In this document: piece by piece, positions 1 through 64,000 of the stretch
Layout: each line of letters starts with the position of its first letter
Numbering within the stretch: position 1 is the first letter of the stretch
Assembly: GCA_018970465.1 (NCBI GenBank)
Contig: JAGWWI010000002.1
Span: 4,517 to 68,516, forward strand
Direction of reading: 5' to 3'
Length of the DNA stretch: 64,000 nt
From: Patescibacteria group bacterium
GTDB lineage: Bacteria > Patescibacteriota > Minisyncoccia > Phycocordibacterales > Phycocordibacteraceae
Program-made: the position numbers and the translations under genes
Notes under the pieces: model-generated
The model's database searches: none
The model's input: only the letters and a program-made list of their open reading frames with translations
Told to the model about the DNA's origin: nothing

Positions 1-1085
1 CCGCGGACCAATAAACGCAAGATCGCCGGCGATTACATTGATAAGCTGCGGTAGCTCGTCAATGCGGGTCTTACGAAGGAAGGCGCCGAGCTTCGTGACA
101 CGATTTGCGGCACGCAGCTTCGGATCGCCGTGGTCATTAATGAGCATCGTCCGCAGTTTGATGAGGTTGAACGTGCGACCATCCTGCCCCACCCGCTCGT
201 TCTTGATAAATGCCGGCCCGCCGGAGAGTCGCAGGAGCACGGCTGCGAGCGCTATGAACGGCGAGGCGATGATGAGGACGATAATGCCGAAGAGAATATC
301 GAAGATGCGTTTAGCGGCGCCGTAGAGCGTGCGATGGCGTCTCGGTAAGCGCTCGAGGAGCCACGCATGATCGATGTGGTCGAGCGGTACGCGATCGAAA
401 ACGTTTTCATAAAATGCCGCGAATTCAAGAAATGCCGTCCCGCCAAGCAGGGCGCCATATAACGCCGGGAGGATCGGGGCGACGGCTGCGTCGCGCGTGT
501 CGATGACGACGGCCGTGACGCCGGCACGGCACGCGCCATTTACAAGGCGTTCGAGTTCCTCTGGACGCTTTCCTGCCGGGTCGATGTGCGCGGTAAATGA
601 GAAAAGGTAGCGGTCGTTGCCGTTTACTTCTTCGAACACTTCGCGTGCGGCTGTTCCGCTTGCGACGAGGAGCGCGCGCGTTTTCGCGCCGGCGCTGCGC
701 TCGCGCTTCGCACGATAGAGACGCCACGCAGAAACCGCGATGACAGAAACGGCAAAGTAAAGGGCGAGAATCGTCTTCGGCGCGATCGAGAGCGGCAGTA
801 CGAAGAACAAGAGGGCCGCAAGGATGACGTTCGCCACCTGTGCGCCGAGGATGCGTTCGCCCATCTCGAGCTTCACGAGCCGCGTCTGTTTCTCGTAGAG
901 CCCCGCGATGTAGAAGACGACGATCGAGAGCAGGAAGACCGGGATGAAGGGGGTGAGGTTCGATTCGAAGTAACTAATCTGCGGGAATCCGAAGTTACGG
1001 ATAGCAAGCGCCACCCAGAGGGATGCGATAAGAATGAGGAAATCGCCTAGTGCGAGAATAGCCGTTTCCCGGCGCGTAAACTCCA
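1..1085 (-). CDS. Polyprenyl-phosphate sugar phosphotransferase (bacterial sugar transferase, WbaP/EpsL-like). 3'-partial: the C-terminus runs off the window start.
   Basis: Continuous minus-strand reading frame from the ATG near 1085 to position 1. N-terminal TM helices are followed by the motif '...SPFIALAAVLLRLSGGPAFIKNERVGQDGRTFNLIKLRTM...RVTKLGAFLRKTRIDELPQLINV...', typical of the sugar-transferase family. Not in the ORF track because it reaches the window edge. Confidence 0.75.
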
Positions 1086-1131
1086 TGTTGGTGCATACTA
1101 TAACGTAAAAAATTGTTGTACAGTTTCCTCT

Positions 1132-2127
1132 ATGAAAGCCTCGCCCCCTAAGAAGGTGCTGTTCGTCATCACGAAATCCATCTGGGGCGGAGCGCAGCGG
1201 TACGTCTACGACCTTGCGACGCACCTCCCGAAAGACCGGTTTACGCCGGTCGTCGCGGCCGGCGGGGACGGTCCCCTCCTCACGAGGCTCCGCGATGCCG
1301 GTATCCGCGTCATTCCGCTCGCGCTCACGCAGCACGCGAACTTCTTCGCGACTCTCTTCACCCTCGCTCCGCTCTTCCGCCTCGTCAGCATCATGCGCGA
1401 AGAGCGACCCGGGGTAGTCCACGTGAACAGTGCGAAGGCGGGCGGACTTGGTGCACTTGCCGCGCGTATCGCCCGTGTGCCAAAGATCGTCTTCACCGTA
1501 CACGGGTGGTCATTCCTTGAAGCACGCAACCCGCTTGTGCGCTCGCTCATTTATTTCTTCTCGTGGCTCACCGCCCTCCTCGCCCACACGGTCATCGTCG
1601 TCTCAGACCACGACCTCCGCATCGCGCGGCGCATGCCCTTTATCGGGTCAAAAACAGTACGGATTTACAACGGCATCGATCTCGACGCGCCGCTTGGCAG
1701 TGGAGAACAGATTCGGCGCGCCTTCCCCGCCGGAGTGCGCATTACCGGAACTGTCGGCGAACTCACTAAGAATAAAAATCACCTGGCGCTCATTGAGGAG
1801 GCGCGAGAGGATCCGGAGATGTTCGTCGCGATCGTCGGCGAAGGTGAGGAACGTTCACGTCTTATCTCGGCGATACGCGCCGCCGGCCTTGAAACGCGCG
1901 TGAAGCTCTTCGGCTTCCTCCCTGCGCGCGAGGTACTGCGGGGCTTTGACGTGTTCGCGCTCCCCTCCCGCAAGGAAGGCCTCCCCTACGTGCTTATCGA
2001 GGCGCGTGCGGCCGGCCTCCCTATTCGCGCCAATCGCGTGGGCGGCGTCGGCGAGGTCCTTGACGCGCCCGACCTGCGCGTCTTCTCTCTTGACCAGATG
2101 GTGCGTGAGACGAGCGAACGGTACTAG
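1132..2127 (+). CDS. Glycosyltransferase, family 4 (GT-B fold)
   Basis: 331-aa ORF. Shows 'KVLFVITKSIWGGAQRYVYDLATHL', '...EGLPYVLIEARAAGLPI...' and an E-x7-E-like C-terminal half, as in GT4 enzymes. Divergent from the upstream sugar transferase. Confidence 0.8.
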   Translation: MKASPPKKVLFVITKSIWGGAQRYVYDLATHLPKDRFTPVVAAGGDGPLLTRLRDAGIRVIPLALTQHANFFATLFTLAPLFRLVSIMREERPGVVHVNSAKAGGLGALAARIARVPKIVFTVHGWSFLEARNPLVRSLIYFFSWLTALLAHTVIVVSDHDLRIARRMPFIGSKTVRIYNGIDLDAPLGSGEQIRRAFPAGVRITGTVGELTKNKNHLALIEEAREDPEMFVAIVGEGEERSRLISAIRAAGLETRVKLFGFLPAREVLRGFDVFALPSRKEGLPYVLIEARAAGLPIRANRVGGVGEVLDAPDLRVFSLDQMVRETSERY

Positions 2128-3261
2128 TCACCCGCCTACGTATTCATTTGCGCTTATATCGCGTGGCGCGGCGCGGCTGTAGCGCGCAAGCGAGGTCACG
2201 ACGCCAAGCGCGGCAAATTCGAGGACGAGGTGCGAGCCGCCTGAACTCATAAATGGTATCGTCGTGCCGGTTACCGGCAGAAGGCCGAGGCTAATGCTCA
2301 TGTGTATCGCAACGTGCGCGGCGAAGAGTATGAGTACGCCGAGCGTGAAAAAGGCGTCGAAATTCGTCGCCGCCGCGCGCGCGATCTGCGCGAGCCGCGC
2401 GAAAAGAAGCGCGTATACAAGAAGGAGGAGCACCACCCCAATGAAGCCCCACTCCTCGGCAAACGCGGCGAAGATGAAGTCGGTCTGGTATTCGGGCAGG
2501 AAGCGGAGCTTTGACTGCGTACCGTAACCGATGCCTTTGCCGAAGAGTTCTCCGGAACCGACAGCGATCTTCGCCTGGTAGGCGTTATACCCCGACCCGT
2601 GAATGTCGCCCGCCGGGTTGACGAACGAAATGATGCGCGCGCGCTGGTAGGGTTGCAGCCCGAAGGACCAGAGCGCCGAAGCAGCGACGAGGCCAATGCA
2701 GCCAAGGATAGCGAGGTGTTTTTTCGAGATGCCGGAGACGAGCATCATGCCGAGCCAGAGGACGCTGAATATGATGGCGTTCCCAAGATCCGGCTCGATG
2801 AGAATGGGCAGGATGAGTGCGAGCGCGTACGCGCCCGAGACGATGATGTGTCGATAATCGCCAATCTCGACGTGCCGGCGCGAAAGATACTTCGCGAGAA
2901 GCGCGATGAGGGAGAACTTCGCGAGATCCGCCGGTTGGAAGGAAACCGGCCCGAGCGAGAACCATGCGCGCGCACCCATCACCGGGTGCGCGATAAGGAG
3001 CAAGAGCGCGAGAAGCGCGAAAGAAATCCCGTAGAGCGCCATGACGACAATCGTTCGACGCATGAGGCGCATATCGAGCGTCGAGAGCACTAGGTAGATG
3101 ATGAGCGAGATGGCGATCCAGAGGAGCTGGCGCGGCGCGAGCGACGCGCCCTGCCCGAACGTACTCATCGTGAGTGTGCCAAGGAGCGCGAGGGCGAGCG
3201 CAGGAAAAAGGAGTGTCCAATCGAAAAAGACGATTCGGCGCGGACGTGGTGGAGAAACCAT
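2128..3261 (-). CDS. SEDS-family cell-wall polymerase (FtsW/RodA)
   Basis: 377 aa and polytopic. Conserved block 'GYNAYQAKIAVGSGELFGKGIGYGTQSKLRFLPEYQTDFIFAAFAEEWGFIG'. Confidence 0.85.
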   Translation of the reverse strand: MVSPPRPRRIVFFDWTLLFPALALALLGTLTMSTFGQGASLAPRQLLWIAISLIIYLVLSTLDMRLMRRTIVVMALYGISFALLALLLLIAHPVMGARAWFSLGPVSFQPADLAKFSLIALLAKYLSRRHVEIGDYRHIIVSGAYALALILPILIEPDLGNAIIFSVLWLGMMLVSGISKKHLAILGCIGLVAASALWSFGLQPYQRARIISFVNPAGDIHGSGYNAYQAKIAVGSGELFGKGIGYGTQSKLRFLPEYQTDFIFAAFAEEWGFIGVVLLLLVYALLFARLAQIARAAATNFDAFFTLGVLILFAAHVAIHMSISLGLLPVTGTTIPFMSSGGSHLVLEFAALGVVTSLARYSRAAPRDISANEYVGG

Positions 3262-3280
3262 ACGGCAGGATCTCCCTTCG

Positions 3281-4054
3281 TTATGGGAGCGGCGGGAGCG
3301 GGATGAGCGGCGTCACCTGCATCGTTGTTGGAACGCCAGAGAAAGCATTATTCCAGGTAAAAATTGCCGTTGCCGTGCCTTGCGGAGGTATGAGCGGAAG
3401 CACGGTCTGTGACGCGGCGATGACGTCGTTATTCGCGTCGCGTACGACTACGATCGCCTGCACGTTCGTAAGCGGCTTGATGTCCCCGTTTGCAAGGACC
3501 GCAGCGATACGGGGCATGTCCGGCGATCCACCCTGCGTCACGCTCGACACGCCCGGTATGACGCGCGTATCTTTCGTCATGGTGAACCACCGCAACGATG
3601 ACGAGTCGATGGTAAGAAACGCCGTCGCTACCGCCTGATTCCCCGACACAACGCCGGGGAGAAAGACTGGCACCGTCGCTCCCGGCGGCAGGTCAAGCGT
3701 ACCGGAGATCTCCTGCAGAGGCGTGTGGTCGGCGCTATAGAGCGCTACGTGGTACGAAACATTCTCCGCCGCAACAGTGATGTTTTTATTCTCGACTGAC
3801 GCGATAATGTCCGTGCGACCCGCGGCGTTGGTAAGCACCTTGGTGAAGAGCACGGTCGGCGCTTGCTCAAGCGCCGTACAGAGGTACGGACACGGCCCGC
3901 CGCAATCGACACCCTCTTCGCCCTGGTTTTGGATACCATCGGTACACGACGGCGCTTTATAAAAAACCGAGGAGAAAATAATCACCAGCGCCACCACGAC
4001 AACTGCGCCAATGATGGAAAGAATGGTGAATCTTCGCCGTGCTGCCCAAGACAT
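3281..4054 (-). CDS. Hypothetical membrane-anchored protein
   Basis: ORF 3281..4126. Its first 24 codons overlap the downstream tRNA. The internal 'MSWAARRRFTILSIIGAVVVVALVIIF' (TM anchor) is the plausible start. Confidence 0.5.
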   Translation of the reverse strand: MSWAARRRFTILSIIGAVVVVALVIIFSSVFYKAPSCTDGIQNQGEEGVDCGGPCPYLCTALEQAPTVLFTKVLTNAAGRTDIIASVENKNITVAAENVSYHVALYSADHTPLQEISGTLDLPPGATVPVFLPGVVSGNQAVATAFLTIDSSSLRWFTMTKDTRVIPGVSSVTQGGSPDMPRIAAVLANGDIKPLTNVQAIVVVRDANNDVIAASQTVLPLIPPQGTATAIFTWNNAFSGVPTTMQVTPLIPLPPLP

Positions 4055-4099
4055 GAAAGTAAGTATAACAAAAAGCCCGCGCGAAGCGCGGGCGAGAAA

Positions 4100-4177
4100 T
4101 GGTCGGGGTGAGTGGATTTGAACCACTGACCCTCTGCCGATGGGACAGATGCTCTACCGGACTGAGCTACACCCACG
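4100..4177 (-). tRNA. tRNA with CAU anticodon (Met or Ile2 type); 3' CCA encoded; acceptor stem irregular
   Basis: Reverse complement: 'cgtgggtg ta gctc agtccggta gagc a tctgt cccatcg gcaga gggtc agtgg ttcaaat ccact caccccg a cca'. D, anticodon and T arms are canonical. The 5' acceptor strand has one extra nucleotide relative to the 3' strand. Confidence 0.6.
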
Positions 4178-4205
4178 ATAAAGAACAAAGAAATTTCAAG
4201 TATTC

Positions 4206-4325
4206 GGTTCTGGCGGCTAGCTACTCTCCCCATCTGTAACGATGAGTACCATCGCCGCTAGGAGGCTTGACTGCCGAGTTCGGAATGAGATCGGGTATGA
4301 CCCTCCCGCCAAACCACCAGAACCG
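4206..4325 (-). rRNA. rrf: 5S rRNA
   Basis: The plus strand reads as the reverse complement of a 5S rRNA. It has complementary helix-I ends (ggttctggcgg ... ccaccagaacc), 'ccgatctcattccgaactcggcagtcaagc' (loop C) and 'gggagagtagctagccgccag'. Confidence 0.85.
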
Positions 4326-4695
4326 AACACTCGAAGTGTCGGCATACGAAACGCATAGGATAAGAATGTGTGAACAAATGATTGTGCTATACAGAGTTCC
4401 GCACGAGAGACTGGACATATTAGTACTCCTCGACTCCGCGCCTTACGGCGCTTCCATCTAGAGCCTATCAACGTGGTCATCTCCCACGAGTCTCATAACG
4501 ATTCCTAATCTTGGAGCACGTTTCCCGCTTATATGCTTTCAGCGGTTATCGCAACCCGACATAGCTACCCAGCGGTGCCCTTGGCAGGACAGCTGGTAGA
4601 CCAGAGGTCAGTTCATCCCGGTCCTCTCGTACTAGGGACGACCCTCCTCAAGAATCAACGCCTGTAGTAGATAGGAGACCAACCTGTCTCACGCA

Positions 4696-5003
4696 TCTAC
4701 GTTTGCTCGCATTACTGCGAGGATCGGACTGTAACACCACCCGATCTGGGTGACCAACATTCAGTCTCTAGAGGCGCCGAGATTTTTACTTCTCCGCTTC
4801 CTTCGGTGTTGCCCTCTCGTACACAACGAGTTCGGGTTCCACCGATATCAGTTGATTTGCTAACGTACGTATTCCTACGTACGACCGCCGTGAGTATGTC
4901 TTCGCACACTGCGTCTCCACGCAGCTAACAATTGCCTCGTGGATTCAGACCGTTCAATCACCGACACTCTGTCAGTTGCTGAACGGTCTGAACCCAGCTC
5001 GCG
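4696..5003 (-). mobile_element. ORF-less intron-like insertion (about 308 nt) in 23S domain V, near E. coli positions ~2593-2596
   Basis: Exon sequence 'gaccaacctgtctcacg' (4679-4695) and 'gtctgaacccagctcgcgtacc' (from about 5004) are contiguous in a normal 23S (GGGUUUAGAACGUCGUGAGACAG). About 308 nt lies between them. The insert ends in G before the 3' exon, as in group I introns. Class not established. Confidence 0.55.
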
Positions 5004-5714
5004 TACCTTTTTAATTGGCGAACAGCCAAACGCTTGGGAGCTTCTCCACCCCCGCGCTAAGGTGAGCCGACATCGAGGTGCCGAACTCCGCCGTCGCTAT
5101 GGACGCTTGGGCGGAACTAGCCTGTTATCCCCAGGGTAACTTTTATCCGTTGAGCTTCCTCCGCGTCTAAGGCGGAAGGTCGGATCACTATGCTCTGCTT
5201 TCGCATCTGCTCGGGATGTCCCCCTTGCAGTTAAGCCAGCTTATGCCATTACACTATCGGCACGGTTTCCATTCGCGCCTAGCTGACCTTAATAGGCTCC
5301 TCCGTTACTTTTTAGGAGGATAGCGCCCCACCAAAACTACCTGCCACGCACGGTCCCGATAGGGTTCCGCCCTACCGGTTAGGCACTGCCGGATGTAAGA
5401 GTGGTATTTCACTGACGAGTCCACGGCACCCAAGAGCGCCGCTTCAACCTCTCCCACCTATGCTACGCATACATCCCGCAGGGCCAATACGAAGCTGTAG
5501 TAAAGCTCCTGGGGTCTTTTCGTCTAACTACAGGTATCCGGCATCTTCACCGGAAGTGCATTTTCACCGAGCGAATCCTCGAGACAGCTGCCCAGTCATT
5601 ACGCCATTCGTGCACGTCGGAATTTACCCGACAAGGAATTGCGCTCAGGTATTCCTCGAACCTGGACCATATCTTCACCGCCGAAACGGGCACGACGTAT
5701 GGCCTCTCATGTGA

Positions 5715-6610
5715 GTCGTGTTTAGGATTAACCGGTACATTGCTATACCGGAAGGTAGCTTCGAATAGCGCAACCTATTTACCGACTATAATGGGTCCCA
5801 ATCCTCCCACGTTCGACTGTCGTCGAGCGTGAGACCTTAGGACGATTCACTTTGTTACTCTGCCGCGAAGCGGCAACTCTCACGATCGCCCGTGAGTTCG
5901 GACTATATCATCTGAGCTCTCGCCCAGTTCAGCGTGTAGTCTCTGAGGATTCCCAACCCCATCGCCAACGATATGCTCGATGGTATATTTGCGCTTCCTG
6001 CCGCGACCTTCGTTCAGAAGTTCGCGAAGTTGCGCTATCTCTTCGAGCCCTTGCCGTGTCAGATGCTTCTTCTGAAACACCTGGTGCGCGATGTCCTTGA
6101 AGAGTTTGAAGTTCTTCTTGGATTTAGCGGACAAGAATCCGAACCGCTCGAAGAACGGAATGATCCGCTCTTCTATGGATCGCGGATTCGCCACGACGTA
6201 GTACCAGACGCCATCGCGTCGCGCTTGCAGTCGACCGCACCCAAGGTGCTGCTTCATAAGCGCGAGCACGGTCTTGTCGCGTTGCGCGACATTGAACGTT
6301 AGTACCGTCTGCCACCCGATCGTATGATCAGGCCGCTGACGGAAGGAAACGTTGAAGCTCCCTTCTCCGTCTACGAATCCTGCGATGTACCACCCTATAT
6401 GGGGCGGTATGTCGTTGATGTTTTTCATGTTGGGTCTTTCCTGCGGATTGTCTGCACTCGCGCATTGTTACAGGGAGTCTTTCATCCCGAGTAGCGCGGA
6501 GTCCTAACCAGAGTTTCCCGCATTTAGCTGAATTTTATAACTACGATCGTCCATAGTTATCGCCGACATTCACCGGGGCATATACAGTCCAGCACATACC
6601 CGAAAGCATG
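5715..6610 (-). mobile_element. Intron (probable group I) in 23S domain IV, near E. coli positions ~1860-1880, carrying a LAGLIDADG ORF
   Basis: Exon matches resume at about 5617-5710 ('...acctggaccatatcttcaccgccgaaacgggcac' = region around E. coli 1880-1905) and at about 6615-6660 ('cttaacctaccggcatcggtcaggcgtcac' = around 1830-1850). About 0.9 kb of non-rRNA sequence lies between. Boundaries are approximate. Confidence 0.65.
5880..6428 (-). CDS. LAGLIDADG homing endonuclease (single-motif, I-CreI-like), intron-encoded
   Basis: 182 aa. 'IGWYIAGFVDGEGSFNVSF' is a LAGLIDADG motif. Same strand as, and inside, the 23S gene. Confidence 0.85.
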   Translation of the reverse strand: MKNINDIPPHIGWYIAGFVDGEGSFNVSFRQRPDHTIGWQTVLTFNVAQRDKTVLALMKQHLGCGRLQARRDGVWYYVVANPRSIEERIIPFFERFGFLSAKSKKNFKLFKDIAHQVFQKKHLTRQGLEEIAQLRELLNEGRGRKRKYTIEHIVGDGVGNPQRLHAELGESSDDIVRTHGRS

Positions 6611-8687
6611 TACCGCCCGTACTTAACCTACCGGCATCGGTCAGGCGTCACCCCCTATACTTCCTCTTACGAGTTCGCAGGGAGCTGTGTTTTTGGTAAA
6701 CAGTTGCCAGGCAATCTTTCGCTGCGGCCCCGCCGCCCTTGCGGGCGAAGGGGCAGGCCTTATCGCGAACTTACGGCCGCTTGTTTGCCGAGTTCCTTGA
6801 GGATCTCTCACTCGTTCGTCTTGGGCTACTCGCCCTGACCACCTGTGTCGGTTTGCGGTACGGTCGTTCGCAAGTTGAATGCTAGGAGGTTTTCTTGGAA
6901 CCGCGCTCGCTGCCCTCTCTCCCCCCGTAGGAGGAAATTGCGTCGCGGCTCGCGCTAGTGCGTGGCGGATTTGCCTACCACGCGCGCTCACCGCGCCGAC
7001 CCAAATCCAATAATGGGCGGCAGCTACAGCAGTCCGTCACTCCTTCGCCTTACGAACGGTCACGGAATATTGACCGTGTGTCCATCGGGTGCGGCTCTCG
7101 CCATCCCCTTAGGCCCGACTAACCCGGAGATGATCACCATAGCTCCGGAAACCTTGGTCTTTCGACGTGCGGGGTTCTCACCCGCATTGTGGTTACTTGT
7201 ACCTGCATTCTCACTTCTGAACGCTCCACCGCGGGTCACCCCTGCGGCTTCATCGCGAACAGAACGCTCTCCTACCGCTTGCCGCGTACACGTACGCGGC
7301 AAACCCGCAGTTTCGGCACGACGCTTAACCCCGATCATCTTCGGCGCACGGACTCTCGACGAGTGAGCTGTTACGCTTTCTTTGAATGGTGGCTGCTTCT
7401 AAGCCAACATCCTCGCTGTCAGTGAATCCGCACTTCCTTGTGATGTACTGAGCGTCGATTTTGGGGCCTTAACTGGCGATCTAGGCTCTTCCCTTCTCGA
7501 TCGATGGAGCTTCGCCCCCACCTTCTAACTGCCGCCCGAGCAGCGGGTATTCGGAGTTTGATAGGGACCACGAGATTTCTCCCTGTTGGCCCCTTCCAGT
7601 GCTCTACCCCCCACTGCGCATATGGCGACGCCAGCCCAAAAGCTGTTTCGGAGAGAACCAGCTATTCCCAGGTTCGATTAGCTTTTCACTCCTTACCACA
7701 AGTCATCCCAACGCGTTGTACGACGAACGGGTTCGGGCCTCCAGCTGCCTTTCGGCAACCTTCACCCTGCTCATGGCAAGCTCACCTGGCTTCGGGTCGT
7801 ATCGACGCCGCAGACGCGCTATTAACGCTCGCTTTCGCTTAGCCTCCGGGGCGTAACCCCTTAGACACGCGACGTAGATACACTCGCAGGCTCATTCTTC
7901 AATAGGCACGCCGTCACCCTCCCTTGCGGGAACGGGCTCCGACCCTTTGTAAGTGCACGGTTTCAGTTCTATTTCACTCCCCTCTCGGGGTGCTTTTCAC
8001 CTTTCCCTCACGGTACTAGTTCGCTATCGGTCATAGAGCGTATGTAGCCTTACCGGTTAGTTCCGGCAGATTCATTCGAGCTATTCATGTCTCGAACTAC
8101 TCAAGAATATGGACAAAAGAGTCGTCAGCATTTCGCCTACGGGGCCATTACCCTCTGGGGCGCTGCTTCCCAGCAGCTTCGGCTATGATGACGATTGGTA
8201 ACTCTTCTCTAGCAAGCTAGACGTCCATACCTTACAACCCCGTCCTCCGAAGAGTACGGTTTGGGCTTCTCCCTTTTCGCTCGCCGCTACTTGGGGAATG
8301 ACGTGGAATGGGTCTCCATACGCACAAGCATGTGCGCACGGAGACACATTCCTATTGTTCTCTTTTCCTCCGGGTACTGAGATGTTTCACTTCCCCGGGT
8401 TCGCTTCTCGTGGACATGACTCCACGGATCTCTACTAGAAGTAGAGGGGTTTCCCCATTCGGACATCTCCGGATCACAGGCTAATAGCCGCCTCCCCGAA
8501 GCTTATCGCAGGCTAATCACGTCCTTCATCGCCGCTCTAGGCCAAGGCATCCACCGTGCACCCTTCATGCTCCCGTACGGAAGCCTGAATACCACAATCG
8601 TTTTTGCACTTTGACCTCCCTCATTTCTGAGGGAATTTCAATTACCTTTCGTATTCGTGTATCAAAGAGCCCGTGCCCTCTAACGAA

Positions 8688-8709
8688 CGAACCGCCCCGA
8701 GGGGCGGTT
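8688..8709 (-). terminator. Rho-independent terminator downstream of paralog A (hairpin gaaccgcccc-gagg-ggcggttc)
   Basis: Perfect 9-bp stem with a GAGG loop, then a T-rich tract on the minus strand. Lies between the 8851..9513 gene and the 23S 5' region. Confidence 0.55.
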
Positions 8710-8850
8710 CGTTCGTCACGAACGCGTGGCCTAGCGGCCTCCCCCCGAAATCAGGTTTTTGGTGTTCGTAGACACGTAGAAGGGAGTGTACAGGAGGGGC
8801 GAAAGCGCGTCAACTAGGACCGTACTCTAGCCTTATCGGAGCCCTGGGGC

Positions 8851-9513
8851 CTATTGGACAACGATGCTTTTGGTAGCGATTACCTGATCTCCGCTCAGCA
8901 CCTTCAATACGTATGTGTTAGGGGAGAAGTAGCGATGGCTCGTAGCAACGTCCCCTTCCGTCATAACGGGAAAGGGATCGCGCGGAGATCTGTCTCCGTA
9001 ATCGACCGAGAGCGTACTGCCGCTGCCTCTGACCTCAAACCAGATGCTCTCACCCACGAGGAGAGGCGAGGATGTTGCGACGTCAATCGACGCTTCCGTG
9101 ATCCCGCCCGAAACCGTAACGGTCGCAGGAGAACCAACACCGATGCTCGGCGGCGGGATACAGTCCCCGTACGCAGGAGCCTGACACTCCCAAGCTTTGG
9201 ACCAGGTCATGCCAGCCTGAAATGTTCCAGAAATGCGATACGTGTGCCGGGCGTGTATAGAACACATGAATAAGAAACAGGTCGAAGACGCGACCGCATC
9301 GATGCTTCCGTCTCCAAAGTACGCTCGGTAGGTCCCGCCACGCGAGGCCAGCGCCAGGGTCGAGAGGCGCACCTCAAGAGGCGCGCTGCCGCGAACGGGC
9401 GTAGCAACATCCATTCGCCCCGTCCGCCACCACATGCCACCTGCGAGCGCAGCGAGCGCGAGAACGACGAGGCCGATCAGGATGAGCGAGGCGAAGCCGC
9501 GAGCAGAGCGCAT
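8851..9513 (-). CDS. Anchored or secreted hypothetical protein, tandem paralog A
   Basis: 220 aa. N-terminus 'MRSARGFASLILIGLVVLALAAL' (basic, then G-F, then about 20 hydrophobic residues). Shares this N-terminus with the next gene. Confidence 0.7.
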   Translation of the reverse strand: MRSARGFASLILIGLVVLALAALAGGMWWRTGRMDVATPVRGSAPLEVRLSTLALASRGGTYRAYFGDGSIDAVASSTCFLFMCSIHARHTYRISGTFQAGMTWSKAWECQAPAYGDCIPPPSIGVGSPATVTVSGGITEASIDVATSSPLLVGESIWFEVRGSGSTLSVDYGDRSPRDPFPVMTEGDVATSHRYFSPNTYVLKVLSGDQVIATKSIVVQ

Positions 9514-9516
9514 GAG

Positions 9517-10668
9517 TTAGTTGGTGAAGCGGAAGGATTGGATGATCGGCTCGAGCTTCGCATTTATATACGCTTGCCCGGCATCTCCGTTAACCGTTGC
9601 GTGCGCGAGTATACCGCTATATTGGAACATGAATATATCGAGCTGATAACAAAGGCCGTTCCGTACCGTCGCGTACGTGCTATTACCGACGTCTCCGTAG
9701 GGAATGCTCGTTTGCGTAAAGGCAATATCATTTATGGTAGTTGCTGCGGTGCCAAGGGTTTTGGTACAGCCGTTCTCTCCCTGCAACTTGTCCAATGGAA
9801 CGACCGATGCAAGCAAATATCCCTCGAGATTATCGGCGCCATCCACGACGTTGAAGTATGCCTCCGGAGGATTCTCGATGGTGGGCACCGAACCATACCC
9901 GGTAGTCTGCGCCGGCACGTCAGACGGATACTGGAGGCTGAACCCGTACTGCGCGTTAGCGTAGGTCTCGAGGCCGCTCACTACTGGACCCGTTCCGGCT
10001 GCCTTGCATGTAGAATCATACGTGCGAGTCGAGCCGTCGACCGAGACGGACAGGTTCGAGGACGACAACTTCGCGGTAGCCGGATCGGCTCCGAGAATGA
10101 CGGAACCGTTGCAATAGACGTTGTGCCTGTCCTTGGCATAAGGCGAGAAGTCGAGGTTCGGATTGAGCTCGACGAAGCTCGCGGCGTCGCCACTGACGAC
10201 AGGCGAAGAATCGACGAACGCGGAGTTTTCGTCCGCACTGAAGGAAAACTTCGTGATCCCGGTATCGTTACGGAAGAAAAGGACGGGCCCTGGTTTGGCG
10301 TACCACAGGAGAGAAAAGGTCGCCGGATCGGCACCCGCTATGACTACGCCGCCTCGATATACGTGACTCTTGTCTTTCCCGAAGCACAGGCCATAGATTG
10401 TGAGGTCTTGAAAGGTCGCCGCATCCGCCCCGGCGACCTTCTGGTATGCGCCGGAGCGGGGTTGAGTATCCATATAAATGGCGTCGCCATTTTTGTAGTA
10501 ACAACCGCTATCGGGCCCTACGCGCGCCGGGTCCACCGCAACGAAAGACCCGGCAGGCTCTCCGTTATTTCTGGCCGCCCGCCATGCCCTGCCCCCTGCG
10601 AATGCAACGACGACTAACACGGCCAGGCCGATCAGGACGAGCGAAGCGAACCCGCGAGCAGAGCGCAT
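9517..10668 (-). CDS. Anchored or secreted hypothetical protein, tandem paralog B
   Basis: 383 aa. N-terminus 'MRSARGFASLVLIGLAVLVVVAF'. C-terminal module '...YANAQYGFSLQYPSD...LEPIIQSFRFTN', shared with paralog C. Confidence 0.75.
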   Translation of the reverse strand: MRSARGFASLVLIGLAVLVVVAFAGGRAWRAARNNGEPAGSFVAVDPARVGPDSGCYYKNGDAIYMDTQPRSGAYQKVAGADAATFQDLTIYGLCFGKDKSHVYRGGVVIAGADPATFSLLWYAKPGPVLFFRNDTGITKFSFSADENSAFVDSSPVVSGDAASFVELNPNLDFSPYAKDRHNVYCNGSVILGADPATAKLSSSNLSVSVDGSTRTYDSTCKAAGTGPVVSGLETYANAQYGFSLQYPSDVPAQTTGYGSVPTIENPPEAYFNVVDGADNLEGYLLASVVPLDKLQGENGCTKTLGTAATTINDIAFTQTSIPYGDVGNSTYATVRNGLCYQLDIFMFQYSGILAHATVNGDAGQAYINAKLEPIIQSFRFTN

Positions 10669-10671
10669 GAG

Positions 10672-11688
10672 TTAGTTGGTGAAGCGGAAGGACTGGGCGA
10701 TCTGGTCAAGCTTGCCGAGAAGTACGGCTTCGGTGGCAGCCGACCAGCGTGGGTCAGTGCAACCACTATTTACGCATGCGCTCGGGAAACTGGTCAGGGC
10801 GATATCGTAACAATATCCGTTATGAACGGTTTTATATTCGCGCATGATGCCCTCCGCACTCACGCCTGCCTCATATCTGCTCTCGTCGAACTTGTTGAAG
10901 GTCATGCCGCCGATAGTCACCTGCGGCGTGCCGACGGGCCCTCCCAGACATTCGCCGGGTCCTGATTCGACCGTAACCGTTAAGTACCCCTCGGTTTGCA
11001 CTTGGTCCGTTCGGAGCTGGACAGAGACTACCGGATCGATGGCGAAAGGTTTGGAGGCGAAGGCCGAGGTGGCGAGCAGCGCGTCGGGTGGATACTCGAA
11101 GCTGAATCCGTACTGCGCGTTGGTATAGGTCTGCGTCTTTGTGGCACCTGCGACCGTGAGCGTTGCGCTCGTCTCTGTGTTATTAGGCCCGAACACATTG
11201 AGCGGATATGAGCCAGGCGGAAGCGTCCTGAAGTACGGACCGTCTACGAAAGAGACGGACCATCGCGCACCAGCCTGCACACTCGTGTCCGCGCTACCCG
11301 CGAGCTCGGTGCCACCTACGCTTTTGATCTGCACGTTGATGTCTCCCGACACCAAGGCCGTCCCGCTTATGGTTGGGTTCCCTGATGCTGACGTAAGCGA
11401 ACTCTGGTCGATAGCCACGCTCGGTCCTGCCGCTGATGATGGCGCCGTAGTCGTCTGATTGTTTGGAGCCGTTGTTGCGGTTGCGTTGGAGGTACTGGTC
11501 GCAACAGCGTCGGTATGGGTTGGCAGAGTAGCTTGTCGGGTGCCGTACCACCCCGCCCCAATCGCGGCGAGCGCGAGAACGACGAGGCCGATCACGATAA
11601 GCGAGGCGAAGCCCTGTGCGGGGATGCGGGACAGGCCGCGAGCGAGGGTATGCATATGCATCGATGATAGCACCCGAGCAAGCTTCAT
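10672..11688 (-). CDS. Anchored or secreted hypothetical protein, tandem paralog C
   Basis: 338 aa. '...IPAQGFASLIVIGLVVLALAAI', a Thr-rich linker 'TSTSNATATTAPNNQTTTAPSS', and C-terminal '...YTNAQYGFSFEYPPD...LDQIAQSFRFTN'. The start may be one of the internal Met residues (MHMHTL...). Confidence 0.7.
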   Translation of the reverse strand: MKLARVLSSMHMHTLARGLSRIPAQGFASLIVIGLVVLALAAIGAGWYGTRQATLPTHTDAVATSTSNATATTAPNNQTTTAPSSAAGPSVAIDQSSLTSASGNPTISGTALVSGDINVQIKSVGGTELAGSADTSVQAGARWSVSFVDGPYFRTLPPGSYPLNVFGPNNTETSATLTVAGATKTQTYTNAQYGFSFEYPPDALLATSAFASKPFAIDPVVSVQLRTDQVQTEGYLTVTVESGPGECLGGPVGTPQVTIGGMTFNKFDESRYEAGVSAEGIMREYKTVHNGYCYDIALTSFPSACVNSGCTDPRWSAATEAVLLGKLDQIAQSFRFTN

Positions 11689-11853
11689 AAGTCCCCTGGT
11701 TTAAGTCCTGTGTGTTTCGCGATCCCCTCCGCTTTCGCGCGAGCTCCCTGCTTCGTCTTGCCGTAAGCAAGTGCTCCGGGCATGCCTGCGACCTCCGCAA
11801 TCCAGAGCCCATCAACCTCGCGGTCGAAAACAACTTCCGCTGCCCGCACAGCC

Positions 11854-12078
11854 TTACGCATTGCTACGCGTGAGAGTGAAGGGGAGGGCTATGGGCTTGC
11901 GCGTATCACGCAGGCGCCGAGAAGCGTTGAGGAGCGTGAAGCCGCGCACGTGCTTAGTTCTTGGCGCGACCCGCAACAGCACGTCATTGCCCGCCTCCAC
12001 GGTTTGATCTGAAGCGCGGGGAGCGCCCTCAGAAAAGTAGAAGACATCTGCTTCTTTATCGTAAAAATAGTTGACCAT
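11854..12078 (-). CDS. DUF2283-like small protein (candidate antitoxin)
   Basis: 'MVNYFYDKEADVFYFSEGAPR...VRGFTLLNASRRL' matches the YDxExDxLYI pattern of DUF2283. ORF track 11854..12168. The start was trimmed to the internal Met to avoid overlap with the upstream gene. Confidence 0.55.
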   Translation of the reverse strand: MVNYFYDKEADVFYFSEGAPRASDQTVEAGNDVLLRVAPRTKHVRGFTLLNASRRLRDTRKPIALPFTLTRSNA

Positions 12079-12091
12079 GTTTGTATCCAGA

Positions 12092-12370
12092 TTAGAGGCT
12101 TTTAGGCTTCTTCGCAACATAGGCAGTGAGGACGAAGGGATTTCGGCCAGTTTTGAGTACAACCGCAAGGTACTTTCTTGAACGCGGGAGCAATCCGTAA
12201 CAGATGACCACTGTCTGATCGCTGACAGACCGGGTAATCACTTCGGGCTCTGCAAGCACGGATGCGAAATGCTTGAGGTATCGACTAACATCCGGATGGA
12301 AGGCCAGGATGTGGGCCTTCCGCTCCTCCGTGAACATGACGGCCCCGAACGGCGAGCTGAACCGTTGCAT
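12092..12370 (-). CDS. DUF4258-like small protein (candidate toxin)
   Basis: 92 aa, immediately upstream of the DUF2283-like gene on the same strand. Family assignment is from pattern memory only ('...YLAVVLKTGRNPFVLTAYVAKKP'). Confidence 0.45.
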   Translation of the reverse strand: MQRFSSPFGAVMFTEERKAHILAFHPDVSRYLKHFASVLAEPEVITRSVSDQTVVICYGLLPRSRKYLAVVLKTGRNPFVLTAYVAKKPKSL

Positions 12371-12438
12371 AATGGTAGTCTATCAAACCGAAAGGCCGGG
12401 TGAACCCGGCCTTTCGCGCGCGAACCGAAGGAGGCGAG

Positions 12439-13131
12439 CTACTCCCCGATATCGCGCTGGAGATGCTCGAGGTAGCGCGCGGCGGCGCCCTGGCCGCCGA
12501 GGCCGAAGGCGAGGCCGACTGCGAGCGCGACCGCGATCACGATACCCGTGAAGAGGGTCTGGATAAGCCCCGGCGCGACCTGGAGCTGGTCGAGGGCAGC
12601 GAGGATCGCGAAGACCCAGATCGCGTAGCGCGCGACCTTGCCGAGGAAGCCCGCGGCGTGGATGCGCGCGGCCTTCGCCGACCCGGCGACGACGCTCTCG
12701 GCCGCCTGCGCGACAACCGCCGCGACGAGGAGGATCAGGACCGCGACGATTACCTGCGGGAGGTACCCGAGGACGACATCGCTCAAGAAGACGTTCACCG
12801 TCTGGAGGTGGAGGAGGTCCAAGGCCGCGACCAAGAAGACGATGATGAAGAACCACTCGACGAGCCGGCCGAGGAAGCGGCCCGAAGAGAGGTTGAAGCC
12901 CGCCCGCGAGACGACGCGGTCGACGCCCGCCTGGCGCAAGGCCTGGTCGACCCGGAGCGAGTTGATCACCTGCTCGACGATCCGGCCGAGGCCGGCGCCG
13001 ATGATCCACCCGACGATGAAGATGATAATCGCTACGATCAGATTGGGGATGAAGGCGACCAGTCCGTAGAAGAGGCTCTGGAAGGACTGGTTCAACACAT
13101 CGGCCCACGTCGTGAACACCATTGATGGCAT
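12439..13131 (-). CDS. Polytopic membrane protein (mechanosensitive channel-like, conserved TM-helix family)
   Basis: 230 aa with several hydrophobic helices. The antisense ORFs 12383..13108 and 12400..13125 are Arg/Glu-rich artefacts. Confidence 0.55.
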   Translation of the reverse strand: MPSMVFTTWADVLNQSFQSLFYGLVAFIPNLIVAIIIFIVGWIIGAGLGRIVEQVINSLRVDQALRQAGVDRVVSRAGFNLSSGRFLGRLVEWFFIIVFLVAALDLLHLQTVNVFLSDVVLGYLPQVIVAVLILLVAAVVAQAAESVVAGSAKAARIHAAGFLGKVARYAIWVFAILAALDQLQVAPGLIQTLFTGIVIAVALAVGLAFGLGGQGAAARYLEHLQRDIGE

Positions 13132-13224
13132 GATCCCGGTAATAATTAGCGGCTAAGACGCTCTAAGAGCGGCTATGCTCCAGTCTAGCAAGCCTCGCCT
13201 CCCCCGCCGGGAGGGCTGTGGATA

Positions 13225-13800
13225 CTAGGGCGTGAGGCCGATCCGGTCTACGAGGAGCCGATGCGGGTAGTCGAACACGTCGCGCAGGAGGCGATCGTAG
13301 ACGCCGAGCCGGTAGCGGAACTCCGGCGTCTCGAATACCGCGTAGCGGATCTCCCGGCCAAGCTCGGCCTCGAGGGTGCGCACCGCCTTCGCGATCGCGC
13401 GCAGGTCGAGGTTGTCGCCCGCGACGAGGAGGTCGACGCGCGTCTCGACCGCGCCCGTGAAGAGCCCCGAGAGCGCGACGACGCGCAAGGTCCCTGCCTT
13501 GCGCAGCGCGGCGAGGATGTACTCGGGCCGGAGGATGGTGGTGTCGCGGATAAACGCCTCGAGCGCGGCGAGGTGCTCGTAGCGCGCGTTCGCCTGGTAC
13601 TTGGCGAGAGCACGGTCACCGCGCTTCGCGACCACGCCCGCCTCGCGCAAGGCGGCGAGCTCGCGCCGGACGACCGTCCCGTCGAGCGAGCTCCGGCGCG
13701 CCGCGTCCGCGAGCGTGAACGAGGTGCCCTGGTTAAAGACGAAGAGCCGCAGGAGCTTCACGCGCGCGAGGGAGCCGAAGAGCCTGCCGAGTCGATCCAT
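13225..13800 (-). CDS. Winged-helix transcriptional regulator
   Basis: 191 aa. N-terminal 'VKLLRLFVFNQGTSFTLADAARRSSLDGTVVRRELAALREAGVVAKRG' resembles an HTH of the ArsR/MarR type. Confidence 0.55.
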   Translation of the reverse strand: MDRLGRLFGSLARVKLLRLFVFNQGTSFTLADAARRSSLDGTVVRRELAALREAGVVAKRGDRALAKYQANARYEHLAALEAFIRDTTILRPEYILAALRKAGTLRVVALSGLFTGAVETRVDLLVAGDNLDLRAIAKAVRTLEAELGREIRYAVFETPEFRYRLGVYDRLLRDVFDYPHRLLVDRIGLTP

Positions 13801-13837
13801 TGTCCCCCGAGTGTACCGGCTCGCAGGGAGGAACGCA

Positions 13838-13867
13838 AAAACCGCCCCTCGGGGCGGTTTTTGCCTG
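13838..13867 (-). terminator. Rho-independent terminator after rplL (aaaaaccgcccc-tcgg-ggcggttttt)
   Basis: Perfect hairpin flanked by A and T runs, directly downstream of the rplL stop. Confidence 0.7.
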
Positions 13868-13881
13868 AGAATTGGTGCCGG

Positions 13882-14364
13882 TTACTTGAGCGTAACCTTC
13901 GCGCCAGCCTCCTCGAGCTTCTTCTTGAGCTCTTCAGCCTCCTCCTTCTTCAAGCCCTGCTTGACCAAGGACGGCGCGCCGTCGACCAAATCCTTCGCCT
14001 CCTTGAGGCCCAGGGCCAAGGCCTCCTTGACCGCCTTGATGACGGCGATCTTGTTCGCGCCCGCGTCCGTGAGCTCCACGTCCGCAGTCGACTTGCCCTC
14101 CTCGACCGGGGCAGCGCCCGCTGCGGGGCCCGCGACCGCGACCGCTGCCGCAGAGACGCCGAACTTCTTCTCCAAGACCTTCACGAGCTCCGAGAGCTCG
14201 AGGACGGTCATGCCCTCGACCTCCGCGACGAGCTTCTTGAACTTCTCGGGCACCTCGGCCGTCTCTTCGGCCTTCGCCTCCGCGACAGGAGCTGCCGCTT
14301 CCGGAGCGGATTCCTCCGCGGCCGGCGTCTCGACGACCTCCGTCTCCTTTACTGCTTCATCCAT
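13882..14364 (-). CDS. rplL: 50S ribosomal protein L7/L12, with an acidic N-terminal extension
   Basis: '[36 protein letters not shown]...[27 protein letters not shown]...KVTLK'. Confidence 0.95.
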
Positions 14365-14382
14365 AATGAGTCTGTAACGCTA

Positions 14383-14877
14383 CTAAGCTTTCTGCTCCCT
14401 GATCTGATCGAGCGCGATCACGAGGCCCTGGATCGGGCTGTTGATCACGTTCACGAACATGCCGCGCAGGACCGGAACGGGCGGGATGGTCGCGACCGCG
14501 ACCGCGCTCCCCTCGTTCTGGAAGGCCCCGTCGAAGATGCCGCCCAAGAGCTTCACAGCGCCTTTGAGCTTCTTGCCGTACTCGTGGAGGAGGCGCGCCG
14601 GAGCCGTCGTGTCCGCGCCGGCCGTCCAGGCGACCGCGACTTCGCCCGGCAATTCCGGGGCGGCACCGCCGTAGTTCTGGCCGGCAAGCGCGCGGCGGAT
14701 CAGGGTCTTCTTCGCGACGTAATAGCGAATCCCCTCGCTCTTCAACTCGCGGCGCATGCTCGAGGCGTCGGCCACGGTGAGCTTGTCGAAGCCGACAAAG
14801 ACCGCCGCAGTCGCCTCCTTGAGCGCCCCTTCGAGCTTGGCGAGGATCTCGCTTTTCTTCTCTTTGCGTATTGCCAT
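14383..14877 (-). CDS. rplJ: 50S ribosomal protein L10
   Basis: 'MAIRKEKKSEILAKLEGALKEATAAVFVGFDKLTVADASSMRRELKSEGIRYYVAKKTL'. Confidence 0.95.
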   Translation of the reverse strand: MAIRKEKKSEILAKLEGALKEATAAVFVGFDKLTVADASSMRRELKSEGIRYYVAKKTLIRRALAGQNYGGAAPELPGEVAVAWTAGADTTAPARLLHEYGKKLKGAVKLLGGIFDGAFQNEGSAVAVATIPPVPVLRGMFVNVINSPIQGLVIALDQIREQKA

Positions 14878-15120
14878 GGTGTGTGTGCGTACGAACGAAA
14901 CGAGGAGCTGTTCGACCTCCCGCCTGGGGCGGAGTGTCTCCCTGCGTAGGGCTTAGTGTTGCCTACGGTCTTCGGTCCGTACGCTCCCCACCCTATCAGG
15001 AGGTGGCGCGGAGCACAAGCAAGGCCGCCGCGACGATCGCGGAGAATCCGGCCGAGAACTTCACGAACTCGACCAAGTACGGCAGAGCCGGTCGCATACC
15101 GCCATCCTAGCATGAACGCG
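14878..15120 (-). promoter_or_regulatory. Long rplJ 5' leader (possible L10 autoregulatory leader)
   Basis: About 240 nt non-coding region between a strong bidirectional hairpin (15121-15148) and the rplJ start. The assignment is by position only. Confidence 0.3.
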
Positions 15121-15148
15121 AAAAGCCACTCCTTGCGGAGTGGCTTTT
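15121..15148. terminator. Bidirectional hairpin terminator (aaaagccactcc-ttgc-ggagtggctttt)
   Basis: Perfect 8-bp stem flanked by A and T runs, just downstream of the 15211..17217 gene. Confidence 0.65.
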
Positions 15149-15210
15149 CGCTTGCTAGGCCGATTCCCTAGCCGGAGCCCTTACTTAGTTTGGGGGCTAG
15201 GTCACTAGGA

Positions 15211-17217
15211 TTAGTGGCCGTGGAGGAAGATGTCGGACGTCTTGAAGGTGTTCAAGTTCGACGTGAAGTACGTCGTGCCCATCGTGTTCGTCGTGCTGTA
15301 GTTGATGCCGACCAACTGGTAGCCGAGCTCAACCGAAGCCGAAGACGACATCTTGTCCGAGGTGCCGACCGAGAGGTTCAGCGTGAAGGTGCGAGACGAG
15401 TTCGCAGCGACGTAGTAGTTCGTACCGTTGTCGTTGCTGTTCGAGCTGCCCGCGGAGACCGACGCCGTAGTGGTCGTCGTCGTCGCCGAGGAAGTCGTCG
15501 TCGTCGCGAACACCACGCCAAGGCTCGTCGCGAAGGCCGTGCCCGAGTTGGTCGTCGTCGTCGCCGTCGCCGTGCCGCCGACCCAGATCGCGGTATCACC
15601 CGCGGTCACGGTGAACGGAAGAGCGAACGTGCCCGTATCCTGGCCGCCCGCGAACGACGCGCTGTTGAGGGTCGCCGTCGGGGTGCCCATCGATACCGAG
15701 AGACCCGAAGCCGTCAGGGTGAGCGTATTGCCCGTCACCGCAGCCGAAGGCGTAACGCTGTTGCCCTGCGCATCCTGGATATCCCAGCCCGCCGTCGTCG
15801 AGGACGCGATAAGCGTCGTGCCGTCAGCATAGGCCGAATCGCCCTTGATATCAGCCGTGATCGTGTACTCGTTCGTCTGGTCCTGCGGGATCGTCTCGTT
15901 CATGTTGCTGAACGTGACGGTGCCGTACTTGCCAGACCCGAGGGTCGCCGACTTGAGGACGGTCGAGCCCTTCATGAGGTACACGGTGTTGACCACGTCG
16001 GAGAGGTTGGTCGCCGAGGTGTTCAAGCTGATCTGGAGGTTCTTGACGGTGATGTCAGAGTTCTTCGCCTTCAAGTTGATGGCGAGGAGCTTGACGCCGG
16101 TCGTCGTCGAGGACGCGACCGCTACCTGGCTCGCGACCGGGTTGTCAGCAGCCGGGGAGGCCGTGAGGGTGCCGGTGTTCGCCGAGGAGACCGTGAAGTT
16201 CTCCGAGTTCAAGGTGCCGTAGGTATCGGAGATACCGTCAGCGCCGACCGCGCGGATCGCGTCCGCGAGGAGCTGCGCCTTCATCGTACCCTCGAAGTTC
16301 GCGCTTCCATCCTGGTTCGCGCCAACCGAAGTGAGTGGCGTGACCTTGATGTAGAGGTTCGCCGTCTGGCCGTTCTTCACGATATCGTTGATACCCGTGA
16401 AGCGGTAGGTCCAGATGTTCGAAGACTCATCGCCCGCGGAGGCAGACATCGAAGCGAGCTTCGTGTTGCCGTCCCAGAGCTCGACGTCGGAGACGTACTG
16501 GTCAAGGTTCGTGCTGCCCGTCGTGACGCCCGAGAGGTCGAACGTCGCGTCAACGCGCTGGAGCTGGACATCGCCGCCCGTCGCGTCGAAGGACGAACCG
16601 ACAACCGCCGTCGCAGAATCACCCGCGTGGAGGTCGCTCGTGACCGAACCCAGGTGGCTCTCGTTGGTCAGGTAGCCAGCGCCCGTGAGCGTCGTCGAGG
16701 TCGAGGAGCCCGTGCCAGTGCCGGTCCCGGTGCCCGTCGAGGACGAGCCGCCGAGGTTCCACGCTGCGCGGGAGATCGAGCCGAAGTAGCCGGCAGCCGG
16801 CGTAACGCCAGCCTTAGCCTGCCACGCCATCACGGCGGTCTTCGTCTGAGCACCGAAGTACCCAGTCGCGCCGGCCGGGATCGAATAACCCGCCGCGATG
16901 AGGGCGTTCTGGAGGCAGGTGACCTGCGCGCCAGAAGAGCCCGTGTGGAGGTCCATCGTGAACGAGCAGGAGCCCGACATCGAGCCGGTGGTGCCGGTCG
17001 AGACCGGCGTGCCGCCCGAGAGCGAGGCCTGGACGTTCGCGATCGTAGTCGCATCAGCGCCGAAGGACTGGAGGAGCGAGACGATCGAGTTGATCTGGCT
17101 CGAGGTCAACGCTGCCGCGTGCGCCATAGGCGCGAGCGAGAGCAAAGACGTCGCCATACCAAGACCCGTCGCCACGGCCGCGACCTTCGCGATCGCTTTC
17201 GTAGTTACATTAGACAT
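15211..17217 (-). CDS. Large secreted surface protein with a peptidoglycan-binding domain (possible S-layer or cell-wall protein)
   Basis: 668 aa. Signal peptide 'MSNVTTKAIAKVAAVATGLGMATSLLSLAPMAHAAAL'. PG_binding_1-like block 'VTCLQNALIAAGYSIPAGATGYFGAQTKTAVMAWQAKAGVTPAAGYFG'. The remainder is Thr/Ser/Gly-rich and contains repeats. The Arg-rich antisense ORF 15190..17226 was rejected. Confidence 0.8.
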   Translation of the reverse strand: MSNVTTKAIAKVAAVATGLGMATSLLSLAPMAHAAALTSSQINSIVSLLQSFGADATTIANVQASLSGGTPVSTGTTGSMSGSCSFTMDLHTGSSGAQVTCLQNALIAAGYSIPAGATGYFGAQTKTAVMAWQAKAGVTPAAGYFGSISRAAWNLGGSSSTGTGTGTGTGSSTSTTLTGAGYLTNESHLGSVTSDLHAGDSATAVVGSSFDATGGDVQLQRVDATFDLSGVTTGSTNLDQYVSDVELWDGNTKLASMSASAGDESSNIWTYRFTGINDIVKNGQTANLYIKVTPLTSVGANQDGSANFEGTMKAQLLADAIRAVGADGISDTYGTLNSENFTVSSANTGTLTASPAADNPVASQVAVASSTTTGVKLLAINLKAKNSDITVKNLQISLNTSATNLSDVVNTVYLMKGSTVLKSATLGSGKYGTVTFSNMNETIPQDQTNEYTITADIKGDSAYADGTTLIASSTTAGWDIQDAQGNSVTPSAAVTGNTLTLTASGLSVSMGTPTATLNSASFAGGQDTGTFALPFTVTAGDTAIWVGGTATATTTTNSGTAFATSLGVVFATTTTSSATTTTTTASVSAGSSNSNDNGTNYYVAANSSRTFTLNLSVGTSDKMSSSASVELGYQLVGINYSTTNTMGTTYFTSNLNTFKTSDIFLHGH

Positions 17218-17497
17218 AGTCTGTAGTTGGTAAGTGCTTTAAGTGCACGTGATTAATGCAAGTGTTGTGAAGCCCGGTTCAATCACACTATCCGAGCCGC
17301 GCGCGGTATCGACCTGCGCGTAGCCCGGTTAGCTGGCTAATTTGAGGCGGCCATTCTAGGCCGCTATTCAGTTATCAAAGTGCCCGCTCCGAAGAGCGTA
17401 AGGCCCAGTATACCCGGGCCCTCCGCCGAGACGGAGCCGTGCGTGTGGATAACCCACGGGGCGCACATTACCAGAGACGGGCGGGACCGTCAAAAGC

Positions 17498-18268
17498 TTA
17501 CCGAGAGAGTTCGTACGTGCTCCAGCGTCGCTCGCCGCGCTTCAGGACCCTCCCCTCCCCTATTAATGTCTGGAGCTCGCGCTGGATGGTCTTCTCCGAT
17601 ACGCCGCGCACGACGAAGGAGAGGTCCCGGATCGAGACAGTGCCTTTGTCCGTTATATAGGACAGGATCGCCTCCTGCCGGGGCGAAGCGTGTCCTTTAT
17701 CGGCGTGGGGCTGCGCGACCTGCGCGCTCCGCGGCGCGGGGCTGCGGGGCGCCGCAGGGCGCGCTGCGCTCGTCGCGGAGAGCTCGCGGGCAAGCGCAGG
17801 CAGGGTCGCCGCCTCGGGGAGCGCGAGCCGCGGCTCTTCGTAGCCGGCCGCTTCTGCAAGAAGGGCGCGCGCTTCGGCAGCAATGAGCTCGGCATTCATG
17901 GGAGAGAGGAGCCCGCCCGCCCGCGCCATCGAGAGCAGGCTCGAGAGCGCAAGCAGTTCGCGCGAGAGCGCCTCGGCAAGCCGGGGGGCGGGCGCCTGCG
18001 CCGCTTCGGTGAGCGCGAGCGCGACCCCTTCGAGCTTCGCCCTCAAGGACAATGCCCCAGCGAACGCGGGGCCGACGAGGTAGAGCGCGCTTGCGAGCCG
18101 CTCAGCCTTCTTATAGATGTATACGCGGCGTATGTCCTTATAGAAAATGTTTGAAAACACTGATTTATCAAAGACTACATCGACCTCCTGACGCGACGAC
18201 TGTCGGGCAACCTGTCCTTTACTTTCACTAGCGTGTCCTAGAGATGCTTCATCGTGACCGATAGCCAT
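17498..18268 (-). CDS. Hypothetical protein with a C-terminal winged-helix (DeoR-like HTH) domain
   Basis: C-terminus 'RQEAILSYITDKGTVSIRDLSFVVRGVSEKTIQRELQTLIGEGRVLKRG'. ORF track start 18394 would overlap ftsK, so an internal Met (MAIGHDEA...) was used. Confidence 0.45.
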   Translation of the reverse strand: MAIGHDEASLGHASESKGQVARQSSRQEVDVVFDKSVFSNIFYKDIRRVYIYKKAERLASALYLVGPAFAGALSLRAKLEGVALALTEAAQAPAPRLAEALSRELLALSSLLSMARAGGLLSPMNAELIAAEARALLAEAAGYEEPRLALPEAATLPALARELSATSAARPAAPRSPAPRSAQVAQPHADKGHASPRQEAILSYITDKGTVSIRDLSFVVRGVSEKTIQRELQTLIGEGRVLKRGERRWSTYELSR

Positions 18269-18338
18269 AACGGACAGTATACGCGGCCGGGGTGGCCGCG
18301 CAATCGCCCAGTCGAATGCCGCAACACGCGATGCTACA

Positions 18339-20582
18339 ATGCATGCGTTATCTATGCCGAGGAAGCCGGAGAAGAACGGTGCCCGCAGCCGCAAGCCGCG
18401 CCAAGCGCGCGACGAGGCGGTGCGCGCCTACGACACCCTGATCCGGGTAGTCGCGGCGATCGCGCTTGTCGCGGCCGGTGTCCTCCTCGCGCTCGCGATC
18501 TTCGGCGGGGCGGGGCCAGCCGGGCGCGCGGCGTTCGCGGCCGCGTACGCCCTCGTCGGGATCGGCGCGTTCACCCTCCCCGTGGCGCTCATTGCGGTCG
18601 GCCTCTACGCGGGATTCGGGCGGCCCGCCCTATCGCCCTTGGCGACCTCGGGCGTCGCGCTTATCCTCGCGGCCGTTCTCGCCTTCGCTGGCCTCTTCCC
18701 GGGCGCGCCGGAGGGCGGGGCGGCGGGGCGCTACGTGGGCGGGATGCTCGATGGCTTCTTCGGCTTCTGGGGCGCCGTCGTGCTCCTCCTCGCCGTGATC
18801 GCGCTTGGCATCGCGATCGCGGGCGACATCGAGGCGATGGCGGTGCTCGTCCTCCAGAGTGCCGAGGCGCTCCGCGAGCGCCGCGCCGGGCGCGCCGATG
18901 AGACCCTCGCCGACGAAGACGACGACATGGGCGCAGAGCCGCCCGAAGAAGATGCGGACGAGGAGTACGAAGAGCCGGAGGATGAGGAGGATGCGTCCGA
19001 GAGCCCCGAGGCCGACCCGACGATCAACGTCTTCGGCACCGAGAAGCCGGGCCGCGCGGGCGCGGGCGGCATCGCGAACTTCGACGCAGCGTACGACCCG
19101 CCCCCCTTGTCGCTCCTCGGCGAAGACCGCGGCAAGCCCGGCACGGGCGACATCAAGGCGAACGCGAACATCATCAAGCGCACGTTCCAGAACTTCGGCA
19201 TCAACGTCGAGATGGATGAGGTGTCGGTGGGCCCCACCGTGACCCGCTATGCGGTGAAGCCCGCGGAAGGGGTGCGGCTCTCGAAGATCGTCTCGCTCGC
19301 CTCGAACCTCGAGCTCGCCCTCGCCGCGCACCCGGTTCGCATCGAGGCGCCGATCCCGGGCAAGTCGCTCGTCGGCATCGAGGTGCCGAACTCGACCAAG
19401 GCGATGGTCGGCCTTGGCGGAGTCCTCGGGAGCGGGGCGTGGCGCGAGAGTACGGCCCCGCTCCTCGCCGCGCTCGGCCGCGACATCACCGGCACGCCCC
19501 ACTATGTGAACGTCGCCAAGATGCCGCACGCCCTCGTCGCCGGCGCGACCGGCTCCGGGAAGTCGGTTGCGATCCACGCCCTCATCACCTCCCTCCTCTA
19601 CCGCAACGGCCCGGACCAGATGCGCTTCATCCTCGTCGACCCGAAGCGCGTCGAGCTCACGTCCTATAATGGTATCCCCCACCTCCTCACCCCGGTCATC
19701 ACGGAGCCGAAGAAGGCGATCCTCGCCTTGCGCTGGGCGGGCAAGGAGATGGAGCGGCGCTACAACGTGCTCGAGGCCGAGCGCGTGCGCGATATCGACT
19801 CCTACCACAAGACCGTCTATGAGCCGGCGAAGAAGCGCGCCCGCGAAGGGGCCGAGCTCCCGGAGGCGATGCCCTATATCGTCGTGGTGATCGACGAGCT
19901 CGCGGATATCATGACGAGCTTCCCGCGCGAACTCGAGGCGGCTATCGTCCGGCTCGCGCAGATGTCGCGCGCGGTCGGCATCCACCTCATCCTCTCGACG
20001 CAGCGCCCGTCGGTGAACGTGATCACCGGCCTCATCAAGGCGAACGTCCCGACCCGGCTCGCCCTCCAGGTCGCCTCGCAGATCGACTCGCGGACGATCC
20101 TCGACGCCTCGGGCGCCGAGACCCTCCTTGGCGCGGGCGACATGCTCTACCTCTCGAGCGACATGAGTAAGCCCGTGCGCCTCCAGACGGCGTTCATCAG
20201 CGAAAACGAGGTCAAGAAGGTCGTACAGCACATCAAGGCCCACAACCCGGGCGACTTGACCGCGATCGAGCTCGGCGGCGGGCCCGTCACGAGCGGCGGG
20301 GGCGAGTCGCTCTCGCTTGGCGGAGGGATGGGCGACGATGAAGAGATCGACGACGACCTCTACGAGGCGGCAAAGGCCGCGGTCGAGGAGGCCGGCCGCG
20401 CCTCGACGAGCTATCTGCAGCGGAAGCTGAAGATCGGCTACTCCCGCGCCGCGCGCCTTATGGACGTCCTCGAGGCCAAAGGCGTCATCGGCCCCGCCGA
20501 CGGTTCGAAGCCCCGCGAGGTCCTCAACCGTGCGGGCGGCGCAGCAGTCGAGGAGGAGGGCGAGACTGACGACGAGCTGTGA
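18339..20582 (+). CDS. ftsK: DNA translocase FtsK/SpoIIIE
   Basis: 747 aa with N-terminal TM helices. Walker A 'VAGATGSGKSVAIHALITSLL', 'ILVDPKRVEL', '...ELADIM...'. C-terminal gamma domain 'YLQRKLKIGYSRAARLMDVLEAKGVIGPADGSKPREVL'. Confidence 0.95.
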   Translation: MHALSMPRKPEKNGARSRKPRQARDEAVRAYDTLIRVVAAIALVAAGVLLALAIFGGAGPAGRAAFAAAYALVGIGAFTLPVALIAVGLYAGFGRPALSPLATSGVALILAAVLAFAGLFPGAPEGGAAGRYVGGMLDGFFGFWGAVVLLLAVIALGIAIAGDIEAMAVLVLQSAEALRERRAGRADETLADEDDDMGAEPPEEDADEEYEEPEDEEDASESPEADPTINVFGTEKPGRAGAGGIANFDAAYDPPPLSLLGEDRGKPGTGDIKANANIIKRTFQNFGINVEMDEVSVGPTVTRYAVKPAEGVRLSKIVSLASNLELALAAHPVRIEAPIPGKSLVGIEVPNSTKAMVGLGGVLGSGAWRESTAPLLAALGRDITGTPHYVNVAKMPHALVAGATGSGKSVAIHALITSLLYRNGPDQMRFILVDPKRVELTSYNGIPHLLTPVITEPKKAILALRWAGKEMERRYNVLEAERVRDIDSYHKTVYEPAKKRAREGAELPEAMPYIVVVIDELADIMTSFPRELEAAIVRLAQMSRAVGIHLILSTQRPSVNVITGLIKANVPTRLALQVASQIDSRTILDASGAETLLGAGDMLYLSSDMSKPVRLQTAFISENEVKKVVQHIKAHNPGDLTAIELGGGPVTSGGGESLSLGGGMGDDEEIDDDLYEAAKAAVEEAGRASTSYLQRKLKIGYSRAARLMDVLEAKGVIGPADGSKPREVLNRAGGAAVEEEGETDDEL

Positions 20583-20902
20583 ATCGCGCCCTGATCGCCG
20601 TCGTCCTCGCGGTCGTCCTCGGCTATGGCCTCTTCGAGGGGTACCCCTTGCTCGCGGGGCCCTCACTCGTGGTCGCCTCGCCCGCCGAGGGCGCGCATGC
20701 GCCGGACGGCGTCGTGACCGTCTCGGGCCGCGCGGCGCGCACGGTGGCGCTCACGCTCGATGGGGCGGCGCTCCTCCCCGATCAGTCTGGGCGCTTCGGG
20801 GCCACCCTCGCCTTCCCGCCCGGGGGGTCTATACTTACCTTCACGGCGACCGACCGCTTCGGCCGGAGAACGACCGTGACCCGCGCCATTTACGTACCCT
20901 AA
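20579..20902 (+). CDS. Small hypothetical membrane-anchored protein, translationally coupled to ftsK
   Basis: The GTG start overlaps the ftsK stop (ctGTGA). N-terminal TM '[15 protein letters not shown]'. Confidence 0.45.
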
Positions 20903-20912
20903 CTTTTGTCTC

Positions 20913-21965
20913 ATGCCCGCATTCAAGAAGAAGGTCCCCAAAGCAGCGAAGGAAGTGGCCGCGGCCGCCGGCGCAGACAAGGACGCCAAGCAGCGCTCGA
21001 TCGAGGCTGCGCTCAAGGAGATCCGCACCAAGTTCGGCGACGAGGCGATCACGACCTATGGCAGCGGCACCCCGCAGAAGATCCCGGCGATCCCGACCGG
21101 CTCGGAGGGGCTCGACGCCGCCCTCGGGATCGGCGGCCTGCCGCGCGGGCGCATCATCGAGATCTTCGGGCCGGAATCTTCGGGCAAGACGACGCTCGCC
21201 CTGCACGTCATCGCGGAGGCGCAGAAGTCGGGCGGCATCGCCGCTTTCGTCGACGCCGAACACGCCCTCGACCCGGAGTATGCGCGGCGCATCGGCGTCA
21301 AGCTCCCCGAGCTCCTCATCAGCCAGCCGGACACGGGCGAGCAGGCCCTCGATATCGTCGAGAGCCTGGTGCGGAGCGGGAACGTGGACGTGATCGTCGT
21401 CGACTCGGTCGCGGCCTTGACCCCGAAGGATGAGATCGAAGGCGAGATGGGCCAGCAGCACGTCGGCAAGCAGGCGCGGCTCATGTCGCAGGCCTTGCGC
21501 AAGCTGACCGCGATCGTCGCGCGCTCGAAGACGATCGTCATATTCATCAACCAGATCCGCATGCAGATCGGCGTCATGTTCGGCAATCCAGAGACGACGC
21601 CGGGCGGCAAAGCGCTCAAGTTCTACACCTCGGTGCGCCTCGACATCCGCCGCATCGCGAGCATCAAGAAGGGCGAGGAGGTCGTGGGTGGTCGCGTCCG
21701 CGTGAAAGTGGTCAAGAACAAGGTCGCCGCGCCCTTCAAGACGACCGAGTTCGACCTCCTCTACAACGAGGGCATCAGCCGCGAGGGCGAATTGATCGCG
21801 CTCGGCGAGAAGTTCGGCCTTCTCACCAAGAGCGGCGCCTCCTACAAGATGGGCGAGGAGAAGCTCGCGACCGGCTACGACGCCACCCGCACCTACCTCC
21901 GCGAGCACAAGGACGTCGCCAAAGAGCTCTTGAAGCAGATCCGGGTGAAGCTTGCGGACGGGTGA
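20913..21965 (+). CDS. recA: Recombinase RecA
   Basis: '[41 protein letters not shown]...[12 protein letters not shown]...[15 protein letters not shown]'. Confidence 0.97.
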
Positions 21966-22001
21966 TAGACTGAAAGTACGTAAACAATAAACAGCTCGCG
22001 T

Positions 22002-22826
22002 ATGTACTGTAGCAACTGCGGAAGAAAAAATGACCCTGACGCGAATTTTTGTGAAAAATGCGGCGCGGCTCTTACCAAGGAATCCGTTCCTGTCCTCCGA
22101 GAGTCTGCTCCGGTTACGAGCACCGCTCCCTCGACTCAATCGGAACCTGTCGCCGCACCTCCGACGGGAAAAGGTGTCATTAAGTGCGGCAATTGCGGGT
22201 ACATCGGCCCAGGCGAACCGGCACGGAGCCTGTGGGCGAAAATTCTTGCGTGGATATGCGTGATCTTTGCTCCGCTCATCACTATCCTCTACTTCGTCGC
22301 GACCCACAAATATCGCTGTCCGAAGTGCCACTCCACGTTTCTAGGAATACGAAACAAGAACGGGGAATTCATCCAAGGCCAGAACGGCGTTAGCAGAGCC
22401 GTTACCATAATCATTCTCGTGTTCGTCGGATTATTTGTTATCGGTGTTCTGGCTGCAGTGGTGCTGGCTTCGCTCAACACAGCCCGTGCGAAAAGCAGGG
22501 ACGCCGCTATCGAATCTCGTCTGGACAGTATCCGTGCGGAAGCGGAAGTGTACTATGGGGGCGCCGGCGATAACAGCTACGGGAACGGGACCGACTCTTG
22601 CGCGGACGGCATGTTTGCCGCCGATGCGACCATCGCAAGCGAGTTGCAAGACATTTCGAGCCTCAATCCAAACGGCGAGATGTCGTGCGCCGTTTCAACC
22701 GACGGGAGCGCCTATGCTCTACAAGCGCAGCTCACCTCTGACTCGGGCACGTATTGGTGTGTCGACTCGGCTGGCCTATCTAAAGAAGAGACTTCTTCGT
22801 TGGGGGCGGGCACACGTTGTCCGTAG
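22002..22826 (+). CDS. Zinc-ribbon, TM, then type IV pilin-like ectodomain protein
   Basis: N-terminal 'MYCSNCGRKNDPDANFCEKCGA' (double Cys pair). A second Cys pair 'KCGNCG...RCPKCHS' flanks a TM helix. Then 'VIGVLAAVVLASLNTARAKSRDAAIESRLDSIRAEAEVYYGG' resembles a mature pilin alpha-helix, and a C-terminal region carries 4 Cys. Region of lower G+C. Confidence 0.65.
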   Translation: MYCSNCGRKNDPDANFCEKCGAALTKESVPVLRESAPVTSTAPSTQSEPVAAPPTGKGVIKCGNCGYIGPGEPARSLWAKILAWICVIFAPLITILYFVATHKYRCPKCHSTFLGIRNKNGEFIQGQNGVSRAVTIIILVFVGLFVIGVLAAVVLASLNTARAKSRDAAIESRLDSIRAEAEVYYGGAGDNSYGNGTDSCADGMFAADATIASELQDISSLNPNGEMSCAVSTDGSAYALQAQLTSDSGTYWCVDSAGLSKEETSSLGAGTRCP

Positions 22827-22843
22827 GCAAACCTCCACCTCGT

Positions 22844-24529
22844 ATGTACTGCAAAATATGCGGACATAGAATTGAGCGGGGTAAAAAGTTTTGTAAAAAT
22901 TGTGGCTCATCAGTCCCGAGCAGCTTTTTCACCGCCCTATTAGGCGCGGTGCCCCTTGGCACCGCGCGTCGCCTGGACATGCGCAACCCTTGGATCTGGC
23001 TCGGGATAGGGGTGGCTACCGCAAGCTTCGGTGCCATACTCCTTGTATGGCCTCTGCATCCGCACGGGAAAAGTCCGACTGTCATCGTTCCCCAGAATCA
23101 ATTGGCTGTGGTCGATATAAACTGCGATACAGGATACGGCGGGTCGGGAACCGTCTTCACGAGTGACGGCACCATATTGACGAACAACCATGTCATTCAG
23201 GGAGCAAAGGAGTGCGAAGTCACCATCCCGGACCCTGCGACGGGACAGATCAGTAAGATTTATAAAGCGGTCCCTAGTATCGTCCCGAAGCTCAGCAAGA
23301 AGTATGATGTTGCGACCTTAAAGATCGATGCCGCATACACCGATAAGAACGGGAAGACGTGGGGGACCTACCCCGCTACGTTTACGGCATTCGTTTCTCC
23401 CAGCACTTGCGATCCCACTCAACCTTCAAAGCTCGGTGACTCTGTTCGCATTTACGGCTATCCCGTCACGAGCGGCGGCTACAATCTGACTGTCACGGAC
23501 GGCCTCTTGAGCAGCTTTTCTGATAATGGATATATCCTAACTTCTGCAAAAGTAGACAGCGGCAATTCCGGAGGTCTGGCTGTCGATCAAGACGGCTGCT
23601 GGCTGGGGATACCCTCGGCAGTTGAAGCGGGGAATTATCAAAATCTAGGAGTGATTATCCCGGGAGAAGTTGTCGCCGCAAACTTCCTGAATGCCGTTGC
23701 CGCCAAGGCAGACCCCGCAGCAATTAAGTCGCCCTTGCGCGCAGCTAACGCTGAATCCGCTGCAACCCCTCAGCTATCTAACGATCAGATATGCCAAAGC
23801 GGCTTTGGCCAAAATAGTGAATGGTCTGGGCAATTGGACAGTAGCGGCAAACCAACCTGCAGATGTAAAGACGGATATTCATGGGATGCAAGCGGTAATG
23901 CGTGCGCGCTTCAATCTGACCTGGAACAGTGGTGCGAAAGTAACTATGGCACTGGTAGTTATTCGTCCCCCCAGAACGGCAAGGCTACTTGTGGCTGTGA
24001 CACAGGGTACACTTGGAACGCGGGCCAGACAGCATGCGTTCCGCAAGAGACGAATGACGAACAGTGCCAGGCCGATTATGGAATCGGGAGCTACTGGACT
24101 GGCACAACTAATGCCCAAGGAGGCCCAACATGTGGCTGCCAATCGGGCTATGTTTGGAACACCGCTCAAACTGAGTGTGTCGCGCAGCCGAGTTGCCCTT
24201 TATACTCAAGTTATGACGCCTCTGCCGGACAATGCGAATGTTGGTCTGGCTATGTAACCACTGCGACGGGTTGCGAATCGGCCTTGACGTACTGCGAAAA
24301 TAAGGAGGGTTTTGGAGCCACTTATGATGCGGCCACGAATTCGTGCGAATGCGAGCCTGGCTATATGTTTGACGGGAGCACGTGCCAGTCAGGATATTCG
24401 TACTGCTCTGCACGATGGGGCGTAGGGGCTGAATATGATTACAATACAAATGGGTGCGCCTGTGGATATGGATACACGGTCAACAGCTCGGGTACCGGGT
24501 GCCAATCCATATACTCAACGTATTACTAA
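22844..24529 (+). CDS. Zinc-ribbon, TM, then trypsin-like serine protease with C-terminal Cys-rich repeats
   Basis: 'MYCKICGHRIERGKKFCKNCG' plus a TM helix. Protease triad context 'TNNHVIQG', 'DVATLKID', 'DSGNSGGLAV'. Six or more repeats of about 21 aa of the type 'PTCxCxxGYxWNxxxxxCVxQ'. ORF track start 22817; the Met at 22844 is preferred. Confidence 0.8.
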   Translation: MYCKICGHRIERGKKFCKNCGSSVPSSFFTALLGAVPLGTARRLDMRNPWIWLGIGVATASFGAILLVWPLHPHGKSPTVIVPQNQLAVVDINCDTGYGGSGTVFTSDGTILTNNHVIQGAKECEVTIPDPATGQISKIYKAVPSIVPKLSKKYDVATLKIDAAYTDKNGKTWGTYPATFTAFVSPSTCDPTQPSKLGDSVRIYGYPVTSGGYNLTVTDGLLSSFSDNGYILTSAKVDSGNSGGLAVDQDGCWLGIPSAVEAGNYQNLGVIIPGEVVAANFLNAVAAKADPAAIKSPLRAANAESAATPQLSNDQICQSGFGQNSEWSGQLDSSGKPTCRCKDGYSWDASGNACALQSDLEQWCESNYGTGSYSSPQNGKATCGCDTGYTWNAGQTACVPQETNDEQCQADYGIGSYWTGTTNAQGGPTCGCQSGYVWNTAQTECVAQPSCPLYSSYDASAGQCECWSGYVTTATGCESALTYCENKEGFGATYDAATNSCECEPGYMFDGSTCQSGYSYCSARWGVGAEYDYNTNGCACGYGYTVNSSGTGCQSIYSTYY

Positions 24530-25185
24530 AATCTGCTGCCGCGCTTGAAGCGCGAAAGTGCGGCGCGTATGATGGGAGCGTGAATGAGGCGATCGCGGAG
24601 GTGGCGGCGGACGAGACCCGGGGTCTCCCGGGTCTCGTCGCGTTCGCTCCTGATGAGCTTGTCGAGTACCTTGGGCTCGTCAACTACGCGACCTCGGAGC
24701 GCGTGCTCAAAGAGATCGAGGATCGACTCCAGGCGAGCCCCGCCGCGCCCATACGCATGGTGGTCACCTCGGCGGGCGGGCCGTCGGGGACGGCGATGGG
24801 CTTCTACGACACCGTCCGCACGATCCTGCGCCCCGCTGCCCTGACGACGATCGGCGCGGGCGATGTCGACTCCTCGGGCATCCTCCTCTTACTCACCGGC
24901 TCGACGCGGCTCGTGACGGCGCACACGACCGGGCTCCTGCACCTCGCGGGGCGCTACTTCGACCCCAACACCCGCTACACCGCCCGCGACCTCCGCACCA
25001 TGGCGGCCGAGGATGAGGCGAAGGACCGGCAGTATGCGGCGATCGTCGCCGCCAATACGAGCGGCCGACTCTCCGCGACCGGCGTGCTCCGGATGATGCG
25101 GCGGGAGACGCTCCTCGCGCCGACAGACTTCGTGCGCTACGGCCTCGCGCACGCGGTCGTCGACGAAGGATCATTCCCGAATTAA
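24454..25185 (+). CDS. ClpP-like (S14/crotonase-fold) serine protease; start uncertain
   Basis: 'PIRMVVTSAGGPSGTAMGFYDTVRTILRPAALTTIGAGDVDSSGILLLLTGSTRLVTAHTTGLLH' parallels the ClpP 'INSPGG...GLAIYDTM...'. The ORF's 5' end overlaps the upstream gene, so a GTG near 24571 is the likely true start. Confidence 0.6.
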   Translation: MRLWIWIHGQQLGYRVPIHILNVLLKSAAALEARKCGAYDGSVNEAIAEVAADETRGLPGLVAFAPDELVEYLGLVNYATSERVLKEIEDRLQASPAAPIRMVVTSAGGPSGTAMGFYDTVRTILRPAALTTIGAGDVDSSGILLLLTGSTRLVTAHTTGLLHLAGRYFDPNTRYTARDLRTMAAEDEAKDRQYAAIVAANTSGRLSATGVLRMMRRETLLAPTDFVRYGLAHAVVDEGSFPN

Positions 25186-25269
25186 CGCGCCGCTCATCCG
25201 CTCTCCGCTATCCTCTCGGCCACGGCCGAAGGTCGAGGCCGGCTTACGAGAGGCGTAACGAGAGCACGT

Positions 25270-25446
25270 ATGGCACGCAACATTGGCGGCCGCGGCTTCG
25301 CGGGCATGCCGGAGGAACGGCAGCGCGAGATCGCATCCGAGGGCGGCAAGGCCGCGCATCGCGCAGGCACCGCCCACGAGTTCGACTCCGAGAGCGCCCG
25401 CGCAGCAGGCAGGAAGGGCGGCCGGGCGCGGCACGCGAATCGCTAA
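25270..25446 (+). CDS. Small KGG-repeat stress-induced protein (YciG-like)
   Basis: 58-aa ORF 'MARNIGGRGFAGMPEERQREIASEGGKAAHRAGTAHEFDSESARAAGRKGGRARHANR'. The GGRGFA...EEQREIASKGGKA pattern matches KGG-motif proteins. Below the ORF-track size cutoff. Confidence 0.5.
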   Translation: MARNIGGRGFAGMPEERQREIASEGGKAAHRAGTAHEFDSESARAAGRKGGRARHANR

Positions 25447-25509
25447 GCCCGCATGGAGACGGCACGGGGCGCCCCGCTCGGGGCGCCCTGTGCGTTTAGG
25501 CACTGCCCC

Positions 25510-25857
25510 CTACGCGAGCGACGGAGCGGGCGCGAACGCGAACGCGATGGGGCGCAGCAGAGCGCGCGTGAGGATGAAGGCGGCGGCGGCGCTCGCAAGC
25601 ACGAGCGCCTGCACGACGAGCCGCGTATGCCGGAAGGCGTAGGCGAGGTAGCGCGCATGCGCGAAGAAGCCGTGCGGCCCGTTCGAGAACACCTTCGCGA
25701 CCCACACTTCCCGCCCGATCCCCCAGAGCGCAAGCGCGAGGACGAGCGCTGCGAGCGCGCCGCCCGAGACGAAGGGCCGGAGGAAGCGGATCGTCTGCAC
25801 GCGCCGCATCACGACGCGCTCGATGTCGGAGACGTCAGTCATGATGCTGCGTATCAT
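25510..25857 (-). CDS. Putative anti-sigma factor (membrane protein downstream of the ECF sigma)
   Basis: 115 aa with two hydrophobic helices. Overlaps the 3' end of the sigma gene by about 23 nt. Assigned by position only. Confidence 0.45.
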   Translation of the reverse strand: MIRSIMTDVSDIERVVMRRVQTIRFLRPFVSGGALAALVLALALWGIGREVWVAKVFSNGPHGFFAHARYLAYAFRHTRLVVQALVLASAAAAFILTRALLRPIAFAFAPAPSLA

Positions 25858-26434
25858 ACACGCTCTTGAATAGCTTCTTCGCGCGGTGCACGCGCGTCTT
25901 CACGGCCGGCACCGAGAGGCGCTCGGACGCCGCGATCTCCTCCTGGCTCTTGCCCTCGATGAATTGGAGCCGGAGGAGCCGGGCGGCAGCCTCCGGGAGC
26001 TTCGCAAGGGCGGCGAGGACCTCGCTCCGGATCGAGAGGTCGTCGAGGAAGCTCGCGGATTCGTCCGCGAGCGACTCGAGGTGCTCCGGCGCGAGCTCGA
26101 GCCGGCTCTCCCACCGGCGCTTCCGGCCCTGGTAGCGGGTGTAGCAGACGCGGTTCAGTATCGTATACGCCCAAGAGGCGAAGGTCGCGCCCTCTTGCGC
26201 CGCATAGCGGTCGACGTAGAGGTACATCTTGGTGAAGGCGTCTTGGACGGCCTCCTTCGCCTCCTCGGCGTCGCCGAGGATCGTCCGGGCCCGGCGCAAG
26301 AAGGCGCTCTCGTAGCGGCGGACCAACAGGGCGAACAGCGCCGGCTCGCGGCGCGAGCGCGCGAGGAGCTCGGCGTCCGCGAGGGCGCCGAGGTCTTCGG
26401 CCGTATTGAGCAAAGCCATGGTCTCTGCTAGCAT
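25835..26434 (-). CDS. ECF-type RNA polymerase sigma-70 factor
   Basis: 'LLVRRYESAFLRRARTILGDAEEAKEAVQDAFTKMY' (region 2) and 'LLRLQFIEGKSQEEIAASERLSVPAVKTRVHRAKKLF' (region 4 HTH). Confidence 0.85.
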   Translation of the reverse strand: MLAETMALLNTAEDLGALADAELLARSRREPALFALLVRRYESAFLRRARTILGDAEEAKEAVQDAFTKMYLYVDRYAAQEGATFASWAYTILNRVCYTRYQGRKRRWESRLELAPEHLESLADESASFLDDLSIRSEVLAALAKLPEAAARLLRLQFIEGKSQEEIAASERLSVPAVKTRVHRAKKLFKSVYDTQHHD

Positions 26435-26495
26435 ACAGGAGTCGCCCGAGAGGGCTACTTTTTATAACGGCCGATACGGCCTTCAGGTTACGGAC

Positions 26496-27071
26496 ATGGC
26501 TACGCTCTCCTATAACGAGATCCTCCCCAAGACGATCATCCTCTACAATAACGAGCCCTACGAGGTGCTCTCCTCGCACATCTTCCGCATGCAGATGCGT
26601 AAGCCGGTCAACCAGACGCGGCTCCGCCACCTCGTCTCGGGGAAGGTCCTCGAGATCTCCTTCCATCAGAACGAGTCGGCCGAGGAGGCCGAGGTCTCCC
26701 GCATGGAGGCGCAGTACCTCTATACGAACCGCGGCGAGAGCTGGTTCGCCGAGGCGGGGAACCCGAAGAATCGCTTCAAGTTCGCCGAGGAGGCTGTCCA
26801 CGACCAGGTGCGGTGGCTCGCGCCGAACGCCGTTGTCGAGGTGGTGACCCACGACGACGAGCCCCTCTCGATCAAGATCCCAGTGAAGGTCGACCTCACG
26901 GTCGTCGAGGCCCCGCCGAACGTGAAGGGTGACACGGCGACCGGCGGCATGAAGCCCGTCAAGCTCGCGACCGGCGCCTCGGTCAATGTCCCGCTCTTCA
27001 TCAACACCGGCGACGTAATCCGCATCAACACCGACACCGGCGACTACACCGAACGCGTCTCGAAGGCGTAA
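26496..27071 (+). CDS. efp: Elongation factor P
   Basis: 'MATLSYNEILPKTIILYNNEPYEVLSSHIFRMQMRKPVNQTRL...KPVKLATGASVNVPLFINTGDVIRINTDTGDYTERV'. ORF track start 26406 overlaps the sigma gene; Met-31 was used. Confidence 0.9.
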   Translation: MATLSYNEILPKTIILYNNEPYEVLSSHIFRMQMRKPVNQTRLRHLVSGKVLEISFHQNESAEEAEVSRMEAQYLYTNRGESWFAEAGNPKNRFKFAEEAVHDQVRWLAPNAVVEVVTHDDEPLSIKIPVKVDLTVVEAPPNVKGDTATGGMKPVKLATGASVNVPLFINTGDVIRINTDTGDYTERVSKA

Positions 27072-27077
27072 CCGCAG

Positions 27078-27115
27078 AAAAGCCCCGCCGCCCTTGCGGG
27101 CGGCGGGGCTTTTCT
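27078..27115. terminator. Bidirectional terminator (aaaagccccgccgccc-ttgc-gggcggcggggctttt)
   Basis: Perfect 12-bp GC stem flanked by A and T runs, between convergent efp and rpsR. Confidence 0.7.
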
Positions 27116-27122
27116 TGTCGCG

Positions 27123-27329
27123 CTACGCCGCGACGTACGGGAGGAGCGCCATGTAGCGCGCGCGCTTGATCGCCTCCGTGATCTCGCGCTGCTTCCCTGC
27201 CGGGACGCCAGTGCGCTTCTTGCCGAGAATCTTCGCGTGCGGATTGGTGAATTGCTTCAGGTACGCGACGTCCTTGTAGTCGACGAACTTCTTGATCTCG
27301 ATCTCTTCCCGCTCGGATTGGTAAGCCAT
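27123..27329 (-). CDS. rpsR: 30S ribosomal protein S18
   Basis: 'FVDYKDVAYLKQFTNPHAKILGKKRTGVPAGKQREITEAIKRARYMALLPY'. Confidence 0.95.
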   Translation of the reverse strand: MAYQSEREEIEIKKFVDYKDVAYLKQFTNPHAKILGKKRTGVPAGKQREITEAIKRARYMALLPYVAA

Positions 27330-27363
27330 ATTTATATTTTTAAATGTATAAATATTTCAATAT
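27330..27363 (-). promoter_or_regulatory. Extremely AT-rich spacer upstream of rpsR containing a sigma70-like TTGAAA / TATAAAT pair
   Basis: Minus strand reads 'ttgaaatatttatacatttaaaaatataaatATG', about 35 nt with almost no G or C in an otherwise high-G+C genome. Confidence 0.35.
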
Positions 27364-27828
27364 TTAAAACGGAATGTCTTCCGGATTGATCTCCTCGTCC
27401 GGATACTGGATCTCGCCCGCGTCCTCCTTGGGCGCGGCGGGAGCGCTCTCGCGCGCCGGCGCCGCCTGGTAGCCGCCACCTTCCCCGCCGCGCCCCTGGC
27501 CGCCGTCGCCGAACTGGAAGTTGTCGACGACGATCTCGGTGCGATAGTTCTTCTTGCCCGTCTCCTTGTCGTCCCACGAGCGCGTCTGGATGCGCCCTTC
27601 GACGAAGAGCGGGCGGCCCTTCTTCATATACTGCGCAATCAATTCCGCCGAGCGGCCGAAGGCGACGCAGTTGTGGAACTCGGTCGCCTCCTGCTTGGCG
27701 CCGTCGCGGTCCTTGTAGACGCGATTCGTCGCGATCGAGAACGAGGCGACCTGGCCGCCCGAGGGCAAGGCGCGCATCTCCGGATCGCGCGTCAGGTTGC
27801 CGTAGAGGAAGGCTTTGTTGAGGTACAT
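27364..27828 (-). CDS. ssb: Single-stranded DNA-binding protein
   Basis: OB-fold N-terminus 'MYLNKAFLYGNLTRDPEMRALPSGGQVASFSIATNRVYKDRDG', a Gly-rich tail and the C-terminal 'EDIPF'. Confidence 0.95.
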   Translation of the reverse strand: MYLNKAFLYGNLTRDPEMRALPSGGQVASFSIATNRVYKDRDGAKQEATEFHNCVAFGRSAELIAQYMKKGRPLFVEGRIQTRSWDDKETGKKNYRTEIVVDNFQFGDGGQGRGGEGGGYQAAPARESAPAAPKEDAGEIQYPDEEINPEDIPF

Positions 27829-27834
27829 GATCGG

Positions 27835-28314
27835 TTAGATCGTCGCGTTCTCGAGCGCAGCGTCAAGCGCAGCGTCGTCGGCAGCCTCGGTCTGGCCCTC
27901 CGGCGCCTCGACCTTCTCCGCGAGCGCGGCGCGCTCGGCTGCTGCCTGCGCGGCGGCCTTCTCGGTCGCGAGGTCGATGAAGCGGATCACGCGCGCGTCG
28001 CCCCGCATCGCGGCGACGATCTCCTCGTGCGCCTCCGCCGAAGCCTCGTATGCGATCCAAGCGAAGTAGGCGGAGTCGAAGTCGCGCCGCCCGGCGGTCT
28101 CCTGCCGCGAGATAGTGTAGGCAAGCGGGATCTTCTGAGGCTCGCCCTCGGCGACCACCTCGCCCTGCTTGGTGACCAGGGCCCGGATCTCGTTATATGC
28201 CTTCTTCGCCTCCTCGACCCCGAGCTCCGGATCGAGGTGGGAGCCGAGCTCGTAGATGCGGGCCTCGCCCGCCTCCGTCTCGAGCCCCTCTTCTATCCCC
28301 TTCTTCTTAGCCAT
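27835..28314 (-). CDS. rpsF: 30S ribosomal protein S6 with an acidic C-terminal tail
   Basis: 'ARIYELGSHLDPELGVEEAKKAYNEIRALVTKQGEVVAEGEPQKIPLAYTI'. rpsF-ssb-rpsR synteny. Confidence 0.9.
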   Translation of the reverse strand: MAKKKGIEEGLETEAGEARIYELGSHLDPELGVEEAKKAYNEIRALVTKQGEVVAEGEPQKIPLAYTISRQETAGRRDFDSAYFAWIAYEASAEAHEEIVAAMRGDARVIRFIDLATEKAAAQAAAERAALAEKVEAPEGQTEAADDAALDAALENATI

Positions 28315-28352
28315 AGTAGCCCTACCCTAGCACTCGAGAGCCCCCCTCGCAA

Positions 28353-29201
28353 CTAGCCGCGCGGCGACGCGGCCAGCCCGAAGAGGCGCGTGGCGTTCGC
28401 GACCGTAGCTTGGCGGACGGTCTCGAGGGGCTCGTTGCGGATCTCGGCGAGCTTCGCGACGACGTCTTCGACGGCCAGAGGGTCGTTGCGCGCCCCGCGT
28501 CCGCGCGAGGTCGGCGGGACATAGGGCGCGTCGGTCTCGGCGAGGAGGGACGCGAGCGGCGCGGCGCCGATGGCGGCGTCGTACTCGCGAGCGAAGGTGA
28601 CGACCGCCGTGTAGGAGACGGTCAAGCCGAGCGCGACCAAGGCGCGCATCTCCTCCTCGCCCCCGACGAAGAAGTGGATATCGCCGCGGAGGTTCGGATA
28701 CTGCTCCTTCTCCTCCGTGAGGATCGCGATGAGGTCGTGATATGCGTCGCGCGTCTTCTTCGACGGCCGCGCGTGGATGATCAAGGCCTTATCGAGCTCG
28801 GCGGCAAGCGCGATCTGGGAGCGCAGTAGGGTTTTCTGCTTCTCCTTCACCTCCTCGTTCACCTCTTCAGGACGAAAATAGTCCAAGCCGCACTCCCCTA
28901 TCGCAACGACCTTTCCGCCGGAGGCGGATCCGCCTCCGGCGGACGCGCTCGCGGCGAGCGCGCGATATGCCGCCGGGTCGAAGGCCTCCTCTGATTCATG
29001 ATTGGGGTGGAGACCGATCGCCGCGTAGAGATGCTCGTGGCGCTCGGCGAGCGCGACCGCCGCCTGCGAGCTCACGTAGTCGCAGCCGACGACCACCCCG
29101 GCGACCCCGCGCTCCTCCATCCGCGCAATCACCTCCTCGCGATCCTCAGCAAAGGCCGGGAACTGCAGGTGGCAGTGCGCGTCGAAATACTTGGTCGTCA
29201 T
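28353..29201 (-). CDS. tatD: TatD-family metal-dependent hydrolase/DNase carrying a GGGSASGG insert
   Basis: 'KYFDAHCHLQF', 'IGLHPNH', 'VVAIGECGLDYF', 'LIIHAR', 'GDIHFFVGG', 'LLAETDAPYVPP'. Confidence 0.85.
   Translation of the reverse strand: MTTKYFDAHCHLQFPAFAEDREEVIARMEERGVAGVVVGCDYVSSQAAVALAERHEHLYAAIGLHPNHESEEAFDPAAYRALAASASAGGGSASGGKVVAIGECGLDYFRPEEVNEEVKEKQKTLLRSQIALAAELDKALIIHARPSKKTRDAYHDLIAILTEEKEQYPNLRGDIHFFVGGEEEMRALVALGLTVSYTAVVTFAREYDAAIGAAPLASLLAETDAPYVPPTSRGRGARNDPLAVEDVVAKLAEIRNEPLETVRQATVANATRLFGLAASPRG
28915..28942. repeat. 28-bp perfect palindrome ccgccggaggcggatccgcctccggcgg (copy 1, inside tatD)
   Basis: Self-complementary and centred on GGATCC. Translated in frame (minus) as GGGSASGG within TatD. 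Confidence 0.9.
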
Positions 29202-29740
29202 ACTGACGCGAGCTGGTCGAAGCGCGCTTTCTTGAAGCGATAGAAACCGATTGTTCTGATCGAGCCGTCGGCGAGCGTAACGAGCATGGTGTCGACGCGA
29301 TCGAACAATACCGGAGGGAAGTCACGATGGTTCTGTGTGGCAAGGAACAGTTCTGCCACGGTTGATGCGGTCCGCGCATATTTGCTCAACTGCGCAGCGA
29401 TCAACGTATCTGCAACGCTTGAACTCTTATTGTCTGCATTCAGATATATGCGGGCGATTGTAAGCGCCCGATCAAAAATGTCCTTATCGGGAGCAAGAAC
29501 GAGATGGTCCGTGCCGCACAATGCCGTGAGGAACTCCTCTGCCGCCCGAAGCTCTTCCGGACCGCGCTTCAGACCACGAAGAAATTCGAGCCGAATGGTA
29601 CTCTCAATAACCGGAACGATTTCGAGCCGCCGTAATTCCGCATAGAGCACACTAAACTCTTCAGGGAACTTGGACGAATCGATGAGAACGTTCGTATCGA
29701 GTAATACAAAGCTATGCTCTGGTATCGACAGGCGCTCCAT
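29198..29740 (-). CDS. PIN-domain ribonuclease (VapC-like toxin)
   Basis: 'MERLSIPEHSFVLLDTNVLIDSS...ADTLIAAQL...LATQNHRDF', with acidic residues at PIN positions. ORF track start 29794 is a non-ATG codon; the ATG at 29740 is preferred. Region of lower G+C. Confidence 0.75.
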   Translation of the reverse strand: MERLSIPEHSFVLLDTNVLIDSSKFPEEFSVLYAELRRLEIVPVIESTIRLEFLRGLKRGPEELRAAEEFLTALCGTDHLVLAPDKDIFDRALTIARIYLNADNKSSSVADTLIAAQLSKYARTASTVAELFLATQNHRDFPPVLFDRVDTMLVTLADGSIRTIGFYRFKKARFDQLASV

Positions 29741-29849
29741 TGACTCTCTCGTCGCGCTCGCGTTCCCGAATGCCTTCGCCAACTCGTTTTGCAAGCGCGA
29801 TTATTCGCTCGTTCCACGAGTAGGTTGATTTGGCTGCGTGAGTGCTCAT
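29712..29849 (-). CDS. Candidate small antitoxin upstream of, and overlapping, the PIN gene
   Basis: 45-aa ORF 'MSTHAAKSTYSWNERIIALAKRVGEGIRERERDERVNGAPVDTRA', below the ORF-track cutoff. A TATACT is about 10 nt upstream. No family recognised. Confidence 0.3.
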   Translation of the reverse strand: MSTHAAKSTYSWNERIIALAKRVGEGIRERERDERVNGAPVDTRA

Positions 29850-29897
29850 CGCCACTAGTATAGCATCCGGGCGCACCTGACTCCTCTCTAGTACTCC

Positions 29898-31340
29898 TTA
29901 GGACAAGCGCGGGAAGAGGTTCTCCGGCTTCTTGTTGTGGCGCACCGCGGCGGCGATCGCGGCGGCGGTGCGGGGCATCGCGGGCGCGAGGTGCGCGGCG
30001 ATTGCGGCGAGCCGGCGCACCAGGCCCTCGATCTCGCCCCGTGCCTCCTCGCGCTCGACCGTATCGCCGCTCTTGATGCCGGCGTACGGCTTCTTGCGCG
30101 TCATGCGCCCGTCGCCCTTCCCGACGAGGTCGAAGACGAAATCGAGCGCCTCGTTGAACCTGAACGCGTCGACGGCCGCAGCGAACTCCGGCGCAATCGC
30201 CGTGTCCTCCTCCGTGAGCTCGACCGGGTGCGCGAGGTGCTCCTCGGCGAGCTTCATCACGCGCGCGACGAGGTTGCCGAGCCCGTTCACGAGGTGCGCG
30301 GTGTAGTACTCGCGGATCGTCTCGTCGGTCAGGTCGCCGTCCTCGGTCGGGCTCACGTGCCGGAGGAGGACGTAGCGCAGAGCGTCGACGCCGTAGCGGC
30401 CGATGACGTCGAACGGGTTGATCACGTTGCCGGTCGACTTGCTCATCTTCTGCCCGCCCGAGGTGATGAAGCCGTGATAGAAGACCTGATCGGTCGTCTT
30501 CACTCCGGCCGACATAAGCATCGCCTGCCACATGAGCGACTGGAAGCGCACCTGATCCTTCCCCGCGACCTGGAGCGTCCGCCCCTCGTCCCAGAATTTC
30601 TTGAAGCGACCCTCTTCGTCGGCGGGCCAGCCCAAGGTCGAGATGTAGTTCGTCAGCGCGTCGAACCACACGTACATCACCTGCGTCTCGTCGTCCGGCA
30701 CCGGGATGCCCCAGGAGAGACGCGCAGCTTCGCGCGAAATGCTGAAGTCTTCGAGGCCCTTCTTCACGAACTTGATCGCCTCTTTGCGGCGCCAGTCGGG
30801 GACGATCGCATCCTTACGCTCGAGGTACGCCAGGAGCTGCGGCTCGTACTTCGAGAAGCGGAAGAAGTAATTCTCTTCAGACACCTCCTTGAGCTCGAGC
30901 GTCGGGTGGAGCTCGCAGCGCCCTTTGACAACCTCCTTGTCCGTCTTGAAGGCCTCGCAGCCGACGCAGTAGAGGCCGGTGTAGCGCTTCTTGTAGATAT
31001 CGCCCGCGGCGGCGCAGCGGCGCCACATCTCCCGCGCAGCTTCGACGTGGCCCGGATTCGTCGTGCGGATGAACGCGTCGTAGGAGAGGTCGAACTCGGC
31101 CTTGAGCTTCTCGAACTCGGCGGCGTAATGGTCGACGTAGTCCTCGACCGGGAGCCCGGCCTTCGCCGCAGCCTCGGCGATCTTCTGCCCGTGCTCGTCG
31201 GTGCCGGTGTTGAAGAAGACCTCCTCCCCCGCTAGGCGCCAGAAGCGCGCGAGGAAGTCCGCCTGCACGAATTCAAGCGCGTGGCCAATGTGGGGATCAG
31301 CGTTTACATACGGGAGAGTCGTTGTTAAATACCTAGCCAT
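29898..31340 (-). CDS. metG: Methionyl-tRNA synthetase
   Basis: 'YLTTTLPYVNADPHIGHALEFVQAD' (HIGH) and 'KMSKSTGNVINP' (KMSKS). The antisense and frame-shifted ORFs 29569..30669 and 29937..31235 were rejected. Confidence 0.95.
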   Translation of the reverse strand: MARYLTTTLPYVNADPHIGHALEFVQADFLARFWRLAGEEVFFNTGTDEHGQKIAEAAAKAGLPVEDYVDHYAAEFEKLKAEFDLSYDAFIRTTNPGHVEAAREMWRRCAAAGDIYKKRYTGLYCVGCEAFKTDKEVVKGRCELHPTLELKEVSEENYFFRFSKYEPQLLAYLERKDAIVPDWRRKEAIKFVKKGLEDFSISREAARLSWGIPVPDDETQVMYVWFDALTNYISTLGWPADEEGRFKKFWDEGRTLQVAGKDQVRFQSLMWQAMLMSAGVKTTDQVFYHGFITSGGQKMSKSTGNVINPFDVIGRYGVDALRYVLLRHVSPTEDGDLTDETIREYYTAHLVNGLGNLVARVMKLAEEHLAHPVELTEEDTAIAPEFAAAVDAFRFNEALDFVFDLVGKGDGRMTRKKPYAGIKSGDTVEREEARGEIEGLVRRLAAIAAHLAPAMPRTAAAIAAAVRHNKKPENLFPRLS

Positions 31341-31405
31341 CCCTTGAATATAAGGCAAAAGCCCGGCGTACGCCACCGGGCTTTAATCTTGTAGCTTATG
31401 AGTCG

Positions 31406-31975
31406 TTATACCTTTTCGAACTGAACGCGTGATGAATTGTACTTGACGACGCTGCCGACACTGAATGCGGCAGCTCGCAACGCAACCTCTTCCGCTAGAG
31501 AAAGATGCTTGGCGGCAGGATCAGAACCGCAGCTGTCGTGCCGATCGCAAAGGTCGGATGTGAAATCCAGGCCTTGCTGAACAGAAAAGTCGGCACTTGA
31601 AAATGGGTCGCTGTTATCGGCTCCGAAGCACATATGTAGCCGAAGGGGCTTCCTGTTATAGGCAATTGGATTGCCATGCGGACAAAGGGCCTCAATTTCC
31701 GTCGAGACCGACTGGCAGAAGGTCCCGCGCTGCATCCCGCCGAACTTTCTCTCGTCCATCTGGATCTCACCCCAGTTGAGGTTGTGCCTGCGCACCACCC
31801 TGCCGAGGAGAGTCCCGCGTAAATGCCTGAGATCCATATGTTCATGAATATGAACACGGCCACAGACATAGCAGTACGCATTTGCATTTTCAAGTCTGCC
31901 GACTTGAAAGTCACAGCAACGGGAAAGAACACGATCTAACATGGGAGGTCTTCCTTTTCTAGTGACGTCCGTCAC
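31406..31975 (-). CDS. Hypothetical protein with HNH-nuclease-like Cys/His spacing
   Basis: 'CYVCGRVHIHEHMDLRH...RRHNLNWGE...EALCPHGN' resembles C-x2-C...H-x-H...N...LC-x-H of HNH folds. G+C is lower than the flanks. Confidence 0.45.
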   Translation of the reverse strand: MTDVTRKGRPPMLDRVLSRCCDFQVGRLENANAYCYVCGRVHIHEHMDLRHLRGTLLGRVVRRHNLNWGEIQMDERKFGGMQRGTFCQSVSTEIEALCPHGNPIAYNRKPLRLHMCFGADNSDPFSSADFSVQQGLDFTSDLCDRHDSCGSDPAAKHLSLAEEVALRAAAFSVGSVVKYNSSRVQFEKV

Positions 31976-32037
31976 TAATATAACACATTCCTTTCACTTT
32001 TCAGCAACGGCCGAAACTCGCTTTCCTGACAGTACGA

Positions 32038-33096
32038 CTACTTATATATATTCTTATGCTCGCGGCGCTTGCGCACGCCGTAGTCGGAGAGGAACTCCAA
32101 GGCCGCCGCAGCGACCGGCACCGAGAGGAGGACGCCGAGGAAGCCGGCCAAGGTCCACCCGGCGATAAGCGCGACGATGACGAGGAGGGGCGGGATGCCA
32201 ACGACCTTCTTCACGATCAGCGGGTAGATGAGGTTCGCTTCGAACTGGTTCACCACCACGTAGAGCCCGGCGACGATGAGGGCGAGCGGGAAGCCGCCCG
32301 CCGTGTAGGCGACCGCGGCCGCCGCCCCGCCCGCCATCAAGGAGCCGAAGATCGGGATGATCTCCGCGAAGGCGGTAAAGACGGCGAGCAAGAGCGCGTA
32401 CGGGATCGAGAGGATCAGGAGCCCGAGGTAGACGAGGACGCCGACGATGACCGAGAGGAGGATCTGCCCCTGCATCCACCTGCCGATCTTCCGCTGCGAG
32501 CGGCGCCAGAGGTCGACGGCGTACTCCTCGTAGGCCGCGGGGATGACGAGCCGAAGGAAGTCATCGACGCCCGTGTCGGAGAGCGCGAAGTAGAAGGAGA
32601 GCACCACGACCAGGATGAGCGAGAAGATGCCGCCGAAGAACGTCGCGACAAGGTCGACGACGCCCGAGCCGTTCGCGGTGAGCGCGCTCTGCAGCACCGC
32701 GAGCGAGGAGAGCAGGCTCTCAGCCTCGTGCGAGCCGCCGAGGAGGTTCGAGGCCTGCGCGAGGCCTGCGGAGGGCACCTGGAGCGTATTGAGATACTGC
32801 GGCACCTCGGAGAGGAAGCCCGCGGCGTCCGCGAGGATGGGCGGGAAGAAGAAGTACACGAGCGCGAAGGCCGACCCGAGCACGATGACGTACATGAGGA
32901 GGGTCGCGAAGAAGCGCGGCAGCCGGTAGCGGACGAAGAACGCAATCCCCGGCTCGATCGCCGAGGAGATCACGATCGCGGTGAGGACGAGGAGCGCGAG
33001 GTCGCGCAGCACCCAGAGGAGGTAGGCACCAAGGAGGATGAGGAGCGTCGTGACGACGCTCCCGGGGCTGATCGCGATCCGGCGCTCCGCGGGCAT
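32038..33096 (-). CDS. AI-2E family (PerM/YhhT, UPF0118) membrane transporter
   Basis: 352 aa, about 8 TM helices. 'LVLTAIVISSAIEPGIAFFVRYRLPR...' and the overall hydropathy pattern of the family. Confidence 0.75.
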   Translation of the reverse strand: MPAERRIAISPGSVVTTLLILLGAYLLWVLRDLALLVLTAIVISSAIEPGIAFFVRYRLPRFFATLLMYVIVLGSAFALVYFFFPPILADAAGFLSEVPQYLNTLQVPSAGLAQASNLLGGSHEAESLLSSLAVLQSALTANGSGVVDLVATFFGGIFSLILVVVLSFYFALSDTGVDDFLRLVIPAAYEEYAVDLWRRSQRKIGRWMQGQILLSVIVGVLVYLGLLILSIPYALLLAVFTAFAEIIPIFGSLMAGGAAAAVAYTAGGFPLALIVAGLYVVVNQFEANLIYPLIVKKVVGIPPLLVIVALIAGWTLAGFLGVLLSVPVAAAALEFLSDYGVRKRREHKNIYK

Positions 33097-33139
33097 GGGC
33101 GCATGCTAGCACGCTCCGCGCGAAGAGCGGAATCGGCCG

Positions 33140-34558
33140 TCAGGCGATCTTCTCCCTGAGGAGCGCGGGCAACTCCGCGAGTGCGACGCGCTCCTGCTCG
33201 CCCGAGTCGCGGTGGCGGAGCGTGACGGTATCAGCCAATTCCGGCTTCTCGCCGAGCGTGTTGAAGTCGATCGTGATGCAATAGGGCGTGCCGATCTCGT
33301 CCTGCCGGCGGTAGCGCTTGCCGATGTTGCCGTTGTCGTCGAAGGCTATGGCCGGGTGCACCTCACGCCGCAGGAGCGCGCGCACCTCCTTCGCCTTCGC
33401 GACTAACTCCGGCTTGTTCTTCAGGAGGGGCGAGACCATCGCCTTGACCGGGGCGAGCTTGGCCGGCAGCCGCAAGACGACGCGCGCCTCGCCCTTGCCC
33501 TGCGTAGCTTCAGCGGAGGAGGGGCCGAGGTCGTCCTCGGCGTAGGCCTTCGCGAGTACCGCAAGGAGGTGGCGCCCGAGGCCGAAGGTCGGCTCGATCG
33601 CGTGCGGCACGAATTTCTCATTCGACTCGGGGTCGAGGTAGCGCAAGTCGGCGCCCGACGCCTCGATGTGATTCTTGAGGTCGAAGTCGGTGCGATACGC
33701 AAGGCCGGCGATCTCGTCGAACTTGTGCGGGTATTTGAAATGGAAGTCGACTGTGCGCTTGGAGTAGTGCGCGCGCTCGCCGTCGGGGATTTCGACCTCG
33801 CGGATATCGCCCTGGTCGAAGCCGAGCGCCGAGAACCACGCGCGCATCTGCCCGACCCAGTACTCGAATTGTTGGCTCCAGGCGCGCTCCGGCACGAAGT
33901 ATTCGAACTCCATGATCTCAAGTTCGCGCACGCGGAAGATGAAGTCGCGCGGCGCAATCTCGTTGCGGAAGCTCCGCCCCACCTGCGCGATGCCGAACGG
34001 GAGCTTCGGGTGGTAGGTGTCGAGAATGTTCTTGAAGTTGACGAACATGCCCTGCGCGGTCTCCGGCCGCAGGTAGACGGTCGTGTCGGAGCCGTCCACC
34101 GAGCCGACGGAGGTCTTGAACATCATATTGAACTGCTGCGGGCTCGTGAGATCGTTCCCTTCCGGGCTCTTGATCCCCTTCTCGAGGATCACCTCGCCCA
34201 TCATCGCGAGCGACATGCCGGTCGGGTCGACCCCGGCGTCTTCGAGCAGATGGTCGGCGCGATAGCGCTTCTTCGTCTTCACGTCCGTGACCAGGGGGTC
34301 GTGGAAGCCGCCGACATGCCCGGACGCCTCCCAGACCTTCGGGTTCATGAGGAGCGCCGTGTCGACGCCGTACATGTCATCGCGCTCGTCGACGAACAGG
34401 CGCCACCAGAGGTTCTCGATATTCTTCTTGAGCGCGAGGCCCAAGGGGCCGTAGTCGTAGGTGCCCGCGAGGCCGCCGTAGATCTCGGAGCCGGGGTAGA
34501 TGAACCCGCGCCGTTTCGCGAGCGAGACGATCTTCTCCATCTGCGAGGCGTCGGCCAT
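33140..34558 (-). CDS. glyQS: Glycyl-tRNA synthetase, alpha2 (class II, eukaryote/archaeal-like) type
   Basis: 'KRRGFIYPGSEIYGGLAGTYDYGPLG', 'FRNEIAPRDFIFRVRELEIMEFEYF', and a C-terminal anticodon-binding domain. Confidence 0.9.
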   Translation of the reverse strand: MADASQMEKIVSLAKRRGFIYPGSEIYGGLAGTYDYGPLGLALKKNIENLWWRLFVDERDDMYGVDTALLMNPKVWEASGHVGGFHDPLVTDVKTKKRYRADHLLEDAGVDPTGMSLAMMGEVILEKGIKSPEGNDLTSPQQFNMMFKTSVGSVDGSDTTVYLRPETAQGMFVNFKNILDTYHPKLPFGIAQVGRSFRNEIAPRDFIFRVRELEIMEFEYFVPERAWSQQFEYWVGQMRAWFSALGFDQGDIREVEIPDGERAHYSKRTVDFHFKYPHKFDEIAGLAYRTDFDLKNHIEASGADLRYLDPESNEKFVPHAIEPTFGLGRHLLAVLAKAYAEDDLGPSSAEATQGKGEARVVLRLPAKLAPVKAMVSPLLKNKPELVAKAKEVRALLRREVHPAIAFDDNGNIGKRYRRQDEIGTPYCITIDFNTLGEKPELADTVTLRHRDSGEQERVALAELPALLREKIA

Positions 34559-34587
34559 GGTGCCTTCAAGCTACACGAGCGCGGCGA

Positions 34588-36477
34588 TTATTGCACTTCG
34601 GCCTTCGCGGGGTTGTAGCCCGGGTCGCCCGGCGTCTCGGTCGTGACCGCGTCGGCCGAGGCGGAGATGTTCACCCCCGCGAAGCGGTCGAACGCCGTGA
34701 AGGACGCGGGCCCCACCAAGGCCGGTGACGCCCCGCGCTGCGAGGTCGAGGGCGTGAAGGAGACCTGGAAGTAGCCCGTCGCGGCGCTCCCGGCGGCGAG
34801 GTCGCCCGCGGTCCAGGTGACGACGCGCGACTGCGGGTCGTAGGAGAAGCTGCCCTGCCCCGAGGTCTTGCCGGTGTAGTCGACATACGCGGGCAGGGTC
34901 GCGGTCACTGCCGCGCCCGCGACCGCACCGCCGCCGTCCGCGGCAGTCCACTGGATGGTGTAGGTGGTCGGCGCGCCGGCTGAGGGCGGGATGGGGCCTG
35001 TGTTCGCGAAGGGCCCGGCGGCGTGCAGGGCCGAGACCGAGAGCTCGACCGCGGTCGCGGCCTTGATCGTATCGGTCTTCGACGCGGCGACGCTCACGGC
35101 CGCGTTGTTGTCGCCCGGGACGCTGCCTGCGACCGAGGTCGTGAAGGTGACAGAGGGCGCGCGGCCGAAGGAGGAAGCTGGTACCGTCGAGAAGACGAAG
35201 GAGCCGACGCCCGAGGCGCCGGGCGCCAAGGTCGCGAGCGCCACGTCCTGATCCTTGCTGAAGGTGATCGTGTGGGTCGAGGAGTCGTAGAAGCCATTCG
35301 TCGCCCGGATCGAGGAGTAGTCGACTGCGCCGCCCGAGACCTCGACCGAGATGGTCGCGTCGTTCACCTGCGTCGAAAGCGTGTTGGTATACGAGACGGT
35401 GACGTTCTCGGTCGAGGCGGGCGCGAGGGTTGCCGAGGAGACGGGCGCGCCATTCAGAGCGAGATCCGTCTCGAGGAAGGGCGCGGTGATCGCGACCGTC
35501 GCGTCCTGCGTCATGTAGGAGACGCCGAGGCCGCCGCCCTGGCTCGCCGTCCCGATCGAGAAGTGGAACGCCTCGCTCTGCCCGTTCTGCCCGTCGAGGG
35601 TGCCCGTGAGGGTAACCGTTTTCGCGTCCCCCGGCGCCAAGGTCCCGAGCGGGATGTCGGTGCCCTGCGCGGGGAGCGAGGAGGAGGTCAGCTTGAAGCC
35701 GAAGGGGAACGCTCCCTCGACGACGACGTTATCGAGCGGCACCGTCGCGTTCGAGCGCGCCTCGAGCGTAATCGTGAACGGCTTGCCCGCAGTCGTTTGC
35801 GCGATCGTATCGACCGAGATCGAGAGCGGCGTCGAGGAGACCTTGAGCGGATATGAATATTTCTTGACGAAGGTCGAGTTCGAGCCCTTCGTGCCGTAGG
35901 AGAGCGCGATGGGGATCGCGAGCGTGTCGCCCGCGGAGCCGAAGACGACCGCCTTCACCGCGCTCGTCACCGTCTCGCCGCTCTTGATCGTGCCGAGCGC
36001 GTCATTATAGGCGACGAACGGGCTCGAGACGTCCGTCGCCGAACGGGTGCCGGGCGGGAAGTCCGCTTCGAGCGTGGCGTTCTCGAGGTCGACCGGGTTG
36101 CGGTTCGTGACCGCGATCGTCAAGGGGACGGTGTCCCCCGCCGCGATCGTCGTCGGGCCCTCGACCTGGATCGTGATGTTGTCGACCGAGACGCTGTCCC
36201 CGCCGAAGTAGATAAGGTACGCGGCAAGCACGAGCGCGAGGCCGAAGAAGGTAATCGCGCCGATGAAGAAGTAGGTTGCGAGCTTCACGTGGCGCTCGGT
36301 GACCGTTGGCGGCGCGACCGACGCGAGCGGCTTCGCCACCCCGGCCCACGCGTGCGGGAGGCGGCGCACGGCGGCTGCGAAGCGCGACGGCTTCGCGGCT
36401 GCGGGCGGCGCGGCCGCGTAGAGGCGCTCGCGCTCCTCTTCGAGCGCGCTCTTCTCTCCGTCGCTTGTGGGCGGCAT
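34588..36477 (-). CDS. Large membrane-anchored surface protein with repeated beta-sandwich (CARDB/DUF11-like) modules
   Basis: 629 aa. TM anchor 'YFFIGAITFFGLALVLAAYLIYF', then repeats such as 'ITIQVEGPTTIAAGDTVPLTIAVTNRNPVDLENATL'. Confidence 0.7.
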   Translation of the reverse strand: MPPTSDGEKSALEEERERLYAAAPPAAAKPSRFAAAVRRLPHAWAGVAKPLASVAPPTVTERHVKLATYFFIGAITFFGLALVLAAYLIYFGGDSVSVDNITIQVEGPTTIAAGDTVPLTIAVTNRNPVDLENATLEADFPPGTRSATDVSSPFVAYNDALGTIKSGETVTSAVKAVVFGSAGDTLAIPIALSYGTKGSNSTFVKKYSYPLKVSSTPLSISVDTIAQTTAGKPFTITLEARSNATVPLDNVVVEGAFPFGFKLTSSSLPAQGTDIPLGTLAPGDAKTVTLTGTLDGQNGQSEAFHFSIGTASQGGGLGVSYMTQDATVAITAPFLETDLALNGAPVSSATLAPASTENVTVSYTNTLSTQVNDATISVEVSGGAVDYSSIRATNGFYDSSTHTITFSKDQDVALATLAPGASGVGSFVFSTVPASSFGRAPSVTFTTSVAGSVPGDNNAAVSVAASKTDTIKAATAVELSVSALHAAGPFANTGPIPPSAGAPTTYTIQWTAADGGGAVAGAAVTATLPAYVDYTGKTSGQGSFSYDPQSRVVTWTAGDLAAGSAATGYFQVSFTPSTSQRGASPALVGPASFTAFDRFAGVNISASADAVTTETPGDPGYNPAKAEVQ

Positions 36478-36495
36478 GTCCGTAGTATACCGCCC

Positions 36496-37065
36496 CTAGA
36501 GGCCCGAGGCTGCGATCCCGCGATTGATGCGCGCGATCGCCTCAAGGCGCTCCGCGCGCGTGCGCGCGAGCGCTGCGGGGCTGAAGTCCGGCTCGGCCGC
36601 CTCCGCCGCGCTCTCGCCGACGCCGAACGCGGCGAGGAGGCCCTCCGCGGCGGCGAGCTCGGCGGCCTCGGCGAGCACCGGGTCGCCCTCGACCAAGGCC
36701 GCGAGGTACCGCGCGAAGAGCGCGTACGCGGCGCGCTCCGGGTGCTCGCCGGGCGAGAGCCGCAGCAGGAGCGCCCCGACCCGGCCCGCGCGCTCGCGCG
36801 CCTCGCTCGAAGCGAGGCGCGCGAACCAGTTCTCGGCGAGGACCGCCCCCGCGAGGCGCCAGCCCTCCGCTCCTGCGACCAGGACCACATCGCTCTCGCA
36901 GAAGGTCGCGAGAGCGTGCGCGAGCTTCGACTCTTGGCGCCGGAGGCCCGCAGCGTATGCGTGGACGACCCCGAGGTCGTCGGTCACGATCGAGAGGCGC
37001 GCGTGCGCCTCGCCGAACGGCGCCCGGCCGAGAACGATCCCGCGCGTCGAATACTTATGCCGCAT
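36496..37065 (-). CDS. recO: DNA repair protein RecO
   Basis: N-terminal OB-fold 'TRGIVLGRAPFGEAHARLSIVTDDLGVVHAYAAGLRR'. Lies immediately downstream of ileS. Confidence 0.65.
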   Translation of the reverse strand: MRHKYSTRGIVLGRAPFGEAHARLSIVTDDLGVVHAYAAGLRRQESKLAHALATFCESDVVLVAGAEGWRLAGAVLAENWFARLASSEARERAGRVGALLLRLSPGEHPERAAYALFARYLAALVEGDPVLAEAAELAAAEGLLAAFGVGESAAEAAEPDFSPAALARTRAERLEAIARINRGIAASGL

Positions 37066-37077
37066 CCTTCGAGTCCC

Positions 37078-40000
37078 TCAAGACGCGTCGCGGACGAGGT
37101 CGAAGCGCGCCTGGCCGGTCGAGAGCTCGACGGCGTACTTCCCCTCCGGCGCCATCTGCGCATGCGCCTTGTCGGCGGGCGCGAGGCCTTCGCTCTTCCG
37201 CGCCTCCGCGACCGCACGCGCGAGTTCGCGCTCGTCGCCCTCTTTGATGAGCTCGGGAGTAAGCGCGGTGTCGAGCGCGAGCGCTTCGCCCTCCACGACC
37301 TCTTTCACATTCACCTCCTCGGCGAGCACCGCTGCGAGCTCCGCAGACAACACCTCAGGAATCGTGAGCTTCGCGAGCGGCTGACGCACTTTCATCCCCG
37401 CTTTTTGACGGAGCATGAGGGCCTCCGAGGCGAGCGAGCGCACCTGCGCCATCTGCTCGACCAGCGCGTCGTCTACCCCCTGCGCAGTCGGCCACGCAGC
37501 GAGGTGCACGCTCACGGGATCATTCTCGCCACGCACGCGGCGATACACATCCTCGGCGAGAAACGGCGCCAAGGGCGCGAAGAGGCGCGCAGAAACGTTG
37601 AGCGTCTCGCGCAAGGTCTCGAGCGCGGCGGCGTCGCCGCCGCGTGCCCGCTCGCGAACGCGCCGCACATACCACTGCGAGAGATCTTCGAAGAGCGCGT
37701 CGACGGTGCGCGAGGCGGTGAAGAGATCGTAGGCGTCGAACGCGGCCGTTGCCTCGCGCACGGCAGCGGCCGTGCGCGCCGCCATCCAGCGGTCGATGAC
37801 CTGCTTCTCGTCCGCGTTCTCTGCCGCATCCTGTCCGCCGGAGGCGGATCCGCCTCCGGTGGAGAAGAGTTCATAGAATTTCGCGCTGTTGTCGAGCCAG
37901 TTGAGGGCCTTCGCCGCTTCGCGGACGGTGCGCTCGTCGTAATTCTTGGAGTCGCCCGCGCCCGTGACGCTGTACATCCAGAGCCGCAAGGCGTCGACGC
38001 CCCACTTCTCGATCTCGACCCACGGGTCGACGACGTTGCCCTTCGACTTGCTCATCTTCGCCCCCTCCGCATCGAGGAGGTGGCCGAGCGAGATCACGTT
38101 CTCGTAGGAGCGGCCGCGGCCCATCAGGACGCCGACGGCAAGCAGCGTGTAGAACCACCCGCGCGTCTGGTCGATCGCCTCGCTGATATAGTCGGCCGGG
38201 TACGCGACGCGCGCGAGAAACGCGTCGAGCGATTCGCCTCCGGCGCGCTCCTTCGCGCTCTGCGCGAACGGCATCGCGCCCGAGTCGAACCACACGTCCA
38301 TCACCTCCGGCACCCGCCGGAGCTCCGTGCCGTTATCCGAAAGGAGCACCACGTCGTCGACATACGGCCGGTGCAGGTCGAGCTCGAAATCGGCGTTATG
38401 CGGCAAGGAGACGAACGGGAGCTCGCGCGGCACACCGTGCGGCACCACGCCCACAGTCGCGTCGACGATCTTCGCAGAAGCGGCGGCATCTGCGCCCTCG
38501 ACGACCGGGAGCAGGGATTCGAACGCGACGCCGTGCGTCACGATGAGGACGCCCTCGCCTGCGCGCGCCTGCTCGACTTCGTAGAGGAACGCGCCGAATC
38601 GCCGCTTCGCATCGAGGTAGCTCTCGCCGCCCGGGAAGGGCGCGTCATACGCGAGCGTCTTGCGGAACGCGAGGAACTCGTCGTACGCCTCCCGCCCGCC
38701 GAAGGAGCCGAAGTTGAGCTCCCGCAGCCGCTCGTCGTAGCGGATCGCTGCCGGGTCGAGCCCGAGCTTCTCGGCGACAAGCTCCGCAGTCTCGCGGGTG
38801 CGCAGCAGAGGCGAAGCGTATATCGCCGTGATCCCCTTGCCAGCGAGCGCCTCCGCGCCCGCCGCGACCTGCCCGCGCCCCTTCTCGGTGAGCCGGTTCG
38901 TCGTGTCGCCGTCGCTGTCGAGGAGGCCGCGCACATTCCCCTCCGACTCGCCGTGGCGCATCACGAAGTAGCGGTTGCCGCTCTTCTTGGTGCGCTTCTT
39001 CAACTCGTCGATCGAGCCCACGACGATGCGCTCGCTGCCGTCCGTGCTCTGCCACACCGGCAACGGCGTGCCCCAGTAGCGCTCGCGCGAGATCGCCCAA
39101 TCCTTCACCCCCGAGAGCCACTCACCCATCCGCCCGTCGCGGATGTACGCCGGTTCCCAGTGGATCTGCTTGTTCTCGCCGACGAGCGTGTCGCGCACAT
39201 CCTGCATGCGGATGTACCAGCTGTCGCGCGCGTAGTAGATGAGCCGCGTCTTGCAGCGCCAGCAGAAGGGGTAGGTGTGCGTGTACGTCTGCTTCGAAAA
39301 TACGCGCTCGCGGCTCTGGAGGTCTTTGAGAATCTCCACCGCCGTCTCCTCGTTGACGACGGACTTGCCCTCGAGGAATCCCGTGCCGGGGATGAACACG
39401 CCCTCCGGATTGACGAGATGCACCTTCGGGAGCCCGACCTTGGTGCCGAGGTCGAAGTCCTCCTGGCCGTACATGACCGCTGTGTGGACAACGCCAGTGC
39501 CCTCCTCGGTCGTGACGAAGTCTGCGGCGTACACCTTGAACGCGTTGGCGAACTTCGCCTTCTCGCTCTCGGGCGCGAGCGCTTTGGCGTACGGATACAG
39601 CGGTTCGTATTCGAGACCGACTAGATCAGAGGCCCCGCAGATATGAGTAATTTCTGAATCTTCCTTTCCGAGCCCTTTGAAAAACGCAGCAGATGCGATG
39701 AGGGAACTATCTCCATCCGCCCACGCAACGTATCTCTCAGTCTCTTTCAAAGGATTGTTCGCGTCGAGAACCGCGAGCGCCACGTTCCCCGGCAGAGTCC
39801 ACGGCGTCGTCGTCCACGCAAGGAGGTACACGTCGCCATCGAGACCTAGTTTCTCTTTTGCGTTGGTGACCTTGAACTTCGCCGTCACCGTAAGGTCCTT
39901 CACGTCCGCGTATCCTTGCGCGAGCTCGTGCGACGAGAGCGCGGTGCCGTCGTGCGGGCACCAGGGCACGACGCGGTAATCCTTATAGAGCCGGCCGTCG

Positions 40001-40551
40001 TCTGCCACATGCTTCACGATGTGCCAGAGCACCTCCATGTAGGGCACGTCGAACGTGAAGTACGCCTTCGACGCGTCCACCCAGTAGCCGATGCGCTTGG
40101 TGAAGCGCGCCCAGAGGTCGATATAGGTGAGCACGCTCTCCCGGCACTTCTGGTTGAACGCGGCGATGCCGTACGCCTCGATATCTTTCTTACTCGAGAA
40201 GCCGAGCTGCTTCTCGACCTCGATCTCGACGGGGAGCCCGTGCGTGTCCCAGCCGGCGCGGCGCGCGACGCGGTAGCCGCGCATCGTCTTATAGCGCGGG
40301 ATCGCGTCCTTGAAGGCCCTCGACTCGAGGTGGTGGATGCCCGGCTTCCCGTTCGCGGTCGGCGGCCCTTCGTAGAAGGTGAACTCGCCGAGCGGCGCGT
40401 CTTTGTCCAAAGACTGCTCGAAGACGCGCTCGCGCTCCCAAAACGCGAGTATCTCCTCCTCCTTGGCCGCCGTAGCGGATTTCTCCGTGGTGACGGCGCG
40501 CTTCGCAGCATCCGACTTCTCCCCTTCTGACATGACAAAAATATAGGCCAT
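37078..40551 (-). CDS. ileS: Isoleucyl-tRNA synthetase with an inserted histidine-phosphatase (PGAM-like) domain and a GGGSASGG insert
   Basis: '[13 protein letters not shown]', '[29 protein letters not shown]', '[14 protein letters not shown]', '[12 protein letters not shown]'. Inserted block '[13 protein letters not shown]...[17 protein letters not shown]...VLIVTHGV' (RHG / TH motifs). ORF track 37078..41019 includes about 155 codons of Arg/Ser-rich read-through upstream of the plausible starts [12 protein letters not shown]. Confidence 0.9.
37835..37862. repeat. 28-bp palindrome copy 2 (ccgccggaggcggatccgcctccggtgg), inside ileS
   Basis: 27 of 28 positions identical to the tatD copy. Encodes [10 protein letters not shown] in frame within IleRS. 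Confidence 0.9.
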
Positions 40552-40729
40552 TACGCGATAAAAAGCTAAAAGCCGCGCTATGGCGGCTCCAGCCCGAAGA
40601 ACGGCGAGGGTGGTATCGCGCTTTTGAAAAATGAAAAACGCGAGCCCGACGCGTCTTCTAAGGAACAGGTCAGGTCGTATCTTATAGCACCCTCTCCGTG
40701 CGTTCAATGTGGATAAGCGCTCTCTGTCC

Positions 40730-42403
40730 TCACATCCGCTCCGGCGCGGGGATGCCGAGGAGGGCGAGGCCGTTCGCCATCGTGTTGGCGAAGGCGCGTG
40801 CGACGCGCATCTTATACTCCTCCTCCGGCGAGCCGAGGACCTGCTCGCTCGCGTAGAAGCTATTCCACGCGCCCGCGAGCTCGGTGAGGTAGCTCGTGAG
40901 GATATTCGGCACGAGAAGCTTCGCCGCGCGCGCAGCGACCTCCGGGTAGTGGAGGATGAGCCGCTCGATCGCGTAGGGCTCTTGCGGCTCTTCTTTGCCG
41001 CCCGCCTCTTCCGATTCATACGACAGGATTTTCACCGCGCGCACGAGCGCGTACTGGAGGTACGGCCCCGAGTCGCCCTCCAAGGAGAGCGACTTCTCTG
41101 GTTCGAAGACGATGTCCGCCCCCGGCGCCTGCCGCAGGATCATGTACTTGATCGCGCCTACCGCGACCTGCTCGGCGATGAGCGGATCGGCGTTCTTCTC
41201 GCTCGCCCTTTTGACCACGTCCTCGATGAGGCTTGCGGCGGTGATTACATTCCCCTCTCGCGAGCTCATCTTGCCGGTCGTCAATTTCATAAATCCGTAC
41301 GGCACGTGCTGCGTCTTACCGCCCAGGAGCGGCGCGAGCTCCTTCAACGCTTCGAGAATCACTGCGAAATAACTCGCCTGCTCCTGCGCGGTAGTGACCA
41401 CGGACTTATCCGAAGGCCAGCGCTCCTCCTTCAGGAACGCGAGGCCCATATCCTTCGCTTCGTACGTGGGAGTACCTTGCGATGTAATAAAGACGCGCGT
41501 ATGCAGACCCCGCTTCTCGCCTTTGTAGACGACTGCGCCTTCGCTCTCCTCGAACACGCCTCTCGCCAAGCCGTCGCGCACGACCTTAAGGCCGATCGGC
41601 GCGGTCTCGCTCTCGAAGAAGTAGTAATCGAACTTGGTGCCGAGGACTTTGTAGACCTCTTCGAAAGCCGCGAGCGAGACGTCGCGCCCCTTGCGCCAGA
41701 GCTCCATAAGCGCGCCGCCCTCAGTAAGCGTTAGGGGATCCCCCAGAGCTTGGTAAACCGCGCGGTTGATCGCGTCAATCTCCCCCTTCGCCTCGGGGTC
41801 GTCTTCATATGCGCGATTGCCGGCCACGTACGCCTCGCTGATTTCTGTCGCCGTCGTCGGTTCCGTAATGCCAGCCTTCTGCAAACCCCAGAGCGCTTTA
41901 GCGACGTGCGGGCCAACGTCGCCTTGATAATTGGCGCGCACGATCGTTGCCCCTTCGTTCTGGGTCAGTCTGGCGACCGATTCGCCAATCGTGTTGCCCA
42001 TCACATGCCCGATGTGCATTTCTTTAAAAGGATTCGGCTGCGTGTACTCGATCATCACGCGCTTTCCCGCCTCCGCCTTGCCCTTCCCCCAATCCTCACC
42101 CTTGGCTGCCGCCTCGGCGGTCGAGGCGACCACCTCGCCCGCGGCAAGCGTGATGTTGATGAAGCCGGGGCCGGCGACCTCGACCTTCTCGACCGCGTCG
42201 CCAAGCAGTTCTTTCATCTTCGTGGCAAGCTCCTCCGCCAACTCTCGCGGATTCTTCCCCAGTGCCTTCGCCGCGACCATCGCCGCGTTCGTCGCGTAGT
42301 CGCCATGCGCGGCCTCGGTCGGCCGCTCGAGCGTGAAGGCGGCGCCCGCCGCGCCCGCCGCCGCGAGCGCCTCCCCTACCGCGTCCCGTATCCGCTCCTC
42401 CAT
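40730..42403 (-). CDS. argS: Arginyl-tRNA synthetase
   Basis: '[25 protein letters not shown]' (HIGH-like) and '[11 protein letters not shown]'. Has the N-terminal additional domain and a C-terminal DALR-like region. Confidence 0.9.
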
Positions 42404-42448
42404 TGCCGCGAGTGTAGCAAAAATCCCCGTACTTCGCAGGGATTTTTG

Positions 42449-43639
42449 CTATCGGGCTCGCGCCTTTTTCATCGTATGCCTGAAGCTCTCATCGAAGAGC
42501 TTGTAATAATCCGCGTAGACATACTTCTGGCCGTAATCGGCCTTACCGAGCGGCTCTAGGATCCGCAACTCTTCGAGACGGTCGATGACCTTATAGGCAC
42601 CAGGCGCGGAGAATCTCGTCCACTCACGTATCTCCGCGACGCCTATGATCGGCTGGCCGAATAGTCGATGCACGACATTCAGCGTGGACTCTGCCGATTT
42701 CTTGCCGAGCTTCTGCACCTTTGCGGTATCGCGCTCTCGCAGGGCGGTGATCGCGGCACATGTCTCGATAGCGGATTCGGCGACCTCCGCAACACCCTCG
42801 AGGAAGAACCCGAGCCAGCCTTCGATGTCCCCGTCTTCGTCGTGGTACTCGTTCAGTTTCTGATAGTAGAGCTTCTGGTGCTGCTTGAAGTAACTCGCGA
42901 GATAGAGCACTGGATGTTCAAGCAGGCCCGCATGATGGATATAGAGGGATACGAGCATACGGCCGGTACGGCCATTCCCGTCCGTGAACGGATGGATGGT
43001 CTCGAATTGCGCATGAATGAATCCTGCCTTGATGAGCGAGGGGTAGTCATCTTTCGCATGAATGAACCTCTCAAGATCGCTAAGCGCCGCACGCATGTCC
43101 GATGGGGCCGGCGGGACGAAGAACGCGTCATGCGGCGTCTTTCCTCCGATCCAGTTCTGCGAACGGCGGAACTCGCCCGGATACGCGTGCTGCGTAGCGC
43201 GAGCGCCCGCCATGAGCTTCTCGTGTATCTCGCGAATGAGTCGGAGCGAAATGGGGAGTGTCTTCGAACGCGCGAGGCCGTAGTTCGCCGCGTGGACGTA
43301 GTGAAGAATATCGTCGACATCCGGCGGGAGCTGAGATTTCTCTTCAGTAACGGGCGCCGCAATCACGTCTTGAAGCGTCGCTTGCGTGCCCTCGATCTGA
43401 CTAGAGAACACTGCGTCCTTGTTGACGAACATCTGCAAGAAATAATCCTTGTCCGGCAAGAGGCGCATGGTGCCATCGAGCTTCCCCACGAGCCGTATCG
43501 CCTCCTCATGCTTCTTGTAGAGCTTAGGCGTAATGGCGAAGCCGCCCGGCGGAGGGAATGGGTAAGGTGTGAAGCTCCGCCAGCCTTCCGGCTGTTTGAC
43601 GAGGCGTCCTATATTCGGCCGTTGGTTGCTCGGGTTCAT
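42449..43639 (-). CDS. Fic/Doc-family protein (AMPylator-type) with a C-terminal wHTH
   Basis: Fic motif 'HPFTDGNGRTGRML'. 396 aa. Region of lower G+C. Antisense ORF 42668..43942 rejected. Confidence 0.85.
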   Translation of the reverse strand: MNPSNQRPNIGRLVKQPEGWRSFTPYPFPPPGGFAITPKLYKKHEEAIRLVGKLDGTMRLLPDKDYFLQMFVNKDAVFSSQIEGTQATLQDVIAAPVTEEKSQLPPDVDDILHYVHAANYGLARSKTLPISLRLIREIHEKLMAGARATQHAYPGEFRRSQNWIGGKTPHDAFFVPPAPSDMRAALSDLERFIHAKDDYPSLIKAGFIHAQFETIHPFTDGNGRTGRMLVSLYIHHAGLLEHPVLYLASYFKQHQKLYYQKLNEYHDEDGDIEGWLGFFLEGVAEVAESAIETCAAITALRERDTAKVQKLGKKSAESTLNVVHRLFGQPIIGVAEIREWTRFSAPGAYKVIDRLEELRILEPLGKADYGQKYVYADYYKLFDESFRHTMKKARAR

Positions 43640-43702
43640 ACCAATATAAACAATATATGTGCTGTAGTTTACATAGTCAAGCTGGATATAAACTACGGGT
43701 GC

Positions 43703-44131
43703 TTAGCGCCCCGTCGTGCCGAAGGCGCCGCGATCGGGGGCGCCCAAGGTGTCGACCTCCTGCCAGGTCACACGGTCGTAGGGGAGGACGATGATCTGCA
43801 CGACGCGCTCGCCGCGCACGACGGTGACCGGCTCCTTGGTGAAGTTGTAGAGGGCTGCGTGATATTCGTCGCCGTCGCCGCAGTAGTCCTCGTCGAGGAT
43901 GCCGATGCCGTTCGCGAGCATCAAGCCGCGCTTCCGCAATGAGCTCCGCGCGGCCATGAGCACGAAGTGCCCGGGCGGGGGCTTCATCGCCACGTTCAGA
44001 TCGAGCACCTCGATCGTCCCCGGCTGGATCACCACGTCCGAGCGCGAGGCAAGGTCCATCGCTGCCGCCCCGGCCGTCTTATATTCCGGCAGCGGCATGT
44101 CCTTCTCTACTCTCCGAATCGGTACCTCCAT
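43703..44131 (-). CDS. dut: dUTP diphosphatase
   Basis: 'KTAGAAAMDL', 'ARSSLRKRGLMLANGIGILDEDYCGD', 'GAFGTTG'. Confidence 0.9.
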   Translation of the reverse strand: MEVPIRRVEKDMPLPEYKTAGAAAMDLASRSDVVIQPGTIEVLDLNVAMKPPPGHFVLMAARSSLRKRGLMLANGIGILDEDYCGDGDEYHAALYNFTKEPVTVVRGERVVQIIVLPYDRVTWQEVDTLGAPDRGAFGTTGR

Positions 44132-44242
44132 GCGAGCGAGTATAACAACTGCCCGTTGTATAGGGCCTTCCTGATGCAGTTCACTTGCTTTTTACGACAA
44201 GGATGGTACGGTTATTGCGGGTAACCAACAAGGAGCAGTCCT

Positions 44243-44650
44243 ATGCCTAAGGTCCTAGTGGGGATGAAGCCCCCAATGTGGCTCTACCGGGACGGGCACA
44301 AGAATGACCTTCCGGACGACGTACTGATTGACTGCGCGTGGGAGCGGCCCGTCGGGCAGGCAATCCCGCGGATGGCCTTCTTCGCGAAAATCGGCGAGAT
44401 GGAGGGTCTCCTCCGCGCGCTCGGTGAGACGGTGGTGACGGCTGACATCCGCATTCACGTCCAGCACGGTGCTGGAGACGTGAGCGGCGAAATCAACGCT
44501 TGGGATCCCGTCTCGAAAGTTGACGCGGAGACAATCCTCGACCGTCTGAACGATCTGATTGCCGCCCTGGCTCGGCACGAAGGAGGGCGGGTGACCTTCA
44601 CCTGCCAAATCATCCGGGCCTACGTTCCCGAAAACGCGCCAGCTCCCTAG
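44243..44650 (+). CDS. Hypothetical protein
   Basis: 135 aa with protein-like composition. The overlapping minus ORF 44255..44794 is Arg/Ser/Pro-rich junk. Confidence 0.45.
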   Translation: MPKVLVGMKPPMWLYRDGHKNDLPDDVLIDCAWERPVGQAIPRMAFFAKIGEMEGLLRALGETVVTADIRIHVQHGAGDVSGEINAWDPVSKVDAETILDRLNDLIAALARHEGGRVTFTCQIIRAYVPENAPAP

Positions 44651-44714
44651 CCGGGAGCACGCGAGAAGAGGCCGCCGCGCAGCGATGCGCGGCGGTTCTG
44701 CGTTTGTCTCTCCG

Positions 44715-46016
44715 CTAGCTGAACGAGTCGGGGATGGGGTGCGCCAGCGCGAGGACCTTGATGGCTTCACGCGCAGCGGGGACATGCGACGCATCGCGGA
44801 GGACGCGGATCATGAGTTCGGCCACCTGACGGCAGTCGTCGGCCGAGAAGCCGCGGGTAGTCATCGCGGGCGTGCCGAAGCGGATGCCGGAGGGGTCAAA
44901 CGGCTTCCTGCTGTCGCCCGCGATCGAGTTCTTGTTGAGCGTGACGCCGACCGCGTCGAGGCGCTCCTCGGCCTCCTTGCCGCCGAGGCCGAAGGAGGAG
45001 AAGACGTCCGCGAGGAGGAGGTGGTTGTCGGTGCCGCCCGTTATGAGGCGCGCGCCCTCGCGGTTGAAGACCTCTGCCATCGCCTGCGCGTTCTCCACTA
45101 CCCGCTTCGCATACTCCTTGAACGACGGCGCGGCCGCCTCGTGGAGCGCGACGGCCTTCGCCGCGATCTGGTGCATGTGCGGCCCGCCCTGGAGGCCGGG
45201 GAAGACCGCGCGGTCGATAAGGGTCGGCAGGTTCTCGATCGTCTTCTCCGGTGCCTTCAGCGGGGAGGAGACGACACCCTTCGAGAGGATCATCCCGCCG
45301 CGGGGGCCGCGCAAGGTCTTGTGCGTCGTCGTCGTCATGAGGTGGAAGCCTTCGTCAAGCGGATTCTTCGCGACGCCGCCCGCGATGAGCCCCGCGATAT
45401 GCGCGACGTCCGCCATCGCGACCGCGCCGACGCCCCGCGCGATCTCCGCGATCCGCCGCCAGTCGAGCTCGCGGGGGTATGCGGAGAAGCCGGCGAGGAC
45501 GATCTTCGGCTTCACCTCCTTCGCGAGCTGCTCGAGCGCGTCGTAGTCGATCTCGCCCGTGTCCGCGTCCTTCATCCCGTAGCGGACGAAGGTGAAGAGC
45601 CGCGCCATGTAGGTCACCGGCGCGCCGTGCGTGAGGTGCCCGCCGTGCGCGAGGTCCATCCCGAGGACGGTGTCGCCCGGCTCGAGCCAGGCGAAGTACG
45701 CAGCGATGTTCGCCGCAGCACCCCCGAGTGGCTGCACGTTCGCGTGGTCGGCGTTGAAGAGCCGCTTCGCGCGCTCGATCGCGAGCTCTTCGAGTGGGTC
45801 GGTGAAGTCCTGCCCGCCGTAGTAGCGCTTGCCGGGGTAGCCCTCGGAATATTTATTGGTGAGCGAGGAGGCCATCGCCTCCTTCACCGCGCGGCTGACG
45901 TAGTTCTCTGAGGGAATGAGCTCGAGGCCCTCGGCCTGCCGCCGGTCTTCGCCCTCGATGAGCCGGGCGACCTCCGGATCCTCGCGTTCGATGAATGGAT
46001 ACCTCGCATCTTCCAT
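44715..46016 (-). CDS. glyA: Serine hydroxymethyltransferase
   Basis: 'LELIPSENYVSRAV', 'GYPGKRYYGGQ', 'VQPLGGAAANIAAYFAWLEPGDTVLGMDLAHGGHLTHG', 'TTTHKTLRGPRGG'. True start at 'MEDARYPFIE', about 46016 (±1-2 nt). The ORF-track N-terminal extension was rejected. Confidence 0.9.
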   Translation of the reverse strand: MEDARYPFIEREDPEVARLIEGEDRRQAEGLELIPSENYVSRAVKEAMASSLTNKYSEGYPGKRYYGGQDFTDPLEELAIERAKRLFNADHANVQPLGGAAANIAAYFAWLEPGDTVLGMDLAHGGHLTHGAPVTYMARLFTFVRYGMKDADTGEIDYDALEQLAKEVKPKIVLAGFSAYPRELDWRRIAEIARGVGAVAMADVAHIAGLIAGGVAKNPLDEGFHLMTTTTHKTLRGPRGGMILSKGVVSSPLKAPEKTIENLPTLIDRAVFPGLQGGPHMHQIAAKAVALHEAAAPSFKEYAKRVVENAQAMAEVFNREGARLITGGTDNHLLLADVFSSFGLGGKEAEERLDAVGVTLNKNSIAGDSRKPFDPSGIRFGTPAMTTRGFSADDCRQVAELMIRVLRDASHVPAAREAIKVLALAHPIPDSFS

Positions 46017-46091
46017 AATGCCGCCAGCATAGCGCAAATCGGCCTCAGACTGTAGGATGCGGCCGGGTTCTAGTTCCAACGGAGACGAGAA

Positions 46092-47018
46092 ATGTCTGGT
46101 GACGCTACACATGCCCGTGCACCCGGCCCACGTTACAAGACTTGGGGGCAACGGAAGCCCGATCGCCAATACCGCGATCGGCTTAGACACATCCTCGACC
46201 ACGGCGTTCTCGCCAAAACCACCCCCCAGGGGGTCGGCGCTCTGACCTGCTTCGGCACCTTGCCGAGCATGGTCTTCCCCATCGAGAACGGTGTGCCGCT
46301 GATCACCGAGCGTCGCCTCCCGTCATGGCGGCAGGCGATTGCTGAGATCATCGCATTCATCAACGGCGCAAGGACGCTCGACGACCTCGAACGTTACGGC
46401 TGCCGTCTATGGAACGGATACCGCACATGGACGGAATGGCAATATGGCCTACCGTTCGGCGACCTCGGCCCCGGCTCCTACGGCGCGGTCTTTCACGACT
46501 ACCCGACAACGGGAGGCGAGAGGTTGAATCAACTTGCAAATGTTGTCGAGCAGATTCAGCAACATCCGCATCTGCGGACTCACCGGGTCACGAACTGGCG
46601 ACCGGACATGACCGCCGAGGGGGCACATCGCAAGGTCCTCATCGCGCCGTGTCACGGCGAGATGCACTTCCGGGTCTTGAATGGGCAGCTCAACCTGATC
46701 ATGAATCAGCGTTCGGGCGACATGCCGCTTGGCGTACCGCACAACATGATCCAGTACGCCGCTCTGCTGCTCATGGTCGCGCAAGTTACAGGGTACGCGC
46801 CAGGGACCTATGTGCACGGCCTCCTGGGCGACATACACGTCTACGAGGATCAAGTGCCTCTCATGCACGAGCTCCTCCAGAGACCCACGGGACGATTCCC
46901 GATCTTACGGCTCGACCCGTCGGTGACCGACCTCTTCGACTTCCGCGCCAAGCACTTCACGCTTGAGGAATACGACGAGGCAGGCCCCACACTCCCCGGC
47001 ATACCATTCAGCCTCTGA
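46092..47018 (+). CDS. thyA: Thymidylate synthase (ThyA type)
   Basis: 'VLIAPCHGEMHFRVLNGQLNLIMNQRSGDMPLGVPHNMIQYAALLLMVAQVTG', catalytic Cys context. Confidence 0.9.
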   Translation: MSGDATHARAPGPRYKTWGQRKPDRQYRDRLRHILDHGVLAKTTPQGVGALTCFGTLPSMVFPIENGVPLITERRLPSWRQAIAEIIAFINGARTLDDLERYGCRLWNGYRTWTEWQYGLPFGDLGPGSYGAVFHDYPTTGGERLNQLANVVEQIQQHPHLRTHRVTNWRPDMTAEGAHRKVLIAPCHGEMHFRVLNGQLNLIMNQRSGDMPLGVPHNMIQYAALLLMVAQVTGYAPGTYVHGLLGDIHVYEDQVPLMHELLQRPTGRFPILRLDPSVTDLFDFRAKHFTLEEYDEAGPTLPGIPFSL

Positions 47019-47082
47019 GCTGCATGGGTGCGTAGCCGCTCCCTACCTGGGGAGCGGCTTTCGCTTTGTCCGCACATGGCGT

Positions 47083-47553
47083 ATGTTCGATAGCATGGCT
47101 CGAAGCAAGCCGCGCGTAGTCGACGTGACGAACGCACTTTCGCGTGACGACTACAAAGAAACTTTGACCAAAATCGCTCAGGCTGGTCTCTGTCCCTTTT
47201 GCGAACAAAACCTCGCAAAACATCACCCAAAGCCTATCGTCGCCAAGAACGCGAGCTGGCTCGCGACCCCGAGCAACTGGCCATACAGAGGGGCGAAGCG
47301 TCACTTCCTTCTCATCGCGCGGCCGCATCTGGAACGTGCCGACAAACTCACGCGCGAGCAGTGGATAGATCTGCACAAACTGCTAATCAAGCTCGTGCGT
47401 TCGTATAAGCTGCGCGGCACTTCGCTTGTAATGCGTTCGGGCGACACTGCATACACGGGCGCCTCGGTGAGCCACCTACACGCACACCTAATAACGGGCC
47501 GGAGGCGTCGGAACCCGAAGGACGAGATAGTCGCGCCCATTGGGTATTTTTGA
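47083..47553 (+). CDS. HIT-family (histidine triad) nucleotide hydrolase/transferase
   Basis: 'CPFCEQN' zinc-like motif and the histidine triad 'SHLHAHLI'. ORF track start 46963 overlaps thyA, so an internal Met was used. Confidence 0.7.
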   Translation: MFDSMARSKPRVVDVTNALSRDDYKETLTKIAQAGLCPFCEQNLAKHHPKPIVAKNASWLATPSNWPYRGAKRHFLLIARPHLERADKLTREQWIDLHKLLIKLVRSYKLRGTSLVMRSGDTAYTGASVSHLHAHLITGRRRRNPKDEIVAPIGYF

Positions 47554-47568
47554 CAAACAGAAGCTCCC

Positions 47569-48432
47569 TCACCCAGAGGGCGAGGGAGCGTCGAGGAGTA
47601 CTCTGATGATCTGAACGCCGTTCGCTTGGAACGCCGGTGCGCCATCGACTAGTGAATACCCCTCTGAGTAGAAGAGGTGCTTGATGCCCGTCTCTGCCCA
47701 TTCATAGGCGCACGGTGGACACGGGAAGGTCTGTACATATAGATCACAACCCTCAGTACAGATGCCAGCCCTCAACGCGGCAGCTGCCACCGACCGTTCA
47801 GCATGAGCAGAGGCGGAGAGTTCTATCTGCTCTCCCGGCCCGAACTGGCTGCGAGGATCGCCGTATACGTAGCAGCTTTGTTCGGCCGGGACGTGGCGGT
47901 TGTATGCCCGGACCAAGACAGTGCCGTCGCGCACGAGAAGCGCGCCGATCTGCCGCCACCAGTCGGGACTCCGACCGCCCTCGTAGATAGCTGCCCGCAT
48001 GAGCCGACGATCAAGCTCGTCGGCAGATACGACCTCTTCCCCATCCGGACGGCGCCCGACGGCCACGCTGTCCTTATACCAGCGCAGACGCCAACGCCCG
48101 TCGAAGACAACCGGAACGTCGGCGAGATACATCTCCGCAACCGTGCGAGACACATCCTCATCCGGCATGACGATACGGTACGCTCGGGCGACTTCCCACA
48201 GTTCGCCGCGCGATACCACCCTCACCGTACGGAAGATTGCGAGAGCGGCGATCATCCGCACCGCATCCGCCGGACGATTGCCAGGCAGATGCTTCGTGAG
48301 CGACGAGAACTCGGCGATCAGCTCGTCGTCGAATACGTAGAGGCATGCGCCTTCGTACTGACGAAAGAACTGCAGATACCCTTCGTGCGGTGAAGCGACA
48401 TAGGCGACGACAGCGGTATCAGGCGAGTTCAC
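47569..48432 (-). CDS. dCMP/cytidine-deaminase-fold protein with an unrecognised N-terminal domain of about 150 aa
   Basis: C-terminal 'SASAHAERSVAAAALRAGI...YVQTFPCPPCAYEWAETGIKHLFY' (H-A-E...P-C-x-x-C zinc site). The N-terminal half has no recognisable motif. Confidence 0.7.
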   Translation of the reverse strand: MNSPDTAVVAYVASPHEGYLQFFRQYEGACLYVFDDELIAEFSSLTKHLPGNRPADAVRMIAALAIFRTVRVVSRGELWEVARAYRIVMPDEDVSRTVAEMYLADVPVVFDGRWRLRWYKDSVAVGRRPDGEEVVSADELDRRLMRAAIYEGGRSPDWWRQIGALLVRDGTVLVRAYNRHVPAEQSCYVYGDPRSQFGPGEQIELSASAHAERSVAAAALRAGICTEGCDLYVQTFPCPPCAYEWAETGIKHLFYSEGYSLVDGAPAFQANGVQIIRVLLDAPSPSG

Positions 48433-49102
48433 GTACTGCCTCCTCGAGCGCGACGCTCAGTTTCTTGCGGACATTATCGATTACTTGGAGACCCCCTTCT
48501 TGGGCCAACTTGCGCAGCCGCGCTGTTGTCCCGGTCGGGGACTGCGGCGGGAGCCTGATCAGATGCCCACAGTGTTGTCGCATCTCCTCAAGGTCGGGAT
48601 TATCGCCCGTCGATTCAGAAATGATGCGCACATCGGGGCGAAGCTTGCGGTTGAAGACCTCCGACTCGTTCAGCACAGTGATGAGGTCGACCGCACGGTG
48701 ATAGCTGATGACCTGACAGCGCTCCTCTTCAGGGACAACGGGCCTGTTCAGGTCATCTTCTTTCCTCTTACGGGTGAGCGCATCGGAGTCGACGCCCACA
48801 ACCATGACCACTTGGTCGGCGCGTTCCGGACCAACGCAGTGCTCGATAGCGTCGAGCTTGCCTCTGGCAAGGTAGGCACCGTGGCCACGATGATAGAGAT
48901 CCCACACTCCCTCTGTGTACGCGATAGCGCATCCCATCGAGCGGAGAATGCGGGCCATCTCTAGTAATTCGTCATGGTCGAGGACGACCTGCTCTGGGTA
49001 TACCGCAGAGCCTTTCAAGATGCGCTGGATGCGGCGCATAGTGTCAGCAGGCAACTGCCCAGTGAGCTGGGCTGGGAGAACGTCATTCATAGTGCACCTC
49101 AA
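48419..49102 (-). CDS. Cytidylyltransferase-like (HxGH nucleotidyltransferase superfamily) protein
   Basis: 'AYTEGVWDLYHRGHGAYL...VVMVVGVDSDALTRKRKEDDLNRPVVPEEERCQVISYHRAVDLITVL' parallels TagD/RfaE-II-type cytidylyltransferases. Confidence 0.55.
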   Translation of the reverse strand: MRCTMNDVLPAQLTGQLPADTMRRIQRILKGSAVYPEQVVLDHDELLEMARILRSMGCAIAYTEGVWDLYHRGHGAYLARGKLDAIEHCVGPERADQVVMVVGVDSDALTRKRKEDDLNRPVVPEEERCQVISYHRAVDLITVLNESEVFNRKLRPDVRIISESTGDNPDLEEMRQHCGHLIRLPPQSPTGTTARLRKLAQEGGLQVIDNVRKKLSVALEEAVRELA

Positions 49103-49199
49103 GGTTCAATTGGACTCCCGCCAGCCTAGCACGGCCCTGCAAGGTTTGACTTTTGCGATCAGACGATACAGAATCCGCTCGGATTTCGGAGGACACGCG

Positions 49200-49739
49200 A
49201 TGACTGAATATGCGGATGACGACCTTGAGTTCTCGATCGTGGTCGCTGCGACCGAAGGGGGCGTAATCGGCAACCATGGTCGAATGCCCTGGCGTATCCC
49301 GAGCGACCTCAGGCGCTTCCGGGACATCACGACCGAGATCGGCGTGGTCGTCATGGGCCGGAAGACGTACGCAACTATCTTGCAGACGCTGGGGCATCCA
49401 CTTCAAGATCGGAAGAGCATCGTGCTCTCGCGAAAAGCGACTGGACGGACCGAAACTCTCGCGTTCGTCTCGGACTTCAAGGGAGCTTGCCAGGAGGCGC
49501 GTCGGCTCGGCGGCCGCGCTGCGATCATCGGAGGTGGAGAAATTTATCGACTCTTCCTTCCGCATGCGCTGCGCGTCCATATGACGACCGTATATATGGA
49601 CGTGTCCGGAGACACCACCTTCCCGACCCTAACCGGCCAGTGGCGGTGCGCCGAATGGGAAAGCGCGGCAAGACGGGACGTGCGGGATGAATTCCTTTCG
49701 TCCTATCAGGTCTATGAGCGCGTCAGCGTTCAACACTAA
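49200..49739 (+). CDS. folA: Dihydrofolate reductase
   Basis: 'EFSIVVAATEGGVIGNHGRMPWRIPSDLRRFRDITTEIGVVVMGRKTYATI...IGGGEIYRLFLP'. ORF track start 48915; Met-96 was used. Confidence 0.85.
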   Translation: MTEYADDDLEFSIVVAATEGGVIGNHGRMPWRIPSDLRRFRDITTEIGVVVMGRKTYATILQTLGHPLQDRKSIVLSRKATGRTETLAFVSDFKGACQEARRLGGRAAIIGGGEIYRLFLPHALRVHMTTVYMDVSGDTTFPTLTGQWRCAEWESAARRDVRDEFLSSYQVYERVSVQH

Positions 49740-49744
49740 CGCAA

Positions 49745-49775
49745 AGCGGCGCCCTCCGGGCGCCGCTTCTCGCAT
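49745..49775. terminator. Bidirectional terminator (aaagcggcgccc-tccg-ggcgccgcttctc)
   Basis: 9-bp GC stem between convergent folA and rplK. Confidence 0.6.
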
Positions 49776-49786
49776 TTGAATCTCTC

Positions 49787-50203
49787 TTACTTCACCTCCA
49801 CCCCCATCGACCGGGCCGTGCCGGCGATGATGCGCTCGGCGGCTTCGAGAGAGCCGGCATTGAGGTCGGGCATCTTCTCTTCAGCGATCTTCTTGGCCTG
49901 CGAGCGCGTCAGGCTGCCCACCTTCTTGGGCGCCTTCTCCGAGCCCTTCTCGAGCCCGGCTTCGCGGAGGATGAGGCGAGAGGCCGGCGAGACCTTCACC
50001 ACGAAGGAGAAGCTGCGGTCGTCGTAGACCGAGAGCTCGACGGGCAGGATGGTGCCCATCTTGTCCTTGGTCGCATCATTAAACTGCGTGACGAACTGGC
50101 CGATATTGACGCCCGCGGGGCCGAGCGCGGTGCCGACCGGCGGCGCGGGCGTCGCCTTCCCTCCCGGGATCTGGAGCTTGATCTTCTTTACGACGGTAGC
50201 CAT
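49787..50203 (-). CDS. rplK: 50S ribosomal protein L11
   Basis: '[65 protein letters not shown]'. Confidence 0.95.
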
Positions 50204-50221
50204 ATGTGTGGGGACTGTAGC

Positions 50222-50860
50222 TTAGAGCTTGCGAACCTGCAAGAAATCGAGCTCGACCGGCGTCTCGCGGCCGAACATGCTGACCATGACCTTCACCTTG
50301 CCGCGCTCCTCGTCGATATCGCCCACTTTGCCCTCGAGATCCTTGAAGGGGCCGTCGGCGATGACGACCGGATCGTCCTTGACGAGGTCGATGCGGTGCT
50401 TCGGAGCTTCCGCCGACATGCGCTTCATCAGGGTGTCGACCTCCGTCTGCTCCATCGGTACAGGCGTATTGCCGGAGCCCACGAAGCCGGTCACGCGCGG
50501 CGTGTTACGCACCACGAACCACGAATCGTCGTCGACGATCATCCGGACGAGGATGTAGCCCGGGTAGATCTTCTCCTCCTCGACGACGCGCTTACCGCCT
50601 TTGACGCGGATCTTCTTCTCGGTCGGGACGACGACCTCGAAGATCTTGTTCTCCATGCCGAGAGACTCGATGCGCTGCTTCAGGTTGCGCTCCACGGCGT
50701 TCTCGTACCCCGCGTAAGTGTGGATGGTGTACCAGCGCGCGTCCGCCGGGTCGGGCTTCGTCTCGTCGCGGATCTCCTTAGGCACCCCGGGCGCGATGTC
50801 GGCCATGCCGATCTCCGCGAACGCCTCCTCTCCTGCCTGATTGTTCTCGTGTTCGTCCAT
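50222..50860 (-). CDS. nusG: Transcription termination/antitermination factor NusG
   Basis: NGN domain 'WYTIHTYAGYENAVERNLKQRIE'. KOW 'GPFKDLEGKVGDIDEERGKVKVMVSMFGRETPVELDFLQV'. Confidence 0.95.
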   Translation of the reverse strand: MDEHENNQAGEEAFAEIGMADIAPGVPKEIRDETKPDPADARWYTIHTYAGYENAVERNLKQRIESLGMENKIFEVVVPTEKKIRVKGGKRVVEEEKIYPGYILVRMIVDDDSWFVVRNTPRVTGFVGSGNTPVPMEQTEVDTLMKRMSAEAPKHRIDLVKDDPVVIADGPFKDLEGKVGDIDEERGKVKVMVSMFGRETPVELDFLQVRKL

Positions 50861-50871
50861 GATGAGAAAGA

Positions 50872-51093
50872 TTAGCCGCCGACAATGCCGCTCACGATCG
50901 CGCCGAGGCCGTAGTCGAGAGCGCCCACCCAGGCCGCGATCACGAGCGCGATCAGGATGACCACGAGCGTGTGCGCGAGCGCGGTCTCGCGCGAGGGCCA
51001 GACGATATGCGCGAACTCTTCGCGCACGTGCTTGAAGTAGGTGGTGATCGCGGTCATAAGCCTGTCGTTACCGAATAAAAACGCTCCAAACAA
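50872..51093 (-). CDS. secE: Preprotein translocase subunit SecE
   Basis: 73 aa. 'FKHVREEFAHIVWPSRETALAHTLVVILIALVIAAWVGALDYGL', upstream of nusG. Confidence 0.8.
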   Translation of the reverse strand: MFGAFLFGNDRLMTAITTYFKHVREEFAHIVWPSRETALAHTLVVILIALVIAAWVGALDYGLGAIVSGIVGG

Positions 51094-51155
51094 AAAACCC
51101 CGCGGGGGGCAGTAACGCCATTATACCGCAAGGGTTTTTTACGTCAAACCAGGGG
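51094..51155 (-). promoter_or_regulatory. Terminator hairpin plus candidate secE promoter (TATAAT)
   Basis: Minus strand reads 'aaaaaacccttgcggTATAATggcgttactgccccccgcggggttttttg'. A short GC hairpin plus T-run follows the upstream gene, and a -10-like hexamer lies about 40 nt before secE. Confidence 0.35.
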
Positions 51156-51950
51156 CTATCGGATCTCGTAGGTGATCGAGACGGAAGCGTTGTAGGTGTT
51201 CTCGCCCGCCGGCACGTTCGGGGTCTCTGCCTTCGCTGCCGGGGCGCCCGCGGCCATGCTGTAGACGGGCATGGGGCTCGTATTGGCCGCCTCAGAGAAG
51301 TTCACGATCTTGCCGAGCCGGACGCCGAGCTCAGCAGCAAGCGACGCGGCCTGCGCCTTGGCCTTCGCGATCGCATCGGAACGCGCCGCGTCGTAGCCCG
51401 CAGCGGGGTTGTCGAGGGCGAAGTCCGGACCCGAGACGTTCTGCACGCCGTGGCCCCCGAGGCCGCCGACGAGCGCGCCCACGTTCGCAAGGTCGCGCAC
51501 CGTCACCTGCACGGTCTCGGCGACCTGGTAGCCGGTCACGGTGGGCGTGCCGATCGGGCAGAGCGCGCCCGCCGGGCAATTCCGATAGGAGTACTGCGGC
51601 GTGATGGCGTAGGAGAGCGTCGTGATGTCCTTGTCCGCGATCCCCTGCCCCTTCACCCAGTCGATGACGGCATTCGCTTGCTTGGTGGTCGCGGCCTGCG
51701 CGTCCGCGACCTGCGGCGCAGTGTTCTGCACTGTGAAGGAGACGTGCGCGACATCCGGCGCGACGGTCGCCTGGCCGTCGCCCGTGACAGTGATCACGTC
51801 AGTCGCGGGGTTCCCCGGCCGGCCGAAGTCTTGCGCGACGGCGACCGTCTCCGCCACCAAGAAGAGCGCGAGGATCGCGAGGACGCCGATGACGGCGACG
51901 CGCAGGCCCGCGTTATAGAAGAGATCGTGCACGAGGTTCTTGTCGTCCAT
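51156..51950 (-). CDS. SIMPL-domain (DUF541, YggE-like) secreted protein
   Basis: N-terminal TM/signal, then 'TVTGDGQATVAPDVAHVSFTVQNTAPQVADAQAATTKQANAVIDWVKGQGIADKDITT...VSITYEI' as in 26-kDa periplasmic SIMPL proteins. Confidence 0.75.
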   Translation of the reverse strand: MDDKNLVHDLFYNAGLRVAVIGVLAILALFLVAETVAVAQDFGRPGNPATDVITVTGDGQATVAPDVAHVSFTVQNTAPQVADAQAATTKQANAVIDWVKGQGIADKDITTLSYAITPQYSYRNCPAGALCPIGTPTVTGYQVAETVQVTVRDLANVGALVGGLGGHGVQNVSGPDFALDNPAAGYDAARSDAIAKAKAQAASLAAELGVRLGKIVNFSEAANTSPMPVYSMAAGAPAAKAETPNVPAGENTYNASVSITYEIR

Positions 51951-51985
51951 AGGGTGAAAAGATTAGGCCTCTATGATACCACCCG

Positions 51986-52696
51986 CTACGCCCCCTCGAG
52001 CGTCGCAAGGAGCCCGCGAAGCGCGGCCTCGGCCGGGAGCGCAGAGGTGTCGAGGCTCGGGTTCGTCCAGTCCGCGCCGCGGTCGATCGCGTCGAAGCGG
52101 ATCACGTCCGCGCCGTGCGCGAGGTAGAAGGCGGTGTCGACGACGCCCTCGAAGCGCTCGATGGTGACGATCGTGAAGCGCTGCCCGCCGATATTCTCGG
52201 AGGTGTAGCCGGTCGCGGGGACCGGAGCGCCGGAGGTCGCGGAGATCGCCGTCGCCTCGATCGTCGCCAAGGGCGTCGAGGAGGCTGCGATCGGATAGCT
52301 CCGGACGACGATCAGGGCCGACCCGACTCCCTGCGGCGTGGTAGAGGCGTCCGCGCTCGTCGAAGAGGCGCTCGGGAGTGCGGCATACGCCGCAAGGACG
52401 GCCCCCTTGCCCCCGGTGCCGTCGTCGGGCACCGACGCGGGCGCGGCGGGCGCGAAGCCCGGCGGGACGGCGTAGGCGAGGTTGACCGCGTCGAGCGCGA
52501 CGTTCGGCGGCGGGCACGCCGGGAAGAGGCACGCGAGCCCCTGACGCGCGACCGCAGTGCCGTCGGGGCAGACCTTCGCGTCGACCGGGCAAGCGATCTG
52601 CCGATTGGCCTGCTCGACCGCGTTCCGGTACACGAGGCCGCCCACCCCGAGGACGATGATGAGCACGATGCCCGCCGCAAGTGTCTTCCAGTCCAT
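51986..52696 (-). CDS. Hypothetical membrane-anchored protein
   Basis: 'MDWKTLAAGIVLIIVLGVGGLVY' anchor, a Cys-pair region 'ACPVDAKVCPDG...ACLFPAC', then an Ala/Ser/Thr-rich segment. Confidence 0.45.
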   Translation of the reverse strand: MDWKTLAAGIVLIIVLGVGGLVYRNAVEQANRQIACPVDAKVCPDGTAVARQGLACLFPACPPPNVALDAVNLAYAVPPGFAPAAPASVPDDGTGGKGAVLAAYAALPSASSTSADASTTPQGVGSALIVVRSYPIAASSTPLATIEATAISATSGAPVPATGYTSENIGGQRFTIVTIERFEGVVDTAFYLAHGADVIRFDAIDRGADWTNPSLDTSALPAEAALRGLLATLEGA

Positions 52697-52699
52697 GGC

Positions 52700-53098
52700 C
52701 TAAGGGCGCTTGGCGCGCAGCTCGTCGCGGATCTCCATGAGGACCTTCAGCTCCGGATTCTCCGAGGGCTTCTTCTCGTCGCTCTTCTTCTTGGCGGCGA
52801 GCATCCCGAGCGCGCGGACGAAGAGGAAGAGCACGAGCGCGATCAGGATGAAATTAACCACCGCCTGGATCAGGACGCCGTAGCCGATCGAGGCGCCGTT
52901 CGGCAGCCGCACGGCGAGCTTCGCGAAGTCGACGCCGCCCGTATAGACGCCGATCGCGGGCGTGATGACGTTGTTCGCGAGCGCGGTCGTGATCGCCGTG
53001 AACGCGCTGCCGACCACGACGCCGACCGCGAGGTCGACCGCATTGCCCTTCACCGCGAACGCCTCAAAATCTTTGAGAAACTGCTTCATGCCGACCAT
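52700..53098 (-). CDS. mscL: Large-conductance mechanosensitive channel MscL
   Basis: 'MKQFLKDFEAFAVKGNAVDLAVGVVVGSAFTAITTALANNVITP'. The ORF-track N-terminus reads through tRNA-His and was trimmed. Confidence 0.85.
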   Translation of the reverse strand: MVGMKQFLKDFEAFAVKGNAVDLAVGVVVGSAFTAITTALANNVITPAIGVYTGGVDFAKLAVRLPNGASIGYGVLIQAVVNFILIALVLFLFVRALGMLAAKKKSDEKKPSENPELKVLMEIRDELRAKRP

Positions 53099-53115
53099 GA
53101 TACCAAACCGCCACG

Positions 53116-53189
53116 GGGGCGACGTGTGGGACTTGAACCCACGACCGCCTGGACCACAACCAGGAGCTCTACCAACTGAGCTAACGCCG
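53116..53189 (-). tRNA. tRNA-His (GUG) with encoded G-1
   Basis: Reverse complement 'g gcggcgt ta gctc agttggta gagc t cctgg ttGTGgt ccagg cggtc gtggg ttcaagt cccac acgtcgc c'. Canonical arms, G-1 opposite C73, one G-U in the acceptor stem. Confidence 0.85.
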
Positions 53190-53259
53190 CCATGCATCTC
53201 GCACAGCGAGGTTATAACACATTATCTTACTCATTGCTTGCGGCGTCAGCGCGCGTGAG

Positions 53260-53802
53260 TCAGTAGCGCGGATGCTCCTCGGCGACGCCCGCGAGGTGAT
53301 TCGCGAGCCGCGCATACGCGAAGAGGAGCGAGGAGAGGCGGTTCAGGTACGCCTTCGCGCCGGGCGAGACGCTCCGGCCGGCGAGCGTCGCGGCCGTGAC
53401 GCGCCGCTCGGCACGGCGCGCGACGGTGCGCGCGACGTCGAGCTTCGCCGAGAGCTCGGTCCCGCCCGCGACCGAGAAGCTCGTCACGGGCGGGATCTCG
53501 CCTTCGATCGCGTTCACGACAGCCGCGAGCTCCTCGGCGGCGGCCTCCGGCACGCGCTTGTCGGCGCCCGCGACCTCGGCCTGGACGATGAAGAGCGTCT
53601 CCTGCGCGGCGCGGAGCCCCGCGCAGACGCGCTCGGGCGCGCCAGGGTGCATCTTCACGAAGCCGAGGAACGCATTCAGCTCGTCGAGGGCGCCCAAGGC
53701 CTCCGGCACCTCGGACGATTTGGCGATGCGGCCCCCCTCGCCCGCGGCCGAGTCGAAGAGCTTGGTCGTCCCGCCGTCCCCTTTGCCGGTGAAGAGCGCC
53801 AT
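53260..53802 (-). CDS. PduO-type ATP:cob(I)alamin adenosyltransferase (MMAB family)
   Basis: 'MALFTGKGDGGTTKLFD...' (IYTRTGDKGTT-like N-terminus) and helical-bundle sequence. ORF track start 53832; Met-11 was used. Confidence 0.75.
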   Translation of the reverse strand: MALFTGKGDGGTTKLFDSAAGEGGRIAKSSEVPEALGALDELNAFLGFVKMHPGAPERVCAGLRAAQETLFIVQAEVAGADKRVPEAAAEELAAVVNAIEGEIPPVTSFSVAGGTELSAKLDVARTVARRAERRVTAATLAGRSVSPGAKAYLNRLSSLLFAYARLANHLAGVAEEHPRY

Positions 53803-53840
53803 GGTTGTCGAGAGCGTAGCATACGCTATCATGAGGCTCT

Positions 53841-54503
53841 ATGACTGATCGAAATAAGGTCTTCTTCATCGCCGGGATCGTGGTCGTCTCGCTCGCGATC
53901 GTGATCGGCGCGGCCGTCTTGCTCGCGAATCGGAGCGCCGCGCCTGGCTTCACCGCGACGACCGTCTCGGCCGTCACCGCGAGCGACCACGCGCGCGGCG
54001 ACGCCTCCTCGACCGTCTCCGTGATCGAGTACGGCGACTACGAGTGCCCGGCCTGCGGCGCCTACGAGCCCCTCGTCGAACAGCTCGCCAAGGAGTACGG
54101 CGATCGCGTCAACTTCGTCTTCCGCAACTTCCCGCTCGCGGAGATCCACCAGAACGCGATGGCGGGCGCCGAGGCGGCGGAGGCCGCCGCGCGCGCGGGC
54201 AAGTTCTGGGAGATGCACGACCTCCTCTACGCCAAGCAAAACGAATGGAGCGTCGCCTCGGGCGCCGCGGTCATGCAAGACCTCAACGGCTACGCGAAGT
54301 CGCTCGGCCTCGACGTCGCGCAGTTCGACGCGGACATGCAGTCGCCGGCCGTCGCCGCGAAGATCCAGGCCGATATCGCCTCGGGGAATGCTGCCGAGGT
54401 GAACCATACGCCCACCTTCTTTATCAATCTGAAGCAGATCCCGAATCCGAATAGCTATGCCGCCTTCAAATCCGCTATCGACAGCGCCCTTGCCGGGCAC
54501 TAA
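53841..54503 (+). CDS. DsbA-family thiol:disulfide oxidoreductase (membrane-anchored)
   Basis: TM anchor, 'VSVIEYGDYECPACGAYEP' with the CPAC active site, and 'HTPTFFING'. Confidence 0.85.
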   Translation: MTDRNKVFFIAGIVVVSLAIVIGAAVLLANRSAAPGFTATTVSAVTASDHARGDASSTVSVIEYGDYECPACGAYEPLVEQLAKEYGDRVNFVFRNFPLAEIHQNAMAGAEAAEAAARAGKFWEMHDLLYAKQNEWSVASGAAVMQDLNGYAKSLGLDVAQFDADMQSPAVAAKIQADIASGNAAEVNHTPTFFINLKQIPNPNSYAAFKSAIDSALAGH

Positions 54504-54945
54504 GCCGGCACACAGAGCGCCCTTGTGGTGGGCCGCGGCGATCGCGCTCGCAGGCTTCGCCGACGCCGCGTACCTCACGGTCGACCATTACATCACGCTC
54601 CCCCTGCCCTGCACGATCCTCCACGGCTGCGAGAAGGTCCTCACGAGCCCCTGGTCTATGGTGGGCCCGATCCCGCTCGCGGCCTTCGGCGTCGCCTTCT
54701 ACCTCTTCGCGCTCTTCGCGGCGCTCTACCTCGCGACCGCGCCCGCGCTCTCGCGCCTCTTGGCGCGTGCCTTCTTCGGCCTCACCTTGATCGGCCTCCT
54801 CTTCTCGGTCGCCTTCGAGTCGATCCAGGCCTTCATCATCCGCGCGCTCTGCATGTACTGCGCCGGCTCCGCCCTCGCCACCCTGCTCCTGTTTATCTGC
54901 GGAATGTTCGTACTAAGGCGTAGCGGCCACGAATTCGCAGCCTAG
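54457..54945 (+). CDS. Vitamin K epoxide reductase (VKOR) family protein, DsbB-like partner of DsbA; start uncertain
   Basis: 'YITLPLPCTILHGCEKVLTSPWS' and 'ALCMYCAGSA' (the two VKOR Cys pairs), about 4 TM helices. The 5' end overlaps dsbA in another frame, so the start is probably internal or non-ATG. Confidence 0.7.
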   Translation: MPPSNPLSTAPLPGTKPAHRAPLWWAAAIALAGFADAAYLTVDHYITLPLPCTILHGCEKVLTSPWSMVGPIPLAAFGVAFYLFALFAALYLATAPALSRLLARAFFGLTLIGLLFSVAFESIQAFIIRALCMYCAGSALATLLLFICGMFVLRRSGHEFAA

Positions 54946-54948
54946 CCC

Positions 54949-55299
54949 TTATCTGATGGGCGTGCCTTGGTGGAAATACATCTGCCATCCTCCATTCGTT
55001 CTTTTCCAAATCGAACTCCGCAAAGAATTCACGACGTCCGTATCATTGATCGTCCGCTTCGTTTTGAATGTGGTGAGCACGCAATCATCTGAAAGCTCTC
55101 GCGCTTCAAAGTCACTTATCTCATACACGACCTTATCGGTAGTGGTGGTGAGACTCTCGAGCGTATCGAGCTTGCGATAGACGGAATCGGAGCTGCCGAA
55201 TTCCATAAAGTCATCCGCTAGCGGTAAACGAGAAGAGCGCACTTCCGGTTGAAGAAGCATGGTCTCGAGCTCATAGAATTGTCGCCCCAACTCGTTCAT
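54949..55299 (-). CDS. SnoaL/NTF2-like (DUF4440-like) small protein
   Basis: '...LRSSIWKRTNGGWQMYFHQGTPI'. The ORF-track N-terminus reads through tRNA-Leu, so it was trimmed to 'MNELGRQF'. Low G+C. Confidence 0.5.
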   Translation of the reverse strand: MNELGRQFYELETMLLQPEVRSSRLPLADDFMEFGSSDSVYRKLDTLESLTTTTDKVVYEISDFEARELSDDCVLTTFKTKRTINDTDVVNSLRSSIWKRTNGGWQMYFHQGTPIR

Positions 55300-55307
55300 A
55301 TCTTCAG

Positions 55308-55391
55308 TGCCCAGGAGAGGACTCGAACCTCCAATCCCTTGCGGGAACCACCACCTCAAGGTGGCGCGTCTGCCAATTTCGCCACCTGGGC
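55308..55391 (-). tRNA. tRNA-Leu (GAG), class II with long variable arm
   Basis: Reverse complement 'gcccagg t ggcg aaattggcag acgc g ccacc ttGAGgt ggtgg ttcccgcaagggatt ggagg ttcgagt cctct cctgggc a'. CCA not encoded. Confidence 0.8.
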
Positions 55392-55611
55392 ATCACTTCG
55401 TCAACTGCGTCGGGCTGGGGCCGGCCAACGACTCGCCCACTATACGCAAAGCGCGCACTATTTTCAATCTTTTGCGGGCAAGCGCGGGAGCTCGAGGGAG
55501 CCCGTACATTTTCTTTAAGACAACCAGCGCTTCCTTCTTGGCATATTTAAGCTGCACGACGCAACTGTTTGGTACTTATCCCCTCACACCAAAAAACTCT
55601 AAAAAGAGGGT

Positions 55612-56193
55612 ATGCTGCAAAATATCCATATGGGGACTTTTGCCAGCACGACGGCCGGATGGCTTTCGGAGCCCATCCATTGGGCATGGTTGGCGATGGG
55701 GATTTTCGCAACGGCGGTTATTGGAGCCTGGGGTGCTCGCGCTGACAATATGATATTTGGAGCCGCCGAGCCAAAGAAAAAGGTGAGAGTCCAACGAACA
55801 TTTACGGAACCCAGTGCCATTTTTGAAGTGGTAAATGAGAACAAAACCATAGATATAGAAATCGTTGGACACGGGGTTGTCTACTATGATAACGATGACA
55901 ATACAGATTCGTTGTCTTTCACGGCTAGGATAAAACCGGGAGCGTCTGTACCTCTAAATATTGGTGATATTACTTTGCTACTTTTCCACAAGCTCAAACA
56001 TAATTACGGAGCAGTGTATTACATATGGGCGAAAGATAGGACAAACGAATATAAACACTACCCAGATGGATGGTTGTTGGGGCATATTAAAAGACTTCGA
56101 TACAGATGGACGAAGAAAAAAGTACCGTTGCCCGAAGGGGGAATCGAAACAGTTATAGGGGTCGATAATCCCGTAAAAGACAGGTACCGCTAA
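55612..56193 (+). CDS. Hypothetical protein (low-G+C island)
   Basis: 193 aa. N-terminal hydrophobic segment 'WAWLAMGIFATAVIGAWGA'. No recognisable motif. Confidence 0.4.
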   Translation: MLQNIHMGTFASTTAGWLSEPIHWAWLAMGIFATAVIGAWGARADNMIFGAAEPKKKVRVQRTFTEPSAIFEVVNENKTIDIEIVGHGVVYYDNDDNTDSLSFTARIKPGASVPLNIGDITLLLFHKLKHNYGAVYYIWAKDRTNEYKHYPDGWLLGHIKRLRYRWTKKKVPLPEGGIETVIGVDNPVKDRYR

Positions 56194-56244
56194 TGTTACA
56201 CTTAGCGAATGTCTGACCGCGACCGCTTCCACAAGCTCCTCGGC

Positions 56245-57112
56245 GCTGCTATTGGGCCGCCTTCAACGCCAAAAGCTGAAAAAGCGGCACGGAAGAAGTC
56301 CGCTCGTTATACCGCCAAGCGAACTCGTTCAGGTAAGCCTGGAGGTGCTGGGGCGAAACAAAAGCGTAAGTCCCCCTGACGGACTTCTTAAACTGGCCCC
56401 AGAAGCCCTCAATGGTGTTCGTGTGCTCGCCCTTCCACAGCATGTGGTGTTTGCCGTGCTTCACATTCCTGTGCGTGTAGCCGTATGCGGAGTATGAGAG
56501 CTTGTCGTATCCCCTGTATTCGTCGGTGACGACCTTTGAACCCCTGACGACATTCTCCTTGATGAAGGGGAGGACGATAGCCGCTTGTCTGTTAGGGACA
56601 GCCTTCACCTTGATCCGACCCTTTCTCTCAACGGCCCCGAGGACAGCCTGCTTATTCTTGAACTTGGTCGCGTGAGTGCCGCCCTTGCCGTAGAACGTCT
56701 CGTCGGCCTCCACTTCACCCGTAAGTGGGTTCTTGTCTTGCTCCATGAGCTTCCTGATCTGGTGGCCCATCCTCCACGCGGTCTTATAGGTCACGCCAGT
56801 CTGCCTCTGTATTTCCATAGCCGACACCCCGTTCTTAGAGGTGGCAAAGAGGAAGATCACATGGAACCAAATCGTGAGGGAGGTGGAGGACTTCTCAAAT
56901 ATAGTCCCAGCGAGAGGGTGGATATGGTGGCCTTTATTGTTGGCATACGCCTTTCGCCCAGCAATCTTGTGGTATCCCGAGGCAGTCGGGTACTTAGTCT
57001 TGAAGATATGGTCTAGGCAGTGAATGTCAGTCGGGAACTCCGCCTTTAGAGACTTAATCGTGTACTTCATATACTCCTAGTCTATACTAGGGGCTACTTG
57101 GCGTCAAGGGAT
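56245..57112 (-). mobile_element. IS1595-family insertion sequence (ISXO2-like), about 0.87 kb
   Basis: The transposase ORF fills the element. Imperfect terminal inverted repeats 'ccttcaacgccaa' (about 56262-56274) and 'ttggcgtcaagg' (about 57098-57109). AT-rich relative to the genome. Confidence 0.7.
56249..57070 (-). CDS. IS1595-family transposase (ISXO2-like DDE)
   Basis: 273 aa. N-terminal zinc-ribbon 'CLDHI...', then '...ISAMEIQRQTGVTYKTAWRMGHQIR...EVEADETFYGKGG...KVVTDEYRGYDKL...HRNVKHGKHHMLWKGEHTNTIEGFWGQFK'. Confidence 0.9.
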   Translation of the reverse strand: MKYTIKSLKAEFPTDIHCLDHIFKTKYPTASGYHKIAGRKAYANNKGHHIHPLAGTIFEKSSTSLTIWFHVIFLFATSKNGVSAMEIQRQTGVTYKTAWRMGHQIRKLMEQDKNPLTGEVEADETFYGKGGTHATKFKNKQAVLGAVERKGRIKVKAVPNRQAAIVLPFIKENVVRGSKVVTDEYRGYDKLSYSAYGYTHRNVKHGKHHMLWKGEHTNTIEGFWGQFKKSVRGTYAFVSPQHLQAYLNEFAWRYNERTSSVPLFQLLALKAAQ

Positions 57113-57645
57113 AGGTACCAACTGTTTTTCTGCGTCGTTACATGCCCGCGCACTCCAAGAAGCCGCTCGAGGTTCTCGCGTATCCAGGCTATGTGCGTCG
57201 GGCTTGCTGAAATAAAAGCCAGGTAGTACATGAAGCTCGATGGCCAGCGCGGATCGAAGTAGCTGTAGAATGACCCGTCCCCATCGTGATGGCCGCGCAA
57301 GAAATCAAAGAAATACGTATCGGGTATCCGGAGCGCCCCGAGGCGCTTTGTCTTGTTGGGCATCAGACCGATCGAAATAAGAAATTGGTACATGACCACA
57401 TCACCGATCTGGACGTGGCTTATCGTTTGGCGAAATGTTCCTCTCTTTTCGGCAATACGAATATCCGGCCGGCCAATGCACTTGAGAAATGTCTTGAGTT
57501 GGGGAATATCCTTTGACGTGAGGCTGAACACGCGGCCCTGGCCCGAAAGATTTCCGTCCGTCGCGATGAGTCCCACGGCGTAAGCAAGCTCAGGTGACCA
57601 TACGATCTCTCCCCTCCTCTTCGGCTTCGGTCCCCGCAACCCCAT
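57094..57645 (-). CDS. Free-standing double-motif LAGLIDADG homing endonuclease
   Basis: 'LAYAVGLIATDGNLS' and 'FLRGHHDGDGSF', two LAGLIDADG motifs about 95 aa apart. 183 aa. Its stop abuts the IS1595 terminal repeat. Confidence 0.75.
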   Translation of the reverse strand: MGLRGPKPKRRGEIVWSPELAYAVGLIATDGNLSGQGRVFSLTSKDIPQLKTFLKCIGRPDIRIAEKRGTFRQTISHVQIGDVVMYQFLISIGLMPNKTKRLGALRIPDTYFFDFLRGHHDGDGSFYSYFDPRWPSSFMYYLAFISASPTHIAWIRENLERLLGVRGHVTTQKNSWYLSLDAK

Positions 57646-57691
57646 GCCTCAAGTATATAGCGTCTACCATGTTGGTATGACTTATCCGCAA

Positions 57692-57722
57692 TACAAAACG
57701 CCCGCTGAACTCCGGCGGGCGT
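57692..57722. terminator. Bidirectional terminator (aaaacgcccgc-tgaactccg-gcgggcgttt)
   Basis: 7-bp GC stem with A and T flanks, downstream of rplS. Confidence 0.6.
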
Positions 57723-57740
57723 TTGCAGCCCCTTATTGAA

Positions 57741-58232
57741 TTAGGCCGCGGCCTCGACCGCCTCAGCGGCCGGCGCCTCCGCGCTCTCGACCGGGGCCTC
57801 GGCCGCCTCCGGCTCGGGCAGGGATTCGTCGCTCTTGACGTGCATCATGCGCGCACCGCGGAGCTGCCGGCGCGCCTCCTTGGCGGCCTTCTCGCGGATG
57901 AAGCCGAGCTTAGCGCGGCGGACCTTCGAGCGCTTGACGATCTCGATCGAGTCGATCGCGGGGGAGTAGAGCGGGAACGCCTTCTCGACCCCGACGCCGG
58001 AGAGGGTCGCGCGGACCGTGAAGGACGCGCCCGCCTCGGTGCCGTGCCTGACCGCGAGGACGAGGCCCTCGAAGGCCTGCTTGCGCACGTTCTTGGTCGT
58101 CTTCTCCTTCTTGTCGGCGCCGCGGCCCTTCTTGAGCTCGACGATGTTCTGGATGACGCGGACGGTGTCGCCCGGGCGAACCCCGAGCTTGGCGCGCCCC
58201 TCCGCATTGACCGGCGTGATGACCCGATTCAT
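57741..58232 (-). CDS. rplS: 50S ribosomal protein L19 with an Ala/Glu-rich C-terminal extension
   Basis: 'MNRVITPVNAEGRAKLGVRPGDTVRVIQNIVE...FTVRATLSGVGVEKAFPLYSPAIDSIEIVKRSKVRRAKL', then a tail of about 55 aa '...PEPEAAEAPVESAEAPAAEAVEAAA'. The ORF-track N-terminus (57741..58889) is read-through. Confidence 0.9.
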   Translation of the reverse strand: MNRVITPVNAEGRAKLGVRPGDTVRVIQNIVELKKGRGADKKEKTTKNVRKQAFEGLVLAVRHGTEAGASFTVRATLSGVGVEKAFPLYSPAIDSIEIVKRSKVRRAKLGFIREKAAKEARRQLRGARMMHVKSDESLPEPEAAEAPVESAEAPAAEAVEAAA

Positions 58233-58255
58233 GACCCGCGCACTGTACCAATTCT

Positions 58256-58996
58256 CTAGGAGAAACGCAAACGAGCCTCCGCCACTACGAAATCCCCCGG
58301 CACGGGCGCCGTGACTGTCTGGCGCCCGCCCGACGGGAGCGTGAGCGTGAGCGAGAGCGCGTGCAAGGCGAGGCGCGAGAAGCCGAGGATAGCCGGGCGG
58401 CCCTTGGCGTAGAGCGGGTCGCAGACGACCGGGTGATTGATCGACTTCAGGTGGACGCGGATCTGGTGCGTGCGGCCGGTCTTGGGGCGGAGTTCGAGCG
58501 ACGCGGCCTTCTCCCCGCGCTCCTCGTCTGCGCCGCGCGCGAGCACTCGCCAGTCGGTGACGGCGGCGCGCTGCTTCTTGCTCTCCCCCGCCCGCGCGAC
58601 GCCCCAGCGCGGCGGGACAGCACGGATACGGACGATCTCCGCCTCGATCGTGCCCGCATCGTCCTTCGGGTGGCCGTAGACATAGGCGCGGTACACCTTC
58701 TCGATCTCGCGATCTTGGAACTGCTGCTTGAGCAGCGCGTACGCTTCGTTCGTCTTCGCGATGGCAAGCACGCCCGAGGTATCCCGGTCGAGGCGATGCA
58801 CGATGCCCGGGCGCGCGACGATCGCCCCTTGCGGCGAAGTCCATGGCTCGCCGACCTCGGCGAGCGCCGGATAGCGCGCGAGCACCCACTCGGCGACCGA
58901 GGGCTCCTCGGTGCGCCCGTCGCTGTGCACGATCAAGCCCGCCGGCTTGTCGATCGCGACCACGTCGGCGTCTTCGTAGAGGATCGGTACTTCCAT
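58256..58996 (-). CDS. RluA-family 23S rRNA pseudouridine synthase
   Basis: 'VVAIDKPAGLIVHSD', 'GIVHRLDRDTSGVLAIAKT', 'KVYRAYVYG', 'GRTHQIRVHL'. Confidence 0.85.
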   Translation of the reverse strand: MEVPILYEDADVVAIDKPAGLIVHSDGRTEEPSVAEWVLARYPALAEVGEPWTSPQGAIVARPGIVHRLDRDTSGVLAIAKTNEAYALLKQQFQDREIEKVYRAYVYGHPKDDAGTIEAEIVRIRAVPPRWGVARAGESKKQRAAVTDWRVLARGADEERGEKAASLELRPKTGRTHQIRVHLKSINHPVVCDPLYAKGRPAILGFSRLALHALSLTLTLPSGGRQTVTAPVPGDFVVAEARLRFS

Positions 58997-59012
58997 TGCT
59001 CTACGCTACCAC

Positions 59013-59708
59013 CTATTTCCCCCGGCGGCGTTCGCGGGAGGCGTAGTCGGCGAGGATCCGGTCGAACTCGGCCTCGGTGAGCGCGGGCCAGTAGGTGTCG
59101 ACGAAGCAGAGCTCGCTGTAGACGCCCTGCCAGGGGAGGAAGCCGGAGAGCCGCTTCTCGCCCGAGGTGCGGATGATGAGGTCGGGGTCGGGCATGCCGG
59201 CCGTCCAGAGGTGCTTCGCGAAGTTCTCCTCCGTCGCCTCCGCGCCGCTCGCCGCGAGCTCGCGCGCGGCGTGGAGAATCTCGGCGCGGCCGCCGTAGGA
59301 GAGGCAGGCCCAGAGGCGCCACGTACCCGCCGCAGTCGCCCGCTCCGCCTCAGCGAGCGTCTCTTGCATCGCCGGGTCGAAGCGCGAGCGGTCGCCGACG
59401 AAGCGGAGCGCGATGCCGCGCTCGACAAGCTCCCGCATATCCTTCGAGCCGGCCGCGAACGCCTCGCCGAGGAGGCGCAGGAGATACGCGACCTCCTCGG
59501 GCGGGCGGCCCCAGTTCTCGGTCGAGAAGGCGTAGACCACGAGGTCACGGATGCCGCGCGCCTTCACCCATTCGAGCACCTCCTTAAGCTTATCGTACCC
59601 GTGCTCGTGCCCGCGGACCGCCGCGAGCCCGCGCTCTTTGGCGAAGCGGCGGTTGCCGTCCATGATGATGCCGACGCAGGCGGGCACCGCCTCGGGAGAG
59701 GGTTGCAT
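59013..59708 (-). CDS. uppS: Undecaprenyl pyrophosphate synthase
   Basis: 'VGIIMDGNRRFAKERGLAAVRGHEHG', 'YAFSTENWGRPPEEV', 'FLPWQGVYSELCFVDTYWP'. ORF-track N-terminus reads through tRNA-Val; Met-34 was used. Confidence 0.9.
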   Translation of the reverse strand: MQPSPEAVPACVGIIMDGNRRFAKERGLAAVRGHEHGYDKLKEVLEWVKARGIRDLVVYAFSTENWGRPPEEVAYLLRLLGEAFAAGSKDMRELVERGIALRFVGDRSRFDPAMQETLAEAERATAAGTWRLWACLSYGGRAEILHAARELAASGAEATEENFAKHLWTAGMPDPDLIIRTSGEKRLSGFLPWQGVYSELCFVDTYWPALTEAEFDRILADYASRERRRGK

Positions 59709-59749
59709 ATCGAGAATAACGCAGACTGTAGCACGAGAGTTTCTCCTGG

Positions 59750-59822
59750 TGCGCCCTGAGGGACTCGAACCCCCGACCTTCCCGGTGTAAACGGGTTGCT
59801 CTACCAACTGAGCTAAGGGCGC
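59750..59822 (-). tRNA. tRNA-Val (UAC)
   Basis: Reverse complement 'gcgccct ta gctc agttggta gagc a acccg ttTACac cggga aggtc ggggg ttcgagt ccctc agggcgc a'. Confidence 0.8.
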
Positions 59823-59823
59823 C

Positions 59824-59908
59824 TGGTGCCGTGGGAGGGACTCGAACCCTCAACCGGTGAAGGATACGATTCTGAGTCGTACGCGTATACCAATTCCGCC
59901 ACCACGGC
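59824..59908 (-). tRNA. tRNA-Leu (CAG), class II, CCA encoded
   Basis: Reverse complement 'gccgtgg tg gcgg aattggtat acgc g tacga ctCAGaa tcgta tccttcaccggtt gaggg ttcgagt ccctc ccacggc a cca'. Only 1 nt separates it from tRNA-Val. Confidence 0.8.
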
Positions 59909-59965
59909 CTGTCGCGAGTCTAGCAGCTCGGTGGATACAAAGGAATCGCCTGCTACAATCGGCGC

Positions 59966-60586
59966 ATGCTGCGATTCGCCGACCGGCGGTTCATCCATTC
60001 CTTCCTCGCGGGCGCGGCCTACCTCGCGATCGCGCTCGTGATCCAATCCTATGCGGTCGCCTTCGCAACCGGCTCCGCAAGCAACTCCGTGACGGATATC
60101 GTCTTGAGCAATACGCCGACCTTGCCGGTCGACGGCTATTTCATCTACGGTACCGTCCTCGCGGCGGCCTGCGCGCTCGTCGCGAGCCTCGTCTACCTGC
60201 GGCGGGCGCCGTTTGTCCTCAAAAGCGGCGCGCTCTTCTTCTTCATCCGCTCATTTTTCGTCTCGCTCACGCATATAAACACCTTCCCGACGCAGGTGGC
60301 GATCACGCCGAACGCCATCACGCGCCTCTTCCCGTTCGTCTTCACCGGCAAGGACCTCTTCTTCTCGGGCCACGCGGGCGCGCCTTTCCTTATGGCGCTC
60401 ATCTTCTGGGACAAGCCGGCGCTCCGTTACCTCTTCCTCGGCTTCTCGATCGCCTTCGCGTTCGTCGTCCTCTTCGGCCACCTCCACTACTCGATCGACG
60501 TCGCGGCCGCTTACTTCATCACCTACTCCATCTTCGCCCTCGCGAAATACCTCTTCGCGAGCGACTTCGCCCGCGCGCACTCCTGA
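59966..60586 (+). CDS. PAP2-superfamily-like integral membrane protein
   Basis: 206 aa, about 6 TM helices. 'FFSGHAG' and 'GHLHYSIDV' resemble the PSGH / SRx5Hx3D phosphatase motifs of PAP2 / sphingomyelin-synthase-like proteins. Confidence 0.55.
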   Translation: MLRFADRRFIHSFLAGAAYLAIALVIQSYAVAFATGSASNSVTDIVLSNTPTLPVDGYFIYGTVLAAACALVASLVYLRRAPFVLKSGALFFFIRSFFVSLTHINTFPTQVAITPNAITRLFPFVFTGKDLFFSGHAGAPFLMALIFWDKPALRYLFLGFSIAFAFVVLFGHLHYSIDVAAAYFITYSIFALAKYLFASDFARAHS

Positions 60587-60592
60587 CTTGTG

Positions 60593-60664
60593 TGCCTCCG
60601 GTAGGAATCGAACCCACATCAACGCCTTAGAAGAGCGCGGCTCTATCCATTGAGCTACGGAGGC
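60593..60664 (-). tRNA. tRNA-Arg (UCU)
   Basis: Reverse complement 'gcctccg ta gctc aatggata gagc c gcgct ctTCTaa ggcgt tgat gtggg ttcgatt cctac cggaggc a'. Two G-U pairs in the anticodon stem. Confidence 0.7.
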
Positions 60665-60689
60665 CCTCTCACCCTACCCCGCCTACGCC

Positions 60690-60995
60690 CTATTGCGAAG
60701 GGTCGGCGAACTGGTACGAGCCCGTGACGTACTTCTCCTCCTCCGCGGTACGCGCCGCGAGGAAGGCCGGCAGCGTCTCGAGCGCGGAGGGCGTCGCGAC
60801 GGGCGCCACCTCGCCCGCGCTACTCGCGCGGTCGCTCCCGAGGGTCGCCGTGAAGAGGTAGAGGTGCCAAGCGAGAATGGCCGCGAAAAGGAGCGCCCCG
60901 AGAGAGAGAATGACGCGCCAGTCGCGCTCGGGTCGGGGCGTGAAGCCGCTCACGCGGCGCGCGACGGCGGAGAATTGCGTGCGGAGGTCGTTCAT
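60690..60995 (-). CDS. Small membrane protein, last gene of the pilM/N/O operon (PilP-position)
   Basis: 101 aa 'MNDLRTQF...RDWRVILSLGALLFAAILAWHLYLF...'. Its ATG overlaps the PilO-like stop (ATGA). ORF track 60690..61565 includes Arg-rich upstream read-through. Confidence 0.5.
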   Translation of the reverse strand: MNDLRTQFSAVARRVSGFTPRPERDWRVILSLGALLFAAILAWHLYLFTATLGSDRASSAGEVAPVATPSALETLPAFLAARTAEEEKYVTGSYQFADPSQ

Positions 60996-61600
60996 AGCGG
61001 GTGGGGGGCGGTTGTCGTTGCAGCGCGCGGGGCGCTGGCAGCTGCGGCGGGCGCTCCGGCTGCAGGCGCGAGCCGCGCCGCGCCGCCCGGCGTCGCGCCG
61101 ACGAGGAGATTCGCCGAGGCGGTCCAGCTCTTGCCGTCCGGCGCCGCGGCGACCGCGGCGCTCGTGACGGAGAGCGCGTGCGGAGAATATTCGATCGAGC
61201 CGAGGGCGCGCAGCACGGCGTCGAAGGAGCCCCGGATCGTCACCGCGATCGAGAGCGCCGGGTGCGCCGCACCCGTCGCCGGGACGGCCGCGACGGAGGC
61301 GATCGAGATCGCGGCGCCCGCCTCCTTGCCGCGGGTCTCGAGCTCGTTGATGAAGTCGGCTACGTCCGCCTCGGGGACGAAGTAGTTGTCGATAGTGCCG
61401 GCCTCCGTGCCAAGCGACGCGAGGCGCCCGTCGATCGAAGCGAGGCGCACCGACTCGGCGCTCGCCGCCTCGACCTTCCGCGCGAGGTCGGCGACGGCCG
61501 CCTTCGCAGCCCCCACCGAGGACCAGCTCGAGGCATACACGGCGAGCGCCGCGACGAGCGCGCACGTGGCGAGGATGGGCGCGACGACGGAGGTCTTCAT
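60992..61600 (-). CDS. PilO-like type IV pilus assembly protein
   Basis: 202 aa. N-terminal anchor 'VVAPILATCALVAALAVYA', then a coiled region '...AVADLARKVEAASAESVRLASIDGRLASL'. ATGA overlap with pilN. Assignment is by operon position and architecture. Confidence 0.5.
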   Translation of the reverse strand: MKTSVVAPILATCALVAALAVYASSWSSVGAAKAAVADLARKVEAASAESVRLASIDGRLASLGTEAGTIDNYFVPEADVADFINELETRGKEAGAAISIASVAAVPATGAAHPALSIAVTIRGSFDAVLRALGSIEYSPHALSVTSAAVAAAPDGKSWTASANLLVGATPGGAARLAPAAGAPAAAASAPRAATTTAPHPL

Positions 61601-62178
61601 GGCGCCGTGGGCGAACTGGTCGCGAGCGTCACCGTGATCGTGAAGGGGATGTTCGCGTCCTTCGCGAAGCTTGAGACGGGCAGGTCGGCGGAGGCGAACC
61701 CAGGCGCGCCGCCGAGCGCGAGCTCGTAGGCGCGCAGGTCGTCCCGGCTCGCGGCGACTCCGCCCACCGTGAGGACGCCGGGGCGCTTCCCTCCGCCCCG
61801 GTCATAGGCAAGGCTCGTGAGCGCGACGCCCGCGCGCGGGACCGCGAGCGCGTCGCGGAGCACCGCGCTCGCGGAGGCGGTAGCGCCGAGCGCCTCGATC
61901 GCGGCAGCGTCCGCCTCGAGCCCGTCGTAGCGCTTCGCGAGCGCGCTCCCCTCGGCGGTCGAGACGGCCTTGGTGAGGCCCGCGAGCCGGGCCGTCTCGC
62001 GCTCGCGCGCGCCCGCGAGGTAGCGGTAGGTCGGCGCGAGGAGCACGCAGGCGGCGACCGCTTCGAACGCGAGCGCGAGCGCCGCGACGACGAAGAGCCG
62101 GCGCACGTAGCTCCGGCGGAGCGCACGCTCCCGCTCGGGCGGCAAGAGGTCGAAGCGCGGCGTGCTAGCGGGGAGCAT
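61597..62178 (-). CDS. PilN-like type IV pilus assembly protein
   Basis: 'FDLLPPERERALRRSYVRRLFVVAALALAFEAVAA', the typical PilN N-terminus (LLPxRxxxRRR plus TM). ORF track 61597..62502 includes about 108 codons of Arg/Ser-rich read-through. Confidence 0.55.
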   Translation of the reverse strand: MLPASTPRFDLLPPERERALRRSYVRRLFVVAALALAFEAVAACVLLAPTYRYLAGARERETARLAGLTKAVSTAEGSALAKRYDGLEADAAAIEALGATASASAVLRDALAVPRAGVALTSLAYDRGGGKRPGVLTVGGVAASRDDLRAYELALGGAPGFASADLPVSSFAKDANIPFTITVTLATSSPTAP

Positions 62179-63238
62179 AGTCGTGCAGCGCGAGCCCGAT
62201 CGCGGTCGCGTAGGCCAAAGACTCGGCGTAGTCGAGCTCGGGGATCCAGTGGTCGCGCGAGGCGAAGTTGGTGAACACGTCGCCGAGGGCGACCGGGATG
62301 CGGAGCGCCGCCTCGAGATACTCCGGCAAGCCGCGCACCGAGGCGTTCCCGCCCGCGATGACCGCGCGGGCAACCGGGCCGTGGCCCGCGAGCTTCGCTT
62401 CGCGCTCCTGCCAGTATTCGAGGCGCCGCGCGACCTCGTCCTTGATCGCCGCCACCGTCGAGAGCATCGCGGCGAGGTAGTCCTCGTTGCCGGGCGCCGC
62501 AACGATCCCGTGCTCGATCTTGACGCGGCGCGCCTCGACCTCGGTCACGCCGAAGTGCTTCTGCACGGCGAGGGTGAAGGCGTGCCCGCCAATCCCGATG
62601 GTCGTCGTGAAGCGCGGGATGCGCGCTTCGACGATCGCGAGCTTGGTGGTCGTCTTCCCCAGGTCGATGACGAGGATGGCCGCGTCGTCGCCCGGCGCGA
62701 GCAGCGCGCGCGCCATCGCGGAGGTCTCGCCCTCGAGCGAGCGGACGCCGACGCGCGCGAGGTCGTAGGTCGCGAGCTCGCGGTCGGCGATCCGCTTCGC
62801 GAAGCCCGTCCCTGCGACGCGTATCCCCTGCTCGGACGCGCCGGTCGCGACGATATCGAAGAGCGTCTCCTCGGGCGGCAGGGGGACGAGCTCGGTGAGG
62901 CGCTCACCTACAGCGGTGCGGAGCTCGTCGCTCGTCTCGCCCGCAACGACCGCCTCGAAGAGATACGACTTCGCCTCCGGCAAGGCGGCCGAGACGCTCG
63001 AGACGCCGAGCGTGCCCGCGACCTTGGCGATCGCGGAGGCGATCGTCTCCGCCTCGGCGAAGTCTCCGCCCGCAAAGGCGCCCGGCGAGAGATATTCGGC
63101 CGCCCAGCTGTCGAGCACGAGCCCGCGCGCGGTGTCCCGGAGCCGCACGCCCTTCACGCCGCTCGCGGAGATGTCGATGCCAGCGAGCGGCGGCGCGAGA
63201 TAGCGCGGCGGCGGCAACGCGTGCACGAAGCGCGACAT
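62165..63238 (-). CDS. pilM: Type IV pilus assembly ATPase-fold protein PilM
   Basis: 'LAGIDISASGVKGVRL', '...AAILVIDLGKTTTKLAIV...GGHAFT...' actin-like fold. About 355 aa. Confidence 0.8.
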   Translation of the reverse strand: MSRFVHALPPPRYLAPPLAGIDISASGVKGVRLRDTARGLVLDSWAAEYLSPGAFAGGDFAEAETIASAIAKVAGTLGVSSVSAALPEAKSYLFEAVVAGETSDELRTAVGERLTELVPLPPEETLFDIVATGASEQGIRVAGTGFAKRIADRELATYDLARVGVRSLEGETSAMARALLAPGDDAAILVIDLGKTTTKLAIVEARIPRFTTTIGIGGHAFTLAVQKHFGVTEVEARRVKIEHGIVAAPGNEDYLAAMLSTVAAIKDEVARRLEYWQEREAKLAGHGPVARAVIAGGNASVRGLPEYLEAALRIPVALGDVFTNFASRDHWIPELDYAESLAYATAIGLALHDYAPR

Positions 63239-63287
63239 GAGCGCGGACATGCGCTCATGATACCGCACGCGCTTCGCGCGAACGCGC

Positions 63288-63632
63288 TTAGTGCGCAGCC
63301 GTGCCGGGCGGCACGGCGCGGTCGGGCGTGAGGAACGCGAAGGTATCGCCCTCGCCTACCGCGAAGAGCATCCCGTTCGACTCGATGCCCTTGATGACGC
63401 GCGGCGCGAGGTTCGTGACGTAGCAGAGCTCGCGGCCGACGAGCGCCGCGGGCTCCGGCACATACGCCGCGACGCCCGAGACGATCGTGCGCGGGCCGCC
63501 TTCTTCGCCGAAGTCGACCGAGCACTTGAGGAGCTTGTCCGTCTCTGGCACGCGCTCGGCGGCGAACACGCGGCCCACCCGGACCTCGATCTTCGCGAAC
63601 TCGTCTATCGTGATCTGCGGCTTAGATTCCAT
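63288..63632 (-). CDS. tRNA-binding protein (CsaA/Myf domain; EMAP-II-like)
   Basis: 'FAKIEVRVGRVFAAERVPETDKLLKCSVDFGEEGGPRTIVSGVAAYVPEPAALVGRELCYVTNLAPR'. Confidence 0.8.
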   Translation of the reverse strand: MESKPQITIDEFAKIEVRVGRVFAAERVPETDKLLKCSVDFGEEGGPRTIVSGVAAYVPEPAALVGRELCYVTNLAPRVIKGIESNGMLFAVGEGDTFAFLTPDRAVPPGTAAH

Positions 63633-64000
63633 GCTGCTTCTCGAGATAGCTGGTAAGGATGAGCGCGGCGGCGGCGGCGTCGACTGGCTCGCGCGCGGCC
63701 TCCCGCCGCGTCTTCTGCTCTTTTTCCGGCGCGCGGCGCGCCTGCTGCGAGGTGTAGAACTCGGGCTCGTAGTAGACGGGCACGTCGGCCTTGAGCGCGA
63801 TCGCGGCGCCGAGGGCCCGCGCCGCAGGCGCGATCGCGTTATCGCCCCCCGCGAGGTCGCGTGACTCGCCGACGACGACCGCCCCGACGCCCGCGCGCTC
63901 GATCAGAGCCACGAGCTCATCGGCCAAACGTGGCCCCGTCGCGACGATCGCATGCGGGAAGCCCATCCTCCCGCCCTCGTCCGAGAGTGCGAGGCCGGTC
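63622..64000 (-). CDS. ruvX: Putative Holliday-junction resolvase-like nuclease YqgF/RuvX. 5'-partial: the N-terminus lies beyond the window end.
   Basis: '...TGLALSDEGGRMGFPHAIV...VVVGESRDLAGG...YTSQQARR...DAAAAALILTSYLE'. The reading frame is still open at position 64000. Confidence 0.7.
   Translation of the reverse strand, partial: TGLALSDEGGRMGFPHAIVATGPRLADELVALIERAGVGAVVVGESRDLAGGDNAIAPAARALGAAIALKADVPVYYEPEFYTSQQARRAPEKEQKTRREAAREPVDAAAAALILTSYLEKQHGI

Follow-up and report, generated by a model that had tools for sequence, protein, structure and literature searches.

The window, as the whole 64,000-nucleotide stretch of DNA analysed here is called, contains two copies of a short palindromic element, one in tatD and the other in ileS (Table 1). 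Both palindromes were confirmed where the original prediction had placed them, and the two host genes, both encoded on the minus strand, translate the element in one and the same phase. A 1313-aa open reading frame at ileS is an upstream extension of the 1151-aa gene, according to its computed start and length. The tatD palindrome is perfect, as first described, but extends over 30 bp instead of 28 bp; the near-identity of the two copies also held, with the unit corrected to 30 bp and 29 identical positions (27 of 28 had been counted before). In TatD and IleRS alike, the in-frame Gly/Ser/Ala insert adds ten residues, S[A/T]GGGSASGG, and not the eight initially proposed. Apart from these two copies, perfect palindromes longer than 14 bp are absent from the 64-kb window, and no match to the element was obtained in 100 shuffles of the sequence. 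The pair was absent from an all-against-all BLAST of the flanks, in agreement with the earlier statement that the surroundings are unrelated and that no gene duplication is involved.

Table 1. Coordinates of the two element copies and of their host genes in the window.
Feature	Positions	Strand	Description
Element copy 1	28914-28943		In tatD; perfect 30-bp palindrome TCCGCCGGAGGCGGATCCGCCTCCGGCGGA; TatD residues 87-96
Element copy 2	37834-37863		In ileS; TCCGCCGGAGGCGGATCCGCCTCCGGTGGA; directly after ...KFYELF (TTC)
tatD host gene	28353-29201	minus	TatD-family hydrolase, 282 aa; Pfam PF01026
ileS host gene	37078-40533	minus	Isoleucyl-tRNA synthetase, 1151 aa; gene call and Pfam domains

The repeating unit is 30 bp long and is built of two adjoining 15-nt mini-hairpins, [TCCGCC-nnn-GGCGGA]x2, which are mutually inverted and each possess a 6-bp stem (TCCGCC/GGCGGA) and a triloop. 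Terminal inverted repeats are thus present in that the element consists of one unit and then its inverse. Complementary triloops turn the whole 30 bp into a single perfect palindrome, as in copy 1, the units of which are TCCGCC-GGA-GGCGGA and TCCGCC-TCC-GGCGGA (15 nt each). Across the family, the stems are conserved and the triloops are variable, the near-invariance of the stems being read from scans that required exact stems or the exact core. Among the metagenome matches listed for the pattern with free loops, RRA predominates in loop 1 and TYY in loop 2, and the GGA/TCC combination occurs in only 3 of 125 copies; the perfect 28-mer is therefore not the defining entity that it had been taken for. 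The uncommon GGA/TCC loops are common to both window copies, which suggests recent spread within this genome, and the best reading of the two window palindromes is that they are recent copies of one subfamily with these loops. Hairpin doublets were found 109 times, compared with none in shuffled sequence. The fetched loci contained 237 doublets and no longer arrays, together with about 65 "single" units, most of which are half-decayed doublets. Several stem changes are compensated inside one unit (TCAGCC..GGCTGA, TCTGCC..GGCAGA, TCCTCC..GGAGGA and TCGGCC..GGCCGA). As single-stranded DNA, the perfect palindrome folds into one 13-bp hairpin (-18.7 kcal/mol, z = -6.3), and the loop variants fold as two small hairpins of about -12 kcal/mol. 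The 30-nt length is a multiple of three, and none of the six reading frames contains a stop codon.

The GGATCC core had been considered remarkable in its own right as a BamHI-type site. It arises because GGCGGA abuts TCCGCC and is thus a by-product of the junction, and GGATCC, with nine occurrences in the window against a Markov expectation of 13.4, is not specially avoided. A link to restriction-modification was rejected: the nine sites looked like a depletion beside the 25 in dinucleotide shuffles, but they are not depleted relative to the 13.4 given by the higher-order Markov model, and several other palindromes in the window are more depleted than GGATCC.

The exact central 20-mer, used as the query in a scan of one genome per species, was found at no fewer than 118 genome loci, where about one would be expected by chance, and the pattern with free loops was found at at least 120 metagenome loci. 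Among the listed genome loci, about 102 also carry the outer arms TCCGC/GCGGA with at most one position different, and beyond these arms their sequences are unrelated. About 73 of these 102 loci are labelled as candidate phylum (CPR/Patescibacteria), namely as Saccharibacteria, Kaiser-, Doudna-, Pacei-, Nomura-, Adler-, Falkow-, Uhr-, Sung-, Harrison-, Yanofsky-, Campbell- and Peribacteria; about 19 are assigned by their labels to Kiritimatiellia, Verrucomicrobiota, Lentisphaeria, Elusimicrobia, Omnitrophota and some further groups, and about ten are without a phylum label. The GC content of the element-bearing listed loci ranges from 0.37 to 0.65. A further 16 listed matches to the 20-mer (Streptomyces, Corallococcus, Paenibacillus and the like) are without the outer arms and look like chance occurrences or ordinary terminators. 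Several genomes contain more than one exact-core copy at unrelated sites, and one 868-kb Doudnabacteria contig has at least five. The density amounts to two copies in the 64-kb window and to about one every 30-45 kb over the window and the loci, and about 22 extra copies were present in 0.94 Mb of fetched loci; these figures suggest an abundance of roughly 20-30 copies per Mb. Several contigs terminate at an element. The proposal of a dispersed small palindromic repeat is accordingly upheld by hundreds of copies in unrelated genes, and the ancient coincidence that had been named as the alternative is excluded by the same copies.

Alignment with orthologues reveals the element as a clean insertion. 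A clean 10-residue gap marks the insertion point in each of the 22 closest TatD orthologues (64-75% identity), the insert is missing from all 49 of the IleRS relatives compared, and an exact 10-aa gap is present at the position of the AlaRS insert in 117 of 120 relatives. Presence or absence, which the original prediction had proposed to compare, therefore varies among orthologues, with 22 TatD and 49 IleRS sequences without the insert and a mixed picture in AlaRS. In IleRS, the insert occupies a loop of variable length between KFYELF and VIDRWM. In TatD, it immediately precedes the conserved VAIGECGLD strand, and a gap is likewise seen there in solved TatD structures (PDB homologues, 1zzm for example). 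The AlphaFold model of TatD represents residues 87-96 as coil with a pLDDT below 50, between a helix (76-85) and a strand (98-104). The insert is thus predicted to form a disordered loop in TatD.

The location of the element in genes was surveyed with 220 canonical-stem copies from the listed matches. More than half of them (132) are internal to long ORFs, where 117 are read in the phase that encodes SAxGGSAxGG (phase 0), 12 in phase 2 and three in the Arg-rich phase 1; another 36 copies lie within 25 residues of an ORF end, and 52 are not in a long ORF. Whether copies are always in frame inside coding sequences, as the original prediction had asked, is hence answered in part: a single frame predominates (117 of the 132 in-ORF copies), but the 52 copies outside long ORFs show that the element is not restricted to coding sequences. 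Non-coding copies are often found within about 100 nt of tRNA genes. One copy was noticed in an insertion of a 16S rRNA gene, adjoining a group I intron. Hosts confirmed with Pfam include PheT (two copies in one gene), release factor, GatA, GroEL, EngB, RluD, YchF, RecR, AtpA and TatD at a different site, and DnaE, RecG, L23, KsgA, RtcA and AlaRS were recognised by eye from the sequence. The SA.GGSA.GG peptide is encoded by the canonical hairpin codons in 220 cases and with a single synonymous change in ten, and never otherwise, although only about 5e-5 would be expected to show the exact hairpin codon set from background codon use. Since the codons are fixed to the hairpin, the conserved entity is the DNA or RNA hairpin and not the peptide. 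TTYRAA motifs in long ORFs occur in phases 0, 2 and 1 in the ratio 919:798:228, whereas the in-ORF copies are distributed 117:12:3. The near-equal availability of targets in phases 0 and 2 means that target preference alone is insufficient to explain the frame bias, which supports the view that the linker-like reading is favoured by selection. The suggestion that the insert is tolerated because it encodes a linker is borne out by this excess of 117 over 12 copies despite 919 and 798 targets.

The sequences that flank the element define a short A/T-rich palindromic target, TTY|RAA, with the element at its centre and most often at a Phe|Lys junction (consensus ttTCCGCC...GGCGGAaa). T is present at -2 in 82% of the flanks and is also found at -1 and -3, with mirror-image A residues on the opposite side. 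Phe precedes 56 of the 117 in-frame copies (10.9-fold enrichment) and Lys follows 62 of them (7-fold). Insert-free orthologues of IleRS and AlaRS already read F|K or F|Q at the insertion point, so TTY|RAA represents a target preference, and the three peptides seen, F-SAGGG.. among them, follow from this target. A target-site duplication was not detected: direct repeats of k = 1 to 5 flank 7, 3, 4, 0 and 0 of 89 copies, respectively, and no duplication is visible in the TatD and AlaRS orthologue alignments, with their exact 10-codon gap, or at an empty hairpin site of Kiritimatiellia. Nine copies, non-coding ones among them, are inserted in the loops of pre-existing host hairpins with stems of at least 7 bp, compared with 1.8 expected. 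Among these hosts are a REP-like hairpin of Kiritimatiellia, the empty form of which is present in L166, and partial tRNA copies with the T-arm-like GGTT|CAAATCC. Intact tRNA genes adjoin the partial tRNA copies that serve as T-arm-like and anticodon-loop-like hosts. An analogy with interrupted tRNAs or tRNA introns was rejected, as deletion of the element in silico restored no tRNA at any junction.

Some orthologous sites are occupied in more than one lineage. The IleRS of locus L115 contains an insert at the same site as the window IleRS, and this protein is 81% identical to the insert-free P0122 and 70% identical to the insert-bearing window protein. Similarly, the AlaRS of L206 is 82% identical to the insert-free P0241 and 69% identical to the insert-bearing L196. 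The 120 closest AlaRS matches and loci L206 and L196 together make 122 sequences, among which three lineages that are not sisters share an insert at one FF| site; in one of these lineages the copy is partly deleted. Occupancy thus does not follow phylogeny. Either such a site has been a hot spot that gained the element repeatedly, or inserts were precisely lost or laterally replaced; the patchy same-site pattern could come from such loss as well as from lateral replacement via homologous recombination. Neither population-level polymorphism nor excision was observed in the assemblies, which were the material compared. In pairs of orthologous sites, 29-30 of the 30 element positions are identical, but only 36-54% of the flanking third-codon positions; in pairs found with the loops left free, the loops differ and the stems are intact, and both comparisons are biased toward intact stems because the scans required exact stems. 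An element at an orthologous site can therefore be old.

Neither a transposase nor any other mobilising gene could be linked to the element in the window or the fetched loci. The IS1595-family transposase of the window was considered and rejected as the mobiliser, its ends and flanks being unrelated to the element. A phmmer search of 5969 ORFs in 1.8 Mb of loci detected no IS200/IS605-like TnpA, the query being an approximate IS608 TnpA sequence and the power of the search low, and no longer element bounded by isolated half-sites and enclosing an ORF was found in 1.75 Mb of loci. A phage vector was dismissed on the basis of only two matches in 2.9 million viral contigs, and a plasmid origin on the basis of only partial chance matches to high-GC Streptomyces and Rhizobium plasmids. 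Nothing reached any Rfam gathering score, which disposes of a known RNA family. A larger composite repeat was also rejected, since BLAST of the flanks returned nothing beyond pairs of orthologous genes and a few unrelated hairpin repeats nearby. A full-text search of the freely readable literature gave no published description of the DNA sequence, the peptide or a CPR palindromic element, and GGGSASGG appears in that literature only as a synthetic laboratory linker. To our knowledge, the 30-bp unit is smaller than any known transposon end pair.

Taken together, these data are probably best explained by a very small non-autonomous mobile palindromic element, and we infer its mobility from the presence/absence patterns and from the multiple copies at unrelated sites. 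In the proposed course of events, the element would insert at the centre of TTY|RAA without duplication of the target bases. In the commonest phase it encodes a flexible Ser/Ala/Gly decapeptide, which would come to lie in surface loops, and copies in the other two phases are depleted, presumably by selection. Persistence in genes is attributed to the 30-nt length, the absence of stop codons in six frames and the linker-coding capacity of the commonest phase. After insertion, the triloops may drift, mostly by transitions, and the stems could be kept intact by selection for the hairpin, by recognition by a mobilising factor or by hairpin-templated self-correction. The lack of target duplication and the use of hairpin loops as targets suggest single-strand DNA chemistry or an RNA intermediate. 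A bolder proposal is offered tentatively, with somewhat less than even confidence: that this is a new 30-bp mobile double-hairpin element of most Patescibacteria classes and several other uncultivated phyla, which enters TTY|RAA without duplication by a mechanism matching no known transposon family, and which has repeatedly remodelled surface loops of core proteins, GroEL, DnaE, AtpA and several aminoacyl-tRNA synthetases among them. On this proposal, the conservation of the stem sequence across phyla would imply a conserved recognition machinery.

A serious rival, although an unlikely one, is a functional cis-element, such as a protein- or RNA-binding site, a DNA-uptake signal or an mRNA/DNA structural signal, that was spread by selection or by biased uptake and recombination instead of transposition. 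It would account for the preservation of the stem sequence, and not merely of its pairing, in very different lineages with GC contents from 0.37 to 0.65, for orthologous sites that keep their stems while the loops diverge, and for the patchy same-site occurrence, which fits lateral replacement of alleles; moreover, short intragenic palindromes have precedents in parS and in uptake sequences, and CPR bacteria rely on the uptake of DNA. However, uptake sequences occur roughly once per kb and the present element only about once per 30-45 kb, its copies are clean 30-bp insertions and not products of point mutation, and their distribution over unrelated genes follows no positional logic. The stem conservation is also in part an ascertainment effect of the exact-match scans, and no Rfam family matches the element. 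Somewhat less probable still is that the copies are excision footprints or solo terminal inverted repeats of a larger transposon with the ends TCCGCCnnAGGCGGA and its complement; the footprint had also been suggested in the original prediction, and nothing spoke specifically in its favour. The arrangement of one unit followed by its inverse, the missing target duplication and the repeated use of the same sites are consistent with such footprints, but the 1.75 Mb of loci yielded no longer half-site-bounded element, and the "single" units are mostly decayed doublets. Hundreds of identical sites would in addition require very frequent insertion and excision, with no intact element seen, and we know of no transposase family that leaves footprints of 15 bp per end.

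An independent origin at each site, by convergent selection for Gly/Ser linkers or by local template-switch (quasi-palindrome) mutation, is very improbable. The insert could plausibly act as a flexible loop linker, and hairpin-templated correction could give the compensated stem changes; nevertheless, independent origin is effectively refuted by the codons, which are the hairpin sequence in 220 of 230 cases and differ by one synonymous base in the other ten. Copies are also found in non-coding DNA and in other frames, and template switching copies local sequence and cannot yield the same 24 stem bases everywhere. The least credible explanation is a sequencing or assembly artefact or contamination with a synthetic BamHI linker, despite the publication of GGGSASGG as an engineered linker in seven papers, the derivation of all genuine copies from metagenome assemblies and the contigs that end at the element. 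The copies come from many unrelated projects and assemblers, megabase-scale contigs included, and invariably represent a clean in-frame insertion of 30 bp into a gene that is otherwise colinear, at a consistent target motif. They also vary naturally, with variable loops, compensated stems and partial deletions. The independence of the projects, the megabase contigs and this natural variation rule out an adapter or synthetic-linker artefact.

If the mobile-element explanation is correct, selfish palindromes in protein genes, which are known mainly from Rickettsia and mitochondria, would also exist, at a far smaller size, in the Candidate Phyla Radiation, and the element would set a lower size limit for a mobile insert. 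A clear target motif without duplication points to a mobilisation mechanism still to be found. Ten-residue indels in highly conserved proteins can mislead CPR marker-gene alignments and phylogenies, and the element also breaks assemblies. On the other hand, its presence or absence could mark populations or lineages at a fine scale.

The original description of the element as MITE- or REP-like is apt insofar as it is a small palindromic repeat, but several features that define MITEs and REPs are lacking. MITEs such as Correia, ERIC and Nezha are 50-500 bp in length, are flanked by target-site duplications and have ends that match known IS. They are likewise non-autonomous, with inverted repeats and the possibility of in-frame fusions; the 30-bp element, however, is too small and shows no target duplication, and no IS with matching ends was found in the window or the fetched loci. 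REPs and REPINs resemble it as imperfect palindromes of 20-40 bp that are often arranged as inverted doublets, are multi-copy and form hairpins. One of their ends bears a GTAG or CGTC tag, and they are associated with RAYT transposases (PMC3733652). In contrast to REPs, which are extragenic, reach hundreds of copies and co-occur with a RAYT gene, the 30-bp element has no GTAG/CGTC tag in its consensus, is mainly intragenic and occurs at roughly 20-30 copies per Mb. No RAYT gene was seen among the ORFs of the fetched loci (1.8 Mb), as judged with an approximate query of low power.

The initial statement that no described element has this property does not stand, as precedents exist in Rickettsia (PMC10969869) and in mitochondria (PMC2800124). 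The Rickettsia palindromic elements (Ogata et al. 2000, as summarised in PMC10969869) insert in frame in many genes, are about 100-150 bp in length, comprise some ten families and are confined to Rickettsia. Like the 30-bp element, they are palindromes in frame in many unrelated, often essential, genes, keep the reading frame open and have no known transposase, and their inserts are thought to be located at the protein surface, which is a further likeness. Compared with them by description and not by sequence, the present element differs in its 30-bp size, its double mini-hairpin, its TTY|RAA target and its hosts, which are Patescibacteria and some other phyla. In mitochondria, coding regions likewise harbour hairpin, double-hairpin and GC-cluster elements, and an RNA intermediate has been proposed for the double-hairpin elements of Allomyces (PMC2800124). 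The Allomyces elements and the yeast GC clusters share with the 30-bp element a short G+C-rich sequence of one or two adjacent stem-loops, and mitochondrial hairpin elements are similarly dispersed and occasionally found in rRNA and protein genes. The Allomyces elements are likewise without flanking duplications, and mobility of the mitochondrial hairpin elements was also deduced from presence or absence among relatives (PMC2800124). The mitochondrial elements, however, belong to organelles of fungi, sponges and algae, have different sequences and lie mostly between genes. Of the 30-bp element, by contrast, more than half of the copies are intragenic and read in one phase, and its contigs are bacterial, with bacterial housekeeping genes, and not mitochondrial. 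The closest functional precedent is thus provided by the Rickettsia palindromic elements, and the closest structural one by the mitochondrial double-hairpin and GC-cluster elements.

Element copies were found in an rRNA gene and in partial tRNA duplicates as well as in protein-coding hosts (Table). At locus L213, a distance of 47 nt separates the copy at 6044-6073 from a group I intron; a group II intron domain and a second SSU fragment occur close by. At L113 and L090, intact tRNA genes adjoin partial tRNA duplicates, in each of which the element occupies the T-loop or the anticodon loop (GGTT|CAAATCC, CTTTT|AAA). A second repeat family, composed of the hairpins (AT)GTAGAGCCGG...CCGGCTCTAC, hosts the element in the hairpin loop, and the empty form of this hairpin is represented by L166. 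Two unrelated loci carry a further 15-nt mini-hairpin, CAAGGTCGAACCTTG, directly next to the element.

Among the protein-coding hosts, PheT of L003 contains two element copies, of which the one near the N-terminus reads SARGGSAFGG; this protein additionally holds an inserted NlpC/P60 domain. In the TatD orthologues P0042 and P0004, a different 10-residue insert, P[DS]SAKAT[KT][DG]R, follows the sequence ...SKKT, and the start of its DNA, TCCGCCAAGGC, matches the first 11 bases of an element unit. This insert may be a decayed copy of the element at a third TatD site. The same insert was also observed in the orthologues P0031 and P0047, and further short inserts, such as FSDDRIKMGIPRKGQ, are present in other TatD orthologues. 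IleRS encoded in the window contains an inserted histidine-phosphatase domain; the IleRS of L115 possesses the same inserted domain, and PF00300 is also present in the fragments P0144 and P0229.

The IS1595-family transposase gene of the window is located within a low-GC stretch (54-58 kb, GC 0.55-0.58). This gene showed no clear terminal inverted repeats, and its ends are unrelated to the palindrome. Two further low-GC islands of the window, one of which encodes a DKNYY-family protein, may be acquired DNA.

Many contigs carry an element copy within approximately 100 bp of the contig end, and in L107 the element and its flanking sequence are duplicated on the two sides of a 100-N scaffold gap. 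The repeat seems to break or confuse assemblies.

Table. Positions of element copies and of other features in the window and in the fetched loci
Feature	Position	Strand	Remark
Element copy	L213 6044-6073		Inside intervening sequence of 16S rRNA gene
Group I intron	L213 5582-5997		
Partial duplicates of tRNA-Pro T-arms and tRNA-Lys 5' half	L113 6088-6330; L090 5968-6030		
Second-repeat-family sites	L027 1621; L221 5295; L193 29; L166 about 10800-10860		Kiritimatiellia and related
Mini-hairpin abutting element	L062 4815; L077 1412		
PheT with two element copies	L003, host ORF around 5845		Campbellbacteria
TatD orthologues with different insert	L245 1001-1840; L246 1001-1840		P0042, P0004
His_Phos_1 (PF00300) domain	window 38512-38973	-	Inside ileS
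DDE transposase, IS1595 family (PF12762)	window 56249-57070	-	
Low-GC islands	window 4001-10000; 22001-24000		GC 0.53-0.57 vs ~0.64 elsewhere
DKNYY-family protein	window 9517-10668	-	
Copies near contig ends	L018 4; L036 117; L193 29; L191 37; L194 39; L167 53

What the first reader, a model, noticed from the sequence alone, without database searches (positions are those of the whole stretch)
37078..40551. Isoleucyl-tRNA synthetase carrying an in-frame histidine-phosphatase (phosphoglycerate-mutase-like) domain
**What the sequence shows**
- The ileS reading frame is continuous.
- Between '[25 protein letters not shown]' and '[11 protein letters not shown]...[11 protein letters not shown]' it contains about 190 aa with the diagnostic histidine-phosphatase signatures:
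  - '[13 protein letters not shown]' (RHG catalytic motif)
  - '[17 protein letters not shown]'
  - 'VLIVTHGV'
- This block sits in the connective-peptide region of the catalytic domain, before DVWFDSG and KMSKS.

**Why it matters**
- Class I aaRS insertions at this site are usually zinc knuckles or editing modules.
- A complete PGAM/cobC-type phosphatase fold inside IleRS is not an architecture I recognise.

**Possible roles**
- A built-in regulatory or proofreading-like phosphatase, for example acting on a phosphorylated or adenylated intermediate or an (p)ppGpp-like nucleotide.
- Alternatively, a domestic insertion tolerated in a surface loop.
Basis: partly seen in the sequence, partly recalled or inferred. 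Interest (0 to 1): 0.72.

Follow-up and report, generated by a model that had tools for sequence, protein, structure and literature searches.

The report
Isoleucyl-tRNA synthetase with built-in histidine phosphatase
The enzyme that charges tRNA with isoleucine in this ultra-small (Patescibacteria/CPR) bacterium really does carry a complete, apparently active phosphatase inside its catalytic domain; the design is shared by many related species, I found no paper on it, and its purpose is unknown.

Summary
One uninterrupted minus-strand ORF (37078..40551) encodes a type-2 IleRS. Its CP3 subdomain holds a 200-aa histidine phosphatase (HP; Pfam His_Phos_1, E=8e-36).

- **Site:** the insert replaces a 5-residue loop of T. 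thermophilus IleRS.
- **Not an artefact:** the identical protein occurs on 4 contigs. All 120 closest homologues and at least 71 species-level Parcubacteria genomes have the same architecture.
- **Catalytic residues:** the insert is the least conserved segment, yet R532, H533, R584, E611 and H673 are invariant.
- **Free-standing form:** in some related lineages the same phosphatase is a separate gene directly upstream of an insert-less ileS, in the same ArgRS-IleRS-RecO synteny. Its ORF boundaries equal the insert boundaries.
- **Other sites and hosts:** other IleRSs carry HP at other sites or in two copies. In Gracilibacteria/Peregrinibacteria, ValRS carries 1-4 HP copies, mostly also in CP3.
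- **Literature:** no paper describing this was found.

HP looks like a catalytically competent accessory partner of IleRS and ValRS, working in cis or in trans. Its fold is closest to small-molecule phosphatases (PspA, GpgP, PhoE). The substrate is unknown. I rank PPi or a nucleotide-type ligand first, at low confidence. I class it as a new variant of a known kind.

The parts
37078..40551 (-). ileS coding sequence (IleRS type 2 with inserted phosphatase). 1157 aa from the first ATG; the likely true start is M7 at 40533 (1151 aa).
   Evidence: ORF and translation. TIGR00392 scores 770.7 bits against a cut-off of 621.4. The identical 1151-aa NCBI protein P0001 carries 4 accessions. The AF2 model has pLDDT 89.8 and pTM 0.85, and its best fold matches are PmIleRS2 8c8v and Tth 1ile.
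40330..40341 (-). Class I signature motif in the non-canonical form GIHH (GXHH), aa 71-74.
   Evidence: Sequence. GXHH is the variant linked to mupirocin hyper-resistance in IleRS2 (PMC10485003). Most Parcubacteria IleRS in the survey carry GXHH or AXHH.
39268..39915 (-). CP1 editing domain (aa ~213-428), with the TTTPWT motif at 39796..39813.
   Evidence: phmmer matches to isolated IleRS editing-domain structures 1wk8 and 1wny. The motifs [11 protein letters not shown] and GTGVVH...EDFD are present.
39070..39099 (-). CP2-CP3 linker [10 protein letters not shown] (aa 485-494). In yeast IleRS this segment lines the pocket for the tRNA CCA end.
   Evidence: Sequence. The homologous linker ARDWNVSRNRYWG forms part of the reveromycin / tRNA 3'-end pocket (PMC7955072).
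38983..39069 (-). N-terminal half of CP3 (aa 495-523): a beta-hairpin plus a helix, without the zinc cysteines of the Thermus enzyme.
   Evidence: Alignment to 1ILE. DSSP of the model gives E499-501, E508-510 and H514-520. CP3 definition from PMC7191050.
38383..38982 (-). Inserted histidine-phosphatase (HP) domain, aa 524-723. The Pfam His_Phos_1 core is aa 529-692 (38476..38967). The C-terminal tail LPHNADFE also occurs at the C-terminus of the closest free-standing homologues.
38953..38958 (-). R532-H533 of the RHG motif (nucleophilic histidine).
   Evidence: Invariant in 120 homologues. R-H is kept in nearly all of 425 related HP domain instances.
38800..38802 (-). R584, the second phosphate-binding arginine (SPxxR motif).
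   Evidence: Invariant.
38719..38721 (-). E611, the general acid/base (RLxE motif). The family-specific residues D606 and R608 lie just upstream.
   Evidence: Invariant in 120 sequences and 94% in the wide set. R608 is 87-98% conserved here against 27% in generic stand-alone HPs.
38533..38535 (-). H673, the second catalytic histidine (THG motif).
   Evidence: Invariant.
38299..38382 (-). C-terminal half of CP3 (aa 724-751: [28 protein letters not shown]).
   Evidence: Aligns to Tth 488-515. Strands E735-737 and E743-746.
38044..38058 (-). KMSKS motif (aa 832-836). DVWFDSG lies at 38278..38298.
   Evidence: Sequence; invariant in the family.
37801..37863 (-). Disordered Gly/Ser-rich loop [21 protein letters not shown] (aa 897-917). 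The equivalent loop is an alternative HP insertion site in other IleRSs.
   Evidence: pLDDT below 50 for aa 901-908. P0312, P0201, P0267, P0256 and P0285 carry an HP between the residues equivalent to query ~882 and ~917.
37372..37794 (-). Anticodon-binding domain (aa 920-1060).
   Evidence: Pfam Anticodon_1, E=2.5e-22.
40730..42403 (-). argS (ArgRS), directly upstream on the same strand. In lineages with a free-standing HP, the HP gene sits between argS and ileS.
   Evidence: Pfam. Synteny across loci.
36496..37065 (-). recO-like gene directly downstream, followed by a DUF11-repeat protein (34588..36477). This is the conserved synteny marker.
   Evidence: Pfam. Synteny in most of 80 related loci.

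Best explanation
**Shown**
- The gene encodes a bifunctional protein: a complete type-2, editing-competent IleRS with the GXHH signature variant.
- A whole ~200-aa branch-1 histidine phosphatase of the PhoE/PspA/GpgP/CobC-like small-enzyme type is inserted at the tip of its CP3 subdomain.
- The insertion is old and is the standard state of IleRS in Parcubacteria/Paceibacteria.
- The phosphatase keeps its full catalytic pentad under strong purifying selection.
- The same phosphatase lineage also exists as a separate gene immediately upstream of an insert-less ileS, at other loops of IleRS, in tandem copies, and in CP3 of ValRS in another CPR lineage.

**Inferred**
- HP is an active phosphohydrolase that works as an accessory partner of IleRS and ValRS. 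It does so in cis when inserted and in trans when operon-encoded, much as editing modules exist in cis and trans forms.
- CP3 begins directly after the linker that lines the pocket for the tRNA 3' end. This places HP at the rim of the aminoacylation cleft.

**Mechanism I commit to (inference, about 0.25-0.3 on its own)**
- H533 attacks a terminal phosphoryl group of a small, anionic, nucleotide-type ligand or product of the aminoacylation reaction.
- Pyrophosphate is my first candidate; a ribose-3'-phosphate or pyrophosphate, or a nucleoside polyphosphate, is the alternative.
- This forms a phospho-histidine intermediate, which is then hydrolysed with E611 as the acid/base.
- The effect would be to clear a product or inhibitor and favour charging.
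For: **Architecture is real**
- establish the ORF, the domains and the insertion site.
- Independent support: the identical protein occurs on 4 contigs with 4 NCBI accessions.
- 120 of 120 closest clusters carry PF00133 plus PF00300.
- 71 species-representative genomes have the order N-part, HP, C-part at the same site, at 34-63% identity.
- 75 of the 150 closest 50%-identity cluster representatives of the insert have IleRS or ValRS flanks.

**Selection on catalysis**
- The insert has the lowest mean column identity (0.58 against 0.88 for the Rossmann parts), yet R532, H533, R584, E611 and H673 are invariant.
- The pentad is kept in nearly all of 425 domain instances. In the wide set, conservation is confined to the catalytic core plus N526, D606 and R608.

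**Fold**
- The full-length model has pTM 0.85, with pLDDT 92-98 across the insert and its junctions.

**Functional linkage**
- Five of five close free-standing homologues examined (P0121, P0122, P0126, P0130 and the L078 gene) lie directly upstream of an insert-less ileS on the same strand, in the ArgRS-[HP]-IleRS-RecO-DUF11 synteny.
- Three more distant stand-alone HPs do not.
- The free ORF boundaries equal the insert boundaries.
- The free HP of L078 groups with the inserted HPs of L047 and L048, and its IleRS is sister to that of L048.

**Recurrence**
- HP occurs at other IleRS sites and in two copies.
- 75 of 120 ValRS relatives in Gracilibacteria/Peregrinibacteria carry 1-4 HPs, and 77 of 92 domain instances lie in CP3.

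**Position**

**Pointers towards a small anionic substrate**
- The fold is metabolite-phosphatase-like with a full cap.
- Family-specific R608 sits next to E611.
- The cap sequence is variable.
- The domain is acidic, with no RNA-binding-like charge shift.
- Tandem intact copies occur.
Against: - There is no biochemical evidence, and the substrate is a guess.
- Coordinates of the AF2 model were not available, so I could not measure the distance or orientation of the HP active site relative to the Ile-AMP site, the KMSKS loop or a docked tRNA.
- Tethering gives little kinetic benefit for a freely diffusing small molecule.
- I could not test whether these genomes lack a conventional pyrophosphatase.
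- HP can be absent without replacement nearby: L077 has the same CP3 flanks joined by a 12-aa linker. IleRS therefore does not need HP structurally.
- Only one synthetase per lineage carries HP, although PPi is produced by all synthetases.
- In ValRS, several clades have lost the Glu and the second His (patterns RHRSN and RHRAN), so catalysis is not always retained.
- HP-less ValRS genes show no adjacent HP gene.
- The trees used for the fusion/fission direction are rough neighbour-joining trees.
Confidence: 0.5

Rival explanations
1. Hitch-hiking housekeeping enzyme. HP is an ordinary metabolite phosphatase (for example a phosphoserine-, sugar-phosphate- or PhoE-like enzyme) whose gene lay next to ileS in the ancestor. 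It was captured into a permissive surface loop. It acts independently of aminoacylation, and the fusion only secures co-expression with the translation apparatus in a tiny genome.
For: - The closest folds are all small-molecule phosphatases.
- The domain is acidic, like ordinary cytosolic enzymes.
- It works as a free gene in some lineages and can be lost from IleRS (L077).
- The insertion site is not fixed.
- The host differs between lineages: IleRS in one, ValRS in the other.
- CP3 is a variable, surface-exposed subdomain used for other add-ons, such as zinc in Thermus and LARS1 docking in human IARS1.
- Degenerate copies in ValRS fit a ratchet in which the domain cannot be removed once it is part of the fold.
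Against: - Among the 150 closest cluster representatives, the only fusion partners found are IleRS and ValRS.
- The association has been re-made or kept through several independent rearrangements: CP3, two other IleRS loops, the ValRS CP3 and CP2 regions, and upstream operon genes.
- Distant stand-alone HPs are not next to ileS.
- No substrate-specificity residues typical of a dedicated metabolic enzyme are conserved in the cap.
- All named NCBIfam enzyme models score far below their cut-offs.
Confidence: 0.25
2. Macromolecular repair or regulatory phosphatase. HP removes a blocking phosphate from something held by the synthetase. One candidate is a 3'-phosphorylated or pyrophosphorylated tRNA CCA end, such as is made by toxic RelA/SpoT-homologue enzymes. 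Another is a phosphorylated residue of the synthetase itself, such as HipA-type kinase toxins place on other synthetases. This would be a 'phospho-proofreading' module analogous to cis and trans editing domains.
For: - Tethering matters most for macromolecular substrates, and the domain is repeatedly tethered to the enzyme.
- Insertion converges on CP3, right after the linker that lines the CCA pocket, in both IleRS and ValRS.
- Specificity determinants within HP are few, as expected if the host presents the substrate.
- The cis and trans forms parallel editing factors.
Against: - The surface is acidic.
- To my knowledge, no histidine phosphatase is known to act on RNA ends.
- A generic tRNA-end toxin would hit all tRNAs, yet only one synthetase per lineage carries HP.
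- Tandem copies are hard to explain with a stoichiometric substrate.
- No kinase or toxin partner was seen next to the gene. A Fic gene lies two genes upstream, but its link is untested.
Confidence: 0.15
3. Non-catalytic role. HP serves as a structural replacement or enlargement of CP3, or as a ligand-sensing allosteric module that binds a phosphorylated metabolite, rather than as an enzyme.
For: - In ValRS, whole clades have lost the general acid and the second histidine but keep R-H-R, the phosphate-binding part.
- The junctions are rigid and confidently modelled.
- The zinc site of CP3 is lost in the query clade.
Against: - In IleRS the complete pentad, including the acid/base Glu, is invariant or nearly so across sequences of 34-68% identity.
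- L077 shows that CP3 functions without HP.
- L047 keeps the zinc cysteines together with HP.
Confidence: 0.08
4. Artefact. A chimeric assembly or an undetected frameshift joins a separate phosphatase gene to ileS.
For: Nothing specific. A few related loci (L046, L075, L085) show IleRS split over two frames, which shows that such errors occur in MAGs.
Against: - IleRS sequence continues in frame on both sides of the insert.
- The identical protein occurs in 4 assemblies.
- About 190 orthologues share the architecture.
- GC3 matches the flanks.
- The single-chain model is confident.
Confidence: 0.01

Closest known systems
Type-2 isoleucyl-tRNA synthetase (IleRS2) with the GXHH signature variant. 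References: Thermus thermophilus 1ILE, Priestia megaterium 8C8U-8C9D, and the Deinococcus enzyme in PMC10485003.
   Same: - Full-length homology and fold: phmmer E about 1e-204 and 1e-203, and Foldseek TM up to 0.78-0.90 on the target.
- The CP1 editing domain, KMSKS, the anticodon-binding domains and the GXHH motif (here GIHH) are all present.
   Different: - A 200-aa phosphatase sits in the CP3 loop, where the reference enzymes have 1-5 residues.
- The CP3 zinc cysteines of the Thermus enzyme are absent.
- Neither IleRS evolution paper that I read mentions such an insert.
Small broad-specificity branch-1 histidine phosphatases: PhoE of Geobacillus stearothermophilus (1EBB/1H2E), PspA phosphoserine phosphatase (4IJ5), GpgP (6S2Q) and CobC (6E4B).
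   Same: - The best sequence hit in the PDB is PhoE, E=7e-13.
- Same catalytic pentad and similar size (about 200 aa).
   Different: - Only 21-27% identity.
- No named enzyme model reaches its cut-off: cobC 77 against 163, dPGM_arch 71 against 225, PspA 58 against 350.
- It is inserted inside another enzyme, or encoded directly upstream of it.
- Family-specific residues N526, D606 and R608.
Cis and trans editing modules of synthetases (ProRS INS domain / free YbaK and ProX; AlaRS editing domain / free AlaX). This is an analogy drawn from my own knowledge.
   Same: An accessory catalytic module is found either inserted in the synthetase at lineage-specific positions or as a free-standing protein. 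Here the free form is encoded next to the synthetase gene.
   Different: - The module is a phosphohydrolase, not an aminoacyl-ester hydrolase.
- No substrate is known.
- The CP1 editing domain of this IleRS is present as well.
IleRS with an extra enzymatic domain: NCBIfam NF040702, 'isoleucine--tRNA ligase, N-acetyltransferase domain-containing'.
   Same: It is a curated precedent for an IleRS carrying an unrelated catalytic domain.
   Different: The domain is different (GNAT against histidine phosphatase). The query scores 279 bits against a cut-off of 1999, so it is not a member.
Bifunctional proteins containing a histidine-phosphatase domain: Rv2228c RNase H/acid phosphatase (PRK07238) and mycobacterial MutT1/Rv2985, a Nudix plus HP protein (9CXX).
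   Same: - An HP domain is fused to a nucleic-acid or nucleotide enzyme.
- PRK07238 is the best NCBIfam hit for the insert, at 82 bits.
   Different: - Those are end-to-end fusions, not an insertion within a catalytic domain.
- The scores are far below cut-off (82 against 326).
- The partner enzymes are different.

Membership tests
Isoleucyl-tRNA synthetase (class Ia, type 2) | Whole-protein match to the curated ileS equivalog model, above its cut-off. | tested here: met
   TIGR00392 scores 770.7 bits against a cut-off of 621.4, in two stretches split by the insert.
Isoleucyl-tRNA synthetase (class Ia, type 2) | Class I signature motifs HIGH and KMSKS. | tested here: met
   KMSKS is present at aa 832-836. 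HIGH is present as GIHH, the GXHH variant documented as functional in IleRS2.
Isoleucyl-tRNA synthetase (class Ia, type 2) | CP1 editing domain with the Thr-rich motif, plus an anticodon-binding domain. | tested here: met
   [11 protein letters not shown] and GTGVVH..EDFD are present. aa 213-428 match editing-domain structures 1wk8 and 1wny. Pfam Anticodon_1 gives E=2.5e-22.
Isoleucyl-tRNA synthetase (class Ia, type 2) | Isoleucine-specific aminoacylation of tRNA-Ile. | not testable with these tools
   Requires an enzyme assay.
Histidine phosphatase superfamily, branch 1 (Pfam PF00300) | Profile match above the gathering threshold. | tested here: met
   123.9 bits against 21.7, E=8.2e-36, aa 529-692, covering profile positions 2-166 of 194.
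Histidine phosphatase superfamily, branch 1 (Pfam PF00300) | Catalytic residues: the RHG nucleophile His with its Arg, a second Arg, the Glu acid/base and a second His. | tested here: met
   R532, H533, R584, E611 and H673 are present and invariant in 120 homologues. They are kept in nearly all of 425 related domains.
Histidine phosphatase superfamily, branch 1 (Pfam PF00300) | The alpha/beta fold of the superfamily. | tested here: met
   [not shown]
Histidine phosphatase superfamily, branch 1 (Pfam PF00300) | Phosphohydrolase or mutase activity through a phospho-histidine intermediate. | not testable with these tools
   Requires an enzyme assay.
Cofactor-dependent phosphoglycerate mutase (dPGM) proper | Match to the curated dPGM equivalog models above their cut-offs. 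| tested here: not met
   dPGM_arch scores 70.9 against 225, GpmB 64.9 against 261, and PRK01295 47.9 against 316. 'PGAM-like' describes the fold only.
Alpha-ribazole phosphatase CobC | Match to TIGR03162 or PRK15004 above cut-off. | tested here: not met
   77.3 against 162.9, and 45.8 against 250.
Acquired mupirocin-resistance IleRS (MupA/MupB) | Match to NF000257 or NF000258 above cut-off. | tested here: not met
   641.8 and 608.1 bits against a cut-off of 1900. This is homology to type-2 IleRS only.
IleRS with GNAT domain (NF040702) | Match above cut-off, including the acetyltransferase domain. | tested here: not met
   279.4 against 1999, with no GNAT Pfam hit.

The most novel reading that the evidence does not exclude
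The phosphatase is a previously unrecognised kind of synthetase-associated quality-control or repair module, a form of 'phospho-proofreading'. Working in cis (inserted in CP3) or in trans (the operon partner), it would remove a blocking phosphate or pyrophosphate. The target would be either the 3' end of tRNA or the catalytic loops of IleRS or ValRS. This would make these CPR synthetases self-repairing against phosphotransferase toxins from hosts, competitors or phages.
Probability: 0.15. Interest if true: 0.9.

Novelty: new variant of a known kind. Interest (0 to 1): 0.7.

Why it matters
Aminoacyl-tRNA synthetases are among the best-studied enzymes, and their lineage-specific add-on domains have repeatedly revealed new biology, such as editing, signalling and resistance. 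Three points stand out here.

- **Scale:** a whole bacterial radiation (Parcubacteria/Paceibacteria) carries an apparently active phosphatase inside the catalytic domain of an essential synthetase. A second CPR lineage does the same in ValRS, mostly at the same subdomain. Sister lineages keep the phosphatase as an operon partner.
- **Implication:** this recurrent coupling predicts a phosphate-bearing substrate or regulator of aminoacylation that is not part of the textbook reaction scheme, at least in these minimal, host-dependent cells.
- **Testability:** the question can be addressed directly with recombinant protein.

There are practical consequences too. NCBI product names downgrade many of these proteins to 'class I tRNA ligase family protein'. 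The GXHH motif also predicts high intrinsic mupirocin resistance.

Tried and rejected
- **Geometry of the fusion:** the AF2 model is confident, but no coordinate file is exposed to the scripts. I could not measure active-site distances or dock a tRNA.
- **AFDB search:** a Foldseek search of AFDB, to survey annotated examples, was unavailable.
- **Literature:** ten full-text searches were run; seven targeted the fusion (IleRS or aaRS with histidine phosphatase, phosphoglycerate mutase, Patescibacteria, Parcubacteria or Pfam accessions) and found no description of it. One apparent hit (PMC13622651) was irrelevant. A search about pyrophosphatase in Parcubacteria gave nothing usable.
- **Operon link for ValRS:** two HP-less ValRS loci have no adjacent HP gene. 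One has a 234-aa HP 5 kb away, next to GAPDH, which is probably the glycolytic mutase.
- **RNA-binding signature:** inserted HP domains are as acidic as free ones, so there is no charge shift.
- **Recent horizontal acquisition:** rejected, because the GC3 of the insert equals that of the flanks and the insert co-diverges with the host protein.
- **A second HP gene in the window:** none found.
- **dPGM, CobC, PspA or SixA identity of the insert:** all below curated cut-offs.
- **Intein or mobile-element reading:** rejected. The insert is a plain enzyme domain with no splicing or endonuclease motifs in the Pfam results.
- **Co-evolution analysis of interdomain contacts:** not attempted, because about 190 sequences are too few for 1157 columns.

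Full report

Yes. The minus strand carries one open frame from 41019 to 37078. From the ATG at 40551 it translates into 1157 residues without a stop. An identical NCBI protein starts six residues later, at M7 (40533).

- Pfam finds the class I synthetase catalytic domain, His_Phos_1 at residues 529-692 (E=8.2e-36, 123.9 bits against a cut-off of 21.7) and the anticodon-binding domain, all on this single polypeptide.
- NCBIfam's ileS equivalog model scores 770.7 bits against a cut-off of 621.4, in two stretches separated by the phosphatase.
- GC3 of the insert (0.89) matches the flanks (0.85-0.87).

**2. Where exactly is the insert?**

phmmer against PDB sequences aligns query 30-523 to T. thermophilus IleRS 13-482, and query 724-1052 to residues 488-820. 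Against P. megaterium IleRS2 the break is 478/480. About 200 residues (aa 524-723; window 38383..38982) therefore replace a loop of 1-5 residues.

- The published domain boundaries put this loop in the CP3 subdomain. In the Thermus enzyme CP3 carries a zinc motif (PMC7191050). The zinc cysteines are absent here.
- CP3 begins right after the CP2-CP3 linker (here [10 protein letters not shown]). In yeast IleRS this linker lines the pocket occupied by the tRNA 3' end and by reveromycin A (PMC7955072).
- CP3 is also a surface used for protein docking in human IARS1 (PMC13439101).
- The synthetase is otherwise complete: the CP1 editing motifs, KMSKS and the C-terminal domains are present. The class I signature motif has the non-canonical form GIHH. 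This GXHH variant is functional in type-2 IleRS and confers mupirocin hyper-resistance (PMC10485003).
- An AlphaFold2 model of the whole protein is confident (pLDDT 89.8, pTM 0.85), with pLDDT 92-98 through the insert and both junctions. Its best structural matches are PmIleRS2 and Tth IleRS.

**3. Is the phosphatase intact?**

- In an alignment of 120 homologues, the insert is the least conserved segment. Its mean column identity is 0.58, against 0.88-0.89 for the Rossmann-fold parts.
- Even so, R532, H533, R584, E611 and H673 are invariant. These are the nucleophile, the two arginines, the acid/base and the second histidine of branch-1 histidine phosphatases.
- Across 425 related domain instances the pentad is kept almost without exception.
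- In the 69 most divergent inserted copies, the conserved positions are the superfamily core plus N526, D606 and R608, which are family-specific.
- The isolated domain models at pLDDT 95.1.
- No curated enzyme model (dPGM, CobC, PspA, GpmB) reaches its cut-off. 'PGAM/CobC-like' therefore describes the fold, not the function.

**4. How widespread is it?**

- The window protein is identical to one found on four contigs and deposited under four NCBI accessions, named only 'class I tRNA ligase family protein [Patescibacteria group bacterium]'.
- All 120 best database clusters (61-68% identity) carry PF00133 plus PF00300.
- A scan of one genome per species returned 71 loci (L006-L076) with the order IleRS-N, HP, IleRS-C at the same site, down to 34% identity over the region. 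The organism labels include Parcubacteria, Paceibacteria, and Zambryski-, Nomura-, Yanofsky-, Lipton-, Colwell-, Giovannoni-, Sungii- and Magasanikbacteria.
- Kaiserbacteria and Gracilibacteria both belong to the Patescibacteria group.
- Of the 150 closest 50%-identity cluster representatives of the insert, 75 have IleRS or ValRS flanks.
- The insert is thus the norm for IleRS in this radiation and cannot be an assembly artefact.

**5. The free-standing form.**

Searching with the insert alone found about 205-aa stand-alone phosphatases at 47-52% identity.

- Every one whose context I could read lies directly upstream of an insert-less ileS, on the same strand. These are P0122, P0126, P0121, the more distant P0130, and one more gene in L078.
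- They sit within the same ArgRS-[HP]-IleRS-RecO-DUF11 synteny as the window.
- Three more distant stand-alone phosphatases from other bacteria are not near ileS.
- The free genes begin at the motif that starts the insert: M..SRGNTYYVLRHG against [13 protein letters not shown]. The closest ones (P0121-P0126) also end at the motif that ends it..VN.DFE against LPHNADFE. The insert is therefore a whole ORF.
- Sister lineages show both states with clean boundaries. L047 is fused and keeps the CP3 zinc cysteines. L078 has a free gene plus a short loop.
- L077 has the fused clade's flanks joined by a 12-residue linker and has no HP nearby.
- In rough neighbour-joining trees, the free and HP-less forms nest inside insert-bearing clades. 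The L078 free HP groups with the inserted HPs of L047 and L048.
- I read this, tentatively, as an ancestral insertion followed by occasional fission or loss.

**6. Other sites, other host.**

- Some IleRSs carry the phosphatase elsewhere. The sites are after DVWFDSG, or in the loop between the stem-contact fold and the anticodon-binding domain. The latter loop is the disordered Gly/Ser stretch at 37801..37863 in the query.
- Others carry two copies. All of these still score as ileS.
- Two representatives turned out to be ValRS. A follow-up search showed that 75 of the 120 closest ValRS clusters carry one to four HP domains; the names attached are Gracilibacteria and Peregrinibacteria.
- 77 of the 92 HP instances lie between WxISRQxxWG and DxWFDS, which is again CP3. 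Eight lie just before, in the CP2 region.
- These ValRS copies are only about 25% identical to the query's HP.
- 60 of 92 keep the pentad, but some clades have lost the Glu and the second His.
- HP-less ValRS genes have no adjacent HP gene.

**7. What does it do?**

What is shown is an intact catalytic machinery under purifying selection, and a persistent physical or operon linkage to IleRS and ValRS through several rearrangements. What follows is inference.

- **Active partner.** I conclude that HP is an active phosphohydrolase that functions as an accessory partner of these two closely related class Ia synthetases, in cis or in trans.
- **Small, anionic substrate.** Four observations point this way rather than to protein or RNA: the fold with a full cap; the extra conserved arginine next to the acid/base; the lack of conserved specificity residues in the cap; and the acidic surface. 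Tandem intact copies fit as well.
- **First guess.** My first guess is pyrophosphate or another terminal phosphate on a nucleotide-type ligand of the aminoacylation site. Cleavage of terminal phosphoanhydrides by histidine phosphatases has precedent, from my own knowledge, in the HP domain of MutT1/Rv2985 and in AppA. My confidence in the substrate itself is low (about 0.25-0.3).
- **Main rivals.** One is an unrelated housekeeping phosphatase that merely hitch-hikes. The other is a macromolecular repair or regulatory phosphatase acting on a phosphorylated tRNA 3' end or on the synthetase itself.
- **For hitch-hiking:** variable sites, clean loss in L077, and different hosts in different lineages.
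- **Against hitch-hiking:** the exclusive and repeated choice of IleRS and ValRS as partners.
- **For the repair idea:** the convergence on CP3 next to the CCA pocket.
- **Against the repair idea:** the fold and the charge data.
- **Limits.** I could not obtain model coordinates, or whole-genome gene content, to discriminate further.

**8. Novelty.**

IleRS and histidine phosphatases are both textbook families, and synthetases with appended domains are a known theme. NCBIfam even has an IleRS-with-GNAT model.

A histidine phosphatase inside the catalytic domain of IleRS or ValRS, with an operon-encoded trans form, is not described in any paper I could find. That includes two recent IleRS evolution studies. 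The architecture is visible only as automatic Pfam hits.

I class it as a new variant of a known kind, and score it as of high interest to the synthetase field, even though the mechanism is unresolved.

Noticed in passing
window 40330..40341 (-): The class I HIGH signature of this IleRS is GIHH. This GXHH swap was shown to give IleRS2 mupirocin hyper-resistance. Most Parcubacteria IleRS surveyed have GXHH or AXHH, while one subclade has canonical HYGH.
   Followed up: partly
related proteins P0326, P0187, P0334-P0441 (not in the window): ValRS of Gracilibacteria/Peregrinibacteria carries 1-4 histidine-phosphatase domains, mostly in CP3. Some clades have degenerate catalytic residues (RHRSN or RHRAN), and lengths reach 1626 aa.
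   Followed up: partly
window 37801..37863 (-): A low-complexity loop, [21 protein letters not shown], is modelled as disordered. The equivalent loop is where other IleRSs (P0312, P0201, P0267, P0256, P0285) carry a phosphatase domain.
   Followed up: partly
window 42449..43639 (-): A Fic/DOC-family protein (Fic_N plus Fic, with the motif HPFTDGNGRTGR) is encoded directly upstream of argS, two genes from the IleRS-phosphatase. Fic enzymes modify proteins with AMP or phosphate. No link to the phosphatase was tested.
   Followed up: no
window 29901..42403 (-): A synthetase-rich stretch on one strand: MetRS (29901..31382), a class II synthetase (33143..34570), IleRS and ArgRS, interleaved with a recO-like gene and a DUF11-repeat protein. 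The ArgRS-IleRS-RecO-DUF11 order is conserved in most related loci.
   Followed up: partly
window 40552..41019 (-): The ileS reading frame stays open for 156 codons upstream of the first ATG and overlaps the 3' end of argS. In this 65% GC genome, long spurious ORFs occur on all frames, for example a 1111-aa ORF on the opposite strand at 36289..39624.
   Followed up: no
L046, L075, L085: In these related loci the IleRS gene is split over two reading frames. This could be frameshifts, assembly errors or genuine pseudogenes. It was not examined.
   Followed up: no
proteins P0210, P0222, P0231, P0242 and similar (~410-430 aa): Stand-alone proteins made of two tandem histidine-phosphatase domains are among the closest relatives of the insert. 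P0222, the one scanned, passes the CobC cut-off only because the two domain scores add up.
   Followed up: no
NCBI product names of P0001, P0003, P0006 and others: Many insert-bearing IleRS and ValRS are named only 'class I tRNA ligase family protein', not isoleucine- or valine--tRNA ligase. Presumably the insert breaks the naming rule.
   Followed up: no
window 4100..4176, 53115..53191, 55307..55391, 59747..59908, 60592..60664: Six tRNA genes (Met, His, Leu x2, Val, Arg) were found in the window. No tRNA-Ile gene is present.
   Followed up: no
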